NCBI GenBank assembly: GCA_030684635.1
Contig: JAUXUW010000129.1
Coordinates: forward strand, 1-63,846
DNA length: 63,846 nt
Source of the DNA: Dehalococcoidia bacterium
GTDB taxonomy: Bacteria > Chloroflexota > Dehalococcoidia > UBA2979
Direction of reading: 5' to 3'
The notes beneath the pieces are model-generated. The model was not told the origin of the DNA. It ran no database searches and saw only the letters and a program-made list of their open reading frames with translations. Positions 1 through 63,846 of this stretch are shown piece after piece; within the stretch, counting starts at the first letter, position 1; every line of letters starts with the position of its first letter. The position numbers and the translations under genes are program-made.

Positions 1-210
1 CGGGTAGATGCGGATCCACACCTTGCCGCCACGGCGCAGGCTGCCCGTGATCGCGCGACGTGCCGACTCGATCTGCCGCGAGTCGACCCAGCCGTGGGTC
101 TGCGCCTGCAGGCCCCACTCGCCGAAGACGACGTTTTCACCGCGCGAAGCGACCCCGCGGTTGTTGGCGCGGAACTGCTTGCGGTACTTGGTCCGGCGCG
201 GCATCAACAT
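1..210 (-). CDS. rplP: 50S ribosomal protein L16 (N-terminal part; gene runs off left window edge)
   Basis: Reverse translation from ATG at 208-210 gives [41 protein letters not shown]..., the conserved L16 N-terminus. It lies directly downstream of rpsC, as in S10 operons. Confidence 0.9.
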
Positions 211-214
211 CGCG

Positions 215-886
215 CTACTCGCTTCCCTCAAGGACGGACGCGGTGAGCGGGTTGGTCTCCGGTGTCACGTCGCCCTTGTAGATCCAGCACTTGACGCCAA
301 TGACGCCAAACGTGGTGTTCGCCTCCGCCAGGCCGTAGTCAATGTCCGCGCGCAGGGTGTGCAGCGGCACGCGGCCCTGCATCTCCTGCTCCACGCGCGA
401 CATCTCGGAACCGCCCAGGCGGCCGCCGATCTTCACGCGGCACCCGAGGGCGCCCCGGCCCATCGTCCGCTGCACGGCCTGCTTCATCGCCCGGCGGAAC
501 GCCACTCGGCGCTCCAGCTGGTCGGCGACGGAACGGGCCACCAGGTAGGCGTCCAGCTCCGGCACGCGGATCTCTTCGATGTTCAGACGGACCCGCTTGT
601 CGGTCGCGTTCTGGAGCAACTGACGGAGCATTTCCGCGTTCTGCCCACCGCGCCCGATGACGATGCCCGGCTTCGCCGTGTTCAGCGTCAGCGTCAGCTG
701 GTTCGCGTTCCGCTCGATGGTCACGCGCGACACGCCGGCTTCCGGCAGCGTGCGCATGATCAACTTGCGCAGCCGGAAGTCTTCCAGCGCCAGTTCGGCG
801 TACTGGTCGTGCCGGGCGTACCAGCGGGACTGCCAGTCCTTCGTCACCCCGACGCGGAACCCGTACGGGTGGATTTTCCGGCCCAT
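215..886 (-). CDS. rpsC: 30S ribosomal protein S3
   Basis: 223-aa ORF starting [24 protein letters not shown] with KH-domain motifs. Position in the S10 operon fits. Confidence 0.97.
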
Positions 887-1224
887 TAGAACTCCTCGCC
901 CTCTACGACCACTTCAATGTGGGCGTAGCGGTTTCGCACCGGCGCCACGCGACCGCGCGAGCGCGCTCGCCAGCGCTTCAGCGTGCGGCCGTCCCCGGCC
1001 ACCGCGTTCTTCACGCGCAGGCCGTCCGGGTTCAGGTCGAAGTTGTTCTCCGCGTTGGCCGCGGCGGACTTCAGGACCTTCCACACCACACGGGCAGACG
1101 ACTGGGGCATGAACTCCAGCAGCGTCAGCGCCTCATCGACCTTGCGGCCCTTGATCACGTCCAGGACCAGGCGGACCTTCTGAGGCGAAACCGGCTGGTT
1201 CATCGCGAGCGCGCGTACTTCCAT
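886..1224 (-). CDS. rplV: 50S ribosomal protein L22
   Basis: Internal ATG of the 241-aa ORF gives a 112-aa protein, [33 protein letters not shown]... The start overlaps the rpsS stop by 1 nt. The longer upstream extension overlaps rpsS and is rejected. Confidence 0.93.
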   Translation of the reverse strand: MEVRALAMNQPVSPQKVRLVLDVIKGRKVDEALTLLEFMPQSSARVVWKVLKSAAANAENNFDLNPDGLRVKNAVAGDGRTLKRWRARSRGRVAPVRNRYAHIEVVVEGEEF

Positions 1225-1508
1225 TACCGCTTCCTCGAGGTCGTCTCGGACTTGCCGCGGTGTCCGCGGAAGGTCCGCGTGAACGCAAACTCGCCCAGTT
1301 TGTGGCCGACCATGTTCTCCGTGCAGAGCACCGGCACGTGCCGGCGGCCGTCGTGCACGGCGATGGTCATGCCGACCATCTCCGGCAGGATCGTGCTGGC
1401 GCGCGACCAGGTGCGCAGGATTTCGCGCCGCTCCATGGACTGGTTCGCCAGCACCTTCGCCCAGAGCGAGGGGTGGACGAACGGGCCCTTCTTCGTCGAT
1501 CGAGACAT
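1224..1508 (-). CDS. rpsS: 30S ribosomal protein S19
   Basis: 94 aa, [19 protein letters not shown]...HDGRRHVPV...MVGHKLGEF. Confidence 0.97.
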
Positions 1509-1520
1509 ACCCGCGCTCCC

Positions 1521-2354
1521 TTACCGACGACCGGCGCCGCGGCGGCGGATGATGTACTTGTCGGTCCGCTTGTTGTTCCGGGTGCGGTAACCCAGGGCCG
1601 GCTTGCCCCACGGAGTCTTCGGGCCCGGCATACCAACGGACGCCTTGCCCTCACCACCGCCGTGCGGGTGGTCAACGGGGTTCATGACGGAACCACGCAC
1701 CTGCGGACGCCGGCCGCGGTGCCGGTTGCGGCCCGCCTTGCCCAGCTTCAACTGGCCATGCTCCACGTTCCCGACCACACCGATGGTCGCCCGGCAGCCT
1801 TCCGGCACCTGGCGCATCTCACCGGACGGCATGCGCAGCAGTGCAAAACCGTTGTCCTTCGCCATCAGCTGGATGCCCGTCCCCGCGGATCGGGCCAGCT
1901 GGCCACCACGGCCCGGCGTCATCTCCACGTTGTGCACGGACGTGCCCGTGGGGATGGCCGACAGCGGAAGCGTGTTGCCCGGTGCGATCGGCGCGTCCGG
2001 CGCGCTCAGGATCGCCGTGCCCACCTTCACGCCGTCCGGCGCCAGGATGTAACGCTTCTCGCCGTCCGCGTAGAAGACCAGCGCGATGCGGGCGGACCGC
2101 CCGGGGTCGTACTCGATCGCGCGGACGGTGCCCGGCACGCCGAGCTTGTCGCGCTTGAAGTCGATCACGCGGATACGGCGCTTCGCCCCACCGCCGCGGT
2201 GGCGGATAGAGATCTTGCCCAGCCCACGGCCGGACACGCGCTTCTTCGTCACCAGAAGGGACTTCTCAGGTTCCTTCTTGGTGATCTCGTCAAACGTGAA
2301 TCCGCTGGCACCACGACGACCGGGCGAGGTGGGGCGGAACTTCCGAATCGGCAT
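1521..2354 (-). CDS. rplB: 50S ribosomal protein L2
   Basis: ATG at 2352-2354 gives [19 protein letters not shown]...HPHGGGEGK (277 aa). The 37-aa upstream extension of the ORF track overlaps rplW. Confidence 0.95.
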
Positions 2355-2364
2355 CGCTAACCCC

Positions 2365-2667
2365 CTACACGCCCTCGAAGAATTCGATGGTGTCACCCTC
2401 CTTGAGGGTGACAATCGCCTTCTTCCACGTGGGCACCGGACCAACAGCACGGCCGCTGCGGCCACGGCGGCGGCGGCCGCGCATCATCGTCGTGTTCACG
2501 GCCTCAACCGTGACATTGAACGCGCGCTGCACCGCATCCTTGATCTGCGGCTTGTTGGACGCCTCGGCTACCTCGAACACGTACTTCCGCTGGGCGGACA
2601 GCATCGTGCTCTTCTCGGTCACCACCGGGCGACGCAGGACTTCATACGCGTGGATCTGCTTCGGCAT
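2365..2667 (-). CDS. rplW: 50S ribosomal protein L23
   Basis: 100 aa, ...[16 protein letters not shown]...KYVFEV. Operon position fits. Confidence 0.93.
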
Positions 2668-2670
2668 CGG

Positions 2671-3342
2671 TTAGGCCTCCACCAGCGTCGAGGCCGGGCG
2701 CGGGCGACCGTTGGACCGCTCGCCACCCCACAGCGCCTCAATCCGGCGCACGGCGTCCACCGTGAGCACCAGCGTGCGGTGCGACAGCATGTCCGCCACG
2801 TTCAACGTGTCCGCCGGCAGCGCGCTAGCACCATCGATGTTGCGGGCGGACTTAAAGACCACCCGGTTCGGCGTGCCCGTCACGATCAGCGCGGAATGAC
2901 CGGCGTTGGTCGCGGACAGCAGCGCCACCATGCCCTTCGTCGAGGGCTGCTCGAGCGCCAGGCCGTCCACGATGCGCAGGCGGCCATCCGCTGCGCGGTC
3001 GGAGAGGACGGAGCGGATCGCCAGGCGGCGCATGCGCTTCGGCAGCTTCTGCGTGTAGTCGCGCGTCTTCGGGCCGAAGACGACACCACCACCACGGCGG
3101 TGAGGCGCGCGGTGGGTGCCCTGCCGGGACATGCCCAGACCCTTCTGGCGGCGGACCTTCTTGCTGGAGCCGTCCACCTCACCGCGCGTCTTCGTGTTCG
3201 CGGTGCCGATGCGGCGGGCCGCGAGCTGCGCGAGCAGGGTCTGGTGAACCACGGCGGCGTTCGGCTCAATGCCGAAGACCGCGTCGTCCACCTCGATCTC
3301 CTGGGTGGGCTGGCCGGACAGGTCGAGTACCTGGAGCTTCAT
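2671..3342 (-). CDS. rplD: 50S ribosomal protein L4
   Basis: 223 aa with RQKGLGMSRQGTHRAPHRRGGGVVFGPK motif. Operon position fits. Confidence 0.93.
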   Translation of the reverse strand: MKLQVLDLSGQPTQEIEVDDAVFGIEPNAAVVHQTLLAQLAARRIGTANTKTRGEVDGSSKKVRRQKGLGMSRQGTHRAPHRRGGGVVFGPKTRDYTQKLPKRMRRLAIRSVLSDRAADGRLRIVDGLALEQPSTKGMVALLSATNAGHSALIVTGTPNRVVFKSARNIDGASALPADTLNVADMLSHRTLVLTVDAVRRIEALWGGERSNGRPRPASTLVEA

Positions 3343-3344
3343 CG

Positions 3345-4157
3345 CTAGGCCTCGCTCTGCGCGTCGGACGTGGCCTCAGTGGCCTCCGGCGACTCGTTCG
3401 TGTCGGTGGCTTCCGCCTCGGCCTCAGCCTCAGCGGCCTCTTCGGCAGCCTCGGCCGCGGCCAGTTCAGCCTCCACCGCCGCCGCCGGGATGACCGGCGG
3501 GGAGTAGGACTTCAGCGCCGGGCGACGAGCGCCCTGCACCGTAACCGTGCCCGTGCGGGCGCCGGGGACGGAGCCCTCCACGAAGACCAGGTTGCGGGAC
3601 GGGTCCACGGCCACCACCAGCAGGTTCAGGACCGTGCTGGTCACGGCGCCCATGTGTCCGGCCATGCGCAGACCCTTGAACACACGGCCCGGCGTGGTGC
3701 CGGAGCCAATGGAACCCGGGGCGCGGTGCCGGTCAGACTGACCGTGCGTCTTGGGGCCACCCGCGAAGTGGTGGCGCTTCACGCCACCCGCGAAGCCCTT
3801 GCCCTTGGAGGTAGCGGTCACGTCCACGAACGTGCCAGCCTCGAAGCGGTCGCAGCGCAGTTCCTGGCCCACGGAGAACGCGGACAGGTCATCCACGCGG
3901 AACTCCTGCAGCTTGGTCAGCGCGGCCGGACGCATGTCCAGCCCCGCCTTCCGCAGGTGTCCGCGCTGAGGGCGGTTGATGCGCTTACGGCGGCCAGGGA
4001 AGCCCATCTGCACGGCGGTGTAACCGTCGCGCTCGGGCGTCCGCAGCTGCGTCACAAAGTTCGGGCCCAGTTCGATCACGGTGACACCGCGCGAACGGCC
4101 GGAGCCGTCGTACAGGCGCATCATGCCGACCTTGCGGCCGATCATCCCGGTCGTCAT
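3345..4157 (-). CDS. rplC: 50S ribosomal protein L3 with an acidic Ala/Glu-rich C-terminal tail
   Basis: ATG at 4155-4157 gives [17 protein letters not shown]...[30 protein letters not shown]. It ends with a tail of about 50 aa, [46 protein letters not shown]. Confidence 0.92.
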
Positions 4158-4167
4158 ACCGACGTCC

Positions 4168-4476
4168 TTACAGCTTGATCTCGATGTCCACACCGGACGG
4201 CAATTGCAGCCGCATCAGCGTGTCCACCGTGCGCGACGTCGGCTCGAGGATGTCGATCAGACGCTTGTGCGTCCGCGTCTCGAACTGGTCACGAGAGTCT
4301 TTGTCAATGAACGGCGAGCGCATCACCGTGAACCGGCGGATACGCGTCGGCAGCGGAACGGGCCCAGCGACCACCGCACCGGTGCGCTGTGCCGACTCGA
4401 CGATCTGCTTCGCCGAGGCGTCCAGCACGCGGTGGTCGAATGCCTTCAACTTGATCCGGATGCGTTGCTGAGCCAT
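4168..4476 (-). CDS. rpsJ: 30S ribosomal protein S10
   Basis: 102 aa, [27 protein letters not shown]... Confidence 0.97.
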
Positions 4477-4520
4477 CTGCAGTTCCTACCTGAACACGCT
4501 CGCCGAGGCGGGACGGGTCG

Positions 4521-5720
4521 TTACTCGACGATCTTGGTGACGACGCCCGCGCCCACCGTCCGGCCACCCTCTCGGATGGCGAACCGCAGGCCCTCTTCGA
4601 TGGCGATCGGGTAGATCAACTCGATGTCCATCTCGATGTTGTCCCCGGGCATCACCATCTCCACACCCTCGGGCAGGTGGATGTCACCCGTGACGTCCGT
4701 CGTCCGGACGTAGAACTGAGGGCGGTACCCGTTGAAGAACGGGGTGTGACGCCCGCCCTCTTCCTTGCTCAGGACGTAGACCTCGCCCTTGAACTTCTTG
4801 TGAGGCGTGATCGACTTCGGCGCTGCCAGCACCTGGCCGCGCTCGATGTCCGTCCGCTCGATGCCGCGGATCAGGCACCCGACGTTGTCGCCGGCCTGGC
4901 CCTCCGTCAGCGTCTTGTTGAACATCTCGACGCCCGTGACGGTCGTGGAGATCGTCGGCTTCACGCCGATGATCTCGATCGTCTCGCCCACCTTCACCTT
5001 GCCGCGCTCGATGCGCCCGGTGACCACGGTGCCGCGCCCCTTGATGCCGAATACGTCTTCCACGGCCATCAGGAACGGCTGGTCCACGGCCCGAGACGGC
5101 TGCTCGATCCACGCGTCCACCGCGGCCATCAGCTCCGTGATGCACTGGTACTCGGGCGCGTTCGCGTCCGTCGAGCTCGACTCCAGCACCTTCAGCGCGG
5201 AGCCACGCACGATCGGCGTGTTGTCGCCGTCGAACCCGTTGGCCGTCAACAGTTCCCGCATCTCGAGTTCCACCAGCTCCAGGAGCTCGGCGTCCTCCAT
5301 CATGTCCACCTTGTTCAGGAAGACGACGATGCGCGGCACTTCCACCTGGCGCGCCAGCAGCAGGTGCTCGCGCGTCTGCGGCATCGGCCCGTCCGGCGCG
5401 GCGACCACCAGGATCGCGCCGTCCATCTGGGCGGCGCCGGTGATCATGTTCTTGATGTAGTCCGCGTGGCCCGGGCAGTCCACGTGCGCGTAGTGACGGT
5501 TCTCCGTCTGGTACTCGATGTGAGAGATCGCGATCGTGATCCCACGAGCACGCTCCTCGGGAGCGTTGTCGATCTCGTCAAACTTCGAGTAGTCCGCAAA
5601 CCCCTTCAGGGCCAGGACCTTCGTGATCGCCGCCGTCAGCGACGTCTTCCCGTGGTCCACGTGGCCGATCGTCCCCACGTTCAGGTGAGGCTTCGTCCGC
5701 TCGAATACACCCTTGGCCAT
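4521..5720 (-). CDS. tuf: Elongation factor Tu
   Basis: 399 aa with [13 protein letters not shown] and NKVD GTPase motifs, and a full-length EF-Tu pattern. Confidence 0.98.
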
Positions 5721-5750
5721 CGGTGTTCCCTCTGTCCTCCGCGGTGGCGG

Positions 5751-7829
<2,079 letters not shown>

Positions 7830-7903
7830 AGAACGAAACTCCCTCGCGCCGGTGATTCAGGCGCCCCCGCGAACGGGGGCGTCCATCCATCACGCTGCGC
7901 GGA

Positions 7904-8371
7904 TTACCAGCGGTAGTGAACGAATGCCCGGTTGGCCTCTGCCATCCGGTGCGTGTCTTCCTTGCGGCGCACGGCGCTGCCCTGGTTGTTGGCAGCGTCC
8001 AGCAGTTCCGCGGCCAACTTCTCCGTCATGGAACGGCCTGCCCGACGACGGGCCGAGTCCCGGATCCATCGCAGCGCCAGCGTCTGACGGCGCTCTGTGC
8101 GGATGTCGATCGGCACCTGGTAGGTGGCGCCACCGACGCGTCGCGGCTTCACCTCGATCACCGGGGTCGCGTTGCGCATCGCCTGCTCGAAGGTGTCGAT
8201 GCCGCGCCGGCCCGTCACTTCCTCGATGCGGTCGAACGCGCCGTACACCATGTGCTCGGCGGTGCTCTTCTTGCCGCTGTACATCAGCGTGTTGATCAAC
8301 TTCGTCACGATCCGAGACCCGTAACGCGGGTCAGGGATGGTGGGGCGAATCGGGGCGCGGTTACGGCGCAT
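7904..8371 (-). CDS. rpsG: 30S ribosomal protein S7
   Basis: 155 aa, ...[16 protein letters not shown]...HYRW. Confidence 0.97.
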
Positions 8372-8389
8372 CTGGTATCCCTCGGCCGA

Positions 8390-8803
8390 CTAGCTCTTGC
8401 GCGTGCCGTACTTGGAGCGGCCCCGCTTGCGGTTCTTCACGCCCTGCGCGTCAAGCGCGCCACGGACGATGTGGTAACGGACACCCGGCAGGTCCTTCAC
8501 GCGGCCCCCACGGATGAGGACGACGGAGTGCTCCTGCAGGTTGTGACCCTCGCCCGGGATGTAGGCCGTGACCTCAATCCCGTTCGACAGCCGGACACGC
8601 GCCACCTTGCGGAGGGCGGAGTTCGGCTTCTTCGGCGTCACCGTGCGGACCTGCGTGCAGACGCCGCGCTTCTGCGGCGAACCCTTCTGCTCGCGGGTCA
8701 TGCGGTTCCGGAGCGTGTTCATCCGGAAGCGCAGCGCCGGCGCCTTGGTCTTCTTACGGACGGGGGTCCGCGGAGCGCGGACCAGCTGGTTGATCGTCGG
8801 CAC
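8390..8803 (-). CDS. rpsL: 30S ribosomal protein S12
   Basis: 137 aa, MPTINQLVR...[17 protein letters not shown]... Confidence 0.97.
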
Positions 8804-9164
8804 GCCGACTCCCTACTTACCCTCGGCCCAGTGGGCGTCCGAGGCAGAAAAACGGGCAACAACAACGGTCGGATGGCGTGGCGGTGAGCCGGTCATGGCC
8901 GAGCGGCAACGCCGCGGAAGGCCATCGGTTCTCACCGCGAACCGGCCACACGACCGCTTTCGCGTAAGATGCGTGCACCTGTAACAGGCGCGACCTATGA
9001 GTCTGGGGCACCGACGCGCCTATGTCAATCGTCGTGCCAGGGCACGGACGACCACGAAGGCCCGCGTCATGGGCATCCCCGCCGCAACGAGGGGACACCG
9101 CCCCACCATAGGCGGAACGCTCCCCGGAGTGTAGGCCCCACCCCCCTTGAGGGCGAGCCGCACC

Positions 9165-9920
9165 TTACCGGCGGAAGATGACCTTCGCGAACGACTCCCG
9201 GTACAGCGGCCCGGCCTGGCCAGCGGCCTGTGCCTGGCGTGCACGGTCCTCGTACATCAGCCGCATCTCTCGCTCAGAACGGCCGCGCATTTGCGAGGTA
9301 TGCGCCAGCACGGAGCGGATTTTCGTCCGCAGGTGCCGCTGGATGTCCACATCGTAGTCAGGCGTCCCGGCACCGGTCAGCAGCATTGCCGCCGGACGAT
9401 GTGGCTCCAGCCCCTCCTCCTTGTCCAGTGGGAAATAGAGGTGGTCGTCCGAGGACGGGTACAGGGCGTCATGCACCGCCGCACCCGTGTAACGGTGGTC
9501 GCGGTGGTTGAAGCCGGGCCGGAATCCATCCCAGGTGATCATCAACTCCGGCCGGTGGAGGCGAACCTGCCGGGTGACCAGCGCCCGCAGTTCGTCGTCG
9601 TTGGAGATGCCGCCGTCCGGGAAGCCAAAGAAGACCGGCTCGCGCGCGCCCAAGATGGCCGCGGCGTTCCGCGCCTCCTCCTCCCGCTCGCCGGCGAGTT
9701 GCTGGGGCGTGACCTCCGGGTCCTTTGTCCCCTTGTTCCCGCTGGTCGTCACCACAATGTGGATGTCCCAGCCCTCCGCGCACAGCTTCGCGACGGTGCC
9801 GCCGCAGGTGAACTCCAGGTCGTCAGGATGGGCAAACACGCAGAGTGCGCGCTTCGCGAACTTCGTCGCGACCTCCGTGATGAGGTCCGCCTCGGGATCG
9901 ATGGTGGGGGTCGTCGTCAT
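9165..9920 (-). CDS. PIG-L/LmbE-family N-acetylglucosaminyl deacetylase (MshB/BshB-like)
   Basis: ATG at 9918-9920 gives MTTTPTIDPE...ALCVFAHPDDLEFTCGGT...HRDH, the AHPDD and HxDH zinc motifs of LmbE proteins. The upstream part of the 342-aa ORF overlaps the next gene and is rejected. Confidence 0.8.
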   Translation of the reverse strand: MTTTPTIDPEADLITEVATKFAKRALCVFAHPDDLEFTCGGTVAKLCAEGWDIHIVVTTSGNKGTKDPEVTPQQLAGEREEEARNAAAILGAREPVFFGFPDGGISNDDELRALVTRQVRLHRPELMITWDGFRPGFNHRDHRYTGAAVHDALYPSSDDHLYFPLDKEEGLEPHRPAAMLLTGAGTPDYDVDIQRHLRTKIRSVLAHTSQMRGRSEREMRLMYEDRARQAQAAGQAGPLYRESFAKVIFRR

Positions 9921-9988
9921 GCCCGGGAGTCTACACCGGGAGCGGCTGGCGTCAGCCCCGCACCCGGACGGGCTCGGCCGGCCCGGAG

Positions 9989-11269
9989 TCAGGAGGCCGC
10001 GGCGGCCTGCGTGCCAGCGCCGGCACGTTCCGCGACCAGCTCCTCGTACAGCCGAGCGACCGCCCGGGCGACGGCCGACCAGGCATAGCCCTGCTCCATC
10101 CGCTGCCTGGCGCCCGCGCCGAGGGCGAGGCGGAGCTCCTCGTTGTGGAGCAGCGTCTCGATCTTCTCCGCGAACGGCGTCGGGCAGCGCCACGGGATCA
10201 AGTAGCCCGTCCGCCCGTCCACCACCGTGGAGGCCAGCCCGCCGACCCGGGAAGCCACCACCGGGACGCCGCTGGCCATCGCCTCCACGGCGACGAGGCC
10301 GAACGACTCGTAGAACGACGGCACCGCCACCACGTCCGCCGCCGTGTAGAAGTCGACGAGGACCTCGTGCGGCCGGGGGCCCAGGAAGCGGACGGCATCC
10401 GTGACCCCGACCTGCGCCGCCACAGCCTTGAGCCGGTCGACCTCGGGCGTGGCGCGCTCGTCGCCGCCGATGACGTACAGGACCACGTGCTCCCGGTCGC
10501 TCATCTCCGCGAGCGACCGGATCAGGATGTCCAGCCCCTTCAGCGGTTCAATCCGCCCGATCGCCAGCAGCACCCGCTCGTCCGCGGGGATGCCGAGGCG
10601 CGCGCGCGCCGCAGCCCGGTCGCCCGGGGCGAACTTCGCAAGGTCCACGCCCAGCGGGATCACGGCCACGCGCTGGGCCGGCACCCGGTAGATCTGCTGG
10701 AGGAGCCGTCGCTCGTGTTCGGTGGCGGCGACGATCCGGTCCAGGGTGTGGACCAGGCGCCGCTCCGTCTCCAGCCGGTCCGGGCGCTCGTGCTCGGAGG
10801 CGCGGGCGCGCAACTTCACATCGCCCAGGGTGTGGAACATCGCCGCGTGGGGGATGCCCCACTGCGCTGCGAGGCGCTCGCCGGCTGCGGCCGAGAGCCA
10901 GTAGTGCGAGTGGATGAGGTCGTACGTCACGCCCTCGGCGGCGCGGAACGCCTCCACGCCCTCCGCGAACGCCTCCGTCAGCGCCGCCATCTCCTCCTTT
11001 TCGACGCGGGCGGGGGGGCCCGCGACGACCTGGATGACGCGCGCGCCGGGAGTGAACTCCTCCACCTCCGGCAGGTCGGGGGAGGCGCGGCGGGTGAAGA
11101 TGTCGACCAGGATGCCCAGCGCGCCCAGTTCGCGCGCCACCTCGCGGACGTACACGTTCATCCCGCCCGTCTCGCGCCCACCGAGGGGCGCGAGGGGCGA
11201 GGTGTGCAGCGAGAGCATCGCCACACGCCTCACAACCGGGGCGGGTGAGGCTGGAACGCCGTCCGTCAT
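9989..11269 (-). CDS. GT4 glycosyltransferase, MshA-like
   Basis: 426 aa. The N-terminus RRVAMLSLHTSPLAPLGGRETGGMNVYVREVARELG closely resembles the MshA signature. The C-terminal EsFGLVavEAMASGvPVV is the GT-B retaining motif. Confidence 0.85.
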   Translation of the reverse strand: MTDGVPASPAPVVRRVAMLSLHTSPLAPLGGRETGGMNVYVREVARELGALGILVDIFTRRASPDLPEVEEFTPGARVIQVVAGPPARVEKEEMAALTEAFAEGVEAFRAAEGVTYDLIHSHYWLSAAAGERLAAQWGIPHAAMFHTLGDVKLRARASEHERPDRLETERRLVHTLDRIVAATEHERRLLQQIYRVPAQRVAVIPLGVDLAKFAPGDRAAARARLGIPADERVLLAIGRIEPLKGLDILIRSLAEMSDREHVVLYVIGGDERATPEVDRLKAVAAQVGVTDAVRFLGPRPHEVLVDFYTAADVVAVPSFYESFGLVAVEAMASGVPVVASRVGGLASTVVDGRTGYLIPWRCPTPFAEKIETLLHNEELRLALGAGARQRMEQGYAWSAVARAVARLYEELVAERAGAGTQAAAAS

Positions 11270-11297
11270 GGCAGCCGTCCTTCGGGGCGAGCGGACA

Positions 11298-11885
11298 CTA
11301 GTGCCCGATCAGCCGCAGGAATTCCTGGCGGGTGTTCTGGTCGGAGCGGAAGCGACCGCGCATCGCAGACGTCACCATGCTCGAACCCGGCTTGCGGACG
11401 CCTCGGGCGGTCATGCACAGGTGCTCGGCCTCGATCACGACACCGACGCCCTTCGCGCCCACCACCTCTTCGATCACGTCCGCGATCTGCCCGGTCAGCC
11501 GCTCCTGGACCTGCGGGCGGCGGGCGAAGATCTCCACGGCCCGCGCCAGCTTGGAGAGCCCCACGATCTTCCCGTCCGGCAGGTAGCCCACGGCCGCCTG
11601 GCCGTGGAACGGCAGGAAGTGGTGCTCGCACATCGAGTAGAAGGGGATGTTCCGCAGGATGACCATCTCGTCGTGGTCCTCCGCGAACTGCACGGTCAGC
11701 GCCTCGCGCGGGTCCTGCCACAGTCCCTCGAACAGTTCGAGGTACATATCCGTGATCCGGCGCGGGGTGTCCTGGAGGCCATCGGAGTCGGGGTTGAGGC
11801 CAATCGCCCCGATCATCTCGTGGATGATGCGGAGCAGCCCTTCGCGGTCAGCGGGCGCGGAAAGTTGAACAGGTGCCATAGCCAT
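11298..11885 (-). CDS. folE: GTP cyclohydrolase I
   Basis: 195 aa with [22 protein letters not shown] and the RPQVQERLT motif. Confidence 0.93.
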
Positions 11886-12011
11886 CCGGATCTCCAGATC
11901 GGAGGGACGCTCCGCCGCGGAGGACTCCCCGAATCGTGAGGGCGCTGTAGGAAATACCGCGCTCCGAGAATATCACTCGCCGTGCCGCTTACCGCCCAGC
12001 GAAGTGACGCG

Positions 12012-13073
12012 CTACGCCCAGCCCAGCACGCGCTCCACCGCCTCCGCTTCGGCGGGGGCAGAGTGGCGGGTCACCTCGATCGTCATCGCGGTGTCCGGGT
12101 CCTTCAGGCCGTGGCCGGTCAGCACGCACACCGCTACCTGGCCTGTCAGGTCCACGCCCGCGCGGTGCTGCTTCATGAGGCCGGCGAGCGAGGCGGCCGA
12201 GGCGGGCTCGCAGAAGATGCCCTCGTCTCGACCCAGCCGGCGGTATGCCTCCAGGATCTCGTCGTCCGAGACCGCCGAGATGTTCCCGCCGGAGGAGTCG
12301 CGCGCGTTGATCGCACCCTCCCAGGACGCCGGGTTGCCGATCCGGATCGCCGTGGCGATGGTCTCCGGGTGCTCCACCGGGTGGCCGAGGACCAGCGGCG
12401 CGGCGCCCTCCGCCTGGAAGCCCCACATGCGCGGTTTCCCGCTGGTGCGCTCCAGCCGGTGGTACTCCTCGAATCCCCCCCAGTAGGCGGTGATGTTGCC
12501 GGCGTTGCCGACCGGGATACAGAGCAGGTCGGGCGCGTCACCCAGGTCGTCCACGATCTCGAACGCCGCAGTCTTCTGCCCGGCGATCCGGTGCGGGTTC
12601 ACGGAGTTCACCAGGGCGACCGTGTGCCGCTCCGAGATCTCGCGCACGATCCGCAGTGCGTCATCGAAGGAGCCCTCGATCTGCACGATCTCAGCACCGT
12701 GCATCACGGCCTGCGCCAGCTTACCCATGGCGATCTTGCCGTCCGGCACCACCACGTACGCCTTCAGCCCATGCCGCACCGCGTACGCGGCGGCCGAGGC
12801 GGAGGTGTTGCCGGTGGAGGCGCAGATCACAGCGCGGGCGCCCTCTTCCGCCGCCTTCGCGACCGCCAGCACCATGCCGCGGTCCTTGAACGACCCGGTC
12901 GGGTTCATCGACTCCAGCTTGAAGTAGAGGCCCTTCAGCCCCAGTTCCCCCTCAAGGGCGCGCGAGCGGACGAGCGGCGTGCCGCCCTCTCCCAGCGTGA
13001 CCATCGGCGTCCGGTCCGTCACCGGCAGCAACGAGCGGTAGCGCTCCAGGATGAACCGATTCTCGGTGCTCAC
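12012..13073 (-). CDS. thrC: Threonine synthase (short, housekeeping type)
   Basis: 353 aa with the PLP lysine motif [13 protein letters not shown] start overlaps the upstream ORF stop (GTGA). In an operon with hom. Confidence 0.93.
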
Positions 13074-14128
13074 AGCGGCTGCTCCTGCTCGGCTTCGTCG
13101 GACTGTTCGAACAGCCTGACCATCAGGCCCCGCGCGACACGGATGTCGCGCTCGATCTCCTCGATCTCGCGGCGGCGACTCTCCTCTTCGGAGCGGACGA
13201 TCCGCCGAAAATGGTCCACCACCGCGTCGCGTTGCGCCTCGATCCGCTCGCTCAGGGCGCGTCGCTGCTCGCTCTCGCCGGCGAGCAGGCGCGTCAGCAA
13301 CGCGCGCTCCTCCGACTCCGCGGCCAGCGCCAGCCGGATCTCCTCCAGCGCCTCCTCGGCGCGGCTCACGCGGTCCTCCAGTCGGGCGCGGGTCGCGCGC
13401 TGCTGCTCGACGACCTCAAGGAGTTCCGCCTCACGGTCGCGGACGGAGCGCAGCGCGGACACTTCGTCGTCCAGCCGCCGCTGATCGAGCAACGTCGTCC
13501 GGGCGCGTGACTCGATCGCTTCGAGGTTCGTGAGGAACGTCGAGAGGCTCGCGGCCAGGCGCGCGATCTCTGTGCCCTGGTGGCGGGAGGATTCGCGCTC
13601 CGCGGCCAGTTGCCGTTCTAGCCGCTCCAGCCGCGCATCCACGTGCTCGTCCACCGTGTCGTCAGCGGCGATCTCCTGCACGATCGTCCGCTGGCGTTCG
13701 GCGGAGGCCGCCTCGCGCCCGTCGAACTGGTCGAGGCGGCTCGCGATCACCTCCAGCACCCGCCGGAGCTCCCGCTCCGACTCTGAGTCGCGCTGGGAGG
13801 CCCGCTCCACCTGTGCCGACAGGTCACGGCGCAGGGAGACCTCCTGTAGCAGGCGCTCCTCCAGCGCGGCGATCTCCTGCCGCATCTCGCGCCCGGACTC
13901 CTGCCCGGCCTCGTGCCGCTGGGTGCGCCCGTCAACGAGGCTGACCGACTCTGCGAGGCGCGCGACCTCGTCGCGCTGCACGCGCAGCGTCTCTTCCACA
14001 TGCTGGACTTCTCGGTTCAGGGCCTCCAGCCGCGTCAGCGCGCGCTGGATGTCTTCGCCGACCCACGTCTCTCGCCCCGGTGGGTGCTCAGCCCGCAACA
14101 GTCCACCGTCCGGTGCTGACTCCGGCAT
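13070..14128 (-). CDS. Hypothetical Glu/Arg-rich coiled-coil protein
   Basis: 352-aa ORF that exactly fills the hom-thrC gap, 8 nt after the hom stop and with a 4-nt overlap with the thrC start. GC3-rich codons. Long heptad-like E/R/L/A sequence with no recognisable catalytic motif. Confidence 0.6.
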
Positions 14129-14136
14129 GGCCGTCG

Positions 14137-15429
14137 CTAGCCTTCCATCGGCAGGACGTTGCCGACCTCGACCACGGAGTCCATGCGGCGGATCTCCGCG
14201 AGCGCGCCCTGCAGCGCCGCCCCGGACGCACGGTGCACCGTCAGCACCAGTTCCGCGGTGCCTTCAGTCGCCTGGTCTTCCGAGTCGAACTGGATGACCG
14301 AGGCGATCGAGATCTGCGCGTCGCCCAGCGACTTCGCGATCCGCGCCAGGACTCCCGGCTGGTCCAGCACACGGATGCGCAGGTAGTACCGCGCCATGTG
14401 CTCCTCGGGCGGGCGCACGCGCACGCGCCGGCGCGGCACCGCCGGCCGGGGCGCGCGCTCCGCGACGATGTCCTGCGCGATGTCCAGCACATCCGCCAGC
14501 ACGGACGAGGTGGTGGGCCCCGGGCCGGCGCCCGGCCCCTCAAACAGCACACGGCCGACGAGGTCGCCCTCCAGTTGCACGGCGTTCAGCACGCCGTCCA
14601 CCTTCGCCAGCGGCTCGCCGCGGCCGATCAGCGTCGGTTGCACGCTCACCTCCACCTCGCCATCGATGAGGCGGGCGCGAGCGAGCAACTTGATCACCGA
14701 CCCCAGTTGCCCGGCATAGGCGATGTCGCGTGCGGTGATGCCGGAGATGCCCTGGCGCGTGACCTCGCCCGGGGCCACGTCCACGTTGAAGGCGAGCCCG
14801 CAGAGCACGGCGATCTTGTAGGAGGCGTCAAAGCCCTCCACGTCCGCAGTCGGGTCGGGCTCGGCGTAGCCCAGGCGCTGCGCCTCCGCCAGGATCGCGC
14901 CGTAGTCCGCGCCCTGCTGGGTCATGGCGGTCAGCATGTAGTTGGTGGTGCCGTTGATGATCGCCGTGACCGCCGTCACCTCGTTCGCGAGCAGGTCGCG
15001 CGAGAGTGGTGCGATCACGGGGATGCCGCCGCCGACGGAGGCTTCGTAGAGCAGCCGCACGCCGTGGTCGGCCGCGATCTGCAGCAGCGACGCGCCGGCC
15101 TTCGCGATCACTTCCTTGTTCGCCGTCACCACGTGCTTACCCGCGCGCAGCGACTGCTCGATGTAGGTGCGCGCCGGCTCCTCGCCGCCCATCAACTCCA
15201 CGACGATCTGCGTGCCGCCGTCACCCAGCACGTCTTCGATCCGCGTGGTGAGCTGATCGGCACGGACGCCATCGCGCGGCTTTGAGGCGTCACGCACGAG
15301 CACGCGGCGCAACTCCAGCGGGCGCCCGACCCGTGCGGCGTACCGGTCCGCGCCGCGCGCAAGCGCGCCCACGACAGCGGAGCCGATGTTGCCGGGGCCA
15401 AGTAGAGAGATGCCGACGGTGTCGGTCAC
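14137..15429 (-). CDS. hom: Homoserine dehydrogenase
   Basis: 430 aa with an N-terminal GxGxxG (LLGPGNIGSAV) and a C-terminal ACT-like domain. Adjacent to thrC. Confidence 0.93.
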   Translation of the reverse strand: MTDTVGISLLGPGNIGSAVVGALARGADRYAARVGRPLELRRVLVRDASKPRDGVRADQLTTRIEDVLGDGGTQIVVELMGGEEPARTYIEQSLRAGKHVVTANKEVIAKAGASLLQIAADHGVRLLYEASVGGGIPVIAPLSRDLLANEVTAVTAIINGTTNYMLTAMTQQGADYGAILAEAQRLGYAEPDPTADVEGFDASYKIAVLCGLAFNVDVAPGEVTRQGISGITARDIAYAGQLGSVIKLLARARLIDGEVEVSVQPTLIGRGEPLAKVDGVLNAVQLEGDLVGRVLFEGPGAGPGPTTSSVLADVLDIAQDIVAERAPRPAVPRRRVRVRPPEEHMARYYLRIRVLDQPGVLARIAKSLGDAQISIASVIQFDSEDQATEGTAELVLTVHRASGAALQGALAEIRRMDSVVEVGNVLPMEG

Positions 15430-15431
15430 GG

Positions 15432-16409
15432 CTAGTTCCTGGTCGCTCGGCGGACCTGGTCCAGGATCCAGGTGCGCTCGCTGTCGGACAGGTCCTCGGT
15501 GACGCCCAGCTCCTCGCGCTTCGCCTCCACGAACTCATCGAAGCGGAGCCCGGCCAGCTGGTCGAGGACAGCGGACTGGTAGGGTTCTGTCGCGACGCGA
15601 GTGGTGATCGCGTACACCTCGAAGCCGACCTGATTCGCGTCGTCCAGCACGTCGCTCGCGCTGCCGACCCGGAGCGCGCTGATCGCATCGCGGACACGTT
15701 CCGGGAGAGCCTCCGGCGCGAACCAGCCCAACTCGGCCTGCGAACGGTCTGTGTAGATGCCGGCAGTCACCGCGGCGTCGCGCAGATCCGCTCCGTCGAG
15801 GACCGCCTTGCGCACCGCCTCGGCGCGCGAACGATCGTTGGTGGCAACGCGTAGCAGATCGAGCTGGTCACCGGATTCCGGGAGGTCAGCCTTGAACTTC
15901 TCCCGCAGCCGTTCCTCCATGACGAGCACTCTGACGCCAGCCTCGAGGTCCGCGCGTGAAACGCCGGTAGCCAGAAGGTAATCACCGAGGGACGCCGCGT
16001 ACTGCTCGTCCGTGGCCGTGTCGGCCATTCCGAGGCGCTTGCTGATTTCAGCCCGGATGTCGGCGTCCGTCACCTCGCCGACCTCGGCAACACCCGCCTG
16101 TAGGAGGATTTCTCGCCGCACGAGTGCGTCGATCGCGACCTGAGGATCGGCGGCGGCGGCGCCGTTCCCGGAGCGAGCCAGGTAAGCGGCGTGATCGGCG
16201 ACCCGCCCTGCGTTGAAGGAGCGGCTGCCCACGGTCAGGACGTGCTCGCGCGGCGGGAGCCAGACCCCCCAGATCAGCCCGGCCACGACGATGACGGCGA
16301 CCAGGGCGAGCACCCCCCCGACGCCGAGGTACGTCAGCCGTCGGACGCGCTCTTCCTGGCTCTGCTGTTCGCGGCGATGGAACGCCTTCGACTGCCGGCT
16401 GGCGGCCAC
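15432..16409 (-). CDS. Membrane-anchored parvulin/PrsA-like peptidyl-prolyl isomerase (SurA-N-like region plus PpiC-type domain)
   Basis: 325 aa with an N-terminal TM (LTYLGVGGVLALVAVIVVAGLIWGV). The C-terminal half has the parvulin-like pattern ...AELGWFAPEALPERVRDAISALRVGSASDVL...GFEVYAI. Confidence 0.6.
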   Translation of the reverse strand: MAASRQSKAFHRREQQSQEERVRRLTYLGVGGVLALVAVIVVAGLIWGVWLPPREHVLTVGSRSFNAGRVADHAAYLARSGNGAAAADPQVAIDALVRREILLQAGVAEVGEVTDADIRAEISKRLGMADTATDEQYAASLGDYLLATGVSRADLEAGVRVLVMEERLREKFKADLPESGDQLDLLRVATNDRSRAEAVRKAVLDGADLRDAAVTAGIYTDRSQAELGWFAPEALPERVRDAISALRVGSASDVLDDANQVGFEVYAITTRVATEPYQSAVLDQLAGLRFDEFVEAKREELGVTEDLSDSERTWILDQVRRATRN

Positions 16410-16525
16410 GGTCGCGGTCCTCTCAACGATGCGCCAGGCGGCGCGCGTTCTCCGCGGGGTGGCCGGGGGAGCGGCCCGTCACCTCACAAGGGAGGGCGGG
16501 CCGCAGCCACCTGGGTCTCGGGCCG

Positions 16526-16864
16526 CTAGCGGCGGCCCATGTTGATGCCGGAGATCCGGACGTGCTCGCCGGTGTACGGCAGCAACGCGATGTGCCGGGC
16601 GCGCTTCACGGCCTCGGCGACCACGCGCTGGTGCTTGGCGCAGGTGCCCACCTTGCGACGGGCGTCGATCTTGCCGCGGTCGGTGATGTACCGCTTCAGC
16701 ATCTCGACGTCCTTGTAGTCGGCCACGTCCGTCTTGGCGCGGCAGAACTCGCAGCCGCGCACGCGACGGAATCGCCCGCCGCCGCCGCCGCCACCGCCAC
16801 CGCCGCCGCTGCGCGGGCGGCCACCGCCGCCACGAGGTCCACGGTCGCCATAGTCTTCGTTCAC
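16526..16864 (-). CDS. rpsR: 30S ribosomal protein S18 with a Gly/Arg-rich N-terminal extension
   Basis: 112 aa. The core is [43 protein letters not shown]. It is preceded by RGGGGRPRS plus a run of 11 Gly. Confidence 0.9.
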
Positions 16865-16888
16865 AGAATCCTCCAGTCCGGAGCCGCC

Positions 16889-17314
16889 CTAGAAGGGCAG
16901 GTCGTCCGGGTCGATGTCGCCTTCGCTGTCGGGACCAACGGCAAAGCCGGGGGCGAATCCGCCACCCCCGCCGCCGGGCCCAGAGTCTCCGCGGCCGCCG
17001 AGGAATTTCACTTCCTCTGCGATGAGCTCCGTCATGTACCGCTTCTGGCCTTGCGGGTCGTCCCAGGAGCGCGTCTGAAGACGCCCCTCCACATAGACCT
17101 GCCGGCCTTTCGTCAGGTACTGGGCGCAGATTTCGGCGAGGCGATTCCACGTCACTACGCGGAACCACTCCGTCTCCTCGCGCCGCTCGCCGCTGGAGTC
17201 GTTGTATGACCGACTGGTCGCCACGCGGAAGGTGGTCACGGCGTTTCCGTTCGCCGTGTACCGCATTTCCGGGTCAGCACCCAGGTGGCCGATGATCATG
17301 CACTTGTTGAGCAC
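16889..17314 (-). CDS. ssb: Single-stranded DNA-binding protein
   Basis: 141 aa, [20 protein letters not shown]...TEWFRVVTW..., with a Gly-rich linker and a C-terminal DDLPF tip. Confidence 0.93.
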
Positions 17315-17344
17315 GGGCGCTCTCCGAGGGTTCGGGGGAGGGTC

Positions 17345-17800
17345 TTACCCCTCGGCCGGCTCATCACGGTCGTCGCCGCCGTCACCGGCGTCGTCGTCTC
17401 GGTCACCACGGTCGCGCCGGTCTTCCCGGTCGTCACGATCGTCGCGGTCATCGCGGCCGTCGTCATCGCGCCCGTAGCCACCACCGTCACGGCCCCGGCT
17501 CTGGGGCTCGAACGGGATGATCCCACGGATGAGCAAGTGCCGGAGAGACGCCTCGGAGATCTGCAGCCAGCGCTCCACGGGAGCGGTGGCCTCAGCGGGC
17601 ATCTTCAGCGTCATGAGGGTGTAGGTCCCCTCCAGGTACCCCTTGATGGGGTACGCGAGGCGGCGGCGCCCCCAGACATCGGTGGAGAGCATCTCCCCAC
17701 CGTTGGCGACGATCTGGGCTTCGACAGCCGCAATCGCCGCCGTCGTCTCATCCGCGTTCAGACGCGGATGAAACACGGTCATCAACTCGTACTCGTTCAC
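17345..17800 (-). CDS. rpsF: 30S ribosomal protein S6 with an Asp/Arg-rich C-terminal tail
   Basis: GTG at 17798-17800 is preceded by GGAGGC (17804-17809 on the plus strand as gcctcc). It gives VNEYELMTVFHPRLN...WGRRRLAYPI. Tail: GRDDDGRDDRDDRDDREDRRDRGDRDDD. Confidence 0.9.
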   Translation of the reverse strand: MNEYELMTVFHPRLNADETTAAIAAVEAQIVANGGEMLSTDVWGRRRLAYPIKGYLEGTYTLMTLKMPAEATAPVERWLQISEASLRHLLIRGIIPFEPQSRGRDGGGYGRDDDGRDDRDDRDDREDRRDRGDRDDDAGDGGDDRDEPAEG

Positions 17801-17980
17801 GTTGCCTCCGCTGATCACGGTCGATGGAGGCAACTGGCCCGACGAGCGTCGGCGTTGCCCCGATCCGCGGTGAAATTGGTCTTCCGAGTGTAGGAGCCGC
17901 CCTCCGGCACGATCAAACGTGCGAACGAGCCCCGCGACCCGGGGAAGCGGCAGGGGCGCCCCTCGGCCGCTCCAGTAACA

Positions 17981-18008
17981 GCAGGGCCGCCCTCGCGGGC
18001 GGCCCTGC
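17981..18008 (-). terminator. Candidate intrinsic terminator hairpin after the acyl-CoA dehydrogenase gene
   Basis: GCAGGGCCGCCC-tcgc-GGGCGGCCCTGC forms a perfect 12-bp GC stem 69 nt downstream of the stop at 18077. On the minus strand it is followed by UGUUACU, a weak U tract. Confidence 0.4.
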
Positions 18009-18076
18009 CGGTGTTTGCTCTGAGCGCGGGACGAGCCGTGCGGAAGGCCCCGCGGCGTCAGCCGCAATCCGCGGCG

Positions 18077-19291
18077 CTAGCCGCGCGGAAGACCAAGCCC
18101 GCGGGTGGCGATGATGTTGCGCTGGATCTCGGACGTACCGGCCGCGATCGTCGCCGAAACGGAGAAGACGTACCGCTGCGTGAACGAGGCGTCCACGGCG
18201 GCGTGCTTGCTCTTCGCATCCCAGACGTTGCTGTAGAGGCCAAACGCCTTCACGCCCGTGTTCGAGAGCCGCTGTACCAGTTCCGAGTTGAACAACTTGG
18301 AGGTGGAGGCCTCGTAGTTCGGGATCAGCCCTCGCGCCTGCATCGAGATGATGCGGAACGAGAAGTTGTACATGACCTCGGTCTCAATGAACCGGTCGGC
18401 CACGTCCAGGCGGATCGAGTTGAACTCGGCCAGGCGGGAGCGGTCCTTGCCTTCGCCGGTGGCGTAGGCCAGCAATTTCTCGATGTCGCGACGAGCGGAC
18501 ACGGCGCCCGTGATGTTGGAGCGCTCGTAGTCCAGCAGCGTCATGCCCACGTACCAGCCGCGGTTCTCCTCACCGACACGGTTGGAGACCGGCACCCGGA
18601 CATCCTCGAAGAACGTCTCGTTGAAGCCATGCGCCCAGCCCATGTTGATGAGCGGACGAACCGAGAGGCCCGGGGTCTTGCCGTCCATCAGCAGGAAGGA
18701 GATACCGCGGTGCTTCGGGGCGTCCGGATCCGTCCGGGCGAGCGCGAAGAACCAGTCCGCCAGGTGGCCCCCGGACGTCCAGATCTTCTGGCCATTCACC
18801 ACGTACTCGTCGCCGTCGCGGACGGCGCGGGTCTGGAGGGAGGCCAGGTCGGAGCCGGAGCCGGGCTCGGAGTAGCCCTGCGCCCACAGCACGTCGCCAG
18901 ACAGGATGCCCGCCAGGTGCTGCGCCTTCTGCTCATCCGTGCCGTGCACGATCAGCGTCGGGCCCAGCATCGAGACGCCCGAGCCACCCACGTTCGGGGT
19001 GCCCGCCTGAGCCATCTCCATCTTGTAGATGAACTGCTCCATCGGAGAGAGGCCGGCCCCGCCGTATTCCTTCGGCCAGTGCGGCGCGATCCAGCCGTTC
19101 GAGGCGAGCGCCTTGGCCCAGTCCTGCGCGGCCTGGCGCGCTTCCGGGTCGTCGCTCCGGCGGTCGGTGGCCCAGCCACCCTCAAAGGCCTCTTCTTCGC
19201 CCCCGGCGTAGCGCTTCGGGAGCTTGTCCTTGATGAATTTCTGAACAGTCGCGCGGAAGGCGGCCTGCTCGGGGCTGTCGTTCCAGTCCAT
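18077..19291 (-). CDS. Acyl-CoA dehydrogenase family protein
   Basis: 404 aa with an ACAD-like pattern (...WAQGYSEPGSGSDLASL...GQKIWTSGG...IAAGTSEIQRNIIA). Confidence 0.9.
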   Translation of the reverse strand: MDWNDSPEQAAFRATVQKFIKDKLPKRYAGGEEEAFEGGWATDRRSDDPEARQAAQDWAKALASNGWIAPHWPKEYGGAGLSPMEQFIYKMEMAQAGTPNVGGSGVSMLGPTLIVHGTDEQKAQHLAGILSGDVLWAQGYSEPGSGSDLASLQTRAVRDGDEYVVNGQKIWTSGGHLADWFFALARTDPDAPKHRGISFLLMDGKTPGLSVRPLINMGWAHGFNETFFEDVRVPVSNRVGEENRGWYVGMTLLDYERSNITGAVSARRDIEKLLAYATGEGKDRSRLAEFNSIRLDVADRFIETEVMYNFSFRIISMQARGLIPNYEASTSKLFNSELVQRLSNTGVKAFGLYSNVWDAKSKHAAVDASFTQRYVFSVSATIAAGTSEIQRNIIATRGLGLPRG

Positions 19292-19390
19292 GGTTGTCCT
19301 CCACCAGCGTCCGGGCGCTCGATGCGTCTCCGGCGCGGTTCCTGGGCCGGCGAGCCGCCGACCGCATCAATGATAAGCCGCCCAACAACG

Positions 19391-20641
19391 CTACGGGCGG
19401 ACGGGAATCCCCGGCGCCGGGAAGCGCGAGGTCAGCGCCAGCACCTCGGCGCGCACCTTCGCGTGCTCCGCCTCGTCGCCGATGGCGCGGAGGACACGCG
19501 TAATCAGCGCCCCCACCTGCTTCATCTCCGCCTCCTTCATCCCGCGCGAGGTCAGCGCCGGGGTGCCGAAGCGGATACCGCCCGCCTCGCGCGGGGGCAG
19601 GGTGTCGAACGGGACGCCGTTGAAGTTGAGGATGATCCCCGCCGCCTCCAGCGCGTCCGCCGCCTGGCGGCCGTTGATCCCCAGCGGACGCACGTCCATC
19701 AGGATCAGATGCGTGTCCGTGCCGCCCGAGACCAGGCGGAAGCCCTCGTCCAGCAGCACCTGCGCCAGCGCCTTCGCGTTCGCCACCACCTGGCGGGCGT
19801 GCTCGCGGAACTCGTCCGTCGCGGCTTCCTTCAGCATGACGGCCTTGCCGGCGATCACGTGCATCAGCGGCCCGCCCTGCGAGCCGGGGAAGACGCCACG
19901 GTCGATGCGGCGGCGGTAGCGGTCGTCGCACAGGATCATGCCGCCGCGCGGGCCGCGCAGCGTCTTGTGCGTGGACGTGGTCATGATCTGCGCCACGCCC
20001 GCCGGGCTGGGGTGTACCCCGCCGGCCACGAGGCCGGAGATGTGCGCCATGTCAGCCATGAGCACCGCGCCCACCTCGTCCGCGATCTGGCGCGCGCGCT
20101 TGAAATCCCACTGGCGCGGGTAGGCGGTGGCGCCCACCACGATGATCTTCGGGCGCGCTTCCTTGGCCACGTTGAGCATCTGGTCGTAGTCGACCTGCTC
20201 CGTCTCGCGGTCCACGAGGTACGGGACGAACTTGTAGAGGATGCCGCTGGCGTTGACCGGAGAGCCATGCGTCAGGTGCCCACCGGCGTCCAGCTGGAGG
20301 CCCATGACCGTATCGCCGGGCTCCAGCAGCGCCAGGTAGACCGCCATGTTCGCCTGCGTGCCGGAGTGCGGCTGCACGTTGGCGTGGTCCACGCCGAACA
20401 GCGCCTTCGCGCGCTCCTGCGCCAGCGTCTCCACCCCGTCCACGAACTCGTTGCCGTGGTAGTAGCGGGCGCCCGGGTACCCCTCCGCGTACTTGTTGGT
20501 CAGGACGGAACCGACCGCCTCCATGACCGCGGAGGAGGCATAGTTCTCCGAGGGGATCATTTCCAGCACCTGGTTCTGGCGCTGTTCCTCGAAGCGGATG
20601 ATCTCCGCGACCTGCGGGTCTACTTGATCGAGCGCGCTCAT
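19391..20641 (-). CDS. glyA: Serine hydroxymethyltransferase
   Basis: 416 aa with the [17 protein letters not shown]-lysine motif. Confidence 0.97.
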
Positions 20642-20676
20642 GGCATGCTCCCCACGAATCGGACTGCTGAAGGGCG

Positions 20677-21108
20677 ATGGTATCGTCCGCGCCGGTTAGT
20701 CGCCGGGGCAACGGAGGCCAGGTGTCCCCGAAGCGCGAACATCCTGACGCCACCTACATCGCCGACCTGGTCGAACGGTTCGGCGCGTTCGCGCCGGTCA
20801 CCGCCCGTCGCATGTTCGGCGGCTTCGGCCTCTTCGTGGACGGGGCGATGTTCGCCCTGGTGGCGGACGGCAGCGTCTACCTGAAAGTGGACGAGGCGAA
20901 CCGCCCCGCCTTCGAGGCGCTGGGGCTCCAGCCGTGGGTGTACGGGGCCGCCGGCCGGCAGATGACCATGTCCTACTACCCGCCCCCGGACGAGGCGCTC
21001 GACGACCCGGCGCTGCTCCGCGAGTGGTTCGAGGGTGCGCGGGCGGCCTCCGGACGGGCGGCCGCGGAGAAGGCGTCCCGCGCCGCGAAGCGGGGGCCGA
21101 AGGCCTAG
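20677..21108 (+). CDS. TfoX/Sxy N-terminal-domain family protein
   Basis: [30 protein letters not shown]...[13 protein letters not shown] is the TfoX_N pattern. A GTG at 20722 behind GGAGG (20713-20717) is an equally plausible start. Confidence 0.8.
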
Positions 21109-22214
21109 CGGCGCCGGCCCGCCAGCCGGTCGTGCTCGTCCCAAGCCCACTGGTTGAGCAACTGGAGGCACCCGCCCACCAGCGAGTGCCCACCGAGCAC
21201 CACCGGCACTGGCGAGGCGGCAGCCGCCGCCACGATCTGGCGCAGCACGGGGTCCTCGATCACGCCGACCTGCCCCAGATCGGCGGCGAACCGGTCCGCG
21301 CGGGAGGCGCGGATCCCCAGCTGCACGAGCGCCGGCCGCAGGTCGATGAACGCGGCGTCGCAGATCTCTGGCAGCAGTTCCCCGAACGCGCGCGCCGGCC
21401 CCGCCGTCGCGATCCACTGGCCGAGGAGCGAGCGCGCCGTCCCGGTCGCATCCGTGCCGGCGGACTGCATCCCGCGCTCCTCGGACAGCACCCGCACCCG
21501 GCAGGCGGCCTGAGTCTCCAGGTAGGCCCACGTCCGCGAGGAGACGCGACCGGCCACCAGCGCCTGCTTCGTGCGGTCGACGAAGACCCGAGAGGCCTCC
21601 GAGACGCGAGAGGTGTCCAGCCGCGCCCGCTTCAGCACCTTCCGCAGCCGCGGCCCCCCCCGCCCGCACAGCGCCAGCGTCACCAGGTCCGTGGGGGTGT
21701 CCAGGTTGAACTGGGTCTCGACCGTCCTCGGCAACTCCACCACGGCGACGCCGTGTTCCTCCGCCAACCGCCGAGGCACGGCGTTATCCGTACGCGGGGC
21801 CGGGTCCAGGTCGCGCAGCAGCGGGGCCGGGCGCAATGAGAACAGGTCGGCAGAGAAGCGGTTGTTCGTGATGCAGCGCGCCTGGCCGCGGACGCCCAGG
21901 ACGCCCGTCAGCGCCCGCCAGTCATCCGCCGTGAGCAGCGGCGCGCTCCCGCCACCGGCGTAGACCAGCCGCGTCAGACCGTGCCGGTGGATCGCGTCCC
22001 CCAGGACGTCGCCGAACTGGAAGGTGGGCCCCGTCGGGTCGACCTCTACCTCGACCCCGTCCGGCAGCGGCAGCGTTGGGGCCCGGTCCGCGAGCAGCAG
22101 GGCGCGCTCGACCGCCCCGGAGGCGAGCGCGACCTCGGCCGCGTCCAGCGCGCACGCCTCCAGCGCCGAACGCAGCAACTGCTCGGCCGGGCTGCCGTCC
22201 ATCCCGCCGAGCAT
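21105..22214 (-). CDS. Hypothetical protein (possible MobA/CofC-like nucleotidyltransferase fold at the N-terminus plus an unknown C-terminal domain)
   Basis: The ORF region downstream of comF codes consistently with GC3-rich codons. ATG at 22212-22214 (or GTG at 22220). ...FNLDTPTDLVTLAL resembles the DxDTPEDL end of MobA-like NTP transferases. The rest is unrecognised. The upstream 150 aa of the ORF track overlap comF and are rejected. Confidence 0.55.
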   Translation of the reverse strand: MLGGMDGSPAEQLLRSALEACALDAAEVALASGAVERALLLADRAPTLPLPDGVEVEVDPTGPTFQFGDVLGDAIHRHGLTRLVYAGGGSAPLLTADDWRALTGVLGVRGQARCITNNRFSADLFSLRPAPLLRDLDPAPRTDNAVPRRLAEEHGVAVVELPRTVETQFNLDTPTDLVTLALCGRGGPRLRKVLKRARLDTSRVSEASRVFVDRTKQALVAGRVSSRTWAYLETQAACRVRVLSEERGMQSAGTDATGTARSLLGQWIATAGPARAFGELLPEICDAAFIDLRPALVQLGIRASRADRFAADLGQVGVIEDPVLRQIVAAAAASPVPVVLGGHSLVGGCLQLLNQWAWDEHDRLAGRRR

Positions 22215-22318
22215 GATCACAAGGGTCGGGGCCGTGGCGATGAGGTGCTCCCGGGGTGCTCCCGCGCGGGGGGAGTGCTCACACCCCGCTGACTTCGGAT
22301 TGTAGGGAGCCTCCGGCC

Positions 22319-23026
22319 TTAGTCCTCGCGGGCGAGCGCCAGGCCGTAGACGCGCAGACTCCCGGCCGCCGCCAGCGCCTCCGCGGCCGCCGAGAGCGTC
22401 GCGCCGGTCGTCGTCACGTCGTCCACCACCAGCACCACCTCGGGCGGCACGCCGCGCGCCACGAACGCCCCGCGGACGTTGGTGGCGCGGCGCTCCGCGC
22501 TGAGCGAAGCCTGCGGCGCCGTCGCGCGCACCCGCTCGAGGAGCCTCGGCCGGTACGGGACGCCGAGGGCATCGGCGACGACCCGCGCCGCGATCGCCGC
22601 CTGGTTGTAGCCCCGCTGGCGTTCCCGGCGTGGCGCCAGCGGGATCGAGGCGACCACGCTCGGCTGCCACCCGACCGGCACCACGGCCGCGGCCGCCCGC
22701 GCGAGCACCGGCAGGTGCGCCGTCACGCCCCGGAATTTCGCCTCCAGGATCGCGCGCCGGGCTTCACGCTCGAAGCGGAACGGCGCGCGCAAGCCGTCGA
22801 ACGCCGGCGCTTCCCGGCCGCCCGAGATGCACCGCTCACACCACGTCCCGGGGCCCGGCCGCCAGCACCGGGTACACCGGCTCCCGTCGGCGCGGGGCAG
22901 CGTCGCCAGGCACTCCTCGTGCAGCGAGGCGCCGAAGCGCCCGCAGACCAGGCAGCGCTGAGGCAACACCGCGTCGAGCAGCGCGGCGCCGAGCAGTCGA
23001 GGCAGGCGACGATCCTCGGTCATCAC
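22319..23026 (-). CDS. comF: ComF-family protein (double zinc ribbon plus phosphoribosyltransferase domain)
   Basis: 235 aa with CLVCG...CTRCW...CERC ribbons and the VVLVVDDVTTTGATL PRTase loop. Confidence 0.85.
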   Translation of the reverse strand: MMTEDRRLPRLLGAALLDAVLPQRCLVCGRFGASLHEECLATLPRADGSRCTRCWRPGPGTWCERCISGGREAPAFDGLRAPFRFEREARRAILEAKFRGVTAHLPVLARAAAAVVPVGWQPSVVASIPLAPRRERQRGYNQAAIAARVVADALGVPYRPRLLERVRATAPQASLSAERRATNVRGAFVARGVPPEVVLVVDDVTTTGATLSAAAEALAAAGSLRVYGLALARED

Positions 23027-23156
23027 GGGCGCAGGCTATCGAATCCGTGATGCTTACGCAGATTGGCGCTCCCCGAAACACCGCTGTCACTCACGCATCG
23101 ACAGGGATGCGAGAATCCCCACTCAACGACTCGGGTTCCAGAAGGCGCAGACACGG

Positions 23157-24437
23157 ATGGCGGCCACGCCAGCCTCCGGCCCCGCCCCGTCACGGCTCTC
23201 CGCCGCCGTCGATTCGCTGCGCTCGCGCGACTACCGGATCCTCGTCGGCACGCAACTCGCGGTGGGCCTCACCCAGCCGATCCTCTTCTTCACGCAGGGC
23301 TGGTACGTCAACACCGCCGCGCCCGAGGACCAGAAGGTCCTCTACCTCGGCGCGCTCGGGGCGGTGCGCGGCCTCGCCTTCCTCGCCTATGTGACGGTCG
23401 GCGGCGCCGTCGCGGACCGCTTCCCGAGGCGGCAGGTGCTTCGCGTCTCCTCGGTGGTCTCGATCACGCTGATGCTCGTGATCGGCGGCATCCTCTTCCT
23501 CCCGGTGGTGCAGGACGGCGGCACCGGCACGCTCTCGCTGATGATCCTGCTCTTCGCCTCCTTCGGGCTGATCATGGCGCAGGATCAGCCCGCCCGGACG
23601 GCGATGGTGCGCGAGTCGTTACCGCCGAACCTGCTCGGCGGCGGCATCGCCCTCTTCCAACTAGCACTGTCCTTCGGCGCCCTCTTCGCGGCCCCCTTCG
23701 CCGGCTGGTCGATCGAGACGCTCGGCATCCCCACCAGTTACATGCTCGCCGCCCTCGGCCCCACCGCCGTCCTGTGGCTTATCAGCCGCATGAGGACGCC
23801 CGACGACGCGGCGGACCCGGACGCCTCCAGCACCTCGGTCATCGCGAACATCCGCGACGGCATCCGCGTGGTGCGCCAGGACCCGGTCGTCAGGTGGACC
23901 GTGCTGCTGACGTGGTTCAGTACCGTCGCTGGCCTGAGCGTGATGGGGGTGCTGGTCGCCGCCTGGGTGAGCGATGTCCTCCACCTGGGCGCGGCCGGCT
24001 GGGGGCTGATGGCGCTCTTCTGGAACGTCGGCGCCATCACCTCCTCCGTTTACCTCACGCTCGTCGGCGTACCGAGGCGGAAGGGACTGTTCTTCCTGAC
24101 GGTGTCCTTCACGTTCGGACTGGGCGTGCTGGGGTTCAGCCTCAGCCGGGAGCCGTGGCTGACGTTCATCTTCAATGTCGTCGCCGGGTCCTCGTTCATG
24201 GCGCTCACCATCACCTCGCTCTCGATCGTCCAGACCACCGTGCCGAACCGGCTCCTCGGCCGCGTCACCGGCCTGCTCCTGCTCGGCGGCGGCCTGATGC
24301 AGTTGTGGGCGTTCTTCGTCGCGCTGGTCGTGCAGGCCGCCGGCATCGAGCCCGTCTACACCGGCGCGGGCCTCGCCATCCTCGGCGTGACCGCTCTCAT
24401 CACCGTCACCCAGCGCCCGCTGCGCACCCTCGTCTGA
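23157..24437 (+). CDS. MFS transporter
   Basis: 426 aa with about 12 predicted hydrophobic helices and a D-R-x-x-R-R-like loop (VADRFPRRQVL) after TM2. Confidence 0.85.
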   Translation: MAATPASGPAPSRLSAAVDSLRSRDYRILVGTQLAVGLTQPILFFTQGWYVNTAAPEDQKVLYLGALGAVRGLAFLAYVTVGGAVADRFPRRQVLRVSSVVSITLMLVIGGILFLPVVQDGGTGTLSLMILLFASFGLIMAQDQPARTAMVRESLPPNLLGGGIALFQLALSFGALFAAPFAGWSIETLGIPTSYMLAALGPTAVLWLISRMRTPDDAADPDASSTSVIANIRDGIRVVRQDPVVRWTVLLTWFSTVAGLSVMGVLVAAWVSDVLHLGAAGWGLMALFWNVGAITSSVYLTLVGVPRRKGLFFLTVSFTFGLGVLGFSLSREPWLTFIFNVVAGSSFMALTITSLSIVQTTVPNRLLGRVTGLLLLGGGLMQLWAFFVALVVQAAGIEPVYTGAGLAILGVTALITVTQRPLRTLV

Positions 24438-24510
24438 GGCGTCCCGTCGGCGGGGCCGGCCCGACCGCCCGGCCTATACTGGGGCTGCTGACCACCTATC
24501 GGAGGCACCC

Positions 24511-25236
24511 GTGCGCGTCACCGTCCGCCTCTTCGCCAGCCTCCGCGAAGCCGCAGGGGGCGACCGCTTCGACGAGACGTTTGAGGGCGGCCCGGTGACG
24601 ATCACCATGCTCCGCGCGCGCCTCGGCGAGTCGCACCCGGCGCTCCGCCCGTACCTCGAGCGCGTCGCGATCGCCGTGAACGAGGAGTACCGGTTCGACC
24701 ACGCCGGCGAACTACACGATGGCGACACGGTCGCCCTGATCCCGCCGGTCGCGGGTGGCGCCCTGATCCCACCCGTCGCCGGCGGCGCGCCCGAGGTGCC
24801 GCTCTTCCTCGTGACCCGCGACGCACTCGACCCCGTCGCCCTGCGCGCCGCCGTCATCACCCCGGCCAGCGGCGCCTACCTGCTCTTCGAGGGCGTCGTC
24901 CGCGACCACCACGAGGGCCGAGCCGTCGCCCGCCTCGAGTACGAGGCATACGAGGAGATGGCGCTCCGCACGCTGGAGCAGGTCGGGCGCGAGGTGCTGG
25001 AGGCGTACCGGGATCGCGAGGTCTACGCGATCGCCATCCATCACCGCATCGGCGTGTTGGAGGTCGGCGGCGTCTCGCTGCTGGTCGCCATCGCCTCCGC
25101 CCACCGCCAGGACGCCTTCGAGGCCGGCCTTCGCGCGATCGACCGCGTGAAGGAGACCGTGCCGGTGTGGAAGAAGGAGTGGGGTCCGGACGGCTCCCAC
25201 TGGCAGGAAGGCATCGTGCCGAAGCCCGCGGGCTGA
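24511..25236 (+). CDS. MoaD-MoaE fusion protein (molybdopterin synthase sulfur carrier fused to the catalytic subunit)
   Basis: GTG start behind GGAGG. Residues 1-83 are MoaD-like and end in IPPVAGG. Residues from about 100 on are MoaE-like (LEYEAYEEMA...IHHRIGVLEVGGVSLLVAIASAHRQDAFEA...VPVWKKEW). Confidence 0.88.
   Translation: MRVTVRLFASLREAAGGDRFDETFEGGPVTITMLRARLGESHPALRPYLERVAIAVNEEYRFDHAGELHDGDTVALIPPVAGGALIPPVAGGAPEVPLFLVTRDALDPVALRAAVITPASGAYLLFEGVVRDHHEGRAVARLEYEAYEEMALRTLEQVGREVLEAYRDREVYAIAIHHRIGVLEVGGVSLLVAIASAHRQDAFEAGLRAIDRVKETVPVWKKEWGPDGSHWQEGIVPKPAG
24733..24786 (+). repeat. Tandem 27-bp direct repeat encoding ALIPPVAGG twice at the MoaD/MoaE junction
   Basis: gccctgatcccgccggtcgcgggtggc (24733-24759) versus gccctgatcccacccgtcgccggcggc (24760-24786). 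There are 4 differences, all at synonymous third positions. Confidence 0.9.
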
Positions 25237-25265
25237 CCGTACGCCCATAGGAAACGGCTCTACCG

Positions 25266-26282
25266 ATGAACCTTGTCCATCTGCCATGGCCGGTCGAGAT
25301 GCTATTCGGAATCGCGCTTCTCGCAATCCTTTCGAGCGCAGGGATCGGCCTCTTTCAATCCCTGCGCCTCACTTCTTACACCCGCCGCCTCGCCGAAGGG
25401 CACGGAGAGCCCAGCCTCGTGCCGATCGTGCACGCGGCTCTCGACAACCAGACTGCGGTGCTGAGATTCGCCGCCCTCTCACCTCGCGAGATTGGGATCT
25501 CACGGGAGGCGCTGATCGTCGCGGATATGGCTTCGTTCCGCTCTGCTCGCCGGATGCTGTTCCGGATCCAGCTCTCGGCGGTCACGCTGGCCGCACTCGG
25601 ACTCGCCGCACTTGGCTGGCCGTATCTGCTCGCCGGGAGCCTGATGTTTGGACTGCTCGGGACGATCCCCCTATCGCAGTCGGCGATGTCGAGTGTGCAC
25701 ACAGAACTGGCGAGTCTCGCCCTGCACTTCCACGCTTGGAGGGACGAGAGCCCGGCCGATTTCGGCGACTTCGTGATGAAGTCCCGCAACAGTCAGGCCC
25801 CGATCATCCGGCGCGTCAGTGATGCCGTTGCGGCTTATCGCGTCTCGGCGAGCGCCGAACCATCCCACTCCACGACATCCGCTTCCCCGGCGGTCGAGCG
25901 ACCTGACCGCCCTGTCATCACCGCGATCGTGCAGTCGACATGGGACTCACTGAGGCCGTTCGAAGCAGACGCAACACTCTGCGGTGCGATCGACACAGAT
26001 CTCGTGGAGACCATCGTCCGACTCCTCTCCGAGTTCGTGGCCAACCCCGACGAGGCCCACCTCTCCGAACTCCTGGAAGCGATGGATGAAGCCCTCGAAG
26101 AGCTCGAGCGCTTCCATGAGAACCTGCACCGTGATTTGGCAACGTACCACTCGTCGTTGGTGGCGCATGTCGCACGGGTGCGGCAGGAAATCGACTACGA
26201 AGCGTTCGAGGCGGCTCGGGAGAAACTCCAGGTCGCGTCAGCCCTCCTAGTGTCAATCACTGAACTGGACGGCCTCGGGTAG
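25266..26282 (+). CDS. Hypothetical membrane protein (orphan; visibly lower GC than neighbours)
   Basis: 338-aa ORF with an ATG start. It has an N-terminal TM, a hydrophobic pair around residues 100-135, and an acidic helical C-terminal third. No motif recognised. Confidence 0.55.
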   Translation: MNLVHLPWPVEMLFGIALLAILSSAGIGLFQSLRLTSYTRRLAEGHGEPSLVPIVHAALDNQTAVLRFAALSPREIGISREALIVADMASFRSARRMLFRIQLSAVTLAALGLAALGWPYLLAGSLMFGLLGTIPLSQSAMSSVHTELASLALHFHAWRDESPADFGDFVMKSRNSQAPIIRRVSDAVAAYRVSASAEPSHSTTSASPAVERPDRPVITAIVQSTWDSLRPFEADATLCGAIDTDLVETIVRLLSEFVANPDEAHLSELLEAMDEALEELERFHENLHRDLATYHSSLVAHVARVRQEIDYEAFEAAREKLQVASALLVSITELDGLG

Positions 26283-26425
26283 CACGTCCAAGCCTCCGCC
26301 CTCGCCTCAACTATCCGCGCGCGCGCAGACCGCACGGGTACGTCCGCCTCGTTGTTTAAGGCGGACGGCACCTCCCGAGCCCGTTGCCTCAACGGCGGCA
26401 GCCCCCGGCGGTCGCGCCGAGCGAC

Positions 26426-27781
26426 CTACCCCTTGAGCGTGCGGAAGTCCGGCGCCGTGATCTCGTAGACCTCGGACACCTCGCGGTCGGCGAGGCGGGA
26501 CGCGATGCGCGTCTCCAGCTCCGAGAGTTTCTTGTTCGTCGTCACCACCGTGTGCAGCCGCGCCAGGTGGCGGTGGTTCAGCAGCTGGTACAGCTTCTCC
26601 TCCGCCCACGGGCTGGACTTCTGCGCACCGAGGTCGTCGAGGACGAGCACGGGCGCCTCCACCAGCGCGCGGAACACCTGCTCGTACCGCCTCGGCGCGT
26701 CCGGGGCGAACGCCGCCCGCAACTCATCGAGGAGGTCCGCGACGTTCGCGAAGGCGACACGGTCACCGGCGGCGAGCCGCTCGTTCGCGATCGCCGCGGC
26801 CAGGTGCGTCTTGCCGCAGCCGTTGCCGCCGATGAACACGATCCAGCCGTCCGGCTCGCGTGACCACTGCACGGCGCGACGGAACGCGCCCTCCAGCGAC
26901 TTCCTCGGCTCGCCCTTCAGGCCGATGCCGTCCGGGATGAACTTCGCGAACGAGAACGTGGCGAGGCGCTCACGCGTCATCGCGCCGATGTGCGTGTACC
27001 TCGGCGTGTTCTCCCCGCCCGCCAGCTCCACCACCTGCGACAGCGCCGGATCCGCGAGCCGGCTGCCGAGGCGCGCGTCGATCTCCGTGACCGGGCGCAC
27101 CATCGTGAACACCGTCGGCAGCCCCGCGCTGAAGCGGTAGGAAACCACCTGGAAGAACTTCTCCCGCGCCCACGGCGTCTCCGCATACGCATCGAGGTCG
27201 TCGAGCACCAGCACGGGCGCGCTCCGTACCTGGTCCAGCAGCGCGTCGTAGTCCAGCTCCGCGTCCTCGTCGTAGGAGGCGCGGAGGTGGTCCAGCAGGT
27301 CGGCGACGGTGAGGAAGAGCGCGGGGTCGCCGCGCTCGATCACGCGGTTCGCGATCGCAGCGGCCAGGTGGGTCTTCCCCGCGCCATGCGGGCCGGTCAG
27401 CAGCAGCCACCCCTCCGGCCGGTCGGCGAAGCGCCGGGCGATGTCCACCGCCTCCGCGTACTGACCGCGCACCGCCTCGTCGTTCGAGCGGCCCTCGCGG
27501 ACGAGCGTCTCGAAGGTGAGGCGCTGCATGGGCCCGAGGCGGGAGTAGCGCAGCAGCCGGGAGCGGCGCTCGGCCGGCGCCTCGGCGCGCGCGCACTCAC
27601 ACGGCTCCGGGCGGCCGAAGCGCGGGTCTTCCGGGTCGTCCGTGACGCGTACGAAGCGGGCGCCTCCGCACAGCGAGCACGCCGAGGCCTCGGCGGCCTC
27701 GTCAGCCGTCGAGGCCTCGGCGGACCACCGCGTCGTACGGGTTCGGGGGCCGTCCCCCAGGATGTCGCTCAGTGCCTTCAT
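26426..27781 (-). CDS. DnaC/DnaI-like helicase-loader protein with two tandem AAA+ modules
   Basis: ATG at 27779-27781 behind GGAAGGA. Module 1 has GPHGAGKTHLAAAIANR ... VLVLDDLD. Module 2 has GGNGCGKTHLAAAIANE ... VLVLDDLG ... VVTTN. The N-terminal CSLCGG...CEC is a zinc-knuckle-like segment. Confidence 0.8.
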   Translation of the reverse strand: MKALSDILGDGPRTRTTRWSAEASTADEAAEASACSLCGGARFVRVTDDPEDPRFGRPEPCECARAEAPAERRSRLLRYSRLGPMQRLTFETLVREGRSNDEAVRGQYAEAVDIARRFADRPEGWLLLTGPHGAGKTHLAAAIANRVIERGDPALFLTVADLLDHLRASYDEDAELDYDALLDQVRSAPVLVLDDLDAYAETPWAREKFFQVVSYRFSAGLPTVFTMVRPVTEIDARLGSRLADPALSQVVELAGGENTPRYTHIGAMTRERLATFSFAKFIPDGIGLKGEPRKSLEGAFRRAVQWSREPDGWIVFIGGNGCGKTHLAAAIANERLAAGDRVAFANVADLLDELRAAFAPDAPRRYEQVFRALVEAPVLVLDDLGAQKSSPWAEEKLYQLLNHRHLARLHTVVTTNKKLSELETRIASRLADREVSEVYEITAPDFRTLKG

Positions 27782-28406
27782 CGTCCCGTCCTTCCGCCGC
27801 CCAGCGGCGCAGGATCGCCTCTGCATACTTCCACGACCGCGCGTTGCGCTTCGCCGCCTCGCGCAGCGCGTCCACGATCCAGTTCGCCGGGTACAACTGC
27901 TCCGCCTCCGCCAGCGCGACGGTGACCGAGGGCGTGAGCATCCCGATCTCCTGCTCGTACACGGCGGCCGGCCGGCTCAGCGCCGCGGGCTCCACCATCA
28001 CCGCCACGCGGCTTCCGCCCGGCACCGGCTCCACGCCGGCCTCGATCCGTTCGAGCAGCCGCCGGCCGCCCTCCGAATGCACCGCCAGCAGCAGGTCGCC
28101 GTCCGCCAGCGGCAGCGCCAGCAGCACGCCGCGCGTCACCGCCGCGTCCACCGTGCGCCGTCCCGCCTCCATCCCCCCGCGCGAGGCGAACCACCGCGCG
28201 AGCGGCTCCTCCGCCAGCAGTTCGGAGGCACGCCGCGCGGCGATCTGGCCGGGGCGAGGGATCGCGTACAGCGCGTACACCGTCAGGCGCAGTTCGTCCG
28301 CGTCCTCGATCTGTGGCAGCACCTCGGTGAAGAACTGCGCGGGGACGGAGGCGGCCCGCTGGCCCGCCAGGAAGCCCTCGAACGCCGCGCCGGAGGCGGG
28401 CGGCAT
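27702..28406 (-). CDS. DnaD-domain replication protein
   Basis: ATG at 28404-28406 overlaps the dnaB stop (ATGA). The C-terminal region ...YPANWIVDALREAAKRNARSWKYAEAILRRW matches the DnaD/DnaB_2 domain signature. Confidence 0.7.
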   Translation of the reverse strand: MPPASGAAFEGFLAGQRAASVPAQFFTEVLPQIEDADELRLTVYALYAIPRPGQIAARRASELLAEEPLARWFASRGGMEAGRRTVDAAVTRGVLLALPLADGDLLLAVHSEGGRRLLERIEAGVEPVPGGSRVAVMVEPAALSRPAAVYEQEIGMLTPSVTVALAEAEQLYPANWIVDALREAAKRNARSWKYAEAILRRWAAEGRDDEGTERHPGGRPPNPYDAVVRRGLDG

Positions 28407-29848
28407 CAGTAGCCGCCTGCCCCGTCCCACCCGGGCTCGGGACGCAGGAGCAGATCCTGGAACGACGCGGTCTTGTCCACGAAGCGGACGGTCACGGTGC
28501 CAGTGGGGCCGTTGCGGTGCTTCGCCAGGATGATCTGCGCCAGACCGGTCGGGTGCGCGCCACCGGGCTGGTCCGGGTGCTGGTCCTGCCACTCCTGCGG
28601 CTTCAGGTAGATGTCCTCGCGGTAGATGAACATCACGATGTCCGCGTCCTGCTCGATCGAGCCGGACTCGCGCAGGTCGGACAGCATCGGGATGTGTGGC
28701 GTGCGGTTCTCCACCGCGCGGGACAGCTGCGCGGCTGCGATCACCGGCACGTTCAGTTCGCGCGCCATCTCCTTCAGCGCGCGGGAGATGTGGCTGATCT
28801 CGTTCGCGCGCGTGTCCGCCCGGCCGGCGCCGTGCAGCAACTGCAGGTAGTCGATGATCACGAGGTCCAGGCCGTGGTCGGTCTGCAGCCGGCGGCACTT
28901 CGCGCGGATCTCCGGCACGGTCAGCACAGCGGAGTCATCGATGAACAGCGACGCGCCGGCGAGCAGGCCGTGCGAGCGCATCACGCGCGCCTCCTCCGCC
29001 TCGGTGTGGCGGCCCAGGCGCAGGCGTGCCATCTCCACGCCGGACTCGGCGGAAAGCATGCGCATCGCCAGTTGCTCGCCACCCATCTCCAGCGAGAAGA
29101 GCGCCACGGTGCCGTGCTGCCCGACGGCGGCGTTGCGCGCGAAATTCAGCATCAGGCTGGTCTTACCGACACCGGTGCGGGCCGCCAGGATCACCAGGTC
29201 GCCGCGCTTGTAGCCGCCGCCCAGCATCTGGTCCAGGTCCATAAACCCGGTGCGGACGGACTGCACCAGCTCGCCGTCTTCGTCCTCCGCGGGGGCTTCG
29301 AGGAACTCGTCCAGCAGGTCACGCAGCCGCTTGAAGTCGCCCGCCGCCTCCGCCGTGCGCAGGCCCAGCAGCAGCGTCTCCGCCTGGCTCAGGACGTGCT
29401 TCACGTCCGGCCCGCCCTGGTAGGCGAGTTGCGCGATCTGGCCGGCCGCGGAGATCAACTGCCGGTAGAGGGAGTCGCGCGCCACGATGCGCGCGTGCGC
29501 CTCCACGCCCACGGCGGTGAAGTACTTGCCCGCGAGTTCCACGAGGTACGGCTCGCCGCCGGCCGTATCCAGGCGGCCCATGCGGTCGAGTTCGTGTGCG
29601 ACGGTCGGGATGGTGAGGACTTCGCCACGCTCGGCGACGGCCAGGCAGGCCTCGTAGACCCAGCCGTTCTGCTCCCGGAAGAAGTCCTCCTGGCGCACGA
29701 TCGGCAGGACGCGAGCGTAGGAGTCGTCGTCGAGGAGGAGGGCCGCGATCACCGCCTCTTCGGCGGAGACGTCATGCGGTGGAAGGCCGGAGGCGGGACG
29801 CGGCCGCGCCTCCTGGCGGAGTGGAGCAGGCCGGCCATCGAGCACCAC
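28406..29848 (-). CDS. dnaB: Replicative DNA helicase DnaB
   Basis: 480 aa, PPHDVSAEEAVIAALLLDD, Walker A AARTGVGKTS, ...IDYLQLL..., SRAVE...SDLRESGSIEQDAD. No intein-sized insertion. Confidence 0.95.
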   Translation of the reverse strand: MVLDGRPAPLRQEARPRPASGLPPHDVSAEEAVIAALLLDDDSYARVLPIVRQEDFFREQNGWVYEACLAVAERGEVLTIPTVAHELDRMGRLDTAGGEPYLVELAGKYFTAVGVEAHARIVARDSLYRQLISAAGQIAQLAYQGGPDVKHVLSQAETLLLGLRTAEAAGDFKRLRDLLDEFLEAPAEDEDGELVQSVRTGFMDLDQMLGGGYKRGDLVILAARTGVGKTSLMLNFARNAAVGQHGTVALFSLEMGGEQLAMRMLSAESGVEMARLRLGRHTEAEEARVMRSHGLLAGASLFIDDSAVLTVPEIRAKCRRLQTDHGLDLVIIDYLQLLHGAGRADTRANEISHISRALKEMARELNVPVIAAAQLSRAVENRTPHIPMLSDLRESGSIEQDADIVMFIYREDIYLKPQEWQDQHPDQPGGAHPTGLAQIILAKHRNGPTGTVTVRFVDKTASFQDLLLRPEPGWDGAGGY

Positions 29849-29884
29849 GGCGGCCTACCCGTTCTCCCACGATTCAGAGGAGCG

Positions 29885-30490
29885 TTATTCCTGCTCCTCC
29901 GTGCTGTCTTCGGTGCCCGGCTCCGACTCGCCAGCAACGATCCGTGCCGCAAGTTGCCCTGCGGCGGCGGCGGCCTGCGCCTGCTTCTCTTCCTCGAGGG
30001 AAGCGAGCAGGGCTGCCGCGGCCGCTTCTGCGCCTTCCGGCGCATCCACGTCCACGACCACCACCGCGATCTCCGGCTGAACGTTTCGGCTCAGCCTGAT
30101 TCCCACGGTGTAGACCCCCACGCGACGAATCGCCTCGGGCAGCAGGATGCGACGACGGTCCAGCTCTTCGCCCAGAATCTCCCCAGCCTTCTGGGCGACG
30201 TCAGCATTTGTGACAGAGCCGTACAGTCGTCCCTGCTCTCCGACGCGAACGGCGATTACGAGCGGGGTGCTCTCGAGCTTGCCGACAAGCCCTCGAGCCC
30301 GCTCGTCCTCGGATCGCTGCCGCTCCTCCTCGATCTCCCGCAGCCGTTCGGCGCGGGCAAGGACTTGCGCTGTTGCCGGCGCGGCCAGGCCGCGGGGCAA
30401 CAGATAGTTACGGGCGTAACCCGGGGCGACGTCTTTGACCTCGCCCATGGCGCCCGAACCTTCAACGGTCTCCAGAAACACGACCTTCAC
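29885..30490 (-). CDS. rplI: 50S ribosomal protein L9 with an Ala/Glu-rich C-terminal extension
   Basis: MKVVFLETVEGSGAMGEVKDVAPGYARNYLLPRGLA... 201 aa, against about 150 for typical L9. Confidence 0.92.
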   Translation of the reverse strand: MKVVFLETVEGSGAMGEVKDVAPGYARNYLLPRGLAAPATAQVLARAERLREIEEERQRSEDERARGLVGKLESTPLVIAVRVGEQGRLYGSVTNADVAQKAGEILGEELDRRRILLPEAIRRVGVYTVGIRLSRNVQPEIAVVVVDVDAPEGAEAAAAALLASLEEEKQAQAAAAAGQLAARIVAGESEPGTEDSTEEQE

Positions 30491-30760
30491 GTCGGATGAC
30501 CCTCTCGGCGTGCCGGAGCCGGGACTGACGCCATCTTCGTTCAGACGGCGACGCCCGGCCCGGGACTTTTCAAGACGTAGTGAGAAGTTTGGCCAAGTTG
30601 GACAACGGGTTGTCCAGACTGACCCCCTGTGACGTGGACGAACCGTCGAGCATCACGCCCGACATTCCGTAAGCGCCGCCGTCACAGGGTACTCGTGCCG
30701 TTACGTCTCGGGCAATCCATGACCCGACGTCGCTCCCCGAACACCGAAGGCGACCCGAAT

Positions 30761-30807
30761 ACCGTAGAACTAGCGTTCTTGCCTGTCAAGAACGCTAGTT
30801 CTACTAT
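30761..30807. promoter_or_regulatory. Perfect palindrome with two GAAC-N4-GTTC (SOS/Cheo-type) boxes embedded in back-to-back promoters
   Basis: GTAGAACTAGCGTTCTTG-cctgtc-CAAGAACGCTAGTTCTAC (30764-30805). Plus strand: TTGCCT (30779-84), 17 nt, TACTAT (30802-07). Minus strand: TTGACA (30789-84), 17 nt, TACGGT (30766-61). Each 17-nt spacer contains one GAAC-N4-GTTC box (30767-78 and 30790-801). Confidence 0.6.
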
Positions 30808-30852
30808 CATCCGCTCGCTAGACCCCCCGTTCCGTGGAAGGGAGACCCCGCC

Positions 30853-31320
30853 ATGCCGCGACTCGAACGACCGCACTTCGACCCGTCGTACGGCATCACC
30901 GGCGAGCCGGAGGGTGCCTCCTGGCCCCTTACGGAGGCGAAGCTGGCCGCGTCGAGGAACTACTGGGTCGCCACCACCCGGAAGGACGGCGCGCCGCACG
31001 CGAAGCCGGTCTGGGGGCTGTGGCAGAACGGCGCGCTCTGGTTCGGCTGCGCGGCAAACTCCGTCACCGGCCGCAACCTGGCGCGCGACCCGCGCATCGC
31101 GGTCCACCTGGAGAGCGGCGACGACACGGTCATCCTCGAAGGCCGCGTACAGGTGATCGCGCCCACGCCCGAACTGGTACTGGACTACAACCGCAAGTAC
31201 GCGCAGCCGGACGACCAGGAGGCGGAGGGCGCCGCGTGGTACCGCTTCGCGCCCTCCGTCGCGCTCACCTGGCTGGAGAGCGATTTCCTCAAGACCGCGG
31301 CACGCTGGGTGTTCGACTAG
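30853..31320 (+). CDS. Pyridoxamine 5-prime-phosphate oxidase (PPOX)-family / FMN- or F420-binding split-barrel protein
   Basis: 155 aa, ...YWVATTRKDGAPHAKPVWGLWQNGALWF...RNLARDPRIAVHLESGDDTVILEG. SD GGAAGGGAG lies upstream. Confidence 0.8.
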   Translation: MPRLERPHFDPSYGITGEPEGASWPLTEAKLAASRNYWVATTRKDGAPHAKPVWGLWQNGALWFGCAANSVTGRNLARDPRIAVHLESGDDTVILEGRVQVIAPTPELVLDYNRKYAQPDDQEAEGAAWYRFAPSVALTWLESDFLKTAARWVFD

Positions 31321-31567
31321 ATCGAGGAGTTCGTGCACGACGCCTGGTTCCTCACCGCCCCGAAGCGGCTCCGCACCACATTGATGTGATCGGCGTCGAT
31401 CCGCACCCGCAGGGAACCCCCGGGGCGCCCCTCAGCGTCTGAGAGACAGTCGAGAGCGATTTCGATCATCCGCTAAGATGCATTAACCGCTGATCACGCT
31501 TCCACCACCGGCGGTTGCCGACCCCAGTCTGCCTGCGCAGCGCCCCGAGCGGTGCCGATCCCGGAGC

Positions 31568-32857
31568 GTGACCGTGACTGACTCCCGATTCCAGATCACC
31601 CGCCGGCGGCTGCTGGGGACCGCTGCGGGCCTCGCGGCCGCGGCAGCGCTGCCCGGGTCGATCTTCGCCCGCGAGGCCACGAGCCCGGCGACGGCGCGCA
31701 TCCCGCGGCTCGCCGGCACCCGTCCGCGTCACCTGGCATGGGTGTGGCAGTTCCGCCACGACGGCGACCCGGTCGCGATCCGCGACAACCTCGCCGCGCA
31801 CGGCCTCGGCGTGGTCCTGAAGACGCACGACGGCGTGCAGTGGATGTCGCGCTACGACCCCACCGACAACGCCGTTAAGGGGCCGAAGAGCGTGGAGCAG
31901 TTCGCGCGGTTCTTCGAGGACGGCGGCGTCCCCTTCCATGCCTGGACGGTCGTGAAGGGCTCCAACGTGGAGCGCGAAGCGCAACTGGCGTCCGAGGTGC
32001 TGGACGCGGGCGCCCGTAGCCTCTTCCTGGACCTGGAGGCGCACGCCGGCTTCTGGGTGGGCACCACCAACGACGCGACGAAGTATGGCGAGCGCCTGCG
32101 GGCGCTCCAGTCGAACGCGCGGCTCTCCACCTCGATCGACCCACGTCCGTGGGAGATCGACCGCATCCCGCTGGCGGAGTTTGCCGCGTTCACGGACGAG
32201 ATCTCGCCGCAGGTGTACTGGGGCATGTTCGGATCGAAGGCGAACCTCGTGAAGTACGCACTCGCCGGCGATGTCCCGGATGAGTCCGGCGTCACCCCCG
32301 CGTTCGTCCTCGCCTCCGCGATGCGAAAGCTCGAGGCCGTGGGGCTCCCGATCCACCCGATCGGCGACGGCACGGTGCTGCGTGACCCGGCATGGCCCGA
32401 GTTCCTCGAGCAGTCCTACGGCGCGCGCGCCGACGCGGTCTCCGTCTGGCGCTACGGCGTCGTCGAGCCGGCGATCTGGGAGTTCCTCCGCGACAACCCG
32501 CCGCGTGCCGGCTTCGAGATCTACGTCGTCCAGCCGGGCGACTCGCTCGGCCGGATCGCGGCGCGCTACGGCACCACCGTCGAGGAAGTCGCCGCCGAAA
32601 ACGAGATCACGAACCCGAACCTGATCCACGTCGGAATGGAGTTGCGCGTCCCGAGCACCGGTGGTGCGGCGGCCCCGTCCGGCACGACCTCGACACCCCC
32701 CGCCGCGACCTCGGGCGGGACGTACACGGTGCAGTCCGGCGACACGCTGGGACACATCGCGGAGCGCCTCGGCGTCAGCACCGCGCGACTGCAGGAGGCG
32801 AACGGGCTCACGAACCCGAACGCCCTCCACATCGGGCAGGTGCTGATCGTCCCGTAG
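31568..32857 (+). CDS. Tat-secreted protein with an N-terminal glycoside-hydrolase-like domain and two C-terminal LysM domains
   Basis: GTG start. Twin-arginine signal ITRRRLLGTAAGLAAAAALPGSIFA. Two LysM repeats: YVVQPGDSLGRIAARYGTTVEEVAAENEI...VGMELRVP and YTVQSGDTLGHIAERLGVSTARLQEANGL...IGQVLIVP. Confidence 0.8.
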   Translation: MTVTDSRFQITRRRLLGTAAGLAAAAALPGSIFAREATSPATARIPRLAGTRPRHLAWVWQFRHDGDPVAIRDNLAAHGLGVVLKTHDGVQWMSRYDPTDNAVKGPKSVEQFARFFEDGGVPFHAWTVVKGSNVEREAQLASEVLDAGARSLFLDLEAHAGFWVGTTNDATKYGERLRALQSNARLSTSIDPRPWEIDRIPLAEFAAFTDEISPQVYWGMFGSKANLVKYALAGDVPDESGVTPAFVLASAMRKLEAVGLPIHPIGDGTVLRDPAWPEFLEQSYGARADAVSVWRYGVVEPAIWEFLRDNPPRAGFEIYVVQPGDSLGRIAARYGTTVEEVAAENEITNPNLIHVGMELRVPSTGGAAAPSGTTSTPPAATSGGTYTVQSGDTLGHIAERLGVSTARLQEANGLTNPNALHIGQVLIVP

Positions 32858-32868
32858 GCCGTACCGCG

Positions 32869-35073
32869 CTAGATCTGGGCGATGATCTCGTCCAGCCCGG
32901 TCTCCCAGGCGTGCGTGGCGTCCGCCACGGCGACATCGATCGGCCCGAGGCGCAGGCGGTCGCCACTGACCACCCCCAGCACCGTCGCCGGCACGCCCGC
33001 GGCCTCCGCGAGCGCCGCCACCGCCCCCGGCTCCGCCGTGGCGACGAGGAAGCGCGACTGCGCCTCGCCGAACAGCGCCCCATCTAGCCGGTCGCCAACC
33101 TCGATGCCCGCGGCGTCGATCCCCGCGCCCGCGGCGATGCACATCTCCGCCAGCGCCACGGCCAGGCCGCCGTCCGCCAGGTCATGCGCGGCCGTCAGGC
33201 GGCCGGTGCCATGTAGCGTCAGCACCGCGTCCTGCACCCGTGCCTCGTGCGCGAGGTCGATCCTCGGGCGTCCGGCCAGCCGGGCGAGTGTCAGCCACTG
33301 GTACTCCGACCCGGCCAGCGTGGCGGCTCCCTGCGGCACGTCCGCACCGAGCAGGACGATGCTGTCACCGACGTTCGGGCGGATCGTCAGCCGCGTTGTC
33401 ACGTCCTGCAGGATGCCGACCATGCCGATCGAGGGCGTCGGCAGCACCGAGCCGCCGGGCGCCTCGTTGTAGAGCGAGGCGTTGCCGGAGATCACCGGGG
33501 CGTTCAGTACGCGCGCCGCCTCCGACAGGCCGATGATCGCCTCCTCCAGCTGGTAGGCGATCTCCGGCTTCTCCGGGTTCCCGAAGTTCAGGCAGTCGGT
33601 GAGCGCCGCCGGGCGGGCGCCGGTCGCCACCACGTTGCGGGCGGCCTCCGCGACCGCGATCGCGCCGCCCGCGCGCGGGTCCAGCGCGACCATGCGGCCG
33701 TTGCAGTCGGTGGAGACGGCGATGCCTCGGCGGGACTGCTTCAGCCGCAGCACCGCCGCGTCACCGCCGGGGCGGACCACGGTGTTGTTCTGCACCTGGT
33801 GGTCGTACTGCCGGTAGATCCAGCGACGGCTCGCGAGGTTCTCGGAGCCCAGCAGCCGGAGCAGCGCGCCGGAGGCGTCCGTCACGTCCGGCTGCGCGGC
33901 GAGATCCTCGTTCTGGATGCGGTCGAGGTCGGCGGGCCGCACGCCGATCGGCGGGTACTGCGGCGGGTCCACCAGGATGCCGATCGGGATGCGCGCGACG
34001 ACCTGGTCGCCGTCCCTGATCGTCGCCATCCGGTCGTCCGTGACCACACCGATGACGTCGGCGTGCAGTTCCCAGCGGCGGAAGTGGGCCAGCACGTCGT
34101 CCAGGTGCTCACGCTTGGGGATCACCAGCATCCGCTCCTGCGACTCGGACAGCATCACCTCGTACGGCGTCATCCCCTGCGCCCGCCGCGGCACGCGCGC
34201 CACATCGATCTCGATCCCGGTGCCGGCGCGGTTCGCCGCCTCCACCGCGGAGGAGGTGAGCCCGGCCGCGCCGAGGTCCTGAAGGCCCTCGATCCAGTCC
34301 TTGTGCTGCTCGGCCAGTTCGCAGCACGCCTCCATCAGCAGCTTCTCCATGAACGGATTGCCCACCTGCACGGCGGGCCGGCGCTCGCCCGAGTCAGCGG
34401 CGAGTTCGACCGACGCGAACGTCGCGCCGTGGATGCCGTCGCGGCCCGTGTCGGCGCCCACGAGGACGAGCGGGTTGCCGGCCCCGGCGGCGGAGGCGGA
34501 GAGCAGGTGCTCCCGTCGCCCGATGCCGACGCACATCGCGTTCACCAGCGGGTTGCCGGAGTAGGCCGGGTGCATCTGCACCTCCCCGCCCACGGTGGGC
34601 ACGCCGATGCAGTTGCCGTAGCCGCCGATGCCTGCCACCACGCCGCGGAACAGCCGGCGGTTGGCGCGCTCGGTCAGAGGCCCGAAGCGAAGCGAGTCGA
34701 GCAGCGCGACCGGGCGCATTCCCATCGCGAAGATGTCGCGGAGGATGCCGCCGACACCCGTCGCCGCGCCCTCATACGGTTCGAGCGCGCTCGGGTGGTT
34801 GTGGGACTCCATCTTGAAGACGGCCACCCACCCATCACCCAGGTCGATCGCCCCCGCGTTCTCCTCGCCCGCCTTGGTCAGGACGTACGGGCCGGTCGAG
34901 GGGAAGTGGTGAAACAACGGCCGCGAGTGCTTGTACCCGCAGTGCTCCGACCAGAGCGCCCCGGCCATGCCCAACTCGACATCGGTCGGTTCTCGGTCGA
35001 GGAGGTCGAGGAGCCGTGCGTATTCGTCGCGCGACATCGCGACCTGTTGGAGGACGTGGTCGTCGACGGGCAT
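32869..35073 (-). CDS. purL: Phosphoribosylformylglycinamidine synthase subunit PurL
   Basis: ATG at 35071-35073 gives MPVDDHVLQQVAMSRDEYARLLDLLDREPTDVELGMAGALWSEHCGYKHS... (734 aa). The 275-aa upstream extension in the ORF track overlaps purQ. Confidence 0.95.
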   Translation of the reverse strand: MPVDDHVLQQVAMSRDEYARLLDLLDREPTDVELGMAGALWSEHCGYKHSRPLFHHFPSTGPYVLTKAGEENAGAIDLGDGWVAVFKMESHNHPSALEPYEGAATGVGGILRDIFAMGMRPVALLDSLRFGPLTERANRRLFRGVVAGIGGYGNCIGVPTVGGEVQMHPAYSGNPLVNAMCVGIGRREHLLSASAAGAGNPLVLVGADTGRDGIHGATFASVELAADSGERRPAVQVGNPFMEKLLMEACCELAEQHKDWIEGLQDLGAAGLTSSAVEAANRAGTGIEIDVARVPRRAQGMTPYEVMLSESQERMLVIPKREHLDDVLAHFRRWELHADVIGVVTDDRMATIRDGDQVVARIPIGILVDPPQYPPIGVRPADLDRIQNEDLAAQPDVTDASGALLRLLGSENLASRRWIYRQYDHQVQNNTVVRPGGDAAVLRLKQSRRGIAVSTDCNGRMVALDPRAGGAIAVAEAARNVVATGARPAALTDCLNFGNPEKPEIAYQLEEAIIGLSEAARVLNAPVISGNASLYNEAPGGSVLPTPSIGMVGILQDVTTRLTIRPNVGDSIVLLGADVPQGAATLAGSEYQWLTLARLAGRPRIDLAHEARVQDAVLTLHGTGRLTAAHDLADGGLAVALAEMCIAAGAGIDAAGIEVGDRLDGALFGEAQSRFLVATAEPGAVAALAEAAGVPATVLGVVSGDRLRLGPIDVAVADATHAWETGLDEIIAQI

Positions 35074-35165
35074 GCGCGCACCCTCGGAGGCAGGTCGGGG
35101 AGGAGATGCGTCGAGCGTACCAGTGGGCGGACGCAGGCGGGAGTCAGGCGCGCGGGTTCCGCGCC

Positions 35166-35861
35166 CTAGACGCGAGCCCCGACGGCCGCCAGCGCGGAGC
35201 GCCAGATCGCGTTGCCGTCCTCGTTGCCGAGCAGCGCCTCGCAGGACCGCTCCGGGTGCGGCATCAGACCGAGCACGTTGCCCCGCTCGTTGAGGATCCC
35301 GGCGATGCCGTGCACGGAGCCGTTCGGGTTCGCCTCGGGGGTGATCCGGCCGTCCAGCGTCCCGTAGCGGAACGCGATGCGGTCGCTGTCCTCCAGCATG
35401 CGCACGGTCGCCTCGTCCGCCGTGTAGCGGCCCTCGCCGTGCGAGACCGGGGTCATGTAGCCGCGGCCGGCGTCCAGCCCGCTTGTGAAGGGCGAGGTGC
35501 GGTTGACCGGCACGATGTAAGAGTCCTGACAGCGGAACTGGAGCGACTCGTTCCGCATCAGCACCCCGGGCAGTAGGCCGGCCTCGCAGAGGATCTGGAA
35601 GCCGTTGCAGATGCCGATCACCAGCCCGCCCGCCTCCGCATGGCGCCGGACGGCCGCCATGATCGGGGAGAAGCGCGCGATCGCCCCGCAGCGCAGGTAG
35701 TCGCCGTACGAGAAGCCGCCGGGCAGGACGACCAGTTCGTCCGGGGCGATCTCCGTCTCGCGGTGCCAGACCCGACGCGACTCGATGCCGACTTGCTGGA
35801 GCGCCCAGACACAGTCGCCATCGCTCCAGGTGCCGGGAAACACGAGGACTGCGGCACGCAT
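35166..35861 (-). CDS. purQ: Phosphoribosylformylglycinamidine synthase subunit PurQ (glutaminase)
   Basis: ATG at 35859-35861 gives MRAAVLVFPGTWSDGDC...VLPGGFSYGDYLR...GICNGFQIL...MPHPER. Confidence 0.93.
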   Translation of the reverse strand: MRAAVLVFPGTWSDGDCVWALQQVGIESRRVWHRETEIAPDELVVLPGGFSYGDYLRCGAIARFSPIMAAVRRHAEAGGLVIGICNGFQILCEAGLLPGVLMRNESLQFRCQDSYIVPVNRTSPFTSGLDAGRGYMTPVSHGEGRYTADEATVRMLEDSDRIAFRYGTLDGRITPEANPNGSVHGIAGILNERGNVLGLMPHPERSCEALLGNEDGNAIWRSALAAVGARV

Positions 35862-35937
35862 CGGCGGCTCCAGGGTCGAGAGGGAGGCGAGACCACAAGT
35901 ATAGACGGGGCCCCGCCTGCGCTCACGCGGTCGACGG

Positions 35938-38211
35938 CTAGATGTCGTCCTCGCCACGCACGGGACGGTCGGGCTGGCGGGACGTCGGACGCGGGAGGGC
36001 CGGCTGTGACGGCGGGACCGGCGCGGGTGCCGCCGTCGCAGCCTCGATCGCGGGAGGCGCGGCCGGAGTGCGGCGCGCCTCGATCTCCCGCTTCGTCGGC
36101 TGCGGGTACTCCACGCGCGGGTGGTACACGGCGCCGAGCGCGAGCGTGAACGACTCGACGACGACCCGGAGGTCGCGCAGCGACAGGTCGCACTCGTCGA
36201 ACTGGCCCTCCTCCAGGCGCTCGCGGACCACCGCCTCCACGATCTCGCGGATGCGGTCGCCCGATCGGTCCGGCGCGGCGCGCACGGTCGCCTCGCACGA
36301 GTCGGCCAGCATCACCAGCGCCGTCTCCCGGCTCTGTGGTTTCGGGCCGGGGTAGCGGAACAGGTCCGGGTTCACCTCGGGGTCCACCTCCGCCGCGCGG
36401 CGGTAGAAGAACGCAACGAGGCGCGTGCCGTGGTGCTGAGGAATGAACTGCACGACCGCCTCCGGCAGGCGGTGCTTCCGCGCCAGTTCCACGCCCGCGG
36501 TGACATGCAGCATGATCACCCGCGACGATTGGAGGGGGTCCAGCGCCTCGTGCGGATTGGCGCTATCGCCAAAGTTCTCCACGAACAGGGACGGCGCGTG
36601 GAGCTTCCCGATGTCGTGGTAGTAGGCGCCGACACGCACGAGGAGCGCGTCCGCACCGATGCGGTCTGCCGCGCGCTCGGCCAGGTTGCCGACCAGCATC
36701 GAGTGCTGAAAGGTGCCGGGGGCTTCGTCCTGGAGACGGCGGAGTAGCGGGTGGTTGAGCTGCACCAGTTCCATCAGTTCGACGCGCGTGATGATCCCGA
36801 ACGGGCGGCTGAGCAGCACCACCACTCCGACCGCCAGCAGCGCCGCGAAGATCCCGCCGATCGCCGTCGTGCCGGCGATCCACACGGCATCCAGCCACTC
36901 CCGGTCCGGATCCAGGAACAGGACCGCCGCGGCGCCCAGCGCGGCAGCGGCAGCGGCAGCCAGCCCAGCGCCCAGGTAGCCCTGCAGCCGCTCGATGCGC
37001 GCCACTGAGTACGCTCCCGCCAGCCCCCCCGCACCGGTCGCGAGCAGCAGTCTGACCGTCTCAAGTTGCGAGGCGACGCCGGACCAGCCGAACACGGGGA
37101 CGGACGTGGAGATGAACCCCACCAGCGCCGCCAGCAGCCCGGCGATCAGGACCGCGGAGCCGATATCGAGCAGGACTGCCGCCGCGATCGGCGCTGCGGC
37201 CAGCGGCAGCGCGTGCGCCAGGAACAGCCGGTCTGAGTCCGGCACGGTCAACGTCAACGAGAACTTCGCGATCGCGACCGGGGCCACCAGCAACATGACG
37301 AACAACACGCGCCGCCCCGCCCCGCCGCGGATCGAGGGCGGACGCACGGTCAGCACGTGCGCGCCCAGCGCCGCGCCGGCGAGCAGGGCCGCGATCGCCG
37401 CACTCGTGATCGCCGACCGCGTCGCCGTGTCCTGCTTCAGCCCCAACCGCTCAATCGCCTCCACACCGGCCTCATCAATCGGCGTGCCGGCCGGGATCAC
37501 GACCTGTCCGGCGGTGTAGGCCGCCACCACGGGCGGCGTATTCGCGCGCGCCTCGCGGCGCAGCGCCTCGGTGCGCTCTTCCGAGACGATGAGCGTCGGC
37601 ACGACCAGCGGATCCATGAGTTCGGTCAGCGCCAGTGCTTCGTCCACGCTCAGCAGGGGAGAGAGGAAGCCGGAGGCGCGGGTGCGGGCGGCGGCGGTCT
37701 CCTCCGGCCCCACGGCGCCAGTCAGCGTGCGCGAGAGCGCGTTCTGCGCCTCGGTCTGCAGCGCGACCCAGCGCTGCGGCTCAGCCGCGGCCAGTACGGA
37801 GGCGGACGCCTCCGACAGGCTCGCGCCCGGGATCGCGCGGATCTGCGTCTCGCGAGCCGAAGCGGAGAGCCCTGTGTCGTTCCGCTGTTGGCTGATCGCC
37901 TGCATGATCCGATCGAGTTCGGCCAGCTGCCGGTCGCGGATCTCCGGGTCCAGGATCAGGACCTCCCGGATCACGGAGGCCGCCTGCTCCCGCACCTGTG
38001 CCGTCCGCACCACCGACTCGTACGACAGATCCCGAGGCGCCGTGATCGGCTGGTCGAGCGTGACGCCCACCTCCAGGCGCTGCCCGCCGGGGTACCAGGG
38101 GAAGAGCACCGCAAAGAGCGCCACGCTGGCGAAGACGGCCACGGTGAGCGCCGCCCGGCCACGCGGGTCGCCGGTGTTCTCTGGGGTGAAGGGCAGGGAG
38201 CGGGTAGCCAT
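35938..38211 (-). CDS. 7TM-receptor HD-domain phosphohydrolase (PgpH/YqfF-like)
   Basis: 757 aa with an extracellular N-domain, about 7 TM helices, and a C-terminal HD domain: HSMLVGNLAERAA...GAYYHDIGK...HHG. Confidence 0.88.
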   Translation of the reverse strand: MATRSLPFTPENTGDPRGRAALTVAVFASVALFAVLFPWYPGGQRLEVGVTLDQPITAPRDLSYESVVRTAQVREQAASVIREVLILDPEIRDRQLAELDRIMQAISQQRNDTGLSASARETQIRAIPGASLSEASASVLAAAEPQRWVALQTEAQNALSRTLTGAVGPEETAAARTRASGFLSPLLSVDEALALTELMDPLVVPTLIVSEERTEALRREARANTPPVVAAYTAGQVVIPAGTPIDEAGVEAIERLGLKQDTATRSAITSAAIAALLAGAALGAHVLTVRPPSIRGGAGRRVLFVMLLVAPVAIAKFSLTLTVPDSDRLFLAHALPLAAAPIAAAVLLDIGSAVLIAGLLAALVGFISTSVPVFGWSGVASQLETVRLLLATGAGGLAGAYSVARIERLQGYLGAGLAAAAAAALGAAAVLFLDPDREWLDAVWIAGTTAIGGIFAALLAVGVVVLLSRPFGIITRVELMELVQLNHPLLRRLQDEAPGTFQHSMLVGNLAERAADRIGADALLVRVGAYYHDIGKLHAPSLFVENFGDSANPHEALDPLQSSRVIMLHVTAGVELARKHRLPEAVVQFIPQHHGTRLVAFFYRRAAEVDPEVNPDLFRYPGPKPQSRETALVMLADSCEATVRAAPDRSGDRIREIVEAVVRERLEEGQFDECDLSLRDLRVVVESFTLALGAVYHPRVEYPQPTKREIEARRTPAAPPAIEAATAAPAPVPPSQPALPRPTSRQPDRPVRGEDDI

Positions 38212-38240
38212 CGGGGTGATGCCGGCGTCGGGCCGGGCGG

Positions 38241-38687
38241 TCAGCCGCCCAGCAGTTCGCGCGCGATCTGGTTCACCCGCCCGCCGTCCGCGCGTCCAGC
38301 GATCTTCGCGATCAGCGGCCGCATGATCTTGCCGACGTCACCCGCGCCGGAGGCGCCAGTCTCCGCGATCACGCTGCGCGCCAGATCGCGGATCTCGTCG
38401 TCGCTCAGTTGCGTCGGGAGAAAGGTGGTGATGACGTCCAGCTCCTGCTGCTCCTTCGCGGAGAGGTCGGAGCGGCCGGCCTTGTCGTACTCGGTGATCG
38501 AGTCGCGGCGCTGCTTCGCCTCCTTCTGGAGGACACGGATCGTGTCGGCGTCCTCAAGGAGACGGCCCGCCTCGATGCGCGCGTTCTCGAGCGCGGCAAT
38601 GAGCAGACGCAGCGCGTCGCGGCGGACGGTGTCACCCGCCTTCCACGCAGTGGTCATCTCGGTACGGATGGTCTCCTGGATCGACAT
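38241..38687 (-). CDS. GatB/YqeY-domain protein
   Basis: ATG at 38685-38687 behind GGGAGG gives MSIQETIRTEMTTAWKAGDTVRRDALRLLIAALENA... Follows rpsU, as in Bacillus-type synteny. Confidence 0.85.
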   Translation of the reverse strand: MSIQETIRTEMTTAWKAGDTVRRDALRLLIAALENARIEAGRLLEDADTIRVLQKEAKQRRDSITEYDKAGRSDLSAKEQQELDVITTFLPTQLSDDEIRDLARSVIAETGASGAGDVGKIMRPLIAKIAGRADGGRVNQIARELLGG

Positions 38688-38762
38688 ACGGCCTCCCGGA
38701 TCGGGGCGATGCGCCAGAGACATCTCGCCCCGGCGCGTCGGCCGGGGCGGGTCGATGGGCGA

Positions 38763-38972
38763 CTACGCCGCAGTGCGACGCGCCTGGCGGATGATCGCCT
38801 TGCGCATCTTGCGGCGGCGGGCCGCTTCCTTCTTCTTACGGCGCTCGGACGGCTTCTCGTAGAACTCATGCCGGCGCGCGTCGGTCAGGATCCCGTCGGC
38901 CTGCACCCGCTTGTTGAAGCGCCGCAGCGCGGACTCCAGGGACTCAGAGTCGCCGACGTAGACTTCGCTCAC
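38763..38972 (-). CDS. rpsU: 30S ribosomal protein S21
   Basis: GTG at 38970-38972 gives [48 protein letters not shown] (69 aa). Confidence 0.85.
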
Positions 38973-39050
38973 TCGTACCACCCCCGCCAGCGGGCCTCGC
39001 CCGCCGGTCACTTGCTCTGGTCAGGCGCTCATCACAGGCGCGCATCAAAC

Positions 39051-39080
39051 ATCGTATGGAACCTCTGCGCCGGAGGTCAA
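39051..39080 (-). promoter_or_regulatory. Candidate sigma-70-type promoter for rpsU-yqeY
   Basis: The minus strand reads TTGACC (39080-39075), 18 nt, TACGAT (39056-39051), about 80 nt upstream of the rpsU start. Confidence 0.4.
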
Positions 39081-39116
39081 TCGCGGCGGCGCCCCTCGAA
39101 CCCCCACAGACACAGC

Positions 39117-39138
39117 GACGCGGCCGGTGGGCCGCGTC
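39117..39138 (-). terminator. Candidate terminator hairpin at the end of the cytochrome bc operon
   Basis: GACGCGGCC-ggtg-GGCCGCGTC forms a 9-bp perfect stem 22 nt downstream of the stop at 39160. On the minus strand it is followed by GCUGUGUCUGUG. Confidence 0.45.
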
Positions 39139-39159
39139 GTGCGGTGCCTGAGTGACGGG

Positions 39160-39303
39160 CTAGTCGGCGGAGGGGAGCACCTTCGGCTGGAGCTCTTCCA
39201 TCCCGCGACCGTTCACGTTCAGGTTGCAGTCACCCGGCTTGATGCAGAGCACCTCAACGCCGGAAACATCGTCCTTGTAGCGCTTACCCAGTGCAACAGC
39301 CAT
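39160..39303 (-). CDS. Small protein (47 aa), degenerate paralog of the upstream zinc-ribbon mini-protein
   Basis: ATG at 39301-39303 is directly behind AGGAGG. MAVALGKRYKDDVSGVEVLCIKPGDCNLNVNGRGMEELQPKVLPSAD shares the MA..GKRY start with its neighbour. Confidence 0.5.
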   Translation of the reverse strand: MAVALGKRYKDDVSGVEVLCIKPGDCNLNVNGRGMEELQPKVLPSAD

Positions 39304-39313
39304 CTGGCGCCTC

Positions 39314-39433
39314 CTACAACTGCTCGAGCGGCGTCTCGCCGCAGCGAAGTTCGGCGTCTTCAGCGCCCTTAGTGACAATGAACTCGGCGCCGCAGTTCGG
39401 GCACCGGTACCGCTTACCGGTCGTCGCAGCCAT
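39314..39433 (-). CDS. Small zinc-ribbon/desulforedoxin-like protein (39 aa)
   Basis: ATG at 39431-39433 behind GAGGGGGAG. MAATTGKRYRCPNCGAEFIVTKGAEDAELRCGETPLEQL has a CxxC knuckle plus a third Cys. Confidence 0.55.
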   Translation of the reverse strand: MAATTGKRYRCPNCGAEFIVTKGAEDAELRCGETPLEQL

Positions 39434-39503
39434 TCGTCTCCCCCTCTTGTCCCTGAGCGAGCATTCCCGTGGGCGGCGTCCGGTCGCCCGGACGCCCCGC
39501 CCG

Positions 39504-40424
39504 CTAGGGCTCAACCGTCATGATGTATTCGACCAGCGCGTGCATCTCATCGTCCGTCAGGCCCGCCGCCCGCCAGGACGGCATCGCTGTGCCGGCGCGG
39601 CCCTCGGCTACCGTCGTGAAGTAGAAGTCGGCCGGCTGCGTCAGCCGCGTAGGCGTCAGCGCCGGGCCCAGCAGGCCTTCGCGCTTCTGGCCGTGGCAGG
39701 CCGCGCAGGTCGCCAGGAAGAAGTCCGCCACCGGCAGACCCTGGACGGTCGGGCCAGCGGGGGCAGGCGTCCCGTCACCCGGGGCCGGCGTCGGCTCGCC
39801 GTCCACCGGAGCGGCCGCCAGCGGGTCGCGTTCGTAGAACTCCCTGGCGGTCAGCGCGTTGAACTGGCCACAGTTCTTCGTGGTCAGAGACAGCGCCGCC
39901 GGGTCGGTGATCAGGATATCCGCCGCCGTCGTCGGAGGATCGGTCGCGATGTCGTGCTCGTGGCCAAGCTCCTCCACCAGGTCCCAGCGGCCGGCGGTGA
40001 TCATGGTCACGAGGTAGTTGATCTGCGTGTCCGACAGCGGCCCGCCGTAGTGCTCCGACCATACCGGCATGGCGGTGTTGGTGCGCCCGCAGGAAATCGT
40101 GTTGAACAGGAAGTCGTGGACCGCGCGCGCTTCGCCCTCCGGAGTGGCCGGCGCGCCGTACGAGTTCTTCTCGCCCAGGATCAGGAACGAGGTGCGGTTG
40201 AGGGCCGGCGCAATGCCGCCTTCCTCCCCGCCCAGGCCCATGAGCCCGTGACAGCTGCGGCAGTTCGCGACGAACAGGGCCGCTCCGCGGTGGGCGAGCA
40301 ACTCGTCCTGGCGCTCGGTCGCACTCTCGGCGCGCGGCACCTCGTAGAGGATGTACCCGCCGAACGTCGCGAAGGCCAGGAACAGGAGCCCGATCATCAC
40401 GTTGACCTGTTTGCTCGTGTTCAT
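39504..40424 (-). CDS. Membrane-anchored di-haem cytochrome c
   Basis: 306 aa with an N-terminal TM and two CxxCH motifs (CRSCH and CAACH). Last large gene of the Rieske/cytochrome b operon. Confidence 0.85.
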   Translation of the reverse strand: MNTSKQVNVMIGLLFLAFATFGGYILYEVPRAESATERQDELLAHRGAALFVANCRSCHGLMGLGGEEGGIAPALNRTSFLILGEKNSYGAPATPEGEARAVHDFLFNTISCGRTNTAMPVWSEHYGGPLSDTQINYLVTMITAGRWDLVEELGHEHDIATDPPTTAADILITDPAALSLTTKNCGQFNALTAREFYERDPLAAAPVDGEPTPAPGDGTPAPAGPTVQGLPVADFFLATCAACHGQKREGLLGPALTPTRLTQPADFYFTTVAEGRAGTAMPSWRAAGLTDDEMHALVEYIMTVEP

Positions 40425-40475
40425 CCGCTCACCACTCTCCGCGCCGCGGTGTTCTTGATTCTGCCGTGATCGAGA

Positions 40476-41135
40476 CTAGGCCGGCAGCAACGGATGCTGG
40501 ACCGCCCGCTCGGGGTTGTTAGCGCCACCCGGGGTGACTGAGCCCGTCTGGACCGTGATGTTCCCCGCGGCGTCGATCTCGATCGCCATGGTGTCCATGG
40601 ACCGCGGCGCCGGGCCGAACACCCGGATACCGGCCTTCGTGTAGGTCGAACCGTGGCAGGGGCAGCGGTACCAGCCCGCGTCGCCCTCGTAGGAGAAACT
40701 CTCGCGCCACGGCACCGTGCAGCCCAGGTGCGGGCACTTGCGCCAGAGCGCCAGCAGACCGTCCGCCCCGCCAGAACCACCGGGCCGGGTCTCGTCCGGC
40801 GACAGGTTCGCCATCCAGAACTGACCCTCGGAGTTCGCCTTCGGCTCGCCACCCTTCGGGAAGTCCTTCACGTTCCCCGCGGGAACCGGGCCACCGAAGC
40901 CCTTCACGTTCCGCGGGTAGAGGAAGTCGAGCAGCAGGCCGACGCTCCCGAGGAGCGTGATGCCCAGGCCGCCCCAGAAGGAGGCGCGGATGAAGTTGCG
41001 TCGCGACAGGTCGCGGTCGATCGGAGAGACAGCCGTCAGCGGCAGCGTCTCCGCATCGGCGACTTCCGTCTTGCGGCTGGCCAGCGCCGCCTTCCATGCG
41101 TCGGTCGGCGACTGGCTGCTGGGTTCGTTCGACAC
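40476..41135 (-). CDS. Rieske [2Fe-2S] subunit of the cytochrome bc-type complex
   Basis: 219 aa with a Tat-like RRNFIRASFWGG and Rieske boxes CPHLGC ... CPCHGS. Confidence 0.92.
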   Translation of the reverse strand: MSNEPSSQSPTDAWKAALASRKTEVADAETLPLTAVSPIDRDLSRRNFIRASFWGGLGITLLGSVGLLLDFLYPRNVKGFGGPVPAGNVKDFPKGGEPKANSEGQFWMANLSPDETRPGGSGGADGLLALWRKCPHLGCTVPWRESFSYEGDAGWYRCPCHGSTYTKAGIRVFGPAPRSMDTMAIEIDAAGNITVQTGSVTPGGANNPERAVQHPLLPA

Positions 41136-41164
41136 GTTCGTGTCCCTCCGCGTCCGACCGTCGC

Positions 41165-42043
41165 TTAGTGCGAGGGGTCAGCGAAAATGGTGTACGGCAC
41201 CAGGGCAAGGCCTTCGCCTCGGAAGTAGGTGCCGACAATCGTCAGCGTCACGTACACAGCGATGAAGCCGGAGAACTGCAGGATCATGTGATCCCGCTTC
41301 GTCTGGGCGATCTTCAACTTGTGCGCCACCAGCGACAGGAGGATCGGCAGGCCGACCATCGTGTTGACCGGGATGAACTGCTCCACGATGAAGCCGGGGA
41401 TGTTCCAGTCCAGCTCGATCTTGGGCAACCCCAGGAGATCGAGGCGCAGCACGTTGCCCAGCGGCACGTCCAGCGTCCATGCCGGCCAGTTGATCTCGTT
41501 CTGGATGCCGCGGAGGCCGCGCATGAAGTTCAACGGCTCCGGCCAGGAGTCCTTGCCCGCGATCATCTCGAACACCTGGATGTGCTTCGACTCATCGTAG
41601 AAGATCAGCAGAGTCGTGCCGATGGCGCCGACCGCCGCCCCGACCTTCAGGTTCAGCCACGCGCGAGGCGTCGACAGCCACTCGCCCTGGCCCTCGGCCG
41701 TGTTGTCCCAGTACGGGATAGCGCCGAGCGCGATGAGGGCGACCGTGGGCACCACCACACCGGCGAGCGCCGGGTGCATGTGGAGCAGCAACTCCTGCAG
41801 GTTCAGGAAGTACCACGGGGCCTTGGACGGGTTCGGCGTCACCGCCGGGTTCGCCCGGTCCAGCAGGATGGAGTCCACCATCACCGCCAGGCCCACGATC
41901 AGGATCGTGAACAGGACGGCGCAGATGAACTCGATGAATACGAGATCCGGCCAGACCAGCAACTCTTCTTCACGGGCGCGGCGCTGACGCGCCTTGACCG
42001 CTGCGGAGGCGGGTTGAGCCTGGGTCTGTGGTGCGGCTGCCAT
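41165..42043 (-). CDS. Cytochrome b C-terminal part / subunit-IV-like protein (extended)
   Basis: 292 aa with WPDLVFIEF...PNPSKAPWYFLNLQELL (the PEWY-equivalent region). Longer than PetD, with extra hydrophobic helices. Confidence 0.85.
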   Translation of the reverse strand: MAAAPQTQAQPASAAVKARQRRAREEELLVWPDLVFIEFICAVLFTILIVGLAVMVDSILLDRANPAVTPNPSKAPWYFLNLQELLLHMHPALAGVVVPTVALIALGAIPYWDNTAEGQGEWLSTPRAWLNLKVGAAVGAIGTTLLIFYDESKHIQVFEMIAGKDSWPEPLNFMRGLRGIQNEINWPAWTLDVPLGNVLRLDLLGLPKIELDWNIPGFIVEQFIPVNTMVGLPILLSLVAHKLKIAQTKRDHMILQFSGFIAVYVTLTIVGTYFRGEGLALVPYTIFADPSH

Positions 42044-42065
42044 CGTCGCTTCCTTCCGGCTCTAC

Positions 42066-42827
42066 CTACAGCGGGCGGGCGAGGCCGCCGTCGCGGCGGA
42101 TGCGCCAGAAGTGGACCATCATGAAGACCGCCGCCATCAGTGGCAGGCCGATGACGTGGAGGGCGTAGAACCGCGTCAGCGCGGCCTGGCCCACCTGGAA
42201 GCCACCGACCAGGATGAACCGGTTCGGCTCACCCAGCAGCGGGGCGGAACCCACCATGTTGGTGCCGACCGTGATGGCCCACAGGGCCAGCTGGTCCCAC
42301 GGCAACAGGTAGCCGGTGAACGAGAGCAGCAGGGTCAGGACCAGCAGCACGACGCCGACCACCCAGTTGAACTCCCGCGGGGGCTTGTACGCGCCGGTGT
42401 AGAACACCCGCATCATGTGCATCAGGACGGTCAGCACCATGCCGTGCGCCATCCAGCGGTGCATGTTGCGCATCAACTGGCCGAAGCGGACGTCCGTCTC
42501 CAGCGCCAGGATGTCCGTGTACGCGCGATCCACGGAGGGGACGTAATAGAACATCAGCAGCACGCCGCTGATGGTCAGGCCCAGGAAGAGGAAGAACGAG
42601 AGGCCACCCAGACAGAAGGTGTGGGTGATCTTGACGTGGGTACGGTGGATGCGGGTCGGGTGCAGGTGCAGGAAGACGTTGGTCGCCACTGCCAGCATCT
42701 GGTTCCGCGGGGTGTTCGGGTACCCGGAACGGAAGATCGAGCGCCACAGACGGTTTCCGAAGATCGCGTCGTAGAGCCGGTCACCCATCGAGCGGCCCTG
42801 CGGTCGTTCCGTCGCGGCCATCAGCAC
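42066..42827 (-). CDS. Cytochrome b6-type (N-terminal, haem-binding) subunit
   Basis: 253 aa with conserved His pairs in helices B and D (...NVFLHLHPTRIH..., ...MHRWMAHGMVLTVLMHMMRVF...). Confidence 0.92.
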   Translation of the reverse strand: MLMAATERPQGRSMGDRLYDAIFGNRLWRSIFRSGYPNTPRNQMLAVATNVFLHLHPTRIHRTHVKITHTFCLGGLSFFLFLGLTISGVLLMFYYVPSVDRAYTDILALETDVRFGQLMRNMHRWMAHGMVLTVLMHMMRVFYTGAYKPPREFNWVVGVVLLVLTLLLSFTGYLLPWDQLALWAITVGTNMVGSAPLLGEPNRFILVGGFQVGQAALTRFYALHVIGLPLMAAVFMMVHFWRIRRDGGLARPL

Positions 42828-42888
42828 TTCCTCGTCACTACGCCGGACTCACGTCCGGCACCCCCGCCAGCAGCGCGATCACGCCTGA

Positions 42889-42990
42889 CTAGGCTTCCCA
42901 CCACTTGCCGAGCACGGTCATCACGGCCAGCCCACCAACGAAGGTGAAGAAGACAGCGAGCAGTTCCAGGCCCTCGCCCATTCCCAGCAT
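42889..42990 (-). CDS. Candidate 33-aa single-TM mini-protein at the head of the bc operon
   Basis: ATG at 42988-42990 lies 6 nt behind GAGGAGG. MLGMGEGLELLAVFFTFVGGLAVMTVLGKWWEA has one hydrophobic helix. It ends 61 nt upstream of the cytochrome b6 start. Confidence 0.4.
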   Translation of the reverse strand: MLGMGEGLELLAVFFTFVGGLAVMTVLGKWWEA

Positions 42991-43202
42991 TGCTGCCTCC
43001 TCGCGGTACACGCCTCTTCGGCCGACACACAGCCGCCACCGCAGCGGGGCTGCGGGGCCGGGGCGAATGTAACGAGCGCGCGACGATACGGTCAACGTTC
43101 CCCGCCCCGGGGAGACTCCAAGTTCGCGTCGAGGGGTATCACGGGCGCGATGGGGATGCGGAGGAGTAGACCTGTGGAGGCCTGCCCGTGACGCCGCCCT
43201 GC

Positions 43203-43928
43203 CTATCGGCCGGGCACCCGGGGCACGCCGCTCCGCTTCAGCCGCCAGATACCGGACAGGTCCTCGCGCGCCGTCTTGATGATCTTCACGCGCGTGTCCG
43301 GGTCTTCCACCCAGTGCACGGGTACCTCACGCAGGCGGTAGCTGTTGACCTGGGCGATCCACAGCAGCTCCGTGTCGAAGAACCACTGCGTGTCCCGCAC
43401 CAGAGGCACCAGCGCCCGGGCCGCCTCCCGGCTGATCGCCTTGAATCCGCACTGGGCGTCCGTCACCCGGAGCCCGGCGACGCGGTTGAGGATGAACACG
43501 TAGGAGCGGCTGATGAACTCCCGCTTCGCGGAGCGGGTGGTCTGGGAGTCACGGTGGAGCCGCGTCCCGTAGGCCAGGTCCACCTCCCCGGCCGCAATCG
43601 GGTCGACCATCGCCGGCAGATGGGCCAGGTCCGTGGACAGATCCACGTCCATGTAGGCCATCACGTCCGCCTCAGTCGTGAGCCACGCGGTGCGGAGAGC
43701 GATGCCGCGGCCCTTCACCGGGATGTCGAGCGCCGCCACCCGACCCGGGAAGCGGCCCGCCAGCCCCCAGGCGACCTCCAGCGTCCCGTCCGTGGAGGCG
43801 TTATTCGCCACCACGACCCGCCACTGGTGTTCCGGGTGGGCATCCGCGAACGCCAGCACGCGCTCCACGCTGCCCGCCAGCACATGCTCTTCGTTGTAGC
43901 AGGGGATCACCAGGTCCACGGTCGCCAT
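43203..43928 (-). CDS. GT2 glycosyltransferase (polyprenyl-phosphate sugar synthase-like)
   Basis: ATG at 43926-43928 gives MATVDLVIPCYNEE...ANNASTDGT...YMDVDLSTD...QCGFK (241 aa). The rest of the 806-aa ORF-track entry is an out-of-frame overlap of purH. Confidence 0.85.
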   Translation of the reverse strand: MATVDLVIPCYNEEHVLAGSVERVLAFADAHPEHQWRVVVANNASTDGTLEVAWGLAGRFPGRVAALDIPVKGRGIALRTAWLTTEADVMAYMDVDLSTDLAHLPAMVDPIAAGEVDLAYGTRLHRDSQTTRSAKREFISRSYVFILNRVAGLRVTDAQCGFKAISREAARALVPLVRDTQWFFDTELLWIAQVNSYRLREVPVHWVEDPDTRVKIIKTAREDLSGIWRLKRSGVPRVPGR

Positions 43929-43960
43929 CTGCGTTACCCCTCTTCGAGACCCAGCGCCGG

Positions 43961-45550
43961 CTAGTGACGGAAGTGCCGGACGCCGGTGACCACCAGGGAA
44001 ACGCCCTCGCGGTTGGCGGCCTCCACGGAATCCTGGTCCCGGATGGAGCCGCCGGTGTGCGCCACCAGCGTACAGCCGGCGCTGGCGGCCACCTCCAGCG
44101 TGTCCGGGAACGGCAGGAAAGCGTCCGTGGCGCAGACGGCGCCGCGAGCGCGCTCGCCCGCCTGTTCCTTGCAGAGGCGGGCGCTGCCCACGCGGTTCGG
44201 CTGGCCCGCGCCCATGCCCACCAGCACGCCGTCCTTCACAAACACCACGCCGTTGGACTTCACGTGCTTGCAGATGTTCCAGGCGACCCGCAGGTCCGCG
44301 ATCTCGGACGCCGTCGGCTGGCGTTCGCTGACCACCTGGAAGGTGGCCTCGCTTTCGAAGGAGACGTCGGCGTTCTGCACCAGGACGCCCCCGCGCACGC
44401 TCTTGAACTCGACGCGCTCGCGCCGGGCATCGCCGATCGGCGCCTCCAGGATGCGGAGGTCCTTCGACTTCTTCTTGAGGTGATCCAGCGCATCCGGCTC
44501 GTAGCCCGGCGCGATCACGATCTCGTAGAACATGCGCGTGTCGCCGTCGGACGGGCTGCGCACCTCGCGCAGCGCCTCCGCCAGCGCCATGTCCACCACG
44601 CGGTTCACCGCCACGATGCCGCCGTAGGCAGACACGAAGTCGCCCTCCGTCAGCGCGCGCTCGTAGAGCGAGGCGACCGAGGCGTCCCCCGCCGCGAAGC
44701 AGGCCGGGTTGGTGTGCTTGATGATCGAGATCGCCGGCAGGTCGAACTCCGCCACCGAGTTGAAGGCGGCATCCGCGTCCAGGATGTTCACGTACGACAG
44801 CGCCTTGCCATGGTGCTGCGTCAGCCCGCCGATGCCCTCCACGGGCGTACGCACGGAGTCCCAGGTGTAGAAGGCACCCTGCTGGTGCGGGTTCTCGCCG
44901 TAGCGGAGCACTTCGCGCCGGGTCATGCCGAAGGTCAACTGCTCGGGGAACAGGTCCGCCTCGTCCCGCAGGTACTCGGCGATGGCGGTGTCGTAGTGGG
45001 CGACGTGCTGGAAGGCCTTCGCCGCCAGTCGCCGGCGCGTGTTCGCGGCCACCCCCACCGGATCGCCGCCGGCCGCGCGCAGCGCCACCAGGATCGAGGT
45101 GTAGTCGCTCGGGTCGATCAGCGGGATCACCCACGGGTGGTTCTTCGCGGACGCACGGATCATCGTCGGCCCGCCGATGTCGATCTCTTCGAGCGCCTGC
45201 GCCAGCGTCGGCGAGCCCTTCGTGACGGTCTCGACGAACGGGTAGAGGTTCCCCGCCATCAGGTCGATGTTCGGGATGTCGTAGCGCTGGACGTCCGCCT
45301 CGTCCTCCGCCAGCCCGCGCCGGTAGAGGAGGCCGCCATGCACCTTCGGGTGCAGCGTCTTCACGCGCCCGCCGAGCATCTCCGGGCTGCCGGTGAGGTC
45401 TGCCACCTGCGTGATCGGCAGGCCCGCGTCCGCGATCGCCTTCGCCGTGCCGCCGGTGCCCACGAGCTCCCAGCCCATGTCGTGCAGCCCGCGCGCGAAC
45501 TCCACGATGCCGGTCTTGTCGTAGACCGCGAGGATCGCCCGTCGCGTCAT
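43961..45550 (-). CDS. purH: Bifunctional AICAR transformylase / IMP cyclohydrolase
   Basis: 529 aa with an MGS-like N-domain (RAILAVYDKTGIVEFA...) and a C-terminal AICARFT domain ending in VTGVRHFRH. Confidence 0.97.
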   Translation of the reverse strand: MTRRAILAVYDKTGIVEFARGLHDMGWELVGTGGTAKAIADAGLPITQVADLTGSPEMLGGRVKTLHPKVHGGLLYRRGLAEDEADVQRYDIPNIDLMAGNLYPFVETVTKGSPTLAQALEEIDIGGPTMIRASAKNHPWVIPLIDPSDYTSILVALRAAGGDPVGVAANTRRRLAAKAFQHVAHYDTAIAEYLRDEADLFPEQLTFGMTRREVLRYGENPHQQGAFYTWDSVRTPVEGIGGLTQHHGKALSYVNILDADAAFNSVAEFDLPAISIIKHTNPACFAAGDASVASLYERALTEGDFVSAYGGIVAVNRVVDMALAEALREVRSPSDGDTRMFYEIVIAPGYEPDALDHLKKKSKDLRILEAPIGDARRERVEFKSVRGGVLVQNADVSFESEATFQVVSERQPTASEIADLRVAWNICKHVKSNGVVFVKDGVLVGMGAGQPNRVGSARLCKEQAGERARGAVCATDAFLPFPDTLEVAASAGCTLVAHTGGSIRDQDSVEAANREGVSLVVTGVRHFRH

Positions 45551-45579
45551 CTTCGCCCGCCCTCTCGCCTGCGCGTCCG

Positions 45580-46644
45580 CTAGCCCCGCCGGGGCAGCCC
45601 GCGGATCGCCTCGCCATCTTCACGCGGCACGACCGAGCCGATGCGCCACGACCCGGGGATCGCGTCCAGCACCGCCTGCGTGTCCGCCTCCGCCACGGCG
45701 AGGATCATCCCCACGCCCATATTGAACGTGCGGAACATTTCCGCCTCGTCGACATTTCCTGTCTGCCGGATCAGGTCGAACAGCGGCGGGACCTGCCATG
45801 AGGCGCGGTCCACCTGCCCCGCTACGCCCTCCGGGAGCACCCGTGGGAGGTTCCCGGGGATACCCCCGCCGGTGATGTGCGCCACACCCTTCACATAGGG
45901 CAGGGCGGGCTGCAGGAGCGGCCAGAAGGCCGGGTGGGGCGCGGTCAGCGCCTCGCCCAGCGTCCCGCCCAGTTCCTCGTACCGCTCGTTCAGCACCTTG
46001 CGGTCGTGTTCGTCGCCCAGGCCCTTGCCCAGCGCCCACACCTCCCGCACCAGCGAGTACCCGTTCGTCATCGGCCCGTTCGAAGGCAGCGCGACCAGCG
46101 CGTCCCCGGCGGTGATGGTCGAGCCGTCGATCGCGCCGTCCCGCTCCACGGCGCCCACCACGAACCCGGCGAGGTCAAAGTCGCCGGGCTTGTAGATATC
46201 GGGCATGTCCGCGGTCTCGCCGCCGATCAGCGCCACCCCATTCTGGCGGCACGCCTCCGCGATGCCCTCCACCAATTCCACGCGCTGCTCGGCGGGCAGG
46301 CCATTCGTGGCGATGTAGTCCAGGAAGAACAGCGGCTCGGCGCCCACCGTGATCAGGTCGTTCACGTTGTTGTTGACGATGTCGTGCCCGGCGAGGCGGA
46401 TCGTCCCCAGCGTGGCGTGCAGGAGCACCTTCGTCCCCACGCCGTCGGTGGTCGCCACCAGCACCGGGTCGCGGAAGCGCGCCCCCAGGTGGAAGAGCCC
46501 GGCGAAGCCGCCGGAGCGGCCCATGACCTGCGGGCCGTGTGTGGTGCGCGCGATGGCGCCGAAGCGCTTCGCGATCGCTTCGCGCGCGTCGAGATCGACG
46601 CCGGAAGCGGCGTAGGTGATCGAGGGGCGGGCCTCGTCGCTCAT
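45580..46644 (-). CDS. purM: Phosphoribosylformylglycinamidine cyclo-ligase (AIR synthetase)
   Basis: 354 aa with DGVGTK and DYIA motifs and an AIRS C-domain. Confidence 0.97.
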   Translation of the reverse strand: MSDEARPSITYAASGVDLDAREAIAKRFGAIARTTHGPQVMGRSGGFAGLFHLGARFRDPVLVATTDGVGTKVLLHATLGTIRLAGHDIVNNNVNDLITVGAEPLFFLDYIATNGLPAEQRVELVEGIAEACRQNGVALIGGETADMPDIYKPGDFDLAGFVVGAVERDGAIDGSTITAGDALVALPSNGPMTNGYSLVREVWALGKGLGDEHDRKVLNERYEELGGTLGEALTAPHPAFWPLLQPALPYVKGVAHITGGGIPGNLPRVLPEGVAGQVDRASWQVPPLFDLIRQTGNVDEAEMFRTFNMGVGMILAVAEADTQAVLDAIPGSWRIGSVVPREDGEAIRGLPRRG

Positions 46645-46726
46645 CGGGAGGGCTCGCTCGGACGGGGAGGTCGGGATGGTGCCGGGGTCGGCGGTTCCGG
46701 CAGGCTCACGGTAACGCCGGACGGAG

Positions 46727-48289
46727 CTACGTGCGCCCGGAGCCGGCGGGTGTCTGGAGCATGGAGAGCGGGTGCATGACCGGCTCCGGCACGGACCGCG
46801 GGATCTCGTGGTCCGGGCGCTGCGCCTCGTCCTCCAGCGCGAACTTGTCGAACTGGAGCGGCACTTCTGAGGGGTACTGGCCGGAGAAACAGGCGGTGCA
46901 GTGCTGGCCCGGGCCCAGGTTGGTCGCCCAGATCGTGCCCTCCAGTGACAGGTAGCCCAGCGAGTCGGCGTTGATGTACTCGCGGATCTCTTCCAGACTC
47001 ATGTTCGCCGCGATCAACTCGCCGCGCGTGGCCATGTCCACGCCATAGAAGCACGGGTGGGTGATCGGCGGCGCCGTGATGCGCATATGGACTTCCAGCG
47101 CCCCGGCATCGCGGAGCATCTTCACCACATGCGGCGTCGTGGTGCCGCGGACGATCGAGTCGTCCACCACGACCACCCGCTTACCCTCGAGCACCTCACG
47201 GAGCGGGTTGAACTTCATCTGGACGCCGCGCTCTCGGATGCGCTGGTCGGGCTGGATGAAGGTGCGGCCCACGTAGCGGTTCTTGACCAGGCCCTCCGCG
47301 TACGGGATGCCGGAGGCCCGCGCGTAACCGATAGCGGCTGCGGTCGCCGAGTCCGGGACGCCGATCACCAGGTCCGCCTCCACCGGGTGTTCCTCGGACA
47401 GACGCGCGCCCATGCGCCCGCGTACCGGGTGGAGCAACTGGCCCGAAACCCGCGAGTCCGGGCGGGCGAAGTAGGTGAACTCGAACAGGCACAGCGCCTG
47501 TGATTCCTTGCCGGAGGTCATCACCAGCGGCTCGCCCAGCGGGAAGGAGGAGGTCAGGCCGTCCCGGTCGATACGCACGACCTCGCCCGGGCGCACGTCG
47601 CGGAGGAACTCGGCGCCCAGGTGGTCAAGCGCGCACGTCTCGGAGGCGAGGATGTACCCATGCCCGTTCAGGCGGCCAATGCTCAGGGGGCGGATGCCCA
47701 GGGGGTCACGCACGGCGTAGACCGCGTCGTGCGTGAGGATCGTCAGCGAGTACGCGCCGTTAGCCCGGCGCATCAACTGCGCGAAGCGGGCGTTCCAGTC
47801 CTCGCCGTCGCCGTCGATCAGGATGCGGCCCAGCACCTCCGTGTCGCTGGAGGTCTCGAACGTGAGCCCACGGTCGAGCAACTCCTCGCGCATCACGTCC
47901 GCGTTCACCACGTTGCCGTTGTGCGCGATCGCCAGCTCGCCATGCTGCCCCTTCAGGTGGAAGGGCTGCGCGTTGCCGATGGTGCTGGATCCGGTAGTGG
48001 AGTAACGGGTGTGGCCAATGGCCGCATGCCCGGTGAGGGCTGCAAGCGCTTCCTCGTCGAACACCTGGGAGACCAGGCCCATGTCGGCGAAGAGGTGGAG
48101 GCGGCGGCCGTCAGTTGTCGCGATGCCTGCGGACTCCTGTCCGCGATGTTGCAGCGCGTGAAGGCCGAAGAAGGTGAGCCGCGCAACGTCGTCCCCGGGG
48201 GCAAACACCCCGAAGATGCCGCATTTCTCACCGAGGTTGTCGAGCAACCGACTACCCCCAGACGGCCGGGAGGCCTCTTGAATACCCAC
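46727..48289 (-). CDS. purF: Amidophosphoribosyltransferase
   Basis: 520 aa with a CGIFGV Ntn nucleophile after a propeptide and the PRTase loop VVVVDDSIVRGTT. C-terminal Cys residues are consistent with a 4Fe-4S type. Confidence 0.96.
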   Translation of the reverse strand: MGIQEASRPSGGSRLLDNLGEKCGIFGVFAPGDDVARLTFFGLHALQHRGQESAGIATTDGRRLHLFADMGLVSQVFDEEALAALTGHAAIGHTRYSTTGSSTIGNAQPFHLKGQHGELAIAHNGNVVNADVMREELLDRGLTFETSSDTEVLGRILIDGDGEDWNARFAQLMRRANGAYSLTILTHDAVYAVRDPLGIRPLSIGRLNGHGYILASETCALDHLGAEFLRDVRPGEVVRIDRDGLTSSFPLGEPLVMTSGKESQALCLFEFTYFARPDSRVSGQLLHPVRGRMGARLSEEHPVEADLVIGVPDSATAAAIGYARASGIPYAEGLVKNRYVGRTFIQPDQRIRERGVQMKFNPLREVLEGKRVVVVDDSIVRGTTTPHVVKMLRDAGALEVHMRITAPPITHPCFYGVDMATRGELIAANMSLEEIREYINADSLGYLSLEGTIWATNLGPGQHCTACFSGQYPSEVPLQFDKFALEDEAQRPDHEIPRSVPEPVMHPLSMLQTPAGSGRT

Positions 48290-48316
48290 TGTAGCACGCG
48301 ACCCGGGGAGCGGGCC

Positions 48317-48709
48317 TCAGCCCAGGCGCTCGTGCTCGATCTTCGTGCAACGATCCATCACGACCTCGAGCCCCGCGGCCCGAGCGACCTCCGCAGCCGC
48401 CTCGTTCACGATCTCCAGCTGCATCCAGACGACCTTCGCGCCTGCCGCAACCGCGTCATCCACGACCGGCGGCACGTCCCCCGGACGGCGGAAGATGTCC
48501 ACGATGTCGACGGGCTTCGGCAGGTCGCGCACCGAGTCGTACACCGGCAGCCCGAAGATCTCGGTCTCGGTCGGGTTCACCAGGTAGACCTCGTAGCCGT
48601 GGTCGATCAGGTACTTCGCGACCTCGTTGGAGGGGCGGTCCGGCCGGGACGAGACGCCCACCACGGCGATCGTCTTCGCGTCCCGGATCAGTTCCATCGC
48701 GCGGTCCAT
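48317..48709 (-). CDS. CoA-binding domain protein (YccU/YneT-like)
   Basis: ATG at 48707-48709 overlaps the upstream ORF stop (ATGA). MDRAMELIRDAKTIAVVGVSSRPDRPSNEVAKYL...VDIVDIFRR (130 aa). Confidence 0.85.
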   Translation of the reverse strand: MDRAMELIRDAKTIAVVGVSSRPDRPSNEVAKYLIDHGYEVYLVNPTETEIFGLPVYDSVRDLPKPVDIVDIFRRPGDVPPVVDDAVAAGAKVVWMQLEIVNEAAAEVARAAGLEVVMDRCTKIEHERLG

Positions 48710-49395
48710 CAGCGGTCTCCTTCGCCCTCGGGATCGTCTTCGTCGTCGGTCTCCTCGTCGAGGAGCAGCGCCCACTCCGGGATCACGCCCAGCACGGCCA
48801 TGCTGCCGCTCATCTCCGCGAGTGCCTCGGCGAGCGTGTTCGCGCGCTCCAGCCCGATGTCCGCCAGCGGACGGGCGGCGCTGATGGAGGCGATCGGCAG
48901 CGTCCGGCCGTTGTCCTTCACCAGCCACACCTGCCAGTGCACCACGTCCTGCAGGTCGCCCGAACCGAGCTCTTCCTCGAAGTTGCCCGTCACCTCGATC
49001 GACCCGATGCGCGGGAACGGCACCAGTTCGCGCGTCCCCAGGCCCAGTCCCAGGAAGCCCTGCTGCCAGCGGCAGGTCCCCTTCTTGCGCTCCATCAGGA
49101 ACGCTGAGCCCAGGATGTTGTAGACCAGCCCCAGCACGGCCGTGGGCCCTGACACGATCACGAACGTGAGCAGCACCATCAGCAGCCAGAGCGGCAGCGA
49201 GTTGATGTACGTCGCCATCGCCCACACGGCGGCCAGCGTCAGCAGCGCCTGGATGGCGGGCCCTACGAGGCCCATGCGCGCCGGCTTGATCGTGATCTGG
49301 TCGGGCGAGATCACCGCATAGGCGCGGTTCAGCGCGATCCGTTCCGAGCCGCGCGCGCCCGTCGCCCCGTCGCTCATCGTCACCCCGCCCCGCAT
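48709..49395 (-). CDS. Hypothetical membrane protein with an acidic C-terminal tail
   Basis: 228-aa ORF with GC3-rich codons, two adjacent TM helices (residues about 45-90), a soluble domain, and the tail DEETDDEDDPEGEGDR. An alternative ATG lies at 49377. Confidence 0.55.
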   Translation of the reverse strand: MRGGVTMSDGATGARGSERIALNRAYAVISPDQITIKPARMGLVGPAIQALLTLAAVWAMATYINSLPLWLLMVLLTFVIVSGPTAVLGLVYNILGSAFLMERKKGTCRWQQGFLGLGLGTRELVPFPRIGSIEVTGNFEEELGSGDLQDVVHWQVWLVKDNGRTLPIASISAARPLADIGLERANTLAEALAEMSGSMAVLGVIPEWALLLDEETDDEDDPEGEGDR

Positions 49396-49476
49396 TGCTG
49401 TCTGACTTCGAGTCTAGGACGGCGTCCCGGTTGCTGCTCCTCAGCGCCCCCGCCTACGATTCGGGCAGGAGACCGC

Positions 49477-49695
49477 ATGCAACGCCAACTCGTCGAGATC
49501 CTCGCCTGTCCGCTCTGCAAGGCGGCGCTCACCCTCGCCGTGACGGCGGAAGACGCGGTCGAGGTGCTCTCCGGCACCCTCACCTGCACCGCCTGCGCCG
49601 AGGCGTTCCCGATCACCGAAGGCATCCCGAACCTGCTCCCGCCCGACCTCCGTCGCGCGATGGAGCAGGAGACATCCCGTAGCGGGGGCCACTAG
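49477..49695 (+). CDS. Trm112/YbaR (DUF343) zinc-ribbon family protein
   Basis: 72 aa, LVEILACPLCKAAL...LTCTACAEAFPITEGIPNLLP. Confidence 0.8.
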   Translation: MQRQLVEILACPLCKAALTLAVTAEDAVEVLSGTLTCTACAEAFPITEGIPNLLPPDLRRAMEQETSRSGGH

Positions 49696-49965
49696 ATGGA
49701 AGGCATGACCCAGGAGCGCTCGCGCCAGATCGGGCGCGCACTGATGGCGCTGTCGGTCTTCCAGTTGGTCTGCTTCCTGCTGGGCGCCGTCCGCCGCTCC
49801 TACCTCGTGGTCGCGGTCCCCGTCGGCATCATCTCCGGCATCGCTGCCGGGGTCGGGCTGTGGGTGGGCTACACGATGGCCACGACCAACTGGGACAACC
49901 CCGCCGACTGGCCCCCCGACACCGCCGCCGCCGAGGGCGCCCCGCCCCCGGACGCTCTCGGCTAG
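49696..49965 (+). CDS. Small membrane protein (2 TM), hypothetical
   Basis: The ATG immediately abuts the Trm112 stop (TAGATG). 89 aa with two hydrophobic helices. Its stop overlaps the folK stop convergently. Confidence 0.45.
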   Translation: MEGMTQERSRQIGRALMALSVFQLVCFLLGAVRRSYLVVAVPVGIISGIAAGVGLWVGYTMATTNWDNPADWPPDTAAAEGAPPPDALG

Positions 49966-50501
49966 CCCTCCGCCCACTCCGGCCCGCGCACCCGCACGAC
50001 CTCGGCCCGCTCGAGGGCGGGACGCAGGTCGCGCATCGAGGCAATCCGGAGGCCGGTCTGCGGGTGGATGACGTCCCCACCCACCTCCGCGAGCGGCACG
50101 AGCACGAACGACCGCTGGCCCAGCAGCATGTGCGGCACCTGCAGGTCAGCCAGGTCGACCGTCTCGCCCTCGATCAACGCGATGTCGATGTCGAGCGGAC
50201 GCGCCGTCCAGCGCGGCGCGCGGAAGTCGCGGCCCTCCGCCGCCTCCAGGCGCTTCGCGAGGATCAGCAGGTCGCGGGCGTCCAGGTCGGTGACGCCGGA
50301 AACGGCCGCGTTCAGGAATGCCGGCTGGCGCACCACGCCCCACGGCGGCGTCTCGTACAGGGACGACACGCGGTCCACCTCAACGCCGCCCGCACGGAGC
50401 CCGACGACGGCGGCCCGCAGGTGCGCCTCACGGTCGTCGAGGTTGGAGCCCAGCGCCAGCCAGACGCGGCGACGCGGGCGGCCCCGACCGGCCGAGATCA
50501 C
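49962..50501 (-). CDS. folK: 2-amino-4-hydroxy-6-hydroxymethyldihydropteridine pyrophosphokinase
   Basis: GTG at 50499-50501 overlaps the folP stop (GTGA). ...VWLALGSNLDDREAHLRAA...SLYETPPWG...RPLDIDIAL...VPH. Confidence 0.88.
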   Translation of the reverse strand: MISAGRGRPRRRVWLALGSNLDDREAHLRAAVVGLRAGGVEVDRVSSLYETPPWGVVRQPAFLNAAVSGVTDLDARDLLILAKRLEAAEGRDFRAPRWTARPLDIDIALIEGETVDLADLQVPHMLLGQRSFVLVPLAEVGGDVIHPQTGLRIASMRDLRPALERAEVVRVRGPEWAEG

Positions 50502-51340
50502 GGCACGGCCTGGCGCACGACGGCGTCCGCCACGCGCGCGACCTGCACCATCTCGTCCACGTCGTGTACCCGCACCAGGTCGACCCCCTGCTGGATCGCC
50601 AGGGCGACCGTGGCGGCGGTGCCCCACTCACGCTCCTGCGCGGGCCGGTCGATGATGTAGCCGATCGAGGACTTCCGCGAGGTGCCGATCATGAGCGGCC
50701 GGCCCAGGTCGCGCAGTTCGCCCAGGCGCCGGAGCAACTCGAAGTTCTGGACCGGCCCCCACCCGAACCCGAAGCCGGGATCGAGGATGAGCCGCTCGCG
50801 CGGCACCCCGCCGGCGACGGCCGCCGCGATGCACCGCTCGAACCCCGCGCGCGTGTCGCGGATCACGTCGCCACCGAACTCGCGACCACGCTGGTTGTGC
50901 ATCAGGATCGCCGGCGCACCCGCCTGCGCGACCACGCGCGCCATGCCGGCATCGCCGAGGAACCCCGTGACGTCGTTGATGGCGTCCGCACCGTAGTCCA
51001 GGGCACGCCGTGCGACCTCTGCTTTGCTCGTGTCGACGGTGATGGGGATGGAGACGGCCCGACGCACGGCGCCCAGCACCAGCATCAGCCGCCCCCACTC
51101 CGTTTCGGCGTCGATCGCGGCGAACTCCGGGCGCGTGGACTCCGCGCCGAGATCGAGGATGTCCGCCCCCGCCTCCACCATCCGCTCCGCGAGGTGGACC
51201 GCAGCCTGCGGGTCGACGATGCCGTCACCGGAAAAGGAGTCGGGCGTCGCGTTGATGATGCCGACGACGTAGGTCCGCTGCCCCCACTCGAACGTCCGGG
51301 AGCCGATCGTGAGCGGGGCGGGATTCGTCGGGGACACCAT
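50498..51340 (-). CDS. folP: Dihydropteroate synthase
   Basis: 280 aa with GIINATPDSFSGDG...ILDLGAESTRP...INDV...MHN...DPGFGFG. Confidence 0.95.
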   Translation of the reverse strand: MVSPTNPAPLTIGSRTFEWGQRTYVVGIINATPDSFSGDGIVDPQAAVHLAERMVEAGADILDLGAESTRPEFAAIDAETEWGRLMLVLGAVRRAVSIPITVDTSKAEVARRALDYGADAINDVTGFLGDAGMARVVAQAGAPAILMHNQRGREFGGDVIRDTRAGFERCIAAAVAGGVPRERLILDPGFGFGWGPVQNFELLRRLGELRDLGRPLMIGTSRKSSIGYIIDRPAQEREWGTAATVALAIQQGVDLVRVHDVDEMVQVARVADAVVRQAVP

Positions 51341-51771
51341 CAGACCACCTCGATCGTCTCTTCTTCGATCACCCCGCCGCGACGGATGTGGTACGCGCGC
51401 ACGTCCGGTGGATCCTGAGCGAGCGACACGAGGATGTAGAACGTCCCCGGGAACATCGGCTCCTGCTCCACCTCGCCGGGCGGGAAGAACGCCATCCTCA
51501 CGTCGGTCGGTGACGGGCGCGCCGGCGACCCAACGTGCGAGTGGTAGATCGCGAACAGCGTCTCGCCGGAGGCGTCACGGGCGCGTTCCAGCCGCATCAT
51601 CTGCAGCGGGTTCATCTCGTAGCGGTAGGGGCTGGCGGCGTCATTCTTCACACGATGGACGGCCGTCGGGACGCCGTCGGCGGCGTGCACCATGCCACAG
51701 CACTCGTCCGGCAGGTTCTCCTGAGCGTGCGCCACCATCTCGTCGATGATCGGCTGCGGGATGCGGGGCAT
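51340..51771 (-). CDS. JAMM/MPN+ metalloprotease (Mec+-like)
   Basis: 143 aa with an E-x-CG motif (PDECCGMV) and JAMM motif IYHSHVGSPARPSPTD. Its stop shares 1 nt with the folP start. Confidence 0.88.
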   Translation of the reverse strand: MPRIPQPIIDEMVAHAQENLPDECCGMVHAADGVPTAVHRVKNDAASPYRYEMNPLQMMRLERARDASGETLFAIYHSHVGSPARPSPTDVRMAFFPPGEVEQEPMFPGTFYILVSLAQDPPDVRAYHIRRGGVIEEETIEVV

Positions 51772-51795
51772 GGGGTCATCCGCTCCAGGACCGCG

Positions 51796-52188
51796 TCAGG
51801 TCCAGGCTTCTGGCTCGCCGTCGTCGATGCACGCGCCGGCCACCATCTTCATCTGCAGGAAGTTCGTGCTCGCCGGCTCGATCCACAGGTGGGCGATCCA
51901 GTGGTCGCGCTCCTCCTCTGGCACTCGGTCGAGCAGGTCGCCGAGCGTGGCGTGCAGCACCGTCTCGCCTGCATCGGTCTCCGCAATGCCGAGGTCAATC
52001 GACCAGCGGTTCGCAAAGGCGATGCGGCCCACGGTGCGCGTCCGGATGATCTGCGCGTCCGGCATGCCCCGGTACCGCTCCACCACCTCCGGCCGGAACC
52101 GGAGGTGGAGGCGGCGGCCGTCGCCGGACGACAGCACGCGCCGCAGCAGGGACTGCTCCAGCGCCGCGACTGGCTTCGCGGAGGTCAT
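51796..52188 (-). CDS. Hypothetical protein (130 aa) embedded in the sulfur-carrier operon
   Basis: ATG at 52186-52188 lies 2 nt after the rhodanese stop. GC3-rich codons. No recognisable motif. Confidence 0.5.
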   Translation of the reverse strand: MTSAKPVAALEQSLLRRVLSSGDGRRLHLRFRPEVVERYRGMPDAQIIRTRTVGRIAFANRWSIDLGIAETDAGETVLHATLGDLLDRVPEEERDHWIAHLWIEPASTNFLQMKMVAGACIDDGEPEAWT

Positions 52189-52190
52189 CG

Positions 52191-53015
52191 CTATCGCTCG
52201 ATCGGCACGCCGACCATGGAGCCGTACTCGGTCCATGAGCCGTCGTAGTTGCGGACGTCCGGATAGCCCAGGATGTGCTTCAGCACGAACCAGGTGTGGC
52301 TGGAGCGCTCGCCGATGCGGCAGTAGGCGATCGTCGGGGTGTCCGACTTCAGGCCCTGCGTGCCGTAGAGCGTCTCGAGCTCGTCCGTAGAGCGGAACGT
52401 GCCGTCCTCGTTCACCGCGCGCGCCCACGGGATGTTCTTCGCACCGGGGATGTGGCCGCCGCGCTGCGCCGTCTCCGTCATGCCGGGAGGCGCAATCACC
52501 TCGCCGGAGTACTCGGCGGGGCTCCGCACGTCCACCAGTTGCACGGGCTGCTTCAGCGCCTGCAGCACGTCGTCACGCACCGCGCGCAGCGCCGGGTTCG
52601 GCTCCTTCGCGGAGTAGGAGGCGGCGGGGATGCTCGGCTCCGCCGTGGTCGTGGGGCGGTTGTCGGCGAGCCACTTCACGCGACCGCCGTTCATCAGCGA
52701 GACCTTCTCGTGGCCGTACAGTTCGGTCAGCCAGAGCGCGTACGCCGCGAACCAGTTGTTGTTGTCGCCGTACAGCACGATGTGCGTGTCGTTCGAGATG
52801 CCGGACTTCGCCATCAACGCCTCGAAGTCGGCCTTCGTCAGGATGTCCCGGCGCACGTTGTCCTGGAGCTGGCTGGTCCAGTTCCACGCCACCGCACCCT
52901 CAATGTGGCCCTCGCGGTAGGCCTCGGTGTCCACGTCCACCTCAACCAGGCGGACACCGGGGTCGTTCTTGTGCTCCTGGACCCACTCCACGGAGACGAG
53001 CTTGTCAGTCATCAT
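52191..53015 (-). CDS. Thiosulfate/3-mercaptopyruvate sulfurtransferase (tandem rhodanese)
   Basis: 274 aa with two rhodanese domains. Active-site loop CRIGERSS in the second domain. Confidence 0.92.
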   Translation of the reverse strand: MMTDKLVSVEWVQEHKNDPGVRLVEVDVDTEAYREGHIEGAVAWNWTSQLQDNVRRDILTKADFEALMAKSGISNDTHIVLYGDNNNWFAAYALWLTELYGHEKVSLMNGGRVKWLADNRPTTTAEPSIPAASYSAKEPNPALRAVRDDVLQALKQPVQLVDVRSPAEYSGEVIAPPGMTETAQRGGHIPGAKNIPWARAVNEDGTFRSTDELETLYGTQGLKSDTPTIAYCRIGERSSHTWFVLKHILGYPDVRNYDGSWTEYGSMVGVPIER

Positions 53016-53064
53016 CTACTCCTACTGATCTTCACGAGGCGGGACGGCCGTGAGGGCGGCCCGT

Positions 53065-54000
53065 CTACCACCAGAGCTTTTCTGCAACCTGTTCGCGGAT
53101 CTCTTCGTATTCGGTGTTCCAGAGGCCGGTGGAGAGGTACTTCCATCCTCCATCGGCAAGCAGACAGACGATCTTTCCGGATTCCATCTTCTCGGCCGTG
53201 CGCTGCGCGGCGCGCACCACGGAGCCGGAAGACACGCCCGCGAAGACGCCGGTCTTCTGCGTCAGTTCTTTCGTCATCGCGAAGGAGGTCTTGGAGTCGA
53301 CCACGATCCGGCCGTCCAGCACGGTGTCGTCGAAGACAGGCGGGATGTAACCATCCTCCAGCGCGCGGAGCCCCTGCACCAGATCGCCCGGGTGTGGCGC
53401 CGCCGCCACCACTCGGATCGCCGGGTTGTGCTCCTTCAGCCGCCGCCCGTTGCCGGTGAGCGTCCCGCCGGTGCCGAGGCCCGCGACGAACACGTCCAGG
53501 TCCGGCAGGTCCGCGATGATCTCGGGGGCCGTCGTCTCGTAGTGCGCGCGGGGGTTCATCTCGTTCTCGTACTGGAACAGCATCACCCAGTCCGGGTTGG
53601 CGTCCCGGATCTCCGTCGCCATCCGCACCGCGCCGTTGGAACCCAGGTCGCCCGGCGACAGGATGATCTCCGCGCCGTACGCCTCCAACAGTTGCGTGCG
53701 CTCCCGCGACACCGCGTCCGGCATCACGATCTTCACGCGGTACCCGCGCAGCCCGCCGATCATCGCCAGGGCGATGCCGGTGTTGCCGGACGATGGCTCC
53801 ACGATCGTGGCGCCCGGCGTCAGCCGCCCGGTGCGCTCCGCATCCTCGATCATGTACTTCGCGATGCGGTCCTTCACGGAGCCGGTGGGGTTCTCGCCCT
53901 CCAGCTTCGCCCAGATCTCCACGCGCGGGTTCGGCGACATCACGGAGACGTCGACGAGCGGCGTGTTGCCGATCATCTCCACTACGCTCCGGTACTTCAT
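53065..54000 (-). CDS. cysM: CysM-type cysteine synthase (O-phosphoserine / CysO-thiocarboxylate-dependent type)
   Basis: ATG at 53998-54000. NPTGSVKDR PLP lysine, SSGNTG, WVMLFQYENEMN, ADGGWKYLSTG and the C-terminal ...LWW. By my recollection this is collinear with M. tuberculosis CysM (Rv1336). Confidence 0.9.
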   Translation of the reverse strand: MKYRSVVEMIGNTPLVDVSVMSPNPRVEIWAKLEGENPTGSVKDRIAKYMIEDAERTGRLTPGATIVEPSSGNTGIALAMIGGLRGYRVKIVMPDAVSRERTQLLEAYGAEIILSPGDLGSNGAVRMATEIRDANPDWVMLFQYENEMNPRAHYETTAPEIIADLPDLDVFVAGLGTGGTLTGNGRRLKEHNPAIRVVAAAPHPGDLVQGLRALEDGYIPPVFDDTVLDGRIVVDSKTSFAMTKELTQKTGVFAGVSSGSVVRAAQRTAEKMESGKIVCLLADGGWKYLSTGLWNTEYEEIREQVAEKLWW

Positions 54001-54016
54001 CGGAGCGCTCCTGTCG

Positions 54017-54295
54017 TTAAATCCCGCCCGCAAGGGCGGGGAGGAAAGAGACGGAGTCGCCGTCGCTGAGCGGGGTGTCCTTGCCGCCCAGGTAACGCAC
54101 GTCCTCGTCGTTCAGGTAGATGTTCACGAACCGTCGCAGGTCGCCCTGCTCGTCCATGATGCGCGTGGCGAAGCCGGGGTAGTCCCGCTCGATGTTGTCG
54201 ATCAACTCGCCAACGGTCTTGCCGTCGGCCGCGAACTCCCGCTGGCCATTCACGGCCTGCTGGATGACGGAGGTGACGTGTACGGTCACCGGCAT
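54017..54295 (-). CDS. CysO/MoaD/ThiS-family sulfur-carrier protein, C-terminus ...ALAGG-I
   Basis: 92 aa, MPVTVHV...RRFVNIYLNDEDVRYLGG...DSVSFLPALAGGI. CysO-like throughout, with one extra residue after Gly-Gly. I checked the codons. Confidence 0.85.
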   Translation of the reverse strand: MPVTVHVTSVIQQAVNGQREFAADGKTVGELIDNIERDYPGFATRIMDEQGDLRRFVNIYLNDEDVRYLGGKDTPLSDGDSVSFLPALAGGI

Positions 54296-54407
54296 CGGTC
54301 AGTCCCTTCCCTGTACGTACGCCCCGAATCTCGGTGGCGTCCGGGAACCCCTCGAGGTGCCCGCGCGGTTTCGGCCGCGATCCCCGGCAATCGTGGTCAC
54401 GAAGGCG

Positions 54408-55271
54408 CTAGGCGTGTGCGCCCGCGACCGGCATCTCCAGCGGCGCAGAACCGCAGAACTGGTCGTAGTCGATGAGCTCCGTCACCGTCGGGTTCAGGCC
54501 GCACAACGGGCAGTTCGGGTCCTGCCGCGTCTTCATCGTGCGGAACTCCATGGTCAGCGCGTCGATGAGCAGCAGGCGGTTCACCAGCGACTCGCCCACG
54601 CCCAGGATCTGCTTGAACACCTCGGTCGCCTGGATGGAACCGACGATGCCGGTAATGGCGCCCAGCACGCCCGCCTCGGCGCAGGAGGGCACCAGGCCCG
54701 GCGGGGGCGGATCCGGGTAGAGGCAGCGGTAGCAGCCCTTGCCCGGCTGGTAGACCGTCGCCTGGCCATCGAACAGCAGGATCGCACCGTCCACCAGCGT
54801 CTTGCCGGCGAGGTACGAGGCGTCGTTCACCAGGTAGCGCGTGGCGAAGTTGTCCGCGCCGTTCACGACGATGTCGTACTGCGGGATGATCTCCATGGCG
54901 TTGTCGCTGGTGATCGGCATGTGGTGCAGCACCACGTTCACGTGCGGGTTGTAGGCCCGCAGCGTCTCCTGCGCGGAGATGATCTTCGGCCGGCCCACGT
55001 CCGCGGTCTGGTGCAGCACCTGCCGCTGGAGGTTGGAGAGGTCGACGGTGTCGAACTCCACCAGCCCGATCGTGCCTACGCCGGCCAGTGCCAGGTAGAG
55101 CGCCACGGGCCCGCCGAGGCCGCCCGCGCCGATCACCAGCACCTTCGCGTTGCGCAGCTTCCGCTGACCCTGCGGCCCGACCTGCGGCATGATGATGTGC
55201 CGCGAGTACCGCATCACCTCGTCCGGGGTCAGCGCCACCGAGACCGGCGCGCCCTGTGGTGCGTTCGTCAT
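54408..55271 (-). CDS. ThiF/MoeB/HesA-type E1-like adenylyltransferase (no rhodanese domain)
   Basis: 287 aa with VLVIGAGGLGGPVALYLALAGVG, DLSNLQRQ and two CxxC pairs (CYRC, CPLC). The ATG overlaps the upstream carrier stop (ATGA). Confidence 0.92.
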   Translation of the reverse strand: MTNAPQGAPVSVALTPDEVMRYSRHIIMPQVGPQGQRKLRNAKVLVIGAGGLGGPVALYLALAGVGTIGLVEFDTVDLSNLQRQVLHQTADVGRPKIISAQETLRAYNPHVNVVLHHMPITSDNAMEIIPQYDIVVNGADNFATRYLVNDASYLAGKTLVDGAILLFDGQATVYQPGKGCYRCLYPDPPPPGLVPSCAEAGVLGAITGIVGSIQATEVFKQILGVGESLVNRLLLIDALTMEFRTMKTRQDPNCPLCGLNPTVTELIDYDQFCGSAPLEMPVAGAHA

Positions 55272-55558
55272 GATCGTCCCCCTGCTCCACCCGCCAGCGC
55301 GGGGATCACTGCCACCTGGTCCCCCTCGGACACCGGGGTGTCCACGCCAGCCAGCTCATGAATCTCCTGGTTATTCAGGTACACGTTGATGTGGGTCGGC
55401 ACGTGCCGGTCACTGTCGTAGACCAGGTCCGCGAACCCCGGGTACAACGCCTCCACCGCGTCCAGCACCTCGCCCACGGTCGCGCCCTCAACCTGCACGC
55501 GCTCGTGCATGGCCGTGATGCGGCGGAAGGGGGACGGGATGTAGACACTCACCGGCAT
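55268..55558 (-). CDS. MoaD/ThiS-family sulfur-carrier protein, C-terminus ...ALAGG-AGGRS
   Basis: 96 aa, MPVSVYIPSP...HINVYLNNQEIHELAG...DQVAVIPALAGGAGGRS. The Gly-Gly is followed by 5 residues that include a second Gly-Gly. Confidence 0.8.
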   Translation of the reverse strand: MPVSVYIPSPFRRITAMHERVQVEGATVGEVLDAVEALYPGFADLVYDSDRHVPTHINVYLNNQEIHELAGVDTPVSEGDQVAVIPALAGGAGGRS

Positions 55559-55603
55559 GCCGATTGTTGCTCCAACAGATTGACTTCAGGTTTCAGGTGG
55601 GCG

Positions 55604-56545
55604 CTACAGCGCAACCGTCAGGTATCGCTCGCCGGTGTCGCAGAGCATGGTCACCACCCGTTTGCCGGGCCCCAGCTCACGCGCCACCTTCAACGCGGCC
55701 CACACATTCGCGCCCGAGGAGACACCCACCAAGAGCCCCTCCTCGCGCGTGAGGCGCTTCGTCATCTCGTACGCATCCTCGTCGCGCACACCGATGACCG
55801 AGGCGTACACGTCCCGGTTCAGGACCCCCGGGATGAACGAGGCGCCAATGCCCTGGATGCCGTGGACGCCCGCGCGCCCACCCTGCAGGACCGGCGCACG
55901 GGCGGGCTCCACGGCCACGATGCGCGCCTGGATGCCCGCATCCCGCAGCGCCTCGCCGACCCCGGTGATCGTGCCGCCGGTGCCGACGCCAGCGACGAAC
56001 GCGTCCAGCCGGCCCCCCGTCGCCTCGATGATCTCCACGGCCGTCGTGTCGCGGTGCGCCTGTGGGTTCGCCGGGTTCTCGAACTGCCCGAGCATCACGT
56101 AGTGCTTCTCGTCCACCATCTCCTGCGCGGCGTACACCGCCCCGGTCATGCCCTCGATGGCGGGGGTCAGGACCAGGTCAACGCCGAAACGTTCCAGCAG
56201 GCGACGGCGCTCCAGGGACATATCCTCCGGCATGGTCAGCACCAGCCGGTAGCCCTTCGTCGCGCACACCATCGCCAGGCCGATCCCGGTGTTCCCGGAG
56301 GTTGGCTCCACCAGCGTGTCCCCAGGCTTGATCTTCCCCTCGCGCTCCGCGGCTTCCACCATCGCCAGGGCGATGCGGTCCTTCACGGAGCCTGCCGGGT
56401 TGAACACCTCGAACTTGCCGAGGATTTCGGCGGCGTCCGGCCCCGCGATGCGGCTCAGCCGGACGAGCGGCGTGTTGCCGATCAGGTCCAGTACGGAGTC
56501 CGCGATCGCCGGCTGACGGGTCGTCAGGTGATCCGGGGCTACCAC
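55604..56545 (-). CDS. cysK: Cysteine synthase A-type (O-acetylserine sulfhydrylase family)
   Basis: 313 aa (GTG start) with NPAGSVKDR and TSGNTG, and a CysK-like C-terminal half. Confidence 0.9.
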   Translation of the reverse strand: MVAPDHLTTRQPAIADSVLDLIGNTPLVRLSRIAGPDAAEILGKFEVFNPAGSVKDRIALAMVEAAEREGKIKPGDTLVEPTSGNTGIGLAMVCATKGYRLVLTMPEDMSLERRRLLERFGVDLVLTPAIEGMTGAVYAAQEMVDEKHYVMLGQFENPANPQAHRDTTAVEIIEATGGRLDAFVAGVGTGGTITGVGEALRDAGIQARIVAVEPARAPVLQGGRAGVHGIQGIGASFIPGVLNRDVYASVIGVRDEDAYEMTKRLTREEGLLVGVSSGANVWAALKVARELGPGKRVVTMLCDTGERYLTVAL

Positions 56546-56608
56546 CGTGGCGCGCTCCTGCCATCGCCGGACCAGTGCGGGGCCGGCGAAGATGCTCAGT
56601 GCAGTCGA

Positions 56609-57049
56609 TTAGATGCTGTAGTTCACCACTGCTGTGCGCTCGTGCTCCCGCTCGTGCTCGGCCAGGGCCGCCAGCGAGACAGCAGCCAGTTTGCGCCGCA
56701 TGTCATCGTAAATCTCTTGCCAGACCCATTCCTGGCCGCAGATCGCCTCCGCGCCCGGTTCATGGTTGTCCAGACACTGAAGCGGGGCAAGCGACCCCTC
56801 CAGCGCTTCCAACAGGTGGAGGAGACAGATCTCCTCCGCCGGCTTCGCCAGCAGGTGCCCACCACCCGGCCCTCGGACGCTCCTCACGAACCCTGCCCGC
56901 CGCAATTGCGCAAGCAGATGATCGAGGTAGGACTCCGGGATCTGGCGGCGCTTCGCGATCTCGGCGCGCTGCACCGGGCCTTCGCCCTCGTGCTTCGCGA
57001 GGTCGATCATGGCGCGGACACCGTAGTCACCCTTGGTACTGAGCAGCAT
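56609..57049 (-). CDS. Rrf2-family transcriptional regulator (CymR/IscR-like)
   Basis: 146 aa, MLLSTKGDYGVRAMIDLA...IAKRRQIPESYLDHLLAQLRRAGFVRSVRGPGGG. Confidence 0.9.
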   Translation of the reverse strand: MLLSTKGDYGVRAMIDLAKHEGEGPVQRAEIAKRRQIPESYLDHLLAQLRRAGFVRSVRGPGGGHLLAKPAEEICLLHLLEALEGSLAPLQCLDNHEPGAEAICGQEWVWQEIYDDMRRKLAAVSLAALAEHEREHERTAVVNYSI

Positions 57050-57088
57050 CGAGACCCCGGTGGGTATTCACGACCAATTCAGTCGACA

Positions 57089-57097
57089 TTGTACCAG
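57089..57097 (-). promoter_or_regulatory. Candidate extended -10 promoter element for the Rrf2-cysK transcription unit
   Basis: The minus strand reads TGGTACAAT (57097-57089), i.e. TGn plus TACAAT, about 40 nt upstream of the Rrf2 start. An AT-richer TGAAT-N6-TGAAT direct repeat lies just downstream of it. Confidence 0.35.
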
Positions 57098-57131
57098 AAG
57101 ATCCCGGCCACGCAGGTCATGAATGGATCGG

Positions 57132-57479
57132 CTAGTGCGGCGCGCCGCCTCGGGCCGACCGGATGACTGCCCCCCAGCCGGCCACGGCCCCCAGCAACAG
57201 CGGGAGACCGATCGAGGCGATCGCCAGCAGCCCCAGCACCGTCATCCCGGTAGCGGCCATTGCGAGGAGCCAGGTACCTGCCTCCGAGTCCGGCCGCAGC
57301 GAGCCGAGCACGGCGAGGATCGGGAGCAGGGCAAAGAGCGCCGCGAACGCGGCAACCCGCAGCCTCGCGCCGTCGGTGTCGACCGCACCCTGCGCGATCA
57401 GCGACAGATACAGCACGGCGACGGCACCCGAAAGCGCCGCCGCCGCAAACCCTGCTGCCGAGATGCGCCCGCGCTTCAC
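57132..57479 (-). CDS. Hypothetical small membrane protein (about 4 TM)
   Basis: 115-aa Ala/Leu-rich hydrophobic ORF, 12 nt downstream of the third carrier gene. Confidence 0.45.
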   Translation of the reverse strand: MKRGRISAAGFAAAALSGAVAVLYLSLIAQGAVDTDGARLRVAAFAALFALLPILAVLGSLRPDSEAGTWLLAMAATGMTVLGLLAIASIGLPLLLGAVAGWGAVIRSARGGAPH

Positions 57480-57491
57480 GGTGGGCCGGGC

Positions 57492-57770
57492 CTACGCCCC
57501 GCCCGCCACCGCCGGGACGATGGAAACCTCGTCGCCACTCTTGAGGGCCGTGCCCAGGCCCTGTAGGAAGCGCACATCCTCGCCGTTCACGTAGATATTC
57601 ACGAAGCGGCGGATCTCGCCGCCCTCGTCCAGCAGGCGCTCGCGCATGCCGGGGAACTGAGTCTCCAGCGCGCCCACCACGGTCTGGAGGTCCGCCGCGT
57701 CGATCTTCGCGGTGTCCTGGTTCTGGGTGAGCCCGCGGAGCGGGGTCGGGATCTTCACGGTCACGGCCAT
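57492..57770 (-). CDS. CysO/MoaD/ThiS-family sulfur-carrier protein, C-terminus ...AVAGG-A
   Basis: 92 aa, MAVTVKIPTP...RRFVNIYVNGEDVRFLQG...DEVSIVPAVAGGA. Close paralog of 54017-54295, with one extra Ala after Gly-Gly. Confidence 0.85.
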   Translation of the reverse strand: MAVTVKIPTPLRGLTQNQDTAKIDAADLQTVVGALETQFPGMRERLLDEGGEIRRFVNIYVNGEDVRFLQGLGTALKSGDEVSIVPAVAGGA

Positions 57771-57820
57771 CAGGTCAGTCCTTATCGATACTGTCTGGTC
57801 TCGAAATTCGTGCGCGCGGG

Positions 57821-58066
57821 CTACCCCTCGACGACGTCGCCGAGGGTGGCGTCGTCCACGCGGACGCCCTTCGAGCGCGCCCAGTCGAGCGCGCGCTGGA
57901 TCTCGTCGTCGTCACCCTCCAGGCCAAGGATGACCCAGCCGATGCTCTGGTCGATCGCCGCCATGCGGATGCTGGTGACCACCTTGAACAGGTGGCCCAT
58001 CTGGTAGACCACCGGCTCGCGGACCTGCTCCGCGCCGAAGGTCAGGCGGACGTGCTTCTCCGGCAT
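57821..58066 (-). CDS. Stand-alone NIL-domain protein
   Basis: 81 aa, ...VRLTFGAEQVREPVVYQMGHLFKVVTSIRMAAID...GWVILGLEGDDDEIQRALDWARSKGVRVD. It follows the NIL-domain pattern known from MetN C-termini. Confidence 0.75.
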   Translation of the reverse strand: MPEKHVRLTFGAEQVREPVVYQMGHLFKVVTSIRMAAIDQSIGWVILGLEGDDDEIQRALDWARSKGVRVDDATLGDVVEG

Positions 58067-58076
58067 ACGGTCCCCC

Positions 58077-59336
58077 TTACGCCGTCACGGGCTGGCCGCG
58101 CTGCGCTTCACGCGCGGCGCGGGCCTCGATGAATGCGTTGACGCTCGGCTGGATGTGGAGCGGTTCGACGACCTCGTCCATCACCGCCTCGATCGTCTTG
58201 AGGCCGCCGCCGCTGATGATCGCGACCGTTTCCTCGTCCCGCTTGATGAACCCGGAGGCCACCAGCTTCTTGAGGCAGGCGATCGTCACGCCGCCAGCCG
58301 TCTCGGCAAAGATGCCCTCGGTCTCGGCGAGCAGTTTGATGCCGTCCACGATCTCCGGGTCCGTCGCCATCTCCGCGCCGCCGCCGGTCTCTTCCATCTG
58401 CTTCAGCGCGTAGTAGCCATCCGCCGGGTTCCCGATCGCGAGCGACTTCGCGATCGTGTTCGGCTTCTGCGGCACGAAGTTCAGCGTGTCGTTCGCGAAC
58501 GCGGTCGCGATCGGCGAACAGCCGGTCGCCTGCGCGCCGGACATCTTCGTGTGTGGCTTCTCGATCAGGCCGACCTGGTGGAACTCCTTCAGCCCCTTCC
58601 AGATCTTCGTGAACATGGAGCCAGACGCCATCGGCGCCACGATGTGGTCGGGGGCGCGCCAGCCCAGTTGCTCCGCGATCTCGTACCCGAGCGAACGCGA
58701 GCCTTCCGCGTAGTACGGGCGGACGTTGATGTTCACGAAGGCCCAGTTGAATTGCATCGAGAGCTCGGTACAGAGCCGGTTCACGTCGTCGTAGGAGCCG
58801 CGCACCGTCACCAGGTGCGGGTCGTAGATCGCGCTGCCGACGACCTTGCCGCGCTCCAGGTCGTCCGGGATGAAGACGAAGCAGTCCATCCCGGCGCCCG
58901 CCGCGTGCGCCGCCACGGAGTTCGCGAGGTTCCCCGTGGAGGCGCACGCGATGGCGTCGAAGCCGAACTCACGCGCCTTCGCGATCGCCACGGAGACCAC
59001 GCGGTCCTTGAAGGACCAGGTCGGGTTCACGGTGTCGTTCTTGATCCACAGCGTGTCGAGGCCGATCGCCTTCGCCAGCCGGTCGGCGCGGAGCAACGGC
59101 GTGAAGCCCGTGCCCAGGTCCACCTTGAATGCCGGGTCGCAGGGCAGGAACGGGGCGTAGCGCCAGAGGGTGTTCGGGCCCGCCTCGATGGCGTCGCGGG
59201 TCGCCGCCTCCCGGATCGCGTCGTAGTCATAGGCGACTTCCAGCGGGCCGAAGCAGAACTCACAGGAGAAGATCGGCGCGATCGCGTACTCGCGGCCGCA
59301 CTCCCGACACTTCAGGGCACGATTGAACGAAGACAT
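58077..59336 (-). CDS. Threonine-synthase-like PLP enzyme, long form with an N-terminal zinc ribbon (second ThrC paralog)
   Basis: 419 aa with CRECGREY...CEFCFGP ribbon, PLP lysine motif NPTWSFKDR, and ASTGNLANS. Confidence 0.9.
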   Translation of the reverse strand: MSSFNRALKCRECGREYAIAPIFSCEFCFGPLEVAYDYDAIREAATRDAIEAGPNTLWRYAPFLPCDPAFKVDLGTGFTPLLRADRLAKAIGLDTLWIKNDTVNPTWSFKDRVVSVAIAKAREFGFDAIACASTGNLANSVAAHAAGAGMDCFVFIPDDLERGKVVGSAIYDPHLVTVRGSYDDVNRLCTELSMQFNWAFVNINVRPYYAEGSRSLGYEIAEQLGWRAPDHIVAPMASGSMFTKIWKGLKEFHQVGLIEKPHTKMSGAQATGCSPIATAFANDTLNFVPQKPNTIAKSLAIGNPADGYYALKQMEETGGGAEMATDPEIVDGIKLLAETEGIFAETAGGVTIACLKKLVASGFIKRDEETVAIISGGGLKTIEAVMDEVVEPLHIQPSVNAFIEARAAREAQRGQPVTA

Positions 59337-59505
59337 GGCGATGTTCCTTGGGCAGAACTGGTGACTGAGGGGTGTCGTCGGTGACGCCCGATCCGCAGCG
59401 CCGTGGAGGCGCGCGATCGGGCTAGCGCATCGCCATGCGGCCCATCGAGGGCGGGAGCGGGCCGGCGAAGGAGGTGGAGACGGGCATGTGCGGTTCGCGC
59501 CTTCC

Positions 59506-59630
59506 GTTCATCTTTCCCGCCTCGGAGGTTCCGAGGGTCGGGCCGGAGGGAGCACCGTGTCCGCCCCGGCGAAGGGCGACCGGTTGCCGCGGTTTCTCAG
59601 GGCCGGAACCCTCCACCGCTCTGGATGAAC
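59506..59630 (-). promoter_or_regulatory. SAM-I (S-box) riboswitch aptamer
   Basis: The minus strand reads GUUCAUCCAGAGCGGUGGAGGGUUCCGGCCCUGAGAAACCGCGGCAACC-(P3)-GGUGCUCCCUCCGGCC-(P4)-GGGAAAGAUGAAC. P1 is UUCAUC/GAUGAA, and the AGAG, GGAGGG, GCCC, UGAGAA and GCAACC core blocks are in the canonical order. It sits in the 5-prime leader of the ThrC-like gene. Confidence 0.85.
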
Positions 59631-59670
59631 CGCCGAGGGGCCACCGGCCCGCCCGACGCGTATCGGTTCG

Positions 59671-59700
59671 AGACTACGGACGGGCCGTCCGTTCTGTCAA
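59671..59700 (-). promoter_or_regulatory. Candidate promoter of the riboswitch-controlled operon
   Basis: The minus strand reads TTGACA (59700-59695), 18 nt, TAGTCT (59676-59671), about 40 nt upstream of the aptamer P1. Confidence 0.55.
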
Positions 59701-59713
59701 TCAGTGCCCAGAC

Positions 59714-60013
59714 TCACCCGCCCAGAGGCGGCGCACCGCCCCGGACGGCGCGCATCCGCGCCTCGTTCACGGCCTGGCGCACCCGGTCGAGGTCGATCGG
59801 GGCGGTGCTGACGACCTCGCCCGCCACCTCCACGACCGGGATCTCCAGCAGGAAGCGCTTCTCGAGGTCCGGGTCGGACTCGATGTTCACCTCGCGCAGG
59901 TCGAAGGGGATCGTGCGGCCCAGGGCATAGAGCATCTGCTTCGCGACGGCGCAGAGGTGGCAGCCGGGGCGCGAGTAGAGGACGACCTCCGGGCGCGGGG
60001 ACGCGGTCGCCAC
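59714..60013 (-). CDS. Glutaredoxin-like (thioredoxin-fold, DUF836-type) protein
   Basis: GTG at 60011-60013 lies 2 nt after the lgt stop. VATASPRPEVVLYSRPGCHLCAVAKQML...IESDPDLEKRFLLEIPVV has a CxxC active site. 99 aa. Confidence 0.75.
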   Translation of the reverse strand: MATASPRPEVVLYSRPGCHLCAVAKQMLYALGRTIPFDLREVNIESDPDLEKRFLLEIPVVEVAGEVVSTAPIDLDRVRQAVNEARMRAVRGGAPPLGG

Positions 60014-60015
60014 CG

Positions 60016-60888
60016 CTAAGCCCGCCGCACCTGCACGCGGCCCGCGGGGCTCGCCGCCTCCGCCGGACCTCGGTCCATCGGGCCGCGGCGCCAGAACAGG
60101 GCGGCCACGGGAACCGAGAGCGCGACGACGATGACGGAGACCAGTTGCGGGACGGTGACATCCGTCAGCACGGTGCCGGCCGAGTCCACGCGCAGGTAGG
60201 AGACCATGAAGCGCATCACCGCGTAGGTGTTGAGGAATGCGAAGAACGCCAGCCCCGGCCGGCGTTTGAACGGCCCGCTGATCAACCAGAGCAGCATCCC
60301 GAGGATCAGGAAGTCGCCCAGCATCTCGTACGTCGTCGCCGGGTGGTGCGCGCCGACCGTGACGGAGTGCGCGAAGGCGGGTGAGTTCGGGTGGGTGTAG
60401 ATGACGCCCCACGGCAGGTCGGTCGCCCGCGACAGGTGTTCGCCGTTGATCAGGTCGCCGATGCGCCCGATCCCCATGCCCAGGATCAGGCCGGGGGCGG
60501 CGGCATCGAGCCCGTTCGCGACGTCCCAGCCCTTCCACAGCGCGTATGCCAGCGGCCCCGCGACGCCACCGAGGACCGCGCCCCAGATGGAGATGCCGCC
60601 CTCGGTCAGCTGGATGATCTGCGCGGGGTTCGCGCCGTAGAAGTCCCAGTGTTCCGCCACGAACAGCAGCCGCGCGCCGATGATGCCGGAGGGCACGCCG
60701 ATCAGCGCCAGCGTGTAGGCGTTGTCCACGTCGAAGTGGATCCGCTCCGCCACCCGCAGCGAGAGCCAGACGCCGCCCAGGATGCCCAGGGCGGTGAACA
60801 GGCCGTGCCAGGTCAACAGGAACGGCCCGAGCTTCCCGAAGTCCGGGTCGAACGGGATCTCGATCGCGAGTCGCACGGCAGTCGGCAT
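60016..60888 (-). CDS. lgt: Prolipoprotein diacylglyceryl transferase
   Basis: 290 aa, ...LTWHGLFTALGI..., GARLLFV..., GRIGDLINGEH..., multi-TM. Confidence 0.93.
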   Translation of the reverse strand: MPTAVRLAIEIPFDPDFGKLGPFLLTWHGLFTALGILGGVWLSLRVAERIHFDVDNAYTLALIGVPSGIIGARLLFVAEHWDFYGANPAQIIQLTEGGISIWGAVLGGVAGPLAYALWKGWDVANGLDAAAPGLILGMGIGRIGDLINGEHLSRATDLPWGVIYTHPNSPAFAHSVTVGAHHPATTYEMLGDFLILGMLLWLISGPFKRRPGLAFFAFLNTYAVMRFMVSYLRVDSAGTVLTDVTVPQLVSVIVVALSVPVAALFWRRGPMDRGPAEAASPAGRVQVRRA

Positions 60889-60952
60889 GACGCAGGCCTC
60901 CAGCGCACCGTGGGAGTGGCGCTATCTATCAACGATAGCGGCTGAGGGGCGC

Positions 60953-61741
60953 TTACGCCCCGGCGCTTGGCCCCGGCGAGAACGCCTGCTCGTATAACGC
61001 CCGCACGGTCGCCGGGTCCAACCCGTCGCCCAGGAACGACTCTCCGATGCGGACCTCGAAGTGCAGATGCAGTTCCGTGTTCGGTGACGTCACGGACTCC
61101 GGCGTGCCGGACTCGCCGATGCCACCGACCAGTTGCCCCGCGGTGACCTGGATGCCGACGGCGATGCCTTCATCGATCGAGTCCAGGTGGCAGTACCGCG
61201 TCACCAGTCCGTTGCCGTGGTCGATCCACACCTGCCGGCCGCGGTAGGTGTCCAGCGTTCCCGGGTCGCTGAACCCCTGCGCGGCGGTGCGCGCGTCCAG
61301 TTCCACCACCTGCTCGACCGTCAGCTCCACGTAGTCGTGATCGGCGCGCTTCACCACGCCGGCCGCGGCCGCAATCACCGGCGTCCCGCGGTCGATCACC
61401 ACACACGAGTCACCGAAGTAGAAGTCCACACCTTCGTGGAAGCCGTTCCGATAGGCCCGCGGTGCGTTCGGCATCAGCCGGTCGCTCGAAGGCAGGCAGG
61501 CGCCCTCCACCGGCATCGTCAGCCCCACCAGGGCGTTCGGGTCGATCGTTGAAGGCGGCGGGGTCGGGGTGAACGGCATTGCCGTCGCCGTGGGGATCGC
61601 TGCGGTCGGCGTGCTCGCAACCGGGCTGCCGTCCGCGAGCACCGTGATGTCCGAGTCACCGCCGCCGAGGCAGCCGTTGAGCAGGAGCGCCAGGGGCGTC
61701 ACCCCGAGCAGTCGAAGGAAGTCGCGGCGCGGCGCGCGCAT
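60953..61741 (-). CDS. M23-family metallopeptidase lipoprotein
   Basis: ATG at 61739-61741. Signal MRAPRRDFLRLLGVTPLALLLNGC (lipobox LNGC). M23 motifs HEGVDF ... HLHFEV. The upstream 188 aa in the ORF track overlap gatD. Confidence 0.88.
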   Translation of the reverse strand: MRAPRRDFLRLLGVTPLALLLNGCLGGGDSDITVLADGSPVASTPTAAIPTATAMPFTPTPPPSTIDPNALVGLTMPVEGACLPSSDRLMPNAPRAYRNGFHEGVDFYFGDSCVVIDRGTPVIAAAAGVVKRADHDYVELTVEQVVELDARTAAQGFSDPGTLDTYRGRQVWIDHGNGLVTRYCHLDSIDEGIAVGIQVTAGQLVGGIGESGTPESVTSPNTELHLHFEVRIGESFLGDGLDPATVRALYEQAFSPGPSAGA

Positions 61742-61809
61742 ATCGTGTCCGTCTCCACCCCGCCGGATTCCAGCATACCGCTGCGCTCCGGACGGTCGAC
61801 CCGGTGCGA

Positions 61810-62601
61810 TTACGGCCGCGCGACACCCTCGAAGCGGGGCGCGCGACGCCGGGCGACCTCCGCGGCGGCGTGATGCGCGCGGGCCGCGTACAGGTCCTGC
61901 TCCCAGGCGATCCGCAGGTCGCGGCCGTAGCGGTGCCGCAGCGCCGCCTCGATCAGGTGATCGAGGAGCGCGAGGTTTTTCGGCAGGACGGAGCCGTGGA
62001 GGTACGTCCCGATCGCCTCGCGGTACACGCAGCCCTCGGTGCCGTCCGCGCCGTTGTTGCCGAAGCCGTGCTCCACGCGCGCGAACGGCCGTGCCGCCGG
62101 CCCCAGGTAGGTGCGCCCGCCGTGGTTCTCGAACCCGACGACCTCGCCAACATCGTCCAGCGTGGAGACGGCCAGCACGTCGCCGATGCACCGAGCCCAG
62201 CCCGGGCCGGGCGCCACGGTCGTCACGTCGAACAGGCCGATGCCCGGCAACGACTCGCCCGCGCTGTCGCGGTACCAGTGGCCGAACAGTTGGAAGCCGC
62301 CGCACACCGCCAGCATCGCGACGTCATCTTCCGCCCACGCGCGCAGTTTCGGGCCGCGGGTTGCGAGTTCCTGCGCGATCCGGCGCTGCTCACGGTCCTG
62401 CCCGCCGCCGATCAGCAGCAGATCCGCCTCCACCGGCAGCGCGTCGCCCAGGCTGACCCGCGTCACCTCCACCCTGACCCCCAGCACCGCCGCGCGGTGC
62501 TGGAGCGCGAGCAGGTTGCCGCGGTCCGCGTACACGCTCATCACGTCGTCATAGAGCGAGACCACGCGGATCGTGCCGAGCGACGGGCGTTCTGAGGTCA
62601 T
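61810..62601 (-). CDS. gatD: CobQ/GATase-type glutamine amidotransferase, GatD-like (lipid II isoglutaminyl synthase subunit)
   Basis: 263 aa, ...YADRGNLLAL...LLLIGGGQDREQ...AVCGGFQLFG...GFENHGGRT. Overlaps the murT stop by 4 nt. Confidence 0.85.
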   Translation of the reverse strand: MTSERPSLGTIRVVSLYDDVMSVYADRGNLLALQHRAAVLGVRVEVTRVSLGDALPVEADLLLIGGGQDREQRRIAQELATRGPKLRAWAEDDVAMLAVCGGFQLFGHWYRDSAGESLPGIGLFDVTTVAPGPGWARCIGDVLAVSTLDDVGEVVGFENHGGRTYLGPAARPFARVEHGFGNNGADGTEGCVYREAIGTYLHGSVLPKNLALLDHLIEAALRHRYGRDLRIAWEQDLYAARAHHAAAEVARRRAPRFEGVARP

Positions 62602-63846
62602 CGCGCGGTCTCCCAGTACGAGCGCTCACCAGCGCGCGACGCCACGATCTCGCGTACCTCGATCATCGCCGTATACGTCGCGACGATGTCGAGCGTGCCG
62701 CCCTCCGGCGTCGCCGCGAGTGCGGCGTCCAGCGCCGGGCCGGTCTCGCCGACCGTGGCGTCCGGCGTGCGCCCCGCGATGTGGAAGCGCAGCGCCAGGT
62801 CGTCCGCGCGCGCTCCCGCGCAGGTCAGCTGATCGAGGCGTGCCGTGAGCCGTTCCAGGTCCGCGTCGTAGATCCAGGAGACGTCCTGCCCGTCCTGGAT
62901 ACCGTCGTTCAGGAAGGCGAGCACGTGGAGCGGCCGCTCCGCGGCGAGCAGCGCACGCACGATCTCGTTGAGGCCGGCCGGGTTCTTCGCGAGCCAGATC
63001 CGCACCGCGCGCCCGCCCACCTCGAACCGCTCCTGCCGCCCGAAGGCCGGCCCGGCCGCCGCGATCGCGGCCACCGAGGTCGCGAGCGGGACGCCGAGCG
63101 CGCGACCGGCGGCAACCGCCGCCAGCGCGTTGTAGACGGAATAGAGGCCGGCGGCGGGCAACACGAGTGTCGCCTGCTCCTCGCCGGAGACCACCTCCAC
63201 CTCGCTCGACGCGGCGCTGAGGGCGACCCGGCGAGCGAACACCTGCGGCGCCTGCCGCGCGCGCCCGCACGCATCGCAGCGCCACCAGCCCACATGGCCC
63301 ATGGTCACCGCCTCGTGCTTCACGCGCGCACCACACGCGCAGAAGCGCGCATCCGTGGCGTGCTCCGCGAGGGTGAGCGCCACGGAGCGGTCCTCCACGC
63401 CGAAGAGGACCACGGGACCGCGCGCGTGGTCCGCGAGCGCGGCGACGGAGGGGTCATCTGCGTTCAGCACCAGCGTCGGCGTCCCCGCGCCGGCATCCAG
63501 CATGCGCGCCCAGCCGGCGGCGACGGAGTCGATCTCGCCATACCGGTCGAGCTGGTCACGGAACAGGTTGAGGAATACGGCCACGCGCGGACGCAGCCGG
63601 GGAAACAGCGCCGGGAGCACTGCCTCGTCCACCTCGAACAGCCCGACGGTGTTCACGGCGTCCGCGATCCGTCCGTCCGCGCCGGCGGCATCTACCAGCG
63701 CGGTCACCAGACCGCGTTCGAGGTTGGAGCCGGTGCGGTTGGTGAGCGGCGTCATGCCCGCGGCGGTCGCGATCGCGGCGACCAGGTGCGTGGTCGTGGT
63801 CTTCCCGTTCGTCCCGGTGACGGTGATGACGCCCTGACCGGGCTGC
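62598..63846 (-). CDS. murT: MurT-like Mur-ligase-family protein (lipid II isoglutaminyl synthase subunit); 5-prime end beyond the window
   Basis: The reading frame stays open to the window edge. Reverse translation of 63846-63750 gives QPGQGVITVTGTNGKTTTTHLVAAIATAAGMTPL (Mur ligase P-loop). There is an internal CxxC...CDAC ribbon and a DUF1727-like C-terminus. Confidence 0.88.
   Translation of the reverse strand, partial: QPGQGVITVTGTNGKTTTTHLVAAIATAAGMTPLTNRTGSNLERGLVTALVDAAGADGRIADAVNTVGLFEVDEAVLPALFPRLRPRVAVFLNLFRDQLDRYGEIDSVAAGWARMLDAGAGTPTLVLNADDPSVAALADHARGPVVLFGVEDRSVALTLAEHATDARFCACGARVKHEAVTMGHVGWWRCDACGRARQAPQVFARRVALSAASSEVEVVSGEEQATLVLPAAGLYSVYNALAAVAAGRALGVPLATSVAAIAAAGPAFGRQERFEVGGRAVRIWLAKNPAGLNEIVRALLAAERPLHVLAFLNDGIQDGQDVSWIYDADLERLTARLDQLTCAGARADDLALRFHIAGRTPDATVGETGPALDAALAATPEGGTLDIVATYTAMIEVREIVASRAGERSYWETAR

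Follow-up and report, generated by a model that had tools for sequence, protein, structure and literature searches.

A conserved Dehalococcoidia gene cluster probably combining two thiocarboxylate routes of sulfur incorporation on a common E1 and JAMM peptidase

Gene content and conservation of the locus

The minus strand of the window, meaning here the whole 63,846-nt stretch of DNA analysed, carries a cluster of sulfur-metabolism genes (Table 1). All eleven genes listed in a preliminary description of this DNA were recovered on that strand from the ORF list and by family searches, each in the family given. The range of 51340-57770 that it assigned to the cluster contains real genes but misses a SAM riboswitch, a ThrC-like enzyme and a NIL-domain protein, which extend the cluster upstream to 59631. 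Its account of tiny or overlapping junctions is correct for the ATGA overlap of carrier 2 and the E1 (55271..55268) and for the 1-nt overlap of JAMM and FolP at 51340. However, the gaps calculated from the ORF coordinates between the ThrC-like gene and FolP are 10, 50, 12, 82, 63, 45, -4, 112, 16, 49, 2, 24 and -1 nt, with the 82-nt gap preceding Rrf2.

Table 1. Positions of the genes and sequence elements discussed, with the matches that identify them
Feature	Position	Strand	Match or remark
SAM riboswitch (RF00162), leader of ThrC-like gene	59505..59631	-	64.8 bits vs gathering score 44.4, E 1.7e-13
MetM-type homocysteine synthase candidate (ThrC paralog, N-terminal CxxC...CxxC zinc ribbon)	58077..59336	-	PALP, E 6e-69
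Stand-alone NIL-domain protein, 81 aa	57821..58066	-	PF09383, E 6e-15
Carrier 3, MetO-like sulfur carrier, ends GG-A	57492..57770	-	PF02597, E 8.5e-15
Small membrane ORF	57132..57479	-	no family match above threshold
Promoter/operator-like element	57066..57096	-	TGGTACAAT then inverted repeat CGAC-N7-GTCG
Rrf2-family regulator (CymR/IscR-like)	56609..57049	-	PF02082, E 6e-37
CysK, O-acetylserine sulfhydrylase A	55604..56545	-	TIGR01139, 430 bits vs cut-off 351
Carrier 2, ends GG-AGGRS	55268..55558	-	PF02597, E 8.8e-13
MoeB/ThiF-type E1 adenylyltransferase, 287 aa	54408..55271	-	PF00899, E 7e-81
Carrier 1, CysO-like, ends GG-I	54017..54295	-	PF02597, E 6e-16
CysM, mycobacterial O-phosphoserine sulfhydrylase type	53065..54000	-	mechanical ORF start 54033
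Tandem rhodanese, CRIGERS active-site loop	52191..53015	-	PF00581, two stretches
130-aa protein, invariant cysteine (ACIDDGE motif)	51796..52188	-	no Pfam or NCBIfam match
JAMM/Mec-type zinc peptidase	51340..51771	-	PF14464, E 1.5e-20
MoaD-MoaE fusion, duplicated IPPVAGG tail	24511..25236	+	ThiS domain residues 5-83, MoaE 101-215; outside cluster

The gene order is kept in about 75 Dehalococcoidia species-level genomes with E1 identities of 73-94%, and the cluster is therefore far beyond chance. The concern that the arrangement might not be conserved in any relative is clearly unfounded. The small membrane ORF, previously counted as a member of the cluster, occurs in just 3 of the 80 related loci and is therefore lineage-specific and outside the core.

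The genes would form two transcription units. Unit 1 (59631..57492) would comprise the ThrC-like, NIL and carrier 3 genes under the control of the SAM riboswitch. Unit 2 (57096..51340, continuing into folP/folK) would begin with Rrf2 behind a conserved operator-like element, followed by CysK, carrier 2, the E1, carrier 1, CysM, the optional rhodanese and 130-aa genes, and JAMM. The operator-like element has a single occurrence in the window, within the gap before Rrf2. At least 63 of 72 loci show a recognisable form of it ahead of Rrf2, compared with 2 of 360 shuffled controls. Its half-sites co-vary. The Rrf2 protein scored 105 bits with the CymR model and 104 bits with the IscR model, each below the cut-off of that model. 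Because 1.2-5.5 kb separate the two units in several relatives, their co-localisation is loose; the one gap of this kind that was inspected, that of L045, holds unrelated genes.

Predicted routes to cysteine and homocysteine

Carrier 1 and CysM match the CysO/CysM pair of M. tuberculosis. The best solved structure for carrier 1 is M. tuberculosis CysO (3dwg_C; 87 bits, E 5.6e-24), while those for CysM are the M. tuberculosis CysM structures (3dki, 3dwg_A; 296 bits, with the next family at 239), and the CysM alignment reaches the C-terminal extension. The start of CysM is most likely the ATG at 54000, not the TTG at 54033, because AGGAG precedes the former. Together with their orthologs, the three carriers separate cleanly into three clades, with 78 sequences for carrier 1, 74 for carrier 2 and 64 for carrier 3, which is monophyletic. 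CysO sequences are nearest to carrier 1, with carrier 3 about equally close to M. tuberculosis CysO itself. In the proposed route, CysM would use the carrier 1 thiocarboxylate and O-phosphoserine to form cysteine. The CysO-CysM-JAMM core recognised in the preliminary description is present, and the cysteine output that it proposed is supported by this match.

The second route would be that of unit 1. The ThrC-like enzyme and the canonical ThrC encoded in the same window (13073..12012) have only 35% identity. In contrast, the former shares 52.7% identity across residues 7-402 with a gene product of the actinomycete Nonomuraea, whose gene is also preceded by a SAM riboswitch and followed by a carrier. 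This riboswitch-enzyme-carrier layout agrees with that published for metM/metO (GapMind 2026 preprint 10.1101/2024.10.14.618325; PMC12172450). Additionally, the closest sequence outside the carrier 3 clade is the MetO-like carrier of Nonomuraea. Membership in the MetM group was judged through this proxy ortholog and the gene context rather than against the characterised MetM of S. albulus. Of the 7 relatives scanned, 6 keep the riboswitch ahead of the orthologous gene, and 61 of 62 orthologs have the zinc ribbon. The ribbon alone is not diagnostic, since haloarchaeal and Chlorohelix ThrC-like proteins of 35-38% identity possess it with no carrier gene adjoining.

By homology and layout, unit 1 is thus a predicted MetM/MetO route, in which the ThrC-like enzyme would form homocysteine, the precursor of methionine, from O-phosphohomoserine and the carrier 3 thiocarboxylate. 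Carrier 3 had previously been left without any enzyme. Homocysteine had nevertheless been named as a product, and this claim holds because of genes outside the range first considered, namely the MetM-type ThrC paralog under the SAM riboswitch and the NIL gene upstream of carrier 3. The three genes of unit 1 are gained or lost as a block, with all of them in 62 loci and none in 16, and in those 62 loci the NIL gene sits between the other two. The NIL protein has no cysteines and an invariant C-terminal GD[VI]VEG. The Nonomuraea layout contains no NIL gene, and this protein is a lineage-specific addition. It might bind methionine or homocysteine as a regulatory or accessory subunit.

The E1, the JAMM peptidase and the supply of sulfur

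Overall, the cluster is probably a conserved Dehalococcoidia locus for sulfur incorporation, with two transcription units and two thiocarboxylate routes served by a common E1 and JAMM. It brings known modules together in a new combination; carrier 2, the NIL protein and the 130-aa protein are parts beyond these modules. From the observed families, layout, conservation, fusion, riboswitch and co-occurrence, we infer the chemistry, the choice of substrates and the sharing of the single E1.

The E1 aligns only to positions 13-279 of the 392-position MoeZ model, confirming the earlier statement that it lacks the C-terminal rhodanese domain of MoeZ-type enzymes. Both CxxC pairs and the loop cysteine of E. 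coli MoeB (1jw9) are kept. The window of 64 kb contains no second E1. The enzyme would adenylate the C-terminal glycine of each carrier. A single E1 for several carriers is not new in principle: mycobacterial MoeZR has been shown to charge several carriers (PMC3227635), and in Thermococcus and Amycolatopsis several carriers are reported to have common sulfur-transfer roles (PMC11323500).

Before adenylation, JAMM would trim the residues past Gly-Gly to expose the GG termini of the carriers. Its catalytic motif HSHx7SxxD (HSHVGSPARPSPTD) is intact, and the gene occurs in 72 of 80 loci. In this genome all three carriers would need JAMM because they end in GG-A, GG-AGGRS and GG-I. Across the relatives, trimming would be obligatory for carriers 1 and 3 in only about half. 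For carrier 2 it would be obligatory in every relative, because this carrier is produced either in pro-protein form or fused to the N-terminus of the E1. The MoaD-MoaE fusion outside the cluster, suggested in the preliminary description as a further recipient of this sulfur, is real and contains both ThiS and MoaE domains; it is possibly a fourth client of the E1 and JAMM, and this role is plausible.

Sulfur would reach the activated carriers as a persulfide, from the tandem rhodanese and its 130-aa partner where these are present. Of 72 clusters, 53 have a rhodanese gene between CysM and JAMM. Among these 72, both genes occur in 52, neither in 19 and the rhodanese without the 130-aa gene in 1. 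The two proteins are thus an optional module, and partners by strict co-occurrence. A separate rhodanese had been thought to replace the missing E1 domain, and the tandem protein does lie in the cluster. However, it is no fixed replacement, and the absence of the pair from 19 of the 72 clusters means that it is not essential to the mechanism. In those clusters another donor or free sulfide would supply the sulfur. In two loci (L077 and L079) the rhodanese gene is directly 3' of the E1 with no other cluster genes. The 130-aa protein has 92 homologs, of which the named ones are nearly all from Chloroflexota/Dehalococcoidia MAGs, and a Pfam domain was found in none of the 92. Its AF2 model has a pLDDT of 89.6 and matched no PDB entry by fold or sequence.

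Carrier 2 and alternative readings of the cluster

Carrier 2 is a genuine third carrier that is tied to the E1. Its orthologs form a clade of their own, its IPALAGG motif is strictly conserved and its C-terminus is never GG in the relatives. Since 44 of 75 relatives encode it as an in-frame fusion with the E1, carrier 2 belongs with this enzyme. The preliminary description had instead paired it with CysK. This pairing reflects adjacency alone, and the fusion is the stronger signal. By position, CysK is tentatively the leading candidate for the acceptor of carrier 2, and it is just as likely that the acceptor lies outside the cluster.

If each carrier served the adjoining PLP enzyme, the carrier 2 thiocarboxylate would donate sulfur to CysK, providing a second thiocarboxylate route to cysteine, based on O-acetylserine. 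The cluster has three carriers and three fold-type-II PLP enzymes, and in essentially every locus the gene directly before that of carrier 2 is CysK. The MetY of Wolinella, ordinary-looking though it is, takes the HcyS thiocarboxylate. Carrier-cysteine synthase fusion proteins also exist (P0250), and the operon of a Ubl-ThiF fusion in Pelobacter also encodes cysteine synthase and O-acetylhomoserine sulfhydrylase (Iyer et al., 2006). Yet the CysK of this cluster is, by its sequence, an ordinary OASS-A. It passes the standard CysK equivalog. The solved structures that it matches best are those of ordinary OASS-A enzymes, which use sulfide, and not M. tuberculosis CysM; its identity to the CysM of the cluster is 46%. 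The CysK start adjoins the Rrf2 stop in L045, which fits a regulatory pair of the CymR-CysK type known in Bacillus, and the fusion partner of carrier 2 is the E1, not CysK. Donation to CysK is thus conceivable at less than even chances. Comparable weight falls on carrier 2 as a general-purpose donor for acceptors encoded elsewhere, for example those for thiamin thiazole, tRNA 2-thiolation or molybdopterin, linked to the E1 only as its main substrate. The fusion and the strict IPALAGG motif favor such a role, as do the TtuC E1 of Thermus, which serves several pathways, and a score of 61.5 bits with the SAMP1/MoaD-type model (cut-off 60). The carriers of Thermococcus likewise have multiple and partly redundant roles, in tungsten-cofactor and tRNA-thiouridine synthesis (PMC11323500). 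Against it, no ThiG, TtuA or separate MoaE was noticed near the cluster among the selected outside ORFs scanned against family libraries, molybdopterin already has its own MoaD-MoaE fusion, and carrier 2 belongs to the 91-aa CysO/MoaD type rather than to the 66-aa ThiS/TtuB type.

It is unlikely that one or more carriers, most probably carrier 2, act mainly as ubiquitin-like modifiers of the SAMP/TtuB type with JAMM as a deconjugating isopeptidase. Archaeal proteins that act both as sulfur carriers and as modifiers are documented (PMC11323500; PMC4443979), and carrier 3 (62.5) joins carrier 2 in just passing the NCBIfam SAMP1 equivalog cut-off. The E1 and JAMM match the UbaA and desampylase models, but at 319 versus 450 and 55.5 versus 130 they fall far under the equivalog cut-offs. 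Moreover, no E2- or E3-like gene is present, all neighbours are sulfur-metabolism enzymes and unit 1 is under a SAM riboswitch. It is improbable, too, that the cluster is no more than a group of neighbouring sulfur genes, with carriers charged by different E1s encoded elsewhere. The window covers 64 kb of the genome, and further E1, JAMM and rhodanese genes are possible beyond it; mycobacteria can have two E1 enzymes with differing carrier ranges (PMC3227635), and some relatives have unrelated genes between the units. A common E1 and JAMM is nevertheless the better reading: wherever a locus has carriers 1 and 2, the E1 lies between them, all three carriers of this genome would depend on the one JAMM of the cluster, and sharing is the norm, as the MetM/MetO pathway of actinomycetes reportedly borrows its MoeZ and Mec from other loci (10.1101/2024.10.14.618325).

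Gene content and conserved order of the cluster

All genes between 59336 and 49962 are carried on the minus strand, and the 64-kb window encodes a single E1, a single JAMM peptidase and a single rhodanese. The preliminary description had placed a cluster of three sulfur carriers and their partner enzymes at 51340-57770, and every family name that it gave was upheld by Pfam and NCBIfam scans. Carrier 2 and the E1 overlap by ATGA, and the JAMM gene and folP by 1 nt, likewise as described. The statement that the junctions are mostly tiny or overlapping holds for these overlaps, but not for the 82-nt gap before Rrf2 or the 112-nt gap between the E1 and carrier 1.

Genes of the sulfur-carrier cluster in transcription order, with the match on which each assignment rests
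Feature	Coordinates	Strand	Assignment
ThrC-like PLP enzyme	59336..58077	-	419 aa, scores as threonine synthase
NIL-domain protein	58066..57821	-	PF09383, E 6e-15
Carrier 3	57770..57492	-	PF02597, E 8.5e-15; tail GG-A
Rrf2 regulator	57049..56609	-	PF02082, E 6e-37
CysK	56545..55604	-	TIGR01139, 430 bits (cut-off 351)
Carrier 2	55558..55268	-	PF02597, E 8.8e-13; tail GG-AGGRS
ThiF/MoeB E1	55271..54408	-	PF00899, 287 aa
Carrier 1	54295..54017	-	PF02597, E 6e-16; tail GG-I
CysM-like enzyme	54033 or 54000..53065	-	M. tuberculosis CysM structures
Tandem rhodanese	53015..52191	-	PF00581, two stretches
130-aa ORF	52188..51796	-	no family match in Pfam or NCBIfam
JAMM peptidase	51771..51340	-	PF14464, E 1.5e-20; HSHx7SxxD motif

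The nearest match among public genomes is the MAG Chloroflexi bacterium HGW-Chloroflexi-9, with 100% identity in the E1 and 88-100% in the remaining cluster proteins. When one genome per species was scanned with the E1, 80 loci were obtained, all from Dehalococcoidia or Chloroflexota MAGs, with E1 identities of 73-94%. When the cluster proteins were mapped on these loci, the recurring order was lgt, the ThrC-like enzyme, NIL, carrier 3, Rrf2, CysK, carrier 2, E1, carrier 1, CysM, optionally the rhodanese and the 130-aa ORF, then JAMM, folP and folK. The E1 is present in all 80 loci, carrier 1 and CysM in 78 each, CysK in 76, carrier 2 and Rrf2 in 75 each, JAMM in 72, carrier 3 and NIL in 64 each, and the ThrC-like enzyme in 62. 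The membrane ORF, which the preliminary description had counted among the cluster genes, occurs in only three. Because one order recurs across related loci, the arrangement is not a lineage-specific accident conserved in no relative, an outcome that had been named as counting against the initial reading.

Several neighboring features were also recorded. The folP start lies 1 nt within the stop codon of JAMM, which would couple the folate genes in translation to the sulfur cluster, and folK comes next (49962-51340, minus strand); the same shared coordinate is found in the related loci L005, L007 and L035. A gene for GTP cyclohydrolase I lies 40 kb from folP and folK (entry coordinates 11298-11885, minus strand). 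A glutaredoxin-like (DUF836) gene at about 59714-59990 (minus strand), between lgt and the SAM riboswitch, was considered as a part of the system and rejected; it follows lgt in 47 related loci and is thus a companion of lgt, not of the sulfur cluster. A short GC-rich hairpin, CGCGG-ccgaaa-CCGCG, occurs in the 112 nt that separate the E1 from carrier 1 (54296-54407, minus strand), and the window copy has no match in Rfam.

The predicted cysteine and homocysteine modules

The proposed production of cysteine holds. Among solved structures, carrier 1 is matched best by M. tuberculosis CysO (87 bits, 49% identity), and the C-terminus of carrier 1 reads LPALAGG plus one residue. The CysM-like enzyme matches the M. 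tuberculosis CysM structures 3dki and 3dwg_A at 296 bits, with the next family at 239, and its alignment to the M. tuberculosis O-phosphoserine sulfhydrylase covers the C-terminal extension. By sequence, the cluster enzyme belongs to this mycobacterial O-phosphoserine sulfhydrylase subtype, with O-phosphoserine and carrier thiocarboxylate as its predicted substrates. The alignment begins at residue 12, and the ATG at 54000 follows an AGGAG; this ATG, 16 nt past the carrier 1 stop, is therefore the likely CysM start codon. The best matches of CysK are ordinary O-acetylserine sulfhydrylases. The pairing of carrier 2 with CysK in the preliminary description is unsupported; the two genes are neighbors, but CysK resembles a standard sulfide-using enzyme.

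The proposed production of homocysteine also holds, but its enzyme lay outside the range first described, upstream of carrier 3. This ThrC-like enzyme bears an extra N-terminal CxxC...CxxC zinc ribbon. The canonical ThrC is encoded at 13073..12012 (TIGR00260, 320 bits), beside homoserine dehydrogenase, and is only 35% identical to the ThrC-like enzyme, which by sequence is a paralog distinct from the housekeeping ThrC. The 375-nt leader of its gene contains a SAM riboswitch (RF00162, 59505..59631; 64.8 bits against a gathering score of 44.4) that is kept upstream of the ortholog in six of the seven relatives scanned. A 307-nt interval, in which NIL is the sole gene, separates the enzyme from carrier 3 downstream. 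The ThrC-like enzyme, NIL and carrier 3 are gained or lost together: 62 loci have all three genes and 16 have none.

This module matches the MetM/MetO pathway published for Streptomyces albulus, and its activity is predicted from that likeness. As summarized in a GapMind 2026 preprint on Hasebe et al. 2024, MetM is a threonine-synthase homolog that converts O-phosphohomoserine to homocysteine with thiocarboxylated MetO, with Mec and MoeZ as helpers. According to a passage in PMC12172450, S. albulus metM is preceded by an upstream SAM riboswitch. An enzyme from Nonomuraea gerenzanensis, used as a proxy for S. albulus MetM, is 52.7% identical to the ThrC-like enzyme over residues 7-402 (tblastn). 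In the Nonomuraea locus a SAM riboswitch comes first, then the zinc-ribbon enzyme, then a carrier of 91 aa with AGG at its end; a NIL gene is absent from this one actinomycete locus. Taken as a proxy for S. albulus MetO, the Nonomuraea carrier is 49% identical to carrier 3, 41% to carrier 1 and 38% to carrier 2. Judged by sequence, carrier 3 is the MetO-like carrier.

Two further candidates were examined in connection with this pathway and rejected. The zinc ribbon alone is not diagnostic of MetM, because ThrC-like genes of Haloterrigena and Chlorohelix (35-38% identity, matching from residue 8) have no adjoining carrier. Between homoserine dehydrogenase (15429..14137, minus strand) and ThrC lies a gene for a 352-aa protein (14128..13070), which overlaps the ThrC gene by 4 nt. 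It was considered as the missing homoserine kinase, but it encodes a coiled-coil protein without an enzyme family match. No homoserine kinase is recognizable at 12012-15429, though ThrC and the MetM-type enzyme both need O-phosphohomoserine.

The NIL gene sits between the ThrC-like enzyme and carrier 3 in 62 Dehalococcoidia loci. Its product lacks cysteine in 62 of 64 orthologs, and a C-terminal GD[VI]VEG is invariant among them. The named matches listed in a homolog search (best 120) come only from Chloroflexota or Dehalococcoidia MAGs, and comparison with PDB sequences gave only insignificant matches to the MetN C-domain. NIL domains form the C-terminus of the methionine importer MetN, and a NIL-ferredoxin is required for the DUF39 homocysteine pathway (PMC5764234). 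As in that pathway of methanogens and Desulfovibrio, the NIL domain is here genetically tied to homocysteine synthesis. In contrast, the present protein stands alone, without a ferredoxin domain or cysteine, and accompanies an unrelated PLP- and thiocarboxylate-dependent route. That a stand-alone NIL protein occurs in this second, unrelated route to homocysteine suggests that it may bind a ligand or act in regulation, in connection with homocysteine or methionine. The protein could be a required subunit or a sensor of the MetM-type homocysteine synthase; if so, it would give a first means of probing the function of a domain that the DUF39 pathway needs too.

Three carriers, one E1 and the sulfur supply

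When 216 carrier sequences of the related loci are placed in a tree, three clean clades emerge, with 78, 74 and 64 members for carriers 1, 2 and 3, and on sequence grounds the three carriers are three old lineages. The CysO of A. orientalis is nearest to carrier 1, that of M. tuberculosis is about equally near carriers 1 and 3, and the actinomycete MetO-like carrier falls nearest to carrier 3. Carrier 2 has a signature of its own, consisting of YIPSPFR, HINIYVNNQEIH and AVIPALAGG.

Its gene structure indicates that carrier 2 belongs with the E1. Of 75 relatives, 44 encode the two proteins in one continuous frame (366-393 aa), in which the carrier GG is followed by a low-complexity linker of 9-35 residues and then by the E1. 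The window holds the split form, with separate genes joined by the ATGA overlap. Two proteins from the databases, P0220 and P0225, are likewise carrier-E1 fusions. In a protein library clustered at 50%, relatives of carrier 2 are fused to an E1, to an E1 plus rhodanese, to a rhodanese alone, to a second carrier, to a cysteine-synthase-like PLP enzyme or, in Chloroflexota MAGs, to a sulfite-reductase-like NIR_SIR domain (examples are P0260, P0284, P0317, P0306, P0234 and P0250). The representatives in this library provided many fusion architectures, with no functional names and no clue to an acceptor.

The termini of the carriers bear on what carrier 2 may do. Where split, carrier 2 always keeps 1-30 residues past the GG and was never seen to end there; a GG terminus is found for carrier 1 in 32 of 78 relatives and for carrier 3 in 34 of 64. 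The JAMM peptidase would therefore be needed everywhere for carrier 2 and sometimes for carriers 1 and 3, and its HxHx7Sx2D-type motif is intact (HSHVGSPARPSPTD). The strict conservation of its GG argues for release and activation of carrier 2 and against a role as a decoy. Made as a cleavable N-terminal fusion, carrier 2 could serve the E1 as its obligatory first acceptor or as a stoichiometric partner, or else be the donor for a third product; it would then be more than a redundant carrier.

Some carrier 2 tails are repeated. The ortholog in the related locus L014 (7263-7572) has tandem copies of the tail motif (IPALAGGSGIPALAGGSGA), and that in L058 (2910-3276) has three copies. They resemble the duplicated tail of the MoaD-MoaE fusion of the window (24511-25236, plus strand), which comprises a ThiS domain at 5-83 and MoaE at 101-215. 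In the fusion, the MoaD C-terminal motif is tandemly duplicated (ALIPPVAGGALIPPVAGG) ahead of the MoaE part, and the carrier would thus need proteolytic release. The repeats in carrier 2 suggest recurrent slippage, which would be tolerated in a tail that is trimmed away.

In an alignment with E. coli MoeB, the E1 retains both CxxC pairs and the loop cysteine. Its match to the 392-position MoeZ model covers no more than positions 13-279 and scores 375 bits, with the cut-off at 647; the E1 is therefore without a rhodanese domain. The preliminary description was correct on this point and in noting that a two-domain rhodanese is encoded separately in the cluster. This rhodanese has two PF00581 stretches and the loop CRIGERS, and its best NCBIfam model is 3-mercaptopyruvate sulfurtransferase, at 141 bits against a cut-off of 250. 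In tandem rhodaneses of the thiosulfate-sulfurtransferase type, the C-terminal domain contains the catalytic cysteine within a CRxGx[R/T]-type loop, and we take CRIGERS to fit this type. In two more distant Dehalococcoidia genomes (L077, 1850-3627; L079, 9970-11786), the rhodanese-less E1 is directly followed by this tandem rhodanese with no other cluster genes nearby, which supports a functional link of the two proteins.

Fifty-two clusters have both the rhodanese and the 130-aa ORF, 19 lack both, and one has the rhodanese alone. The 130-aa protein has 92 homologs, of which the named ones are nearly all from Chloroflexota or Dehalococcoidia MAGs, and no Pfam domain was found in any of the 92. 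An invariant cysteine, Cys120, lies in the C-terminal motif ACIDDGE. An AlphaFold model (pLDDT 89.6, pTM 0.79) gave no fold match among solved structures (best E 0.4), and a profile search of solved structures gave none either (best E 0.2). From the co-occurrence with the rhodanese and the invariant cysteine, we infer a possible role in persulfide relay or as an adaptor. The protein could be a new persulfide-relay partner of the rhodanese with a fold unlike solved structures. That carrier 2, the NIL protein and the 130-aa protein should all turn out to be new components of protein-thiocarboxylate chemistry is a tentative and, taken jointly, rather unlikely proposition.

Relation to known systems and regulation

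The cysteine module shares with the CysO-CysM-Mec+ (MoeZ) system of M. tuberculosis a CysO-like carrier, a mycobacterial-type CysM with its C-terminal tail, and a JAMM peptidase in the operon. It differs in that the E1 is rhodanese-less, with an optional separate tandem rhodanese and a novel partner protein in the cluster; in that the E1 gene lies inside the operon, whereas in M. tuberculosis it is elsewhere in the genome; and in the two further carriers of the locus. A review has called this type of CysM actinobacteria-specific (PMC9547175), but its host phylum here is Chloroflexota. As far as the S. albulus MetM/MetO system is summarized, the homocysteine module agrees with it in having a threonine-synthase paralog adjoining a MoaD/ThiS-type carrier behind a SAM riboswitch, and in a predicted dependence on JAMM (Mec) and E1. 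The module here adjoins the E1/JAMM cluster, whereas in that summary both are borrowed from a distance. Unlike in the actinomycete locus examined, a NIL gene is inserted between enzyme and carrier.

In Thermus, TtuC is an E1 without a rhodanese domain that is helped by a separate rhodanese protein, TtuD. The idea of one E1 acting as a hub for several carriers holds, but the principle itself is not novel: mycobacterial MoeZR has been shown directly to sulfurate MoaD1, MoaD2 and CysO (PMC3227635). Carriers with shared sulfur-transfer roles are also known from the three Ubls of Thermococcus kodakarensis and from Amycolatopsis orientalis, whose carriers are borrowed by BexX (PMC11323500). In these multi-carrier systems, as here, carriers of the MoaD/ThiS/CysO type feed different products. 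However, their carriers are scattered in the genome, whereas here three carriers, E1, peptidase and sulfurtransferase share one conserved neighborhood, and the outputs are two amino-acid pathways.

Ubl domains fused N-terminally to ThiF were described by Iyer, Burroughs and Aravind (2006, PMC1779556). The Pelobacter example lies in an operon with cysteine synthase, O-acetylhomoserine sulfhydrylase and stand-alone carriers (PMC1779556). The carrier 2-E1 fusions likewise place a beta-grasp carrier domain N-terminal to the adenylating domain. In contrast, the fused carrier is of the CysO/MoaD type with a strictly conserved GG and a low-complexity linker, and close relatives differ in whether it is fused or split. 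The JAMM gene nearby implies that fused carrier 2 is released by cleavage. Membership in a SAMP/UbaA/HvJAMM1 conjugation system was also considered. Carriers 3 and 2 pass the SAMP1 equivalog cut-off of 60 (62.5 and 61.5), but carrier 1 is below it at 57.1, and both the E1 (319 against 450 for UbaA) and the JAMM peptidase (55.5 against 130 for the desampylase) fall far below theirs. With E1, JAMM and carrier 1 under the NCBIfam equivalog cut-offs, the scores do not support this assignment.

Each module thus has precedent, and it is their conserved assembly that is new; a literature search for this arrangement in Dehalococcoidia or Chloroflexi found no report. New in the assembly are both amino-acid routes beside one rhodanese-less E1 and one JAMM, as well as the third, E1-linked carrier, the NIL insert and the new rhodanese partner. 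For a Dehalococcoidia group that is large and for the most part uncultured, the cluster predicts that both sulfur amino acids are made with protein-bound sulfur and phosphorylated serine and homoserine rather than with free sulfide and acetylated precursors. Under automated annotation the NIL protein becomes an 'FeS-binding protein' and the key enzyme a 'threonine synthase', which would lead metabolic reconstructions from these MAGs to show, wrongly, a gap in methionine synthesis. The mycobacterial CysM/CysO route and the MetM/MetO route of 2024 would extend to another phylum, physically joined around a single activation and maturation machinery. Further leads are a carrier that alternates between fusion with and separation from its E1, a NIL domain tied to a second, unrelated homocysteine pathway, and a new cysteine-containing family accompanying a rhodanese.

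The cluster is composed of two transcription units. The first, from the ThrC-like gene to carrier 3, is predicted to be controlled by the SAM riboswitch, and the second begins with Rrf2. In some relatives the units are 1.2-5.5 kb apart, measured from carrier 3 to Rrf2 (for instance L045, 4362-8233, and L069, 2861-8336); the gap in L045, the sole one examined, holds two enolase-superfamily genes and an amidase gene. A consensus scan of 49900-60100 for promoters and terminators gave nothing useful. Alignment of upstream regions revealed a 31-nt element at 57096..57066, 17-47 nt upstream of Rrf2 and in a single copy in the window, which consists of TGGTACAAT followed by the inverted repeat CGAC-N7-GTCG. 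It is recognizable in at least 63 of 72 loci, compared with 2 of 360 shuffled controls, and its half-sites co-vary (GAC..GTC versus GAG..CTC). The element looks like an autoregulated operator. A regulatory pair of CymR and CysK is known from Bacillus, and the Rrf2 and CysK genes, which abut in L045, would by analogy fit a pair of the CymR-CysK type. The Rrf2 protein of the window (56609-57049, minus strand) has two cysteines, spaced C-x11-C, and its L045 ortholog (8233-8679) has four, so the binding of an iron-sulfur cluster may differ among relatives.

What the first reader, a model, noticed from the sequence alone, without database searches (positions are those of the whole stretch)
54017..57520. 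All three free-standing carriers have a masked Gly-Gly terminus (GG-I, GG-AGGRS, GG-A)
- **Observation.** I read the terminal codons directly.
  - 54017-54034 encodes A-L-A-G-G-I-stop.
  - 55268-55300 encodes A-L-A-G-G-A-G-G-R-S-stop.
  - 57492-57509 encodes V-A-G-G-A-stop.
- **Why it matters.** Adenylation and thiocarboxylation need a free C-terminal Gly-Gly. Each carrier must therefore be trimmed first, presumably by the single JAMM protease at 51340-51771.
- **Precedents.** Wolinella HcyS-Ala/HcyD and Pseudomonas QbsE-CF/QbsD.
- **What is unusual.**
  - Three different masks in one locus is unusual. The MoaD-MoaE fusion elsewhere in the window adds a fourth.
  - Carrier 2 has two nested Gly-Gly sites (GG-AGG-RS), so two alternative mature ends are possible.
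- **Implication.** Proteolytic unmasking could be a regulatory gate, or a specificity code for which carrier is active.
Basis: partly seen in the sequence, partly recalled or inferred. Interest (0 to 1): 0.7.

Follow-up and report, generated by a model that had tools for sequence, protein, structure and literature searches.

The report
Capped sulfur-carrier proteins needing protease trimming
Three small sulfur-carrier proteins in a Chloroflexota cysteine/methionine gene cluster do carry extra residues after their Gly-Gly end, but such caps are a known, common and fast-changing feature of this protein family, so the finding is real but ordinary.

Summary
Three ThiS/MoaD-family genes end in GG-I, GG-AGGRS and GG-A, and a MoaD-MoaE fusion lies elsewhere in the window.

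The locus is a conserved sulfur-amino-acid cluster of Dehalococcoidia-like Chloroflexota:
- a CysO/CysM-type pair;
- an E1, a rhodanese and a Mec+-like JAMM protease;
- an ordinary CysK and an Rrf2 regulator;
- a SAM-riboswitch-controlled MetM/MetO-like unit.

In 79 species-level loci with the same gene order:
- Caps on carriers 1 and 3 are usually one or two residues, vary widely in sequence, and changed state at least 8-9 times.
- The JAMM gene is present whether or not caps are.
- Carrier 2 never ends in bare GG. It is fused in frame to the E1 in 49 loci and split in 30.

In the window, the carrier 2 tail is the old linker. Its "nested GG" codons (GGG GGA) form the E1 Shine-Dalgarno site, and its stop overlaps the E1 start (ATGA).

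Capped carriers served by one JAMM and one MoeZ are already published for Pseudomonas, Streptomyces and Actinoplanes.

Trimming by the JAMM is plausible but inferred. A "specificity code" is not supported. This is a new member of a known kind, of low to moderate interest.

The parts
54017..54295 (-). Carrier 1. CysO-like ThiS/MoaD sulfur carrier, 92 aa, ends PALAGG-I. The cap codon ATT is at 54020-54022 and the stop TAA at 54017-54019.
   Evidence: Sequence read directly. Pfam ThiS E = 6e-16, with the profile end at residue 91. Best solved-structure match is M. tuberculosis CysO, 3DWG chain C, E = 5.6e-24, which ends in bare GG.
55268..55558 (-). Carrier 2. ThiS/MoaD carrier, 96 aa, ends PALAGG-AGGRS. 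The tail codons are at 55271-55285. The stop TGA overlaps the E1 start (ATGA). The tail is homologous to the linker of carrier-E1 fusions in relatives.
   Evidence: sequence; Pfam; tail not conserved; fused in 49 of 79 loci; junction DNA.
57492..57770 (-). Carrier 3. MetO-like ThiS/MoaD carrier, 92 aa, ends PAVAGG-A. The cap codon GCG is at 57495-57497.
   Evidence: sequence; Pfam, E = 8.5e-15. It lies downstream of the NIL and ThrC-like genes, behind a SAM riboswitch.
51340..51771 (-). JAMM/MPN metalloprotease, Mec+-like, 143 aa, with the motif E..HSHVGSPARPSPTD. It is the candidate for both cap removal and release of Cys or Hcy from carrier adducts.
   Evidence: Pfam Prok-JAB E = 1.5e-20. 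It is the only HxHx7SxxD ORF in the window. Sources name it M67 metallopeptidase or [CysO sulfur-carrier protein]-S-L-cysteine hydrolase. It is present in nearly all related loci regardless of caps.
52191..53015 (-). Two-domain rhodanese sulfurtransferase. It is the probable persulfide donor and replaces the rhodanese domain that MoeZ carries in actinobacteria.
   Evidence: Pfam Rhodanese E = 7e-35, two stretches. NCBIfam gives a 3-mercaptopyruvate sulfurtransferase-like match below cutoff.
53065..54000 (-). CysM-type cysteine synthase, partner of carrier 1. The likely start is the ATG at 54000, 16 nt after the carrier 1 stop and preceded by AGGAG.
   Evidence: Pfam PALP. Best solved-structure match is M. 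tuberculosis CysM (O-phosphoserine sulfhydrylase) at 295 bits, against 239 bits for the next family. Junction read.
54408..55271 (-). E1-like adenylyltransferase (ThiF/MoeB/UbaA type), 287 aa, with no rhodanese domain.
   Evidence: Pfam ThiF E = 7e-81. NCBIfam matches to MoeB, MoeZ and UbaA. It is the only E1 in the window.
55604..56545 (-). Ordinary CysK (O-acetylserine sulfhydrylase A). It is not expected to need a carrier.
   Evidence: NCBIfam cysK 429.7 bits, above the 351 cutoff. Best solved-structure matches are standard CysK enzymes.
56609..57049 (-). Rrf2-family (CymR/IscR-like) transcriptional regulator.
   Evidence: Pfam Rrf2 E = 6e-37. NCBIfam gives a CymR-like match below cutoff.
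57821..58066 (-). Free-standing NIL-domain protein between the ThrC-like gene and carrier 3.
   Evidence: Pfam NIL E = 6e-15. Carrier-NIL fusions exist elsewhere in the family.
58077..59336 (-). ThrC-like PLP enzyme, a probable MetM-type homocysteine synthase that depends on a carrier thiocarboxylate.
   Evidence: NCBIfam thrC family match. A SAM riboswitch lies immediately upstream. A second, shorter ThrC homologue sits at 12012-13073. The MetM/MetO pathway is described in bioRxiv 10.1101/2024.10.14.618325 and PMC12172450.
59505..59631 (-). SAM riboswitch (S-box) leader of the ThrC-like, NIL and carrier 3 genes.
   Evidence: Rfam RF00162, 64.8 bits against a gathering score of 44.4, E = 8.5e-13, full model.
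24511..25236 (+). MoaD-MoaE fusion, the fourth masked GG. A 27-nt tandem duplication at 24732-24788 encodes ALIPPVAGG-ALIPPVAGG.
   Evidence: Pfam ThiS 5-83 plus MoaE 101-215. Translation. Tandem Repeats Finder score 86, the best in the window. The duplication is shared by four close relatives.

Best explanation
**What the locus is.** It is a conserved sulfur-amino-acid cluster that makes cysteine and homocysteine from carrier-protein thiocarboxylates.
- Carrier 1 works with a CysM-type synthase, as in the M. tuberculosis CysO/CysM pathway.
- Carrier 3 works with a SAM-riboswitch-controlled ThrC-like enzyme, as in the Streptomyces MetO/MetM pathway.
- All carriers share one E1, one rhodanese and one JAMM protease.

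**How the JAMM fits in.** These pathways need it in every catalytic cycle. The product is first formed as carrier-GG-Cys or carrier-GG-Hcy and must be hydrolysed after the GG. An enzyme that cuts GG|X will also remove a short genetically encoded residue after the GG.

**What the caps are.** They are tolerated precursor tails, like the extra residue on ubiquitin precursors. They drift freely in sequence and are repeatedly gained or lost. They are not a code.

**What the carrier 2 tail is.** In most relatives carrier 2 is the N-terminal domain of the E1, joined by a variable linker after an invariant IPALAGG. In the window's lineage the fusion has split. The AGGRS tail is the remnant of that linker and now holds the E1 ribosome-binding site and the ATGA stop/start overlap.

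**Shown versus inferred.**
- Shown: the sequences, the family assignments, the synteny, the variability of the tails, the fusion/split pattern and the junction anatomy.
- Inferred: that the JAMM is the trimming enzyme, that the fused carrier 2 is cleaved, and that the tails are selectively neutral.
For: **Family and pathway assignments**
- All three carriers are ThiS-family, with the profile ending at the first GG.
- Carrier 1's best solved-structure match is M. tuberculosis CysO, and its neighbour's is M. tuberculosis CysM.
- The JAMM motif is intact, and only one JAMM and one E1 occur in the window.
- A SAM riboswitch lies upstream of the ThrC-like, NIL and carrier 3 genes.

**Comparison across 79 species-level loci with the same gene order**
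- Carrier 1 tails are 1 residue in 34 loci, 2 residues in 8, absent in 27 and longer in 9. There are 13 different first residues.
- Carrier 3 tails are 1 residue in 24 loci, 2 residues in 7 and absent in 31.
- At least 8 and 9 state changes are needed on an E1+CysM tree.
- The JAMM is present in the 21 loci where carriers 1 and 3 both end in bare GG.
- Carrier 2 is fused in 49 loci, split in 30 and never bare. IPALAGG is conserved, while the linker or tail is hypervariable.

**Junction anatomy**
- In about 20 of 31 split loci the carrier 2 stop overlaps the E1 start. The G-rich Shine-Dalgarno site lies in the tail or GG codons.
- In the window the sequence is GGG GGA CGA TCA TGA, with the ATG inside TCATGA.

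**Duplicated terminal motifs**
- They recur in the window's MoaD-MoaE, in carrier 2 of L013, L017 and L019, and in carrier 1 of L022 and L072.
- They are hard to tolerate unless something cuts after a GG.

**Literature**
- Mec+ hydrolyses CysO-Cys (PMC3227635).
- QbsD trims QbsE-CF, and capped PtmS2 and PtmS3 depend on the JAMM PtmS1 (PMC6006322).
- CxnE carries ten residues after its GG, next to a JAMM (PMC5925218).
- Mec is required for MetO maturation (bioRxiv 10.1101/2024.10.14.618325).
- The MoaX fusion is cleaved after its GG (PMC4326299).
Against: - No cleavage was or could be measured here. The JAMM's role in trimming rests on gene clustering and on precedents from other phyla.
- In the window's clade all 30 split-carrier-2 species keep a tail on carrier 1, and 25 of 26 keep one on carrier 3. 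Most tails are exactly one residue. This could reflect selection for a cap rather than drift. I argue that common high-GC tail codons (Ala, Ile, Val, Leu CTN, Met, Asn) cannot reach a stop in one step, but I did not model this formally.
- The first tail residue is biased to Ala, Ser and Cys, which hints at some constraint.
- Nothing shows that carrier 2 is cleaved from the E1 in the fused species. It could act as an uncleaved domain.
- The tree is a quick neighbour-joining tree on two proteins, so the counts of state changes are approximate.
- The 50%-identity representatives may over-sample long or read-through gene calls.
Confidence: 0.65

Rival explanations
1. Regulatory gate or specificity code. 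The different caps are selected features. They let the JAMM decide when, or which, carrier becomes active.
For: - Caps are retained on all three carriers throughout the window's clade.
- One-residue tails dominate.
- Four pathways (Cys, Met, Moco and the unknown role of carrier 2) would depend on one protease.
Against: - Cap residues differ between close orthologues, with 13 different first residues for carrier 1.
- Caps were lost or gained at least 8-9 times, and 21 species with the same cluster have none on carriers 1 and 3.
- Caps of the same genome do not co-vary.
- The carrier 2 tail is explained at the nucleotide level by the overlapping E1 start.
- Transcriptional control is already present through the SAM riboswitch and the Rrf2 regulator.
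Confidence: 0.1
2. The caps are removed, but by a general carboxypeptidase or other housekeeping peptidase. The JAMM serves only to hydrolyse carrier-Cys and carrier-Hcy adducts.
For: - Most caps on carriers 1 and 3 are a single residue, which any carboxypeptidase could remove.
- JAMM presence is independent of cap presence.
- The protease that cleaves M. tuberculosis MoaX is still unidentified (PMC4326299).
Against: - Longer tails, duplicated motifs and in-frame fusions need an endopeptidase that recognises the GG.
- Characterised systems use the clustered JAMM for trimming (PMC6006322; GapMind preprint on Mec and MetO).
- An unspecific exopeptidase would not stop at the GG.
Confidence: 0.12
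3. The carriers, especially carrier 2, also act as ubiquitin-like protein modifiers (SAMP/TtuB-like). The E1 would be the activating enzyme and the JAMM the processing and deconjugating enzyme. The caps and the carrier-E1 fusion would be the equivalents of ubiquitin precursor tails and fusions.
For: - NCBIfam SAMP1 scores are 61.5 for carrier 2 and 62.5 for carrier 3, just above the cutoff of 60. The JAMM's only NCBIfam match is desampylase. The E1 matches UbaA at E = 2.7e-95.
- The E1 lacks a rhodanese domain, like UbaA.
- Carrier 2 has no obvious dedicated sulfur-accepting enzyme, because its neighbour is an ordinary CysK.
Against: - The SAMP1 scores are borderline, and the desampylase match is far below its cutoff (55 against 130).
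- No E2- or E3-like genes were seen.
- The cluster context is entirely sulfur-amino-acid biosynthesis.
- This reading does not exclude the main explanation.
Confidence: 0.1
4. Artefact. The extensions or the carrier 2/E1 split come from sequencing or assembly errors, for example in the G5 run, or from wrong gene calls in a metagenome-assembled genome.
For: One extra G in the GGGGG run at the carrier 2/E1 junction would recreate an in-frame fusion.
Against: - An independent genome at about 95% nucleotide identity has identical tails.
- Thirty species show split forms with different junction sequences and proper ATGA overlaps.
- Dozens of independent assemblies carry the same kinds of caps.
Confidence: 0.02

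Closest known systems
M. tuberculosis CysO / CysM / Mec+ / MoeZ thiocarboxylate-dependent cysteine pathway
   Same: - Carrier 1 and its neighbouring synthase are the best sequence matches to CysO and CysM.
- A JAMM hydrolase and an E1 lie in the same cluster.
- The JAMM is named CysO-S-L-cysteine hydrolase by one source.
- Mec+ hydrolyses the CysO-Cys adduct (PMC3227635).
   Different: - M. tuberculosis CysO ends in bare GG, whereas carrier 1 here has one extra residue.
- The E1 has no fused rhodanese domain. A separate two-domain rhodanese is encoded instead.
- The cluster also holds a second carrier, an ordinary CysK, an Rrf2 regulator and a methionine branch.
Capped sulfur carriers trimmed by a clustered JAMM: QbsE-CF/QbsD (Pseudomonas), PtmS2-MV and PtmS3-C with PtmS1 (Streptomyces platensis), CxnE+10/CxnF (Actinoplanes), HcyS-Ala/HcyD (Wolinella; from my own knowledge, paper not held)
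   Same: - Residues follow the GG, a JAMM gene is nearby, and a MoeZ-type E1 is shared.
- S. platensis already shows two differently capped carriers with a single JAMM and a single MoeZ (PMC6006322, PMC5925218).
   Different: - Most of those systems serve secondary metabolites.
- Here three capped carriers and a MoaD-MoaE fusion sit in primary metabolism of an uncultured Chloroflexota lineage.
- One of the caps is a remnant of a carrier-E1 fusion linker.
Streptomyces albulus MetM / MetO homocysteine pathway (Hasebe et al. 2024, as described in bioRxiv 10.1101/2024.10.14.618325 and PMC12172450)
   Same: - A ThrC homologue lies next to a small sulfur carrier.
- A SAM riboswitch lies upstream.
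- Mec and MoeZ are listed as required, with Mec needed for MetO maturation.
   Different: - A free-standing NIL-domain gene lies between the synthase and the carrier.
- The original paper could not be read.
Ubl-ThiF (carrier-E1) fusion proteins and the MoaX MoaD-MoaE fusion
   Same: - Relatives of carrier 2 are N-terminal domains of the E1. This architecture was noted by Iyer et al. 2006 (PMC1779556).
- The window's MoaD-MoaE fusion parallels MoaX, which must be cut after its GG to work (PMC4326299).
   Different: - In the window carrier 2 is split from the E1.
- The fused Ubl described in 2006 was called distinct from ThiS and was found with thiamine genes.
- Here the domain keeps an invariant ThiS-type GG and sits in a cysteine/methionine cluster.
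- Cleavage of these fusions is untested.
Eukaryotic ubiquitin precursors (own knowledge)
   Same: - The modifier is made with an extra, species-variable C-terminal residue or as a fusion protein.
- A GG-specific protease, including JAMM-type enzymes, exposes the GG.
   Different: - There is no evidence of protein conjugation here.
- The carriers are predicted to carry sulfur as thiocarboxylates.

Membership tests
ThiS/MoaD sulfur-carrier (beta-grasp) family | Significant match to the family profile over the whole domain | tested here: met
   PF02597 E = 6e-16, 8.8e-13 and 8.5e-15 for the three carriers. The MoaD part of the fusion scores 7.9e-15.
ThiS/MoaD sulfur-carrier (beta-grasp) family | Gly-Gly at the position of the profile's last two residues | tested here: met
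   The profile end (76/76) aligns to residue 91 (the second G) in all three. G90 and G91 are invariant in orthologues.
ThiS/MoaD sulfur-carrier (beta-grasp) family | The Gly-Gly is the free C-terminus of the gene product | tested here: not met
   One, five and one extra residues are encoded after the GG. This is met only after a presumed proteolytic step.
CysO/CysM/Mec+ cysteine pathway | CysO-like carrier adjacent to a CysM-type (O-phosphoserine) sulfhydrylase | tested here: met
   Best solved-structure matches are M. tuberculosis CysO (E = 5.6e-24) and M. tuberculosis CysM (295 bits against 239 for the next). The genes are 16 nt apart.
CysO/CysM/Mec+ cysteine pathway | JAMM hydrolase with an intact metal-binding motif in the cluster | tested here: met
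   Prok-JAB E = 1.5e-20 and the motif HSHVGSPARPSPTD.
CysO/CysM/Mec+ cysteine pathway | MoeZ-type E1 with a fused rhodanese domain | tested here: not met
   The E1 is 287 aa with a ThiF domain only. The rhodanese is a separate gene.
CysO/CysM/Mec+ cysteine pathway | Thiocarboxylate formation, adduct formation and hydrolysis | not testable with these tools
   This needs biochemistry.
Capped carriers processed by a JAMM (QbsE/QbsD type) | Residues encoded after the GG, plus a JAMM gene in the same cluster | tested here: met
   The arrangement is conserved in related loci.
Capped carriers processed by a JAMM (QbsE/QbsD type) | The JAMM removes the cap and exposes the GG | not testable with these tools
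   Only indirect support was found: tolerated duplications and fusions of the GG end.
MetM/MetO homocysteine pathway | ThrC homologue next to a sulfur carrier, under methionine/SAM control | tested here: met
   NCBIfam thrC family match. Carrier 3 lies two genes downstream. SAM riboswitch at 64.8 bits. A second ThrC homologue lies elsewhere in the window.
MetM/MetO homocysteine pathway | Sequence orthology to S. albulus MetM and MetO | not tested
   The reference sequences and the original paper were not available.
Ubl-E1 fusion proteins | Carrier domain and E1 in one reading frame | tested here: not met
   In the window the E1 is in the -1 frame with an ATGA overlap. The feature is met in 49 of 79 related loci.
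SAMP-type ubiquitin-like protein modifiers | Match to the SAMP1 model above its cutoff | tested here: inconclusive
   Carrier 1 scores 57.1 (below the cutoff of 60). Carriers 2 and 3 score 61.5 and 62.5 (just above).
SAMP-type ubiquitin-like protein modifiers | Covalent conjugation to target proteins | not testable with these tools
   This needs proteomics.

The most novel reading that the evidence does not exclude
The JAMM may be an obligatory maturation hub. Carrier 2 would then be a ubiquitin-like precursor that is normally made as a carrier-E1 polyprotein and released by cleavage after its GG. In that case one protease would control four sulfur pathways: cysteine, methionine, molybdopterin, and whatever carrier 2 serves, possibly including protein modification. 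The caps in the window's clade would be kept by selection as a safeguard against premature activation. That would make this a bacterial counterpart of ubiquitin-precursor processing in primary metabolism.
Probability: 0.12. Interest if true: 0.6.

Novelty: new member of a known kind. Interest (0 to 1): 0.3.

Why it matters
The finding adds an uncultured Chloroflexota lineage to the organisms that make cysteine and homocysteine through protein thiocarboxylates.

It also shows that capped or fused GG ends are the rule rather than the exception in this carrier subfamily. That matters for genome annotation and for pathway-prediction tools.
- These carriers are often labelled molybdopterin synthase subunits.
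- The ThrC-like enzyme is often labelled threonine synthase.

Anyone expressing these proteins should note that the carriers need trimming before they can be activated.

The repeated switching between fused and split carrier-E1 genes gives a small, clean example of how a gene fission leaves a peptide tail. That tail is really the next gene's ribosome-binding site.

None of this changes current understanding of the chemistry.

Tried and rejected
- **Second JAMM or E1 in the window.** None was found by motif search or by relaxed phmmer. The rest of the genome is unknown.
- **Co-variation of caps.** I tested whether carrier 1 and carrier 3 caps of the same genome co-vary, which would suggest co-evolution with JAMM specificity or gene conversion. 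They do not: 8 matches against 7.4 expected, p = 0.47.
- **Conservation of the second GG of carrier 2.** It appears only in the nearest relatives, at shifting positions.
- **Carrier 2 as partner of the adjacent cysteine synthase.** Rejected, because that enzyme is an ordinary CysK.
- **Assembly error at the G5 run.** Rejected on independent genomes and on the diversity of junctions.
- **Programmed -1 frameshift.** A shift at the GGGGG run would recreate the carrier-E1 fusion, because the E1 frame is open 84 nt upstream of its start. There is no supporting evidence and I did not pursue it.
- **Papers not held.** The MetM/MetO paper (PMC11497804) and the Wolinella HcyS/HcyD paper (PMC3089676) could not be read. 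Statements about them rest on citing papers or on my own knowledge.
- **No structure prediction was run.** It would not show cleavage.

Full report
**1. Observation**

On the minus strand the window encodes three small proteins.
- Carrier 1: 54017-54295, 92 aa, ending ..FLPALAGG-I.
- Carrier 2: 55268-55558, 96 aa, ending ..VIPALAGG-AGGRS.
- Carrier 3: 57492-57770, 92 aa, ending ..IVPAVAGG-A.

One trivial slip: 54017-54034 holds six codons, not seven.

All three match Pfam ThiS. The last profile position falls on residue 91, so the first GG is the canonical one and the residues after it are real extensions.

Two further claims also hold.
- The JAMM gene at 51340-51771 has an intact HSHx7SxxD motif. 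It is the only such ORF in the window, and there is only one E1.
- The MoaD-MoaE fusion lies at 24511-25236.

The window is a complete 63,846-nt contig of an NCBI metagenome-assembled Dehalococcoidia bacterium, with 69% G+C. A different genome at about 95% nucleotide identity (HGW-Chloroflexi-9) has exactly the same three tails. The stops are therefore not errors.

**2. What the locus is**

Gene order on the minus strand:
1. SAM riboswitch (59505-59631; 64.8 bits)
2. ThrC-like enzyme
3. NIL-domain protein
4. Carrier 3
5. A small membrane ORF
6. Rrf2 regulator
7. CysK
8. Carrier 2
9. E1
10. Carrier 1
11. CysM-type synthase
12. Two-domain rhodanese
13. JAMM

Assignments:
- Carrier 1's best solved-structure match is M. 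tuberculosis CysO (E = 5.6e-24). Its neighbour's best match is M. tuberculosis CysM, at 295 bits against 239 for the next family. This pair is a CysO/CysM system.
- The other synthase is an ordinary CysK.
- The riboswitch-controlled ThrC-like gene with a carrier matches the MetM/MetO homocysteine route described for Streptomyces albulus. In that route Mec and MoeZ are also required, and Mec is needed to mature MetO (bioRxiv 10.1101/2024.10.14.618325; PMC12172450).
- A second, shorter ThrC homologue at 12012-13073 is probably the true threonine synthase.

**3. Comparison with relatives**

Searches with each carrier returned hundreds to thousands of Chloroflexota/Dehalococcoidia proteins. Among the listed orthologues the body of the protein and the ..PA[LV]AGG motif are conserved. 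What follows the GG is not.

I fetched 80 species-representative genome loci and mapped all eleven proteins onto them. The gene order is almost invariant.

Tail statistics across those loci plus the window:

| Carrier | No tail | 1 residue | 2 residues | Longer | Fused to E1 | Different first residues |
|---|---|---|---|---|---|---|
| 1 | 27 | 34 | 8 | 9 | 0 | 13 |
| 3 | 31 | 24 | 7 | 4 | 0 | 8 |
| 2 | 0 | 0 | 10 | 22 | 49 | 7 |

The table counts every locus in which the carrier could be scored. The tree counts below use the 79 loci that have both E1 and CysM.

On a neighbour-joining tree of E1+CysM, the minimum numbers of state changes are:
- 8 for the carrier 1 tail (present in 51 loci, absent in 27);
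- 9 for the carrier 3 tail (present in 34, absent in 30);
- 6 for carrier 2 fused versus split (49 fused, 30 split).

The JAMM is present wherever the contig reaches that far. This includes the 21 loci whose carriers 1 and 3 both end in bare GG.

Caps of carriers 1 and 3 within a genome do not co-vary (p = 0.47).

A wider sample gives the same picture. It comprised the 148 new proteins among the 150 best 50%-identity representatives for a profile of the three carriers.
- Only 34 of the 135 with the terminal motif end in bare GG.
- The rest carry short tails or are fused to ThiF (7), NIL (4), PALP, rhodanese or a second ThiS domain.

**4. Carrier 2 is a split E1 domain**

In 49 loci the carrier 2 domain and the E1 share one reading frame. 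An invariant VIPALAGG is followed by a hypervariable linker of 0-18 residues rich in Ala, Ser, Asp and Gly.

The window belongs to the mostly monophyletic group in which the two are separate genes.

The window junction reads GGT GGA GCA GGG GGA CGA TCA TGA.
- The E1 ATG lies inside TCATGA, so stop and start overlap.
- GGGGGA sits 6 nt upstream as the Shine-Dalgarno site.

About 20 of 31 split loci show the same ATGA or ATGnnnTGA overlap, with the G-rich site inside the tail or GG codons. This also explains why so many tails end in Arg or Ser (CGA TGA, TCA TGA).

The "nested GG" is therefore most simply a ribosome-binding site read in the carrier's frame. It is not conserved as a peptide feature.

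**5. Mechanism**

*Established knowledge.*
- E1 adenylation needs the free carboxylate of the terminal Gly.
- Mec+ hydrolyses the CysO-Cys adduct after the GG (PMC3227635).

*Published precedents for cap removal by a clustered JAMM.*
- QbsD, and PtmS1 with the capped carriers PtmS2 (GG-MV) and PtmS3 (GG-C) (PMC6006322).
- CxnE with ten extra residues next to the JAMM CxnF (PMC5925218).
- Mec for MetO (GapMind preprint).
- The M. tuberculosis MoaX fusion must be cut after its GG, by a protease not yet identified (PMC4326299).

*My inference.*
- The JAMM is needed in every turnover to release Cys or Hcy from carrier-GG-amino acid.
- The same activity removes encoded tails, so tails cost little and drift.

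*Indirect support.* Tandem duplications of the whole terminal motif recur and would otherwise be inactivating.
- The window's MoaD-MoaE reads ALIPPVAGG-ALIPPVAGG. It arises from a 27-nt repeat that is the top tandem repeat in the window and is shared by four relatives.
- Carrier 2 in L013, L017 and L019, and carrier 1 in L022 and L072, show similar duplications.

**6. What remains open**

- The window's clade keeps tails on all three carriers almost without exception, mostly exactly one residue and biased to Ala, Ser and Cys. Drift can explain this, because the usual high-GC tail codons cannot mutate to a stop in one step. I did not test selection formally.
- Whether fused carrier 2 is cleaved, and what carrier 2 serves, is unknown. 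Its neighbour CysK should not need it.
- A ubiquitin-like modifier role is not excluded. The SAMP1 model scores are borderline and the E1 resembles UbaA.

**7. Verdict**

- The claims of unusualness, a specificity code and alternative mature ends are not supported.
- This is a new member of a known kind, namely capped sulfur carriers with a JAMM. One modestly interesting twist is that a cap is the relic of a carrier-E1 fusion.

Noticed in passing
window 24732-24788 (+), inside the MoaD-MoaE fusion at 24511-25236: A 27-nt tandem duplication (2.1 copies, 86% match, the best tandem repeat in the window) duplicates the MoaD terminal motif as ALIPPVAGG-ALIPPVAGG. Four close relatives share it. Similar duplications of the GG end occur in carriers of related loci: carrier 2 in L013, L017 and L019, and carrier 1 in L022 and L072. 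Why this motif duplicates so often is unexplained.
   Followed up: partly
window 59505-59631 (-): A SAM riboswitch (RF00162, 64.8 bits) lies directly upstream of the ThrC-like gene. This marks the ThrC-like, NIL and carrier 3 unit as methionine biosynthesis. The gene is probably a MetM-type homocysteine synthase that annotation pipelines name threonine synthase.
   Followed up: partly
L014, L020, L021, L024-L026, L028-L031 and about 40 further loci, near locus position 10000: In 49 of 79 related species carrier 2 and the E1 form one in-frame protein. An invariant VIPALAGG is followed by a 0-18 residue variable linker. Whether this fusion is cleaved is unknown.
   Followed up: yes
window 55271-55290 (-): The E1 gene is in the -1 frame relative to carrier 2, and that frame is open 84 nt upstream of the E1 start. 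A GGGGG run sits in the overlap. One extra G, or a -1 ribosomal slip there, would yield a carrier-E1 fusion protein. This is speculative.
   Followed up: no
window 57821-58066 (-); proteins P0337, P0352, P0423, P0442, P0450: A free-standing NIL-domain protein sits between the ThrC-like gene and carrier 3. In other lineages the carrier is fused through its GG to a NIL domain. The role of NIL in this pathway is unknown.
   Followed up: no
window 12012-13073 (-): A second, shorter ThrC homologue (353 aa) is probably the real threonine synthase. It lies in a run of genes that may be the threonine branch.
   Followed up: no
window 51340 (-): The JAMM stop overlaps the start of a dihydropteroate synthase gene (50498-51340, Pterin_bind). 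Some database gene calls merge the two. The link between folate synthesis and this cluster, if any, is unexplained.
   Followed up: no
window 57132-57479 (-): A 115-aa hydrophobic ORF with no Pfam match lies between carrier 3 and the Rrf2 regulator gene. It was not checked for conservation in the related loci.
   Followed up: no
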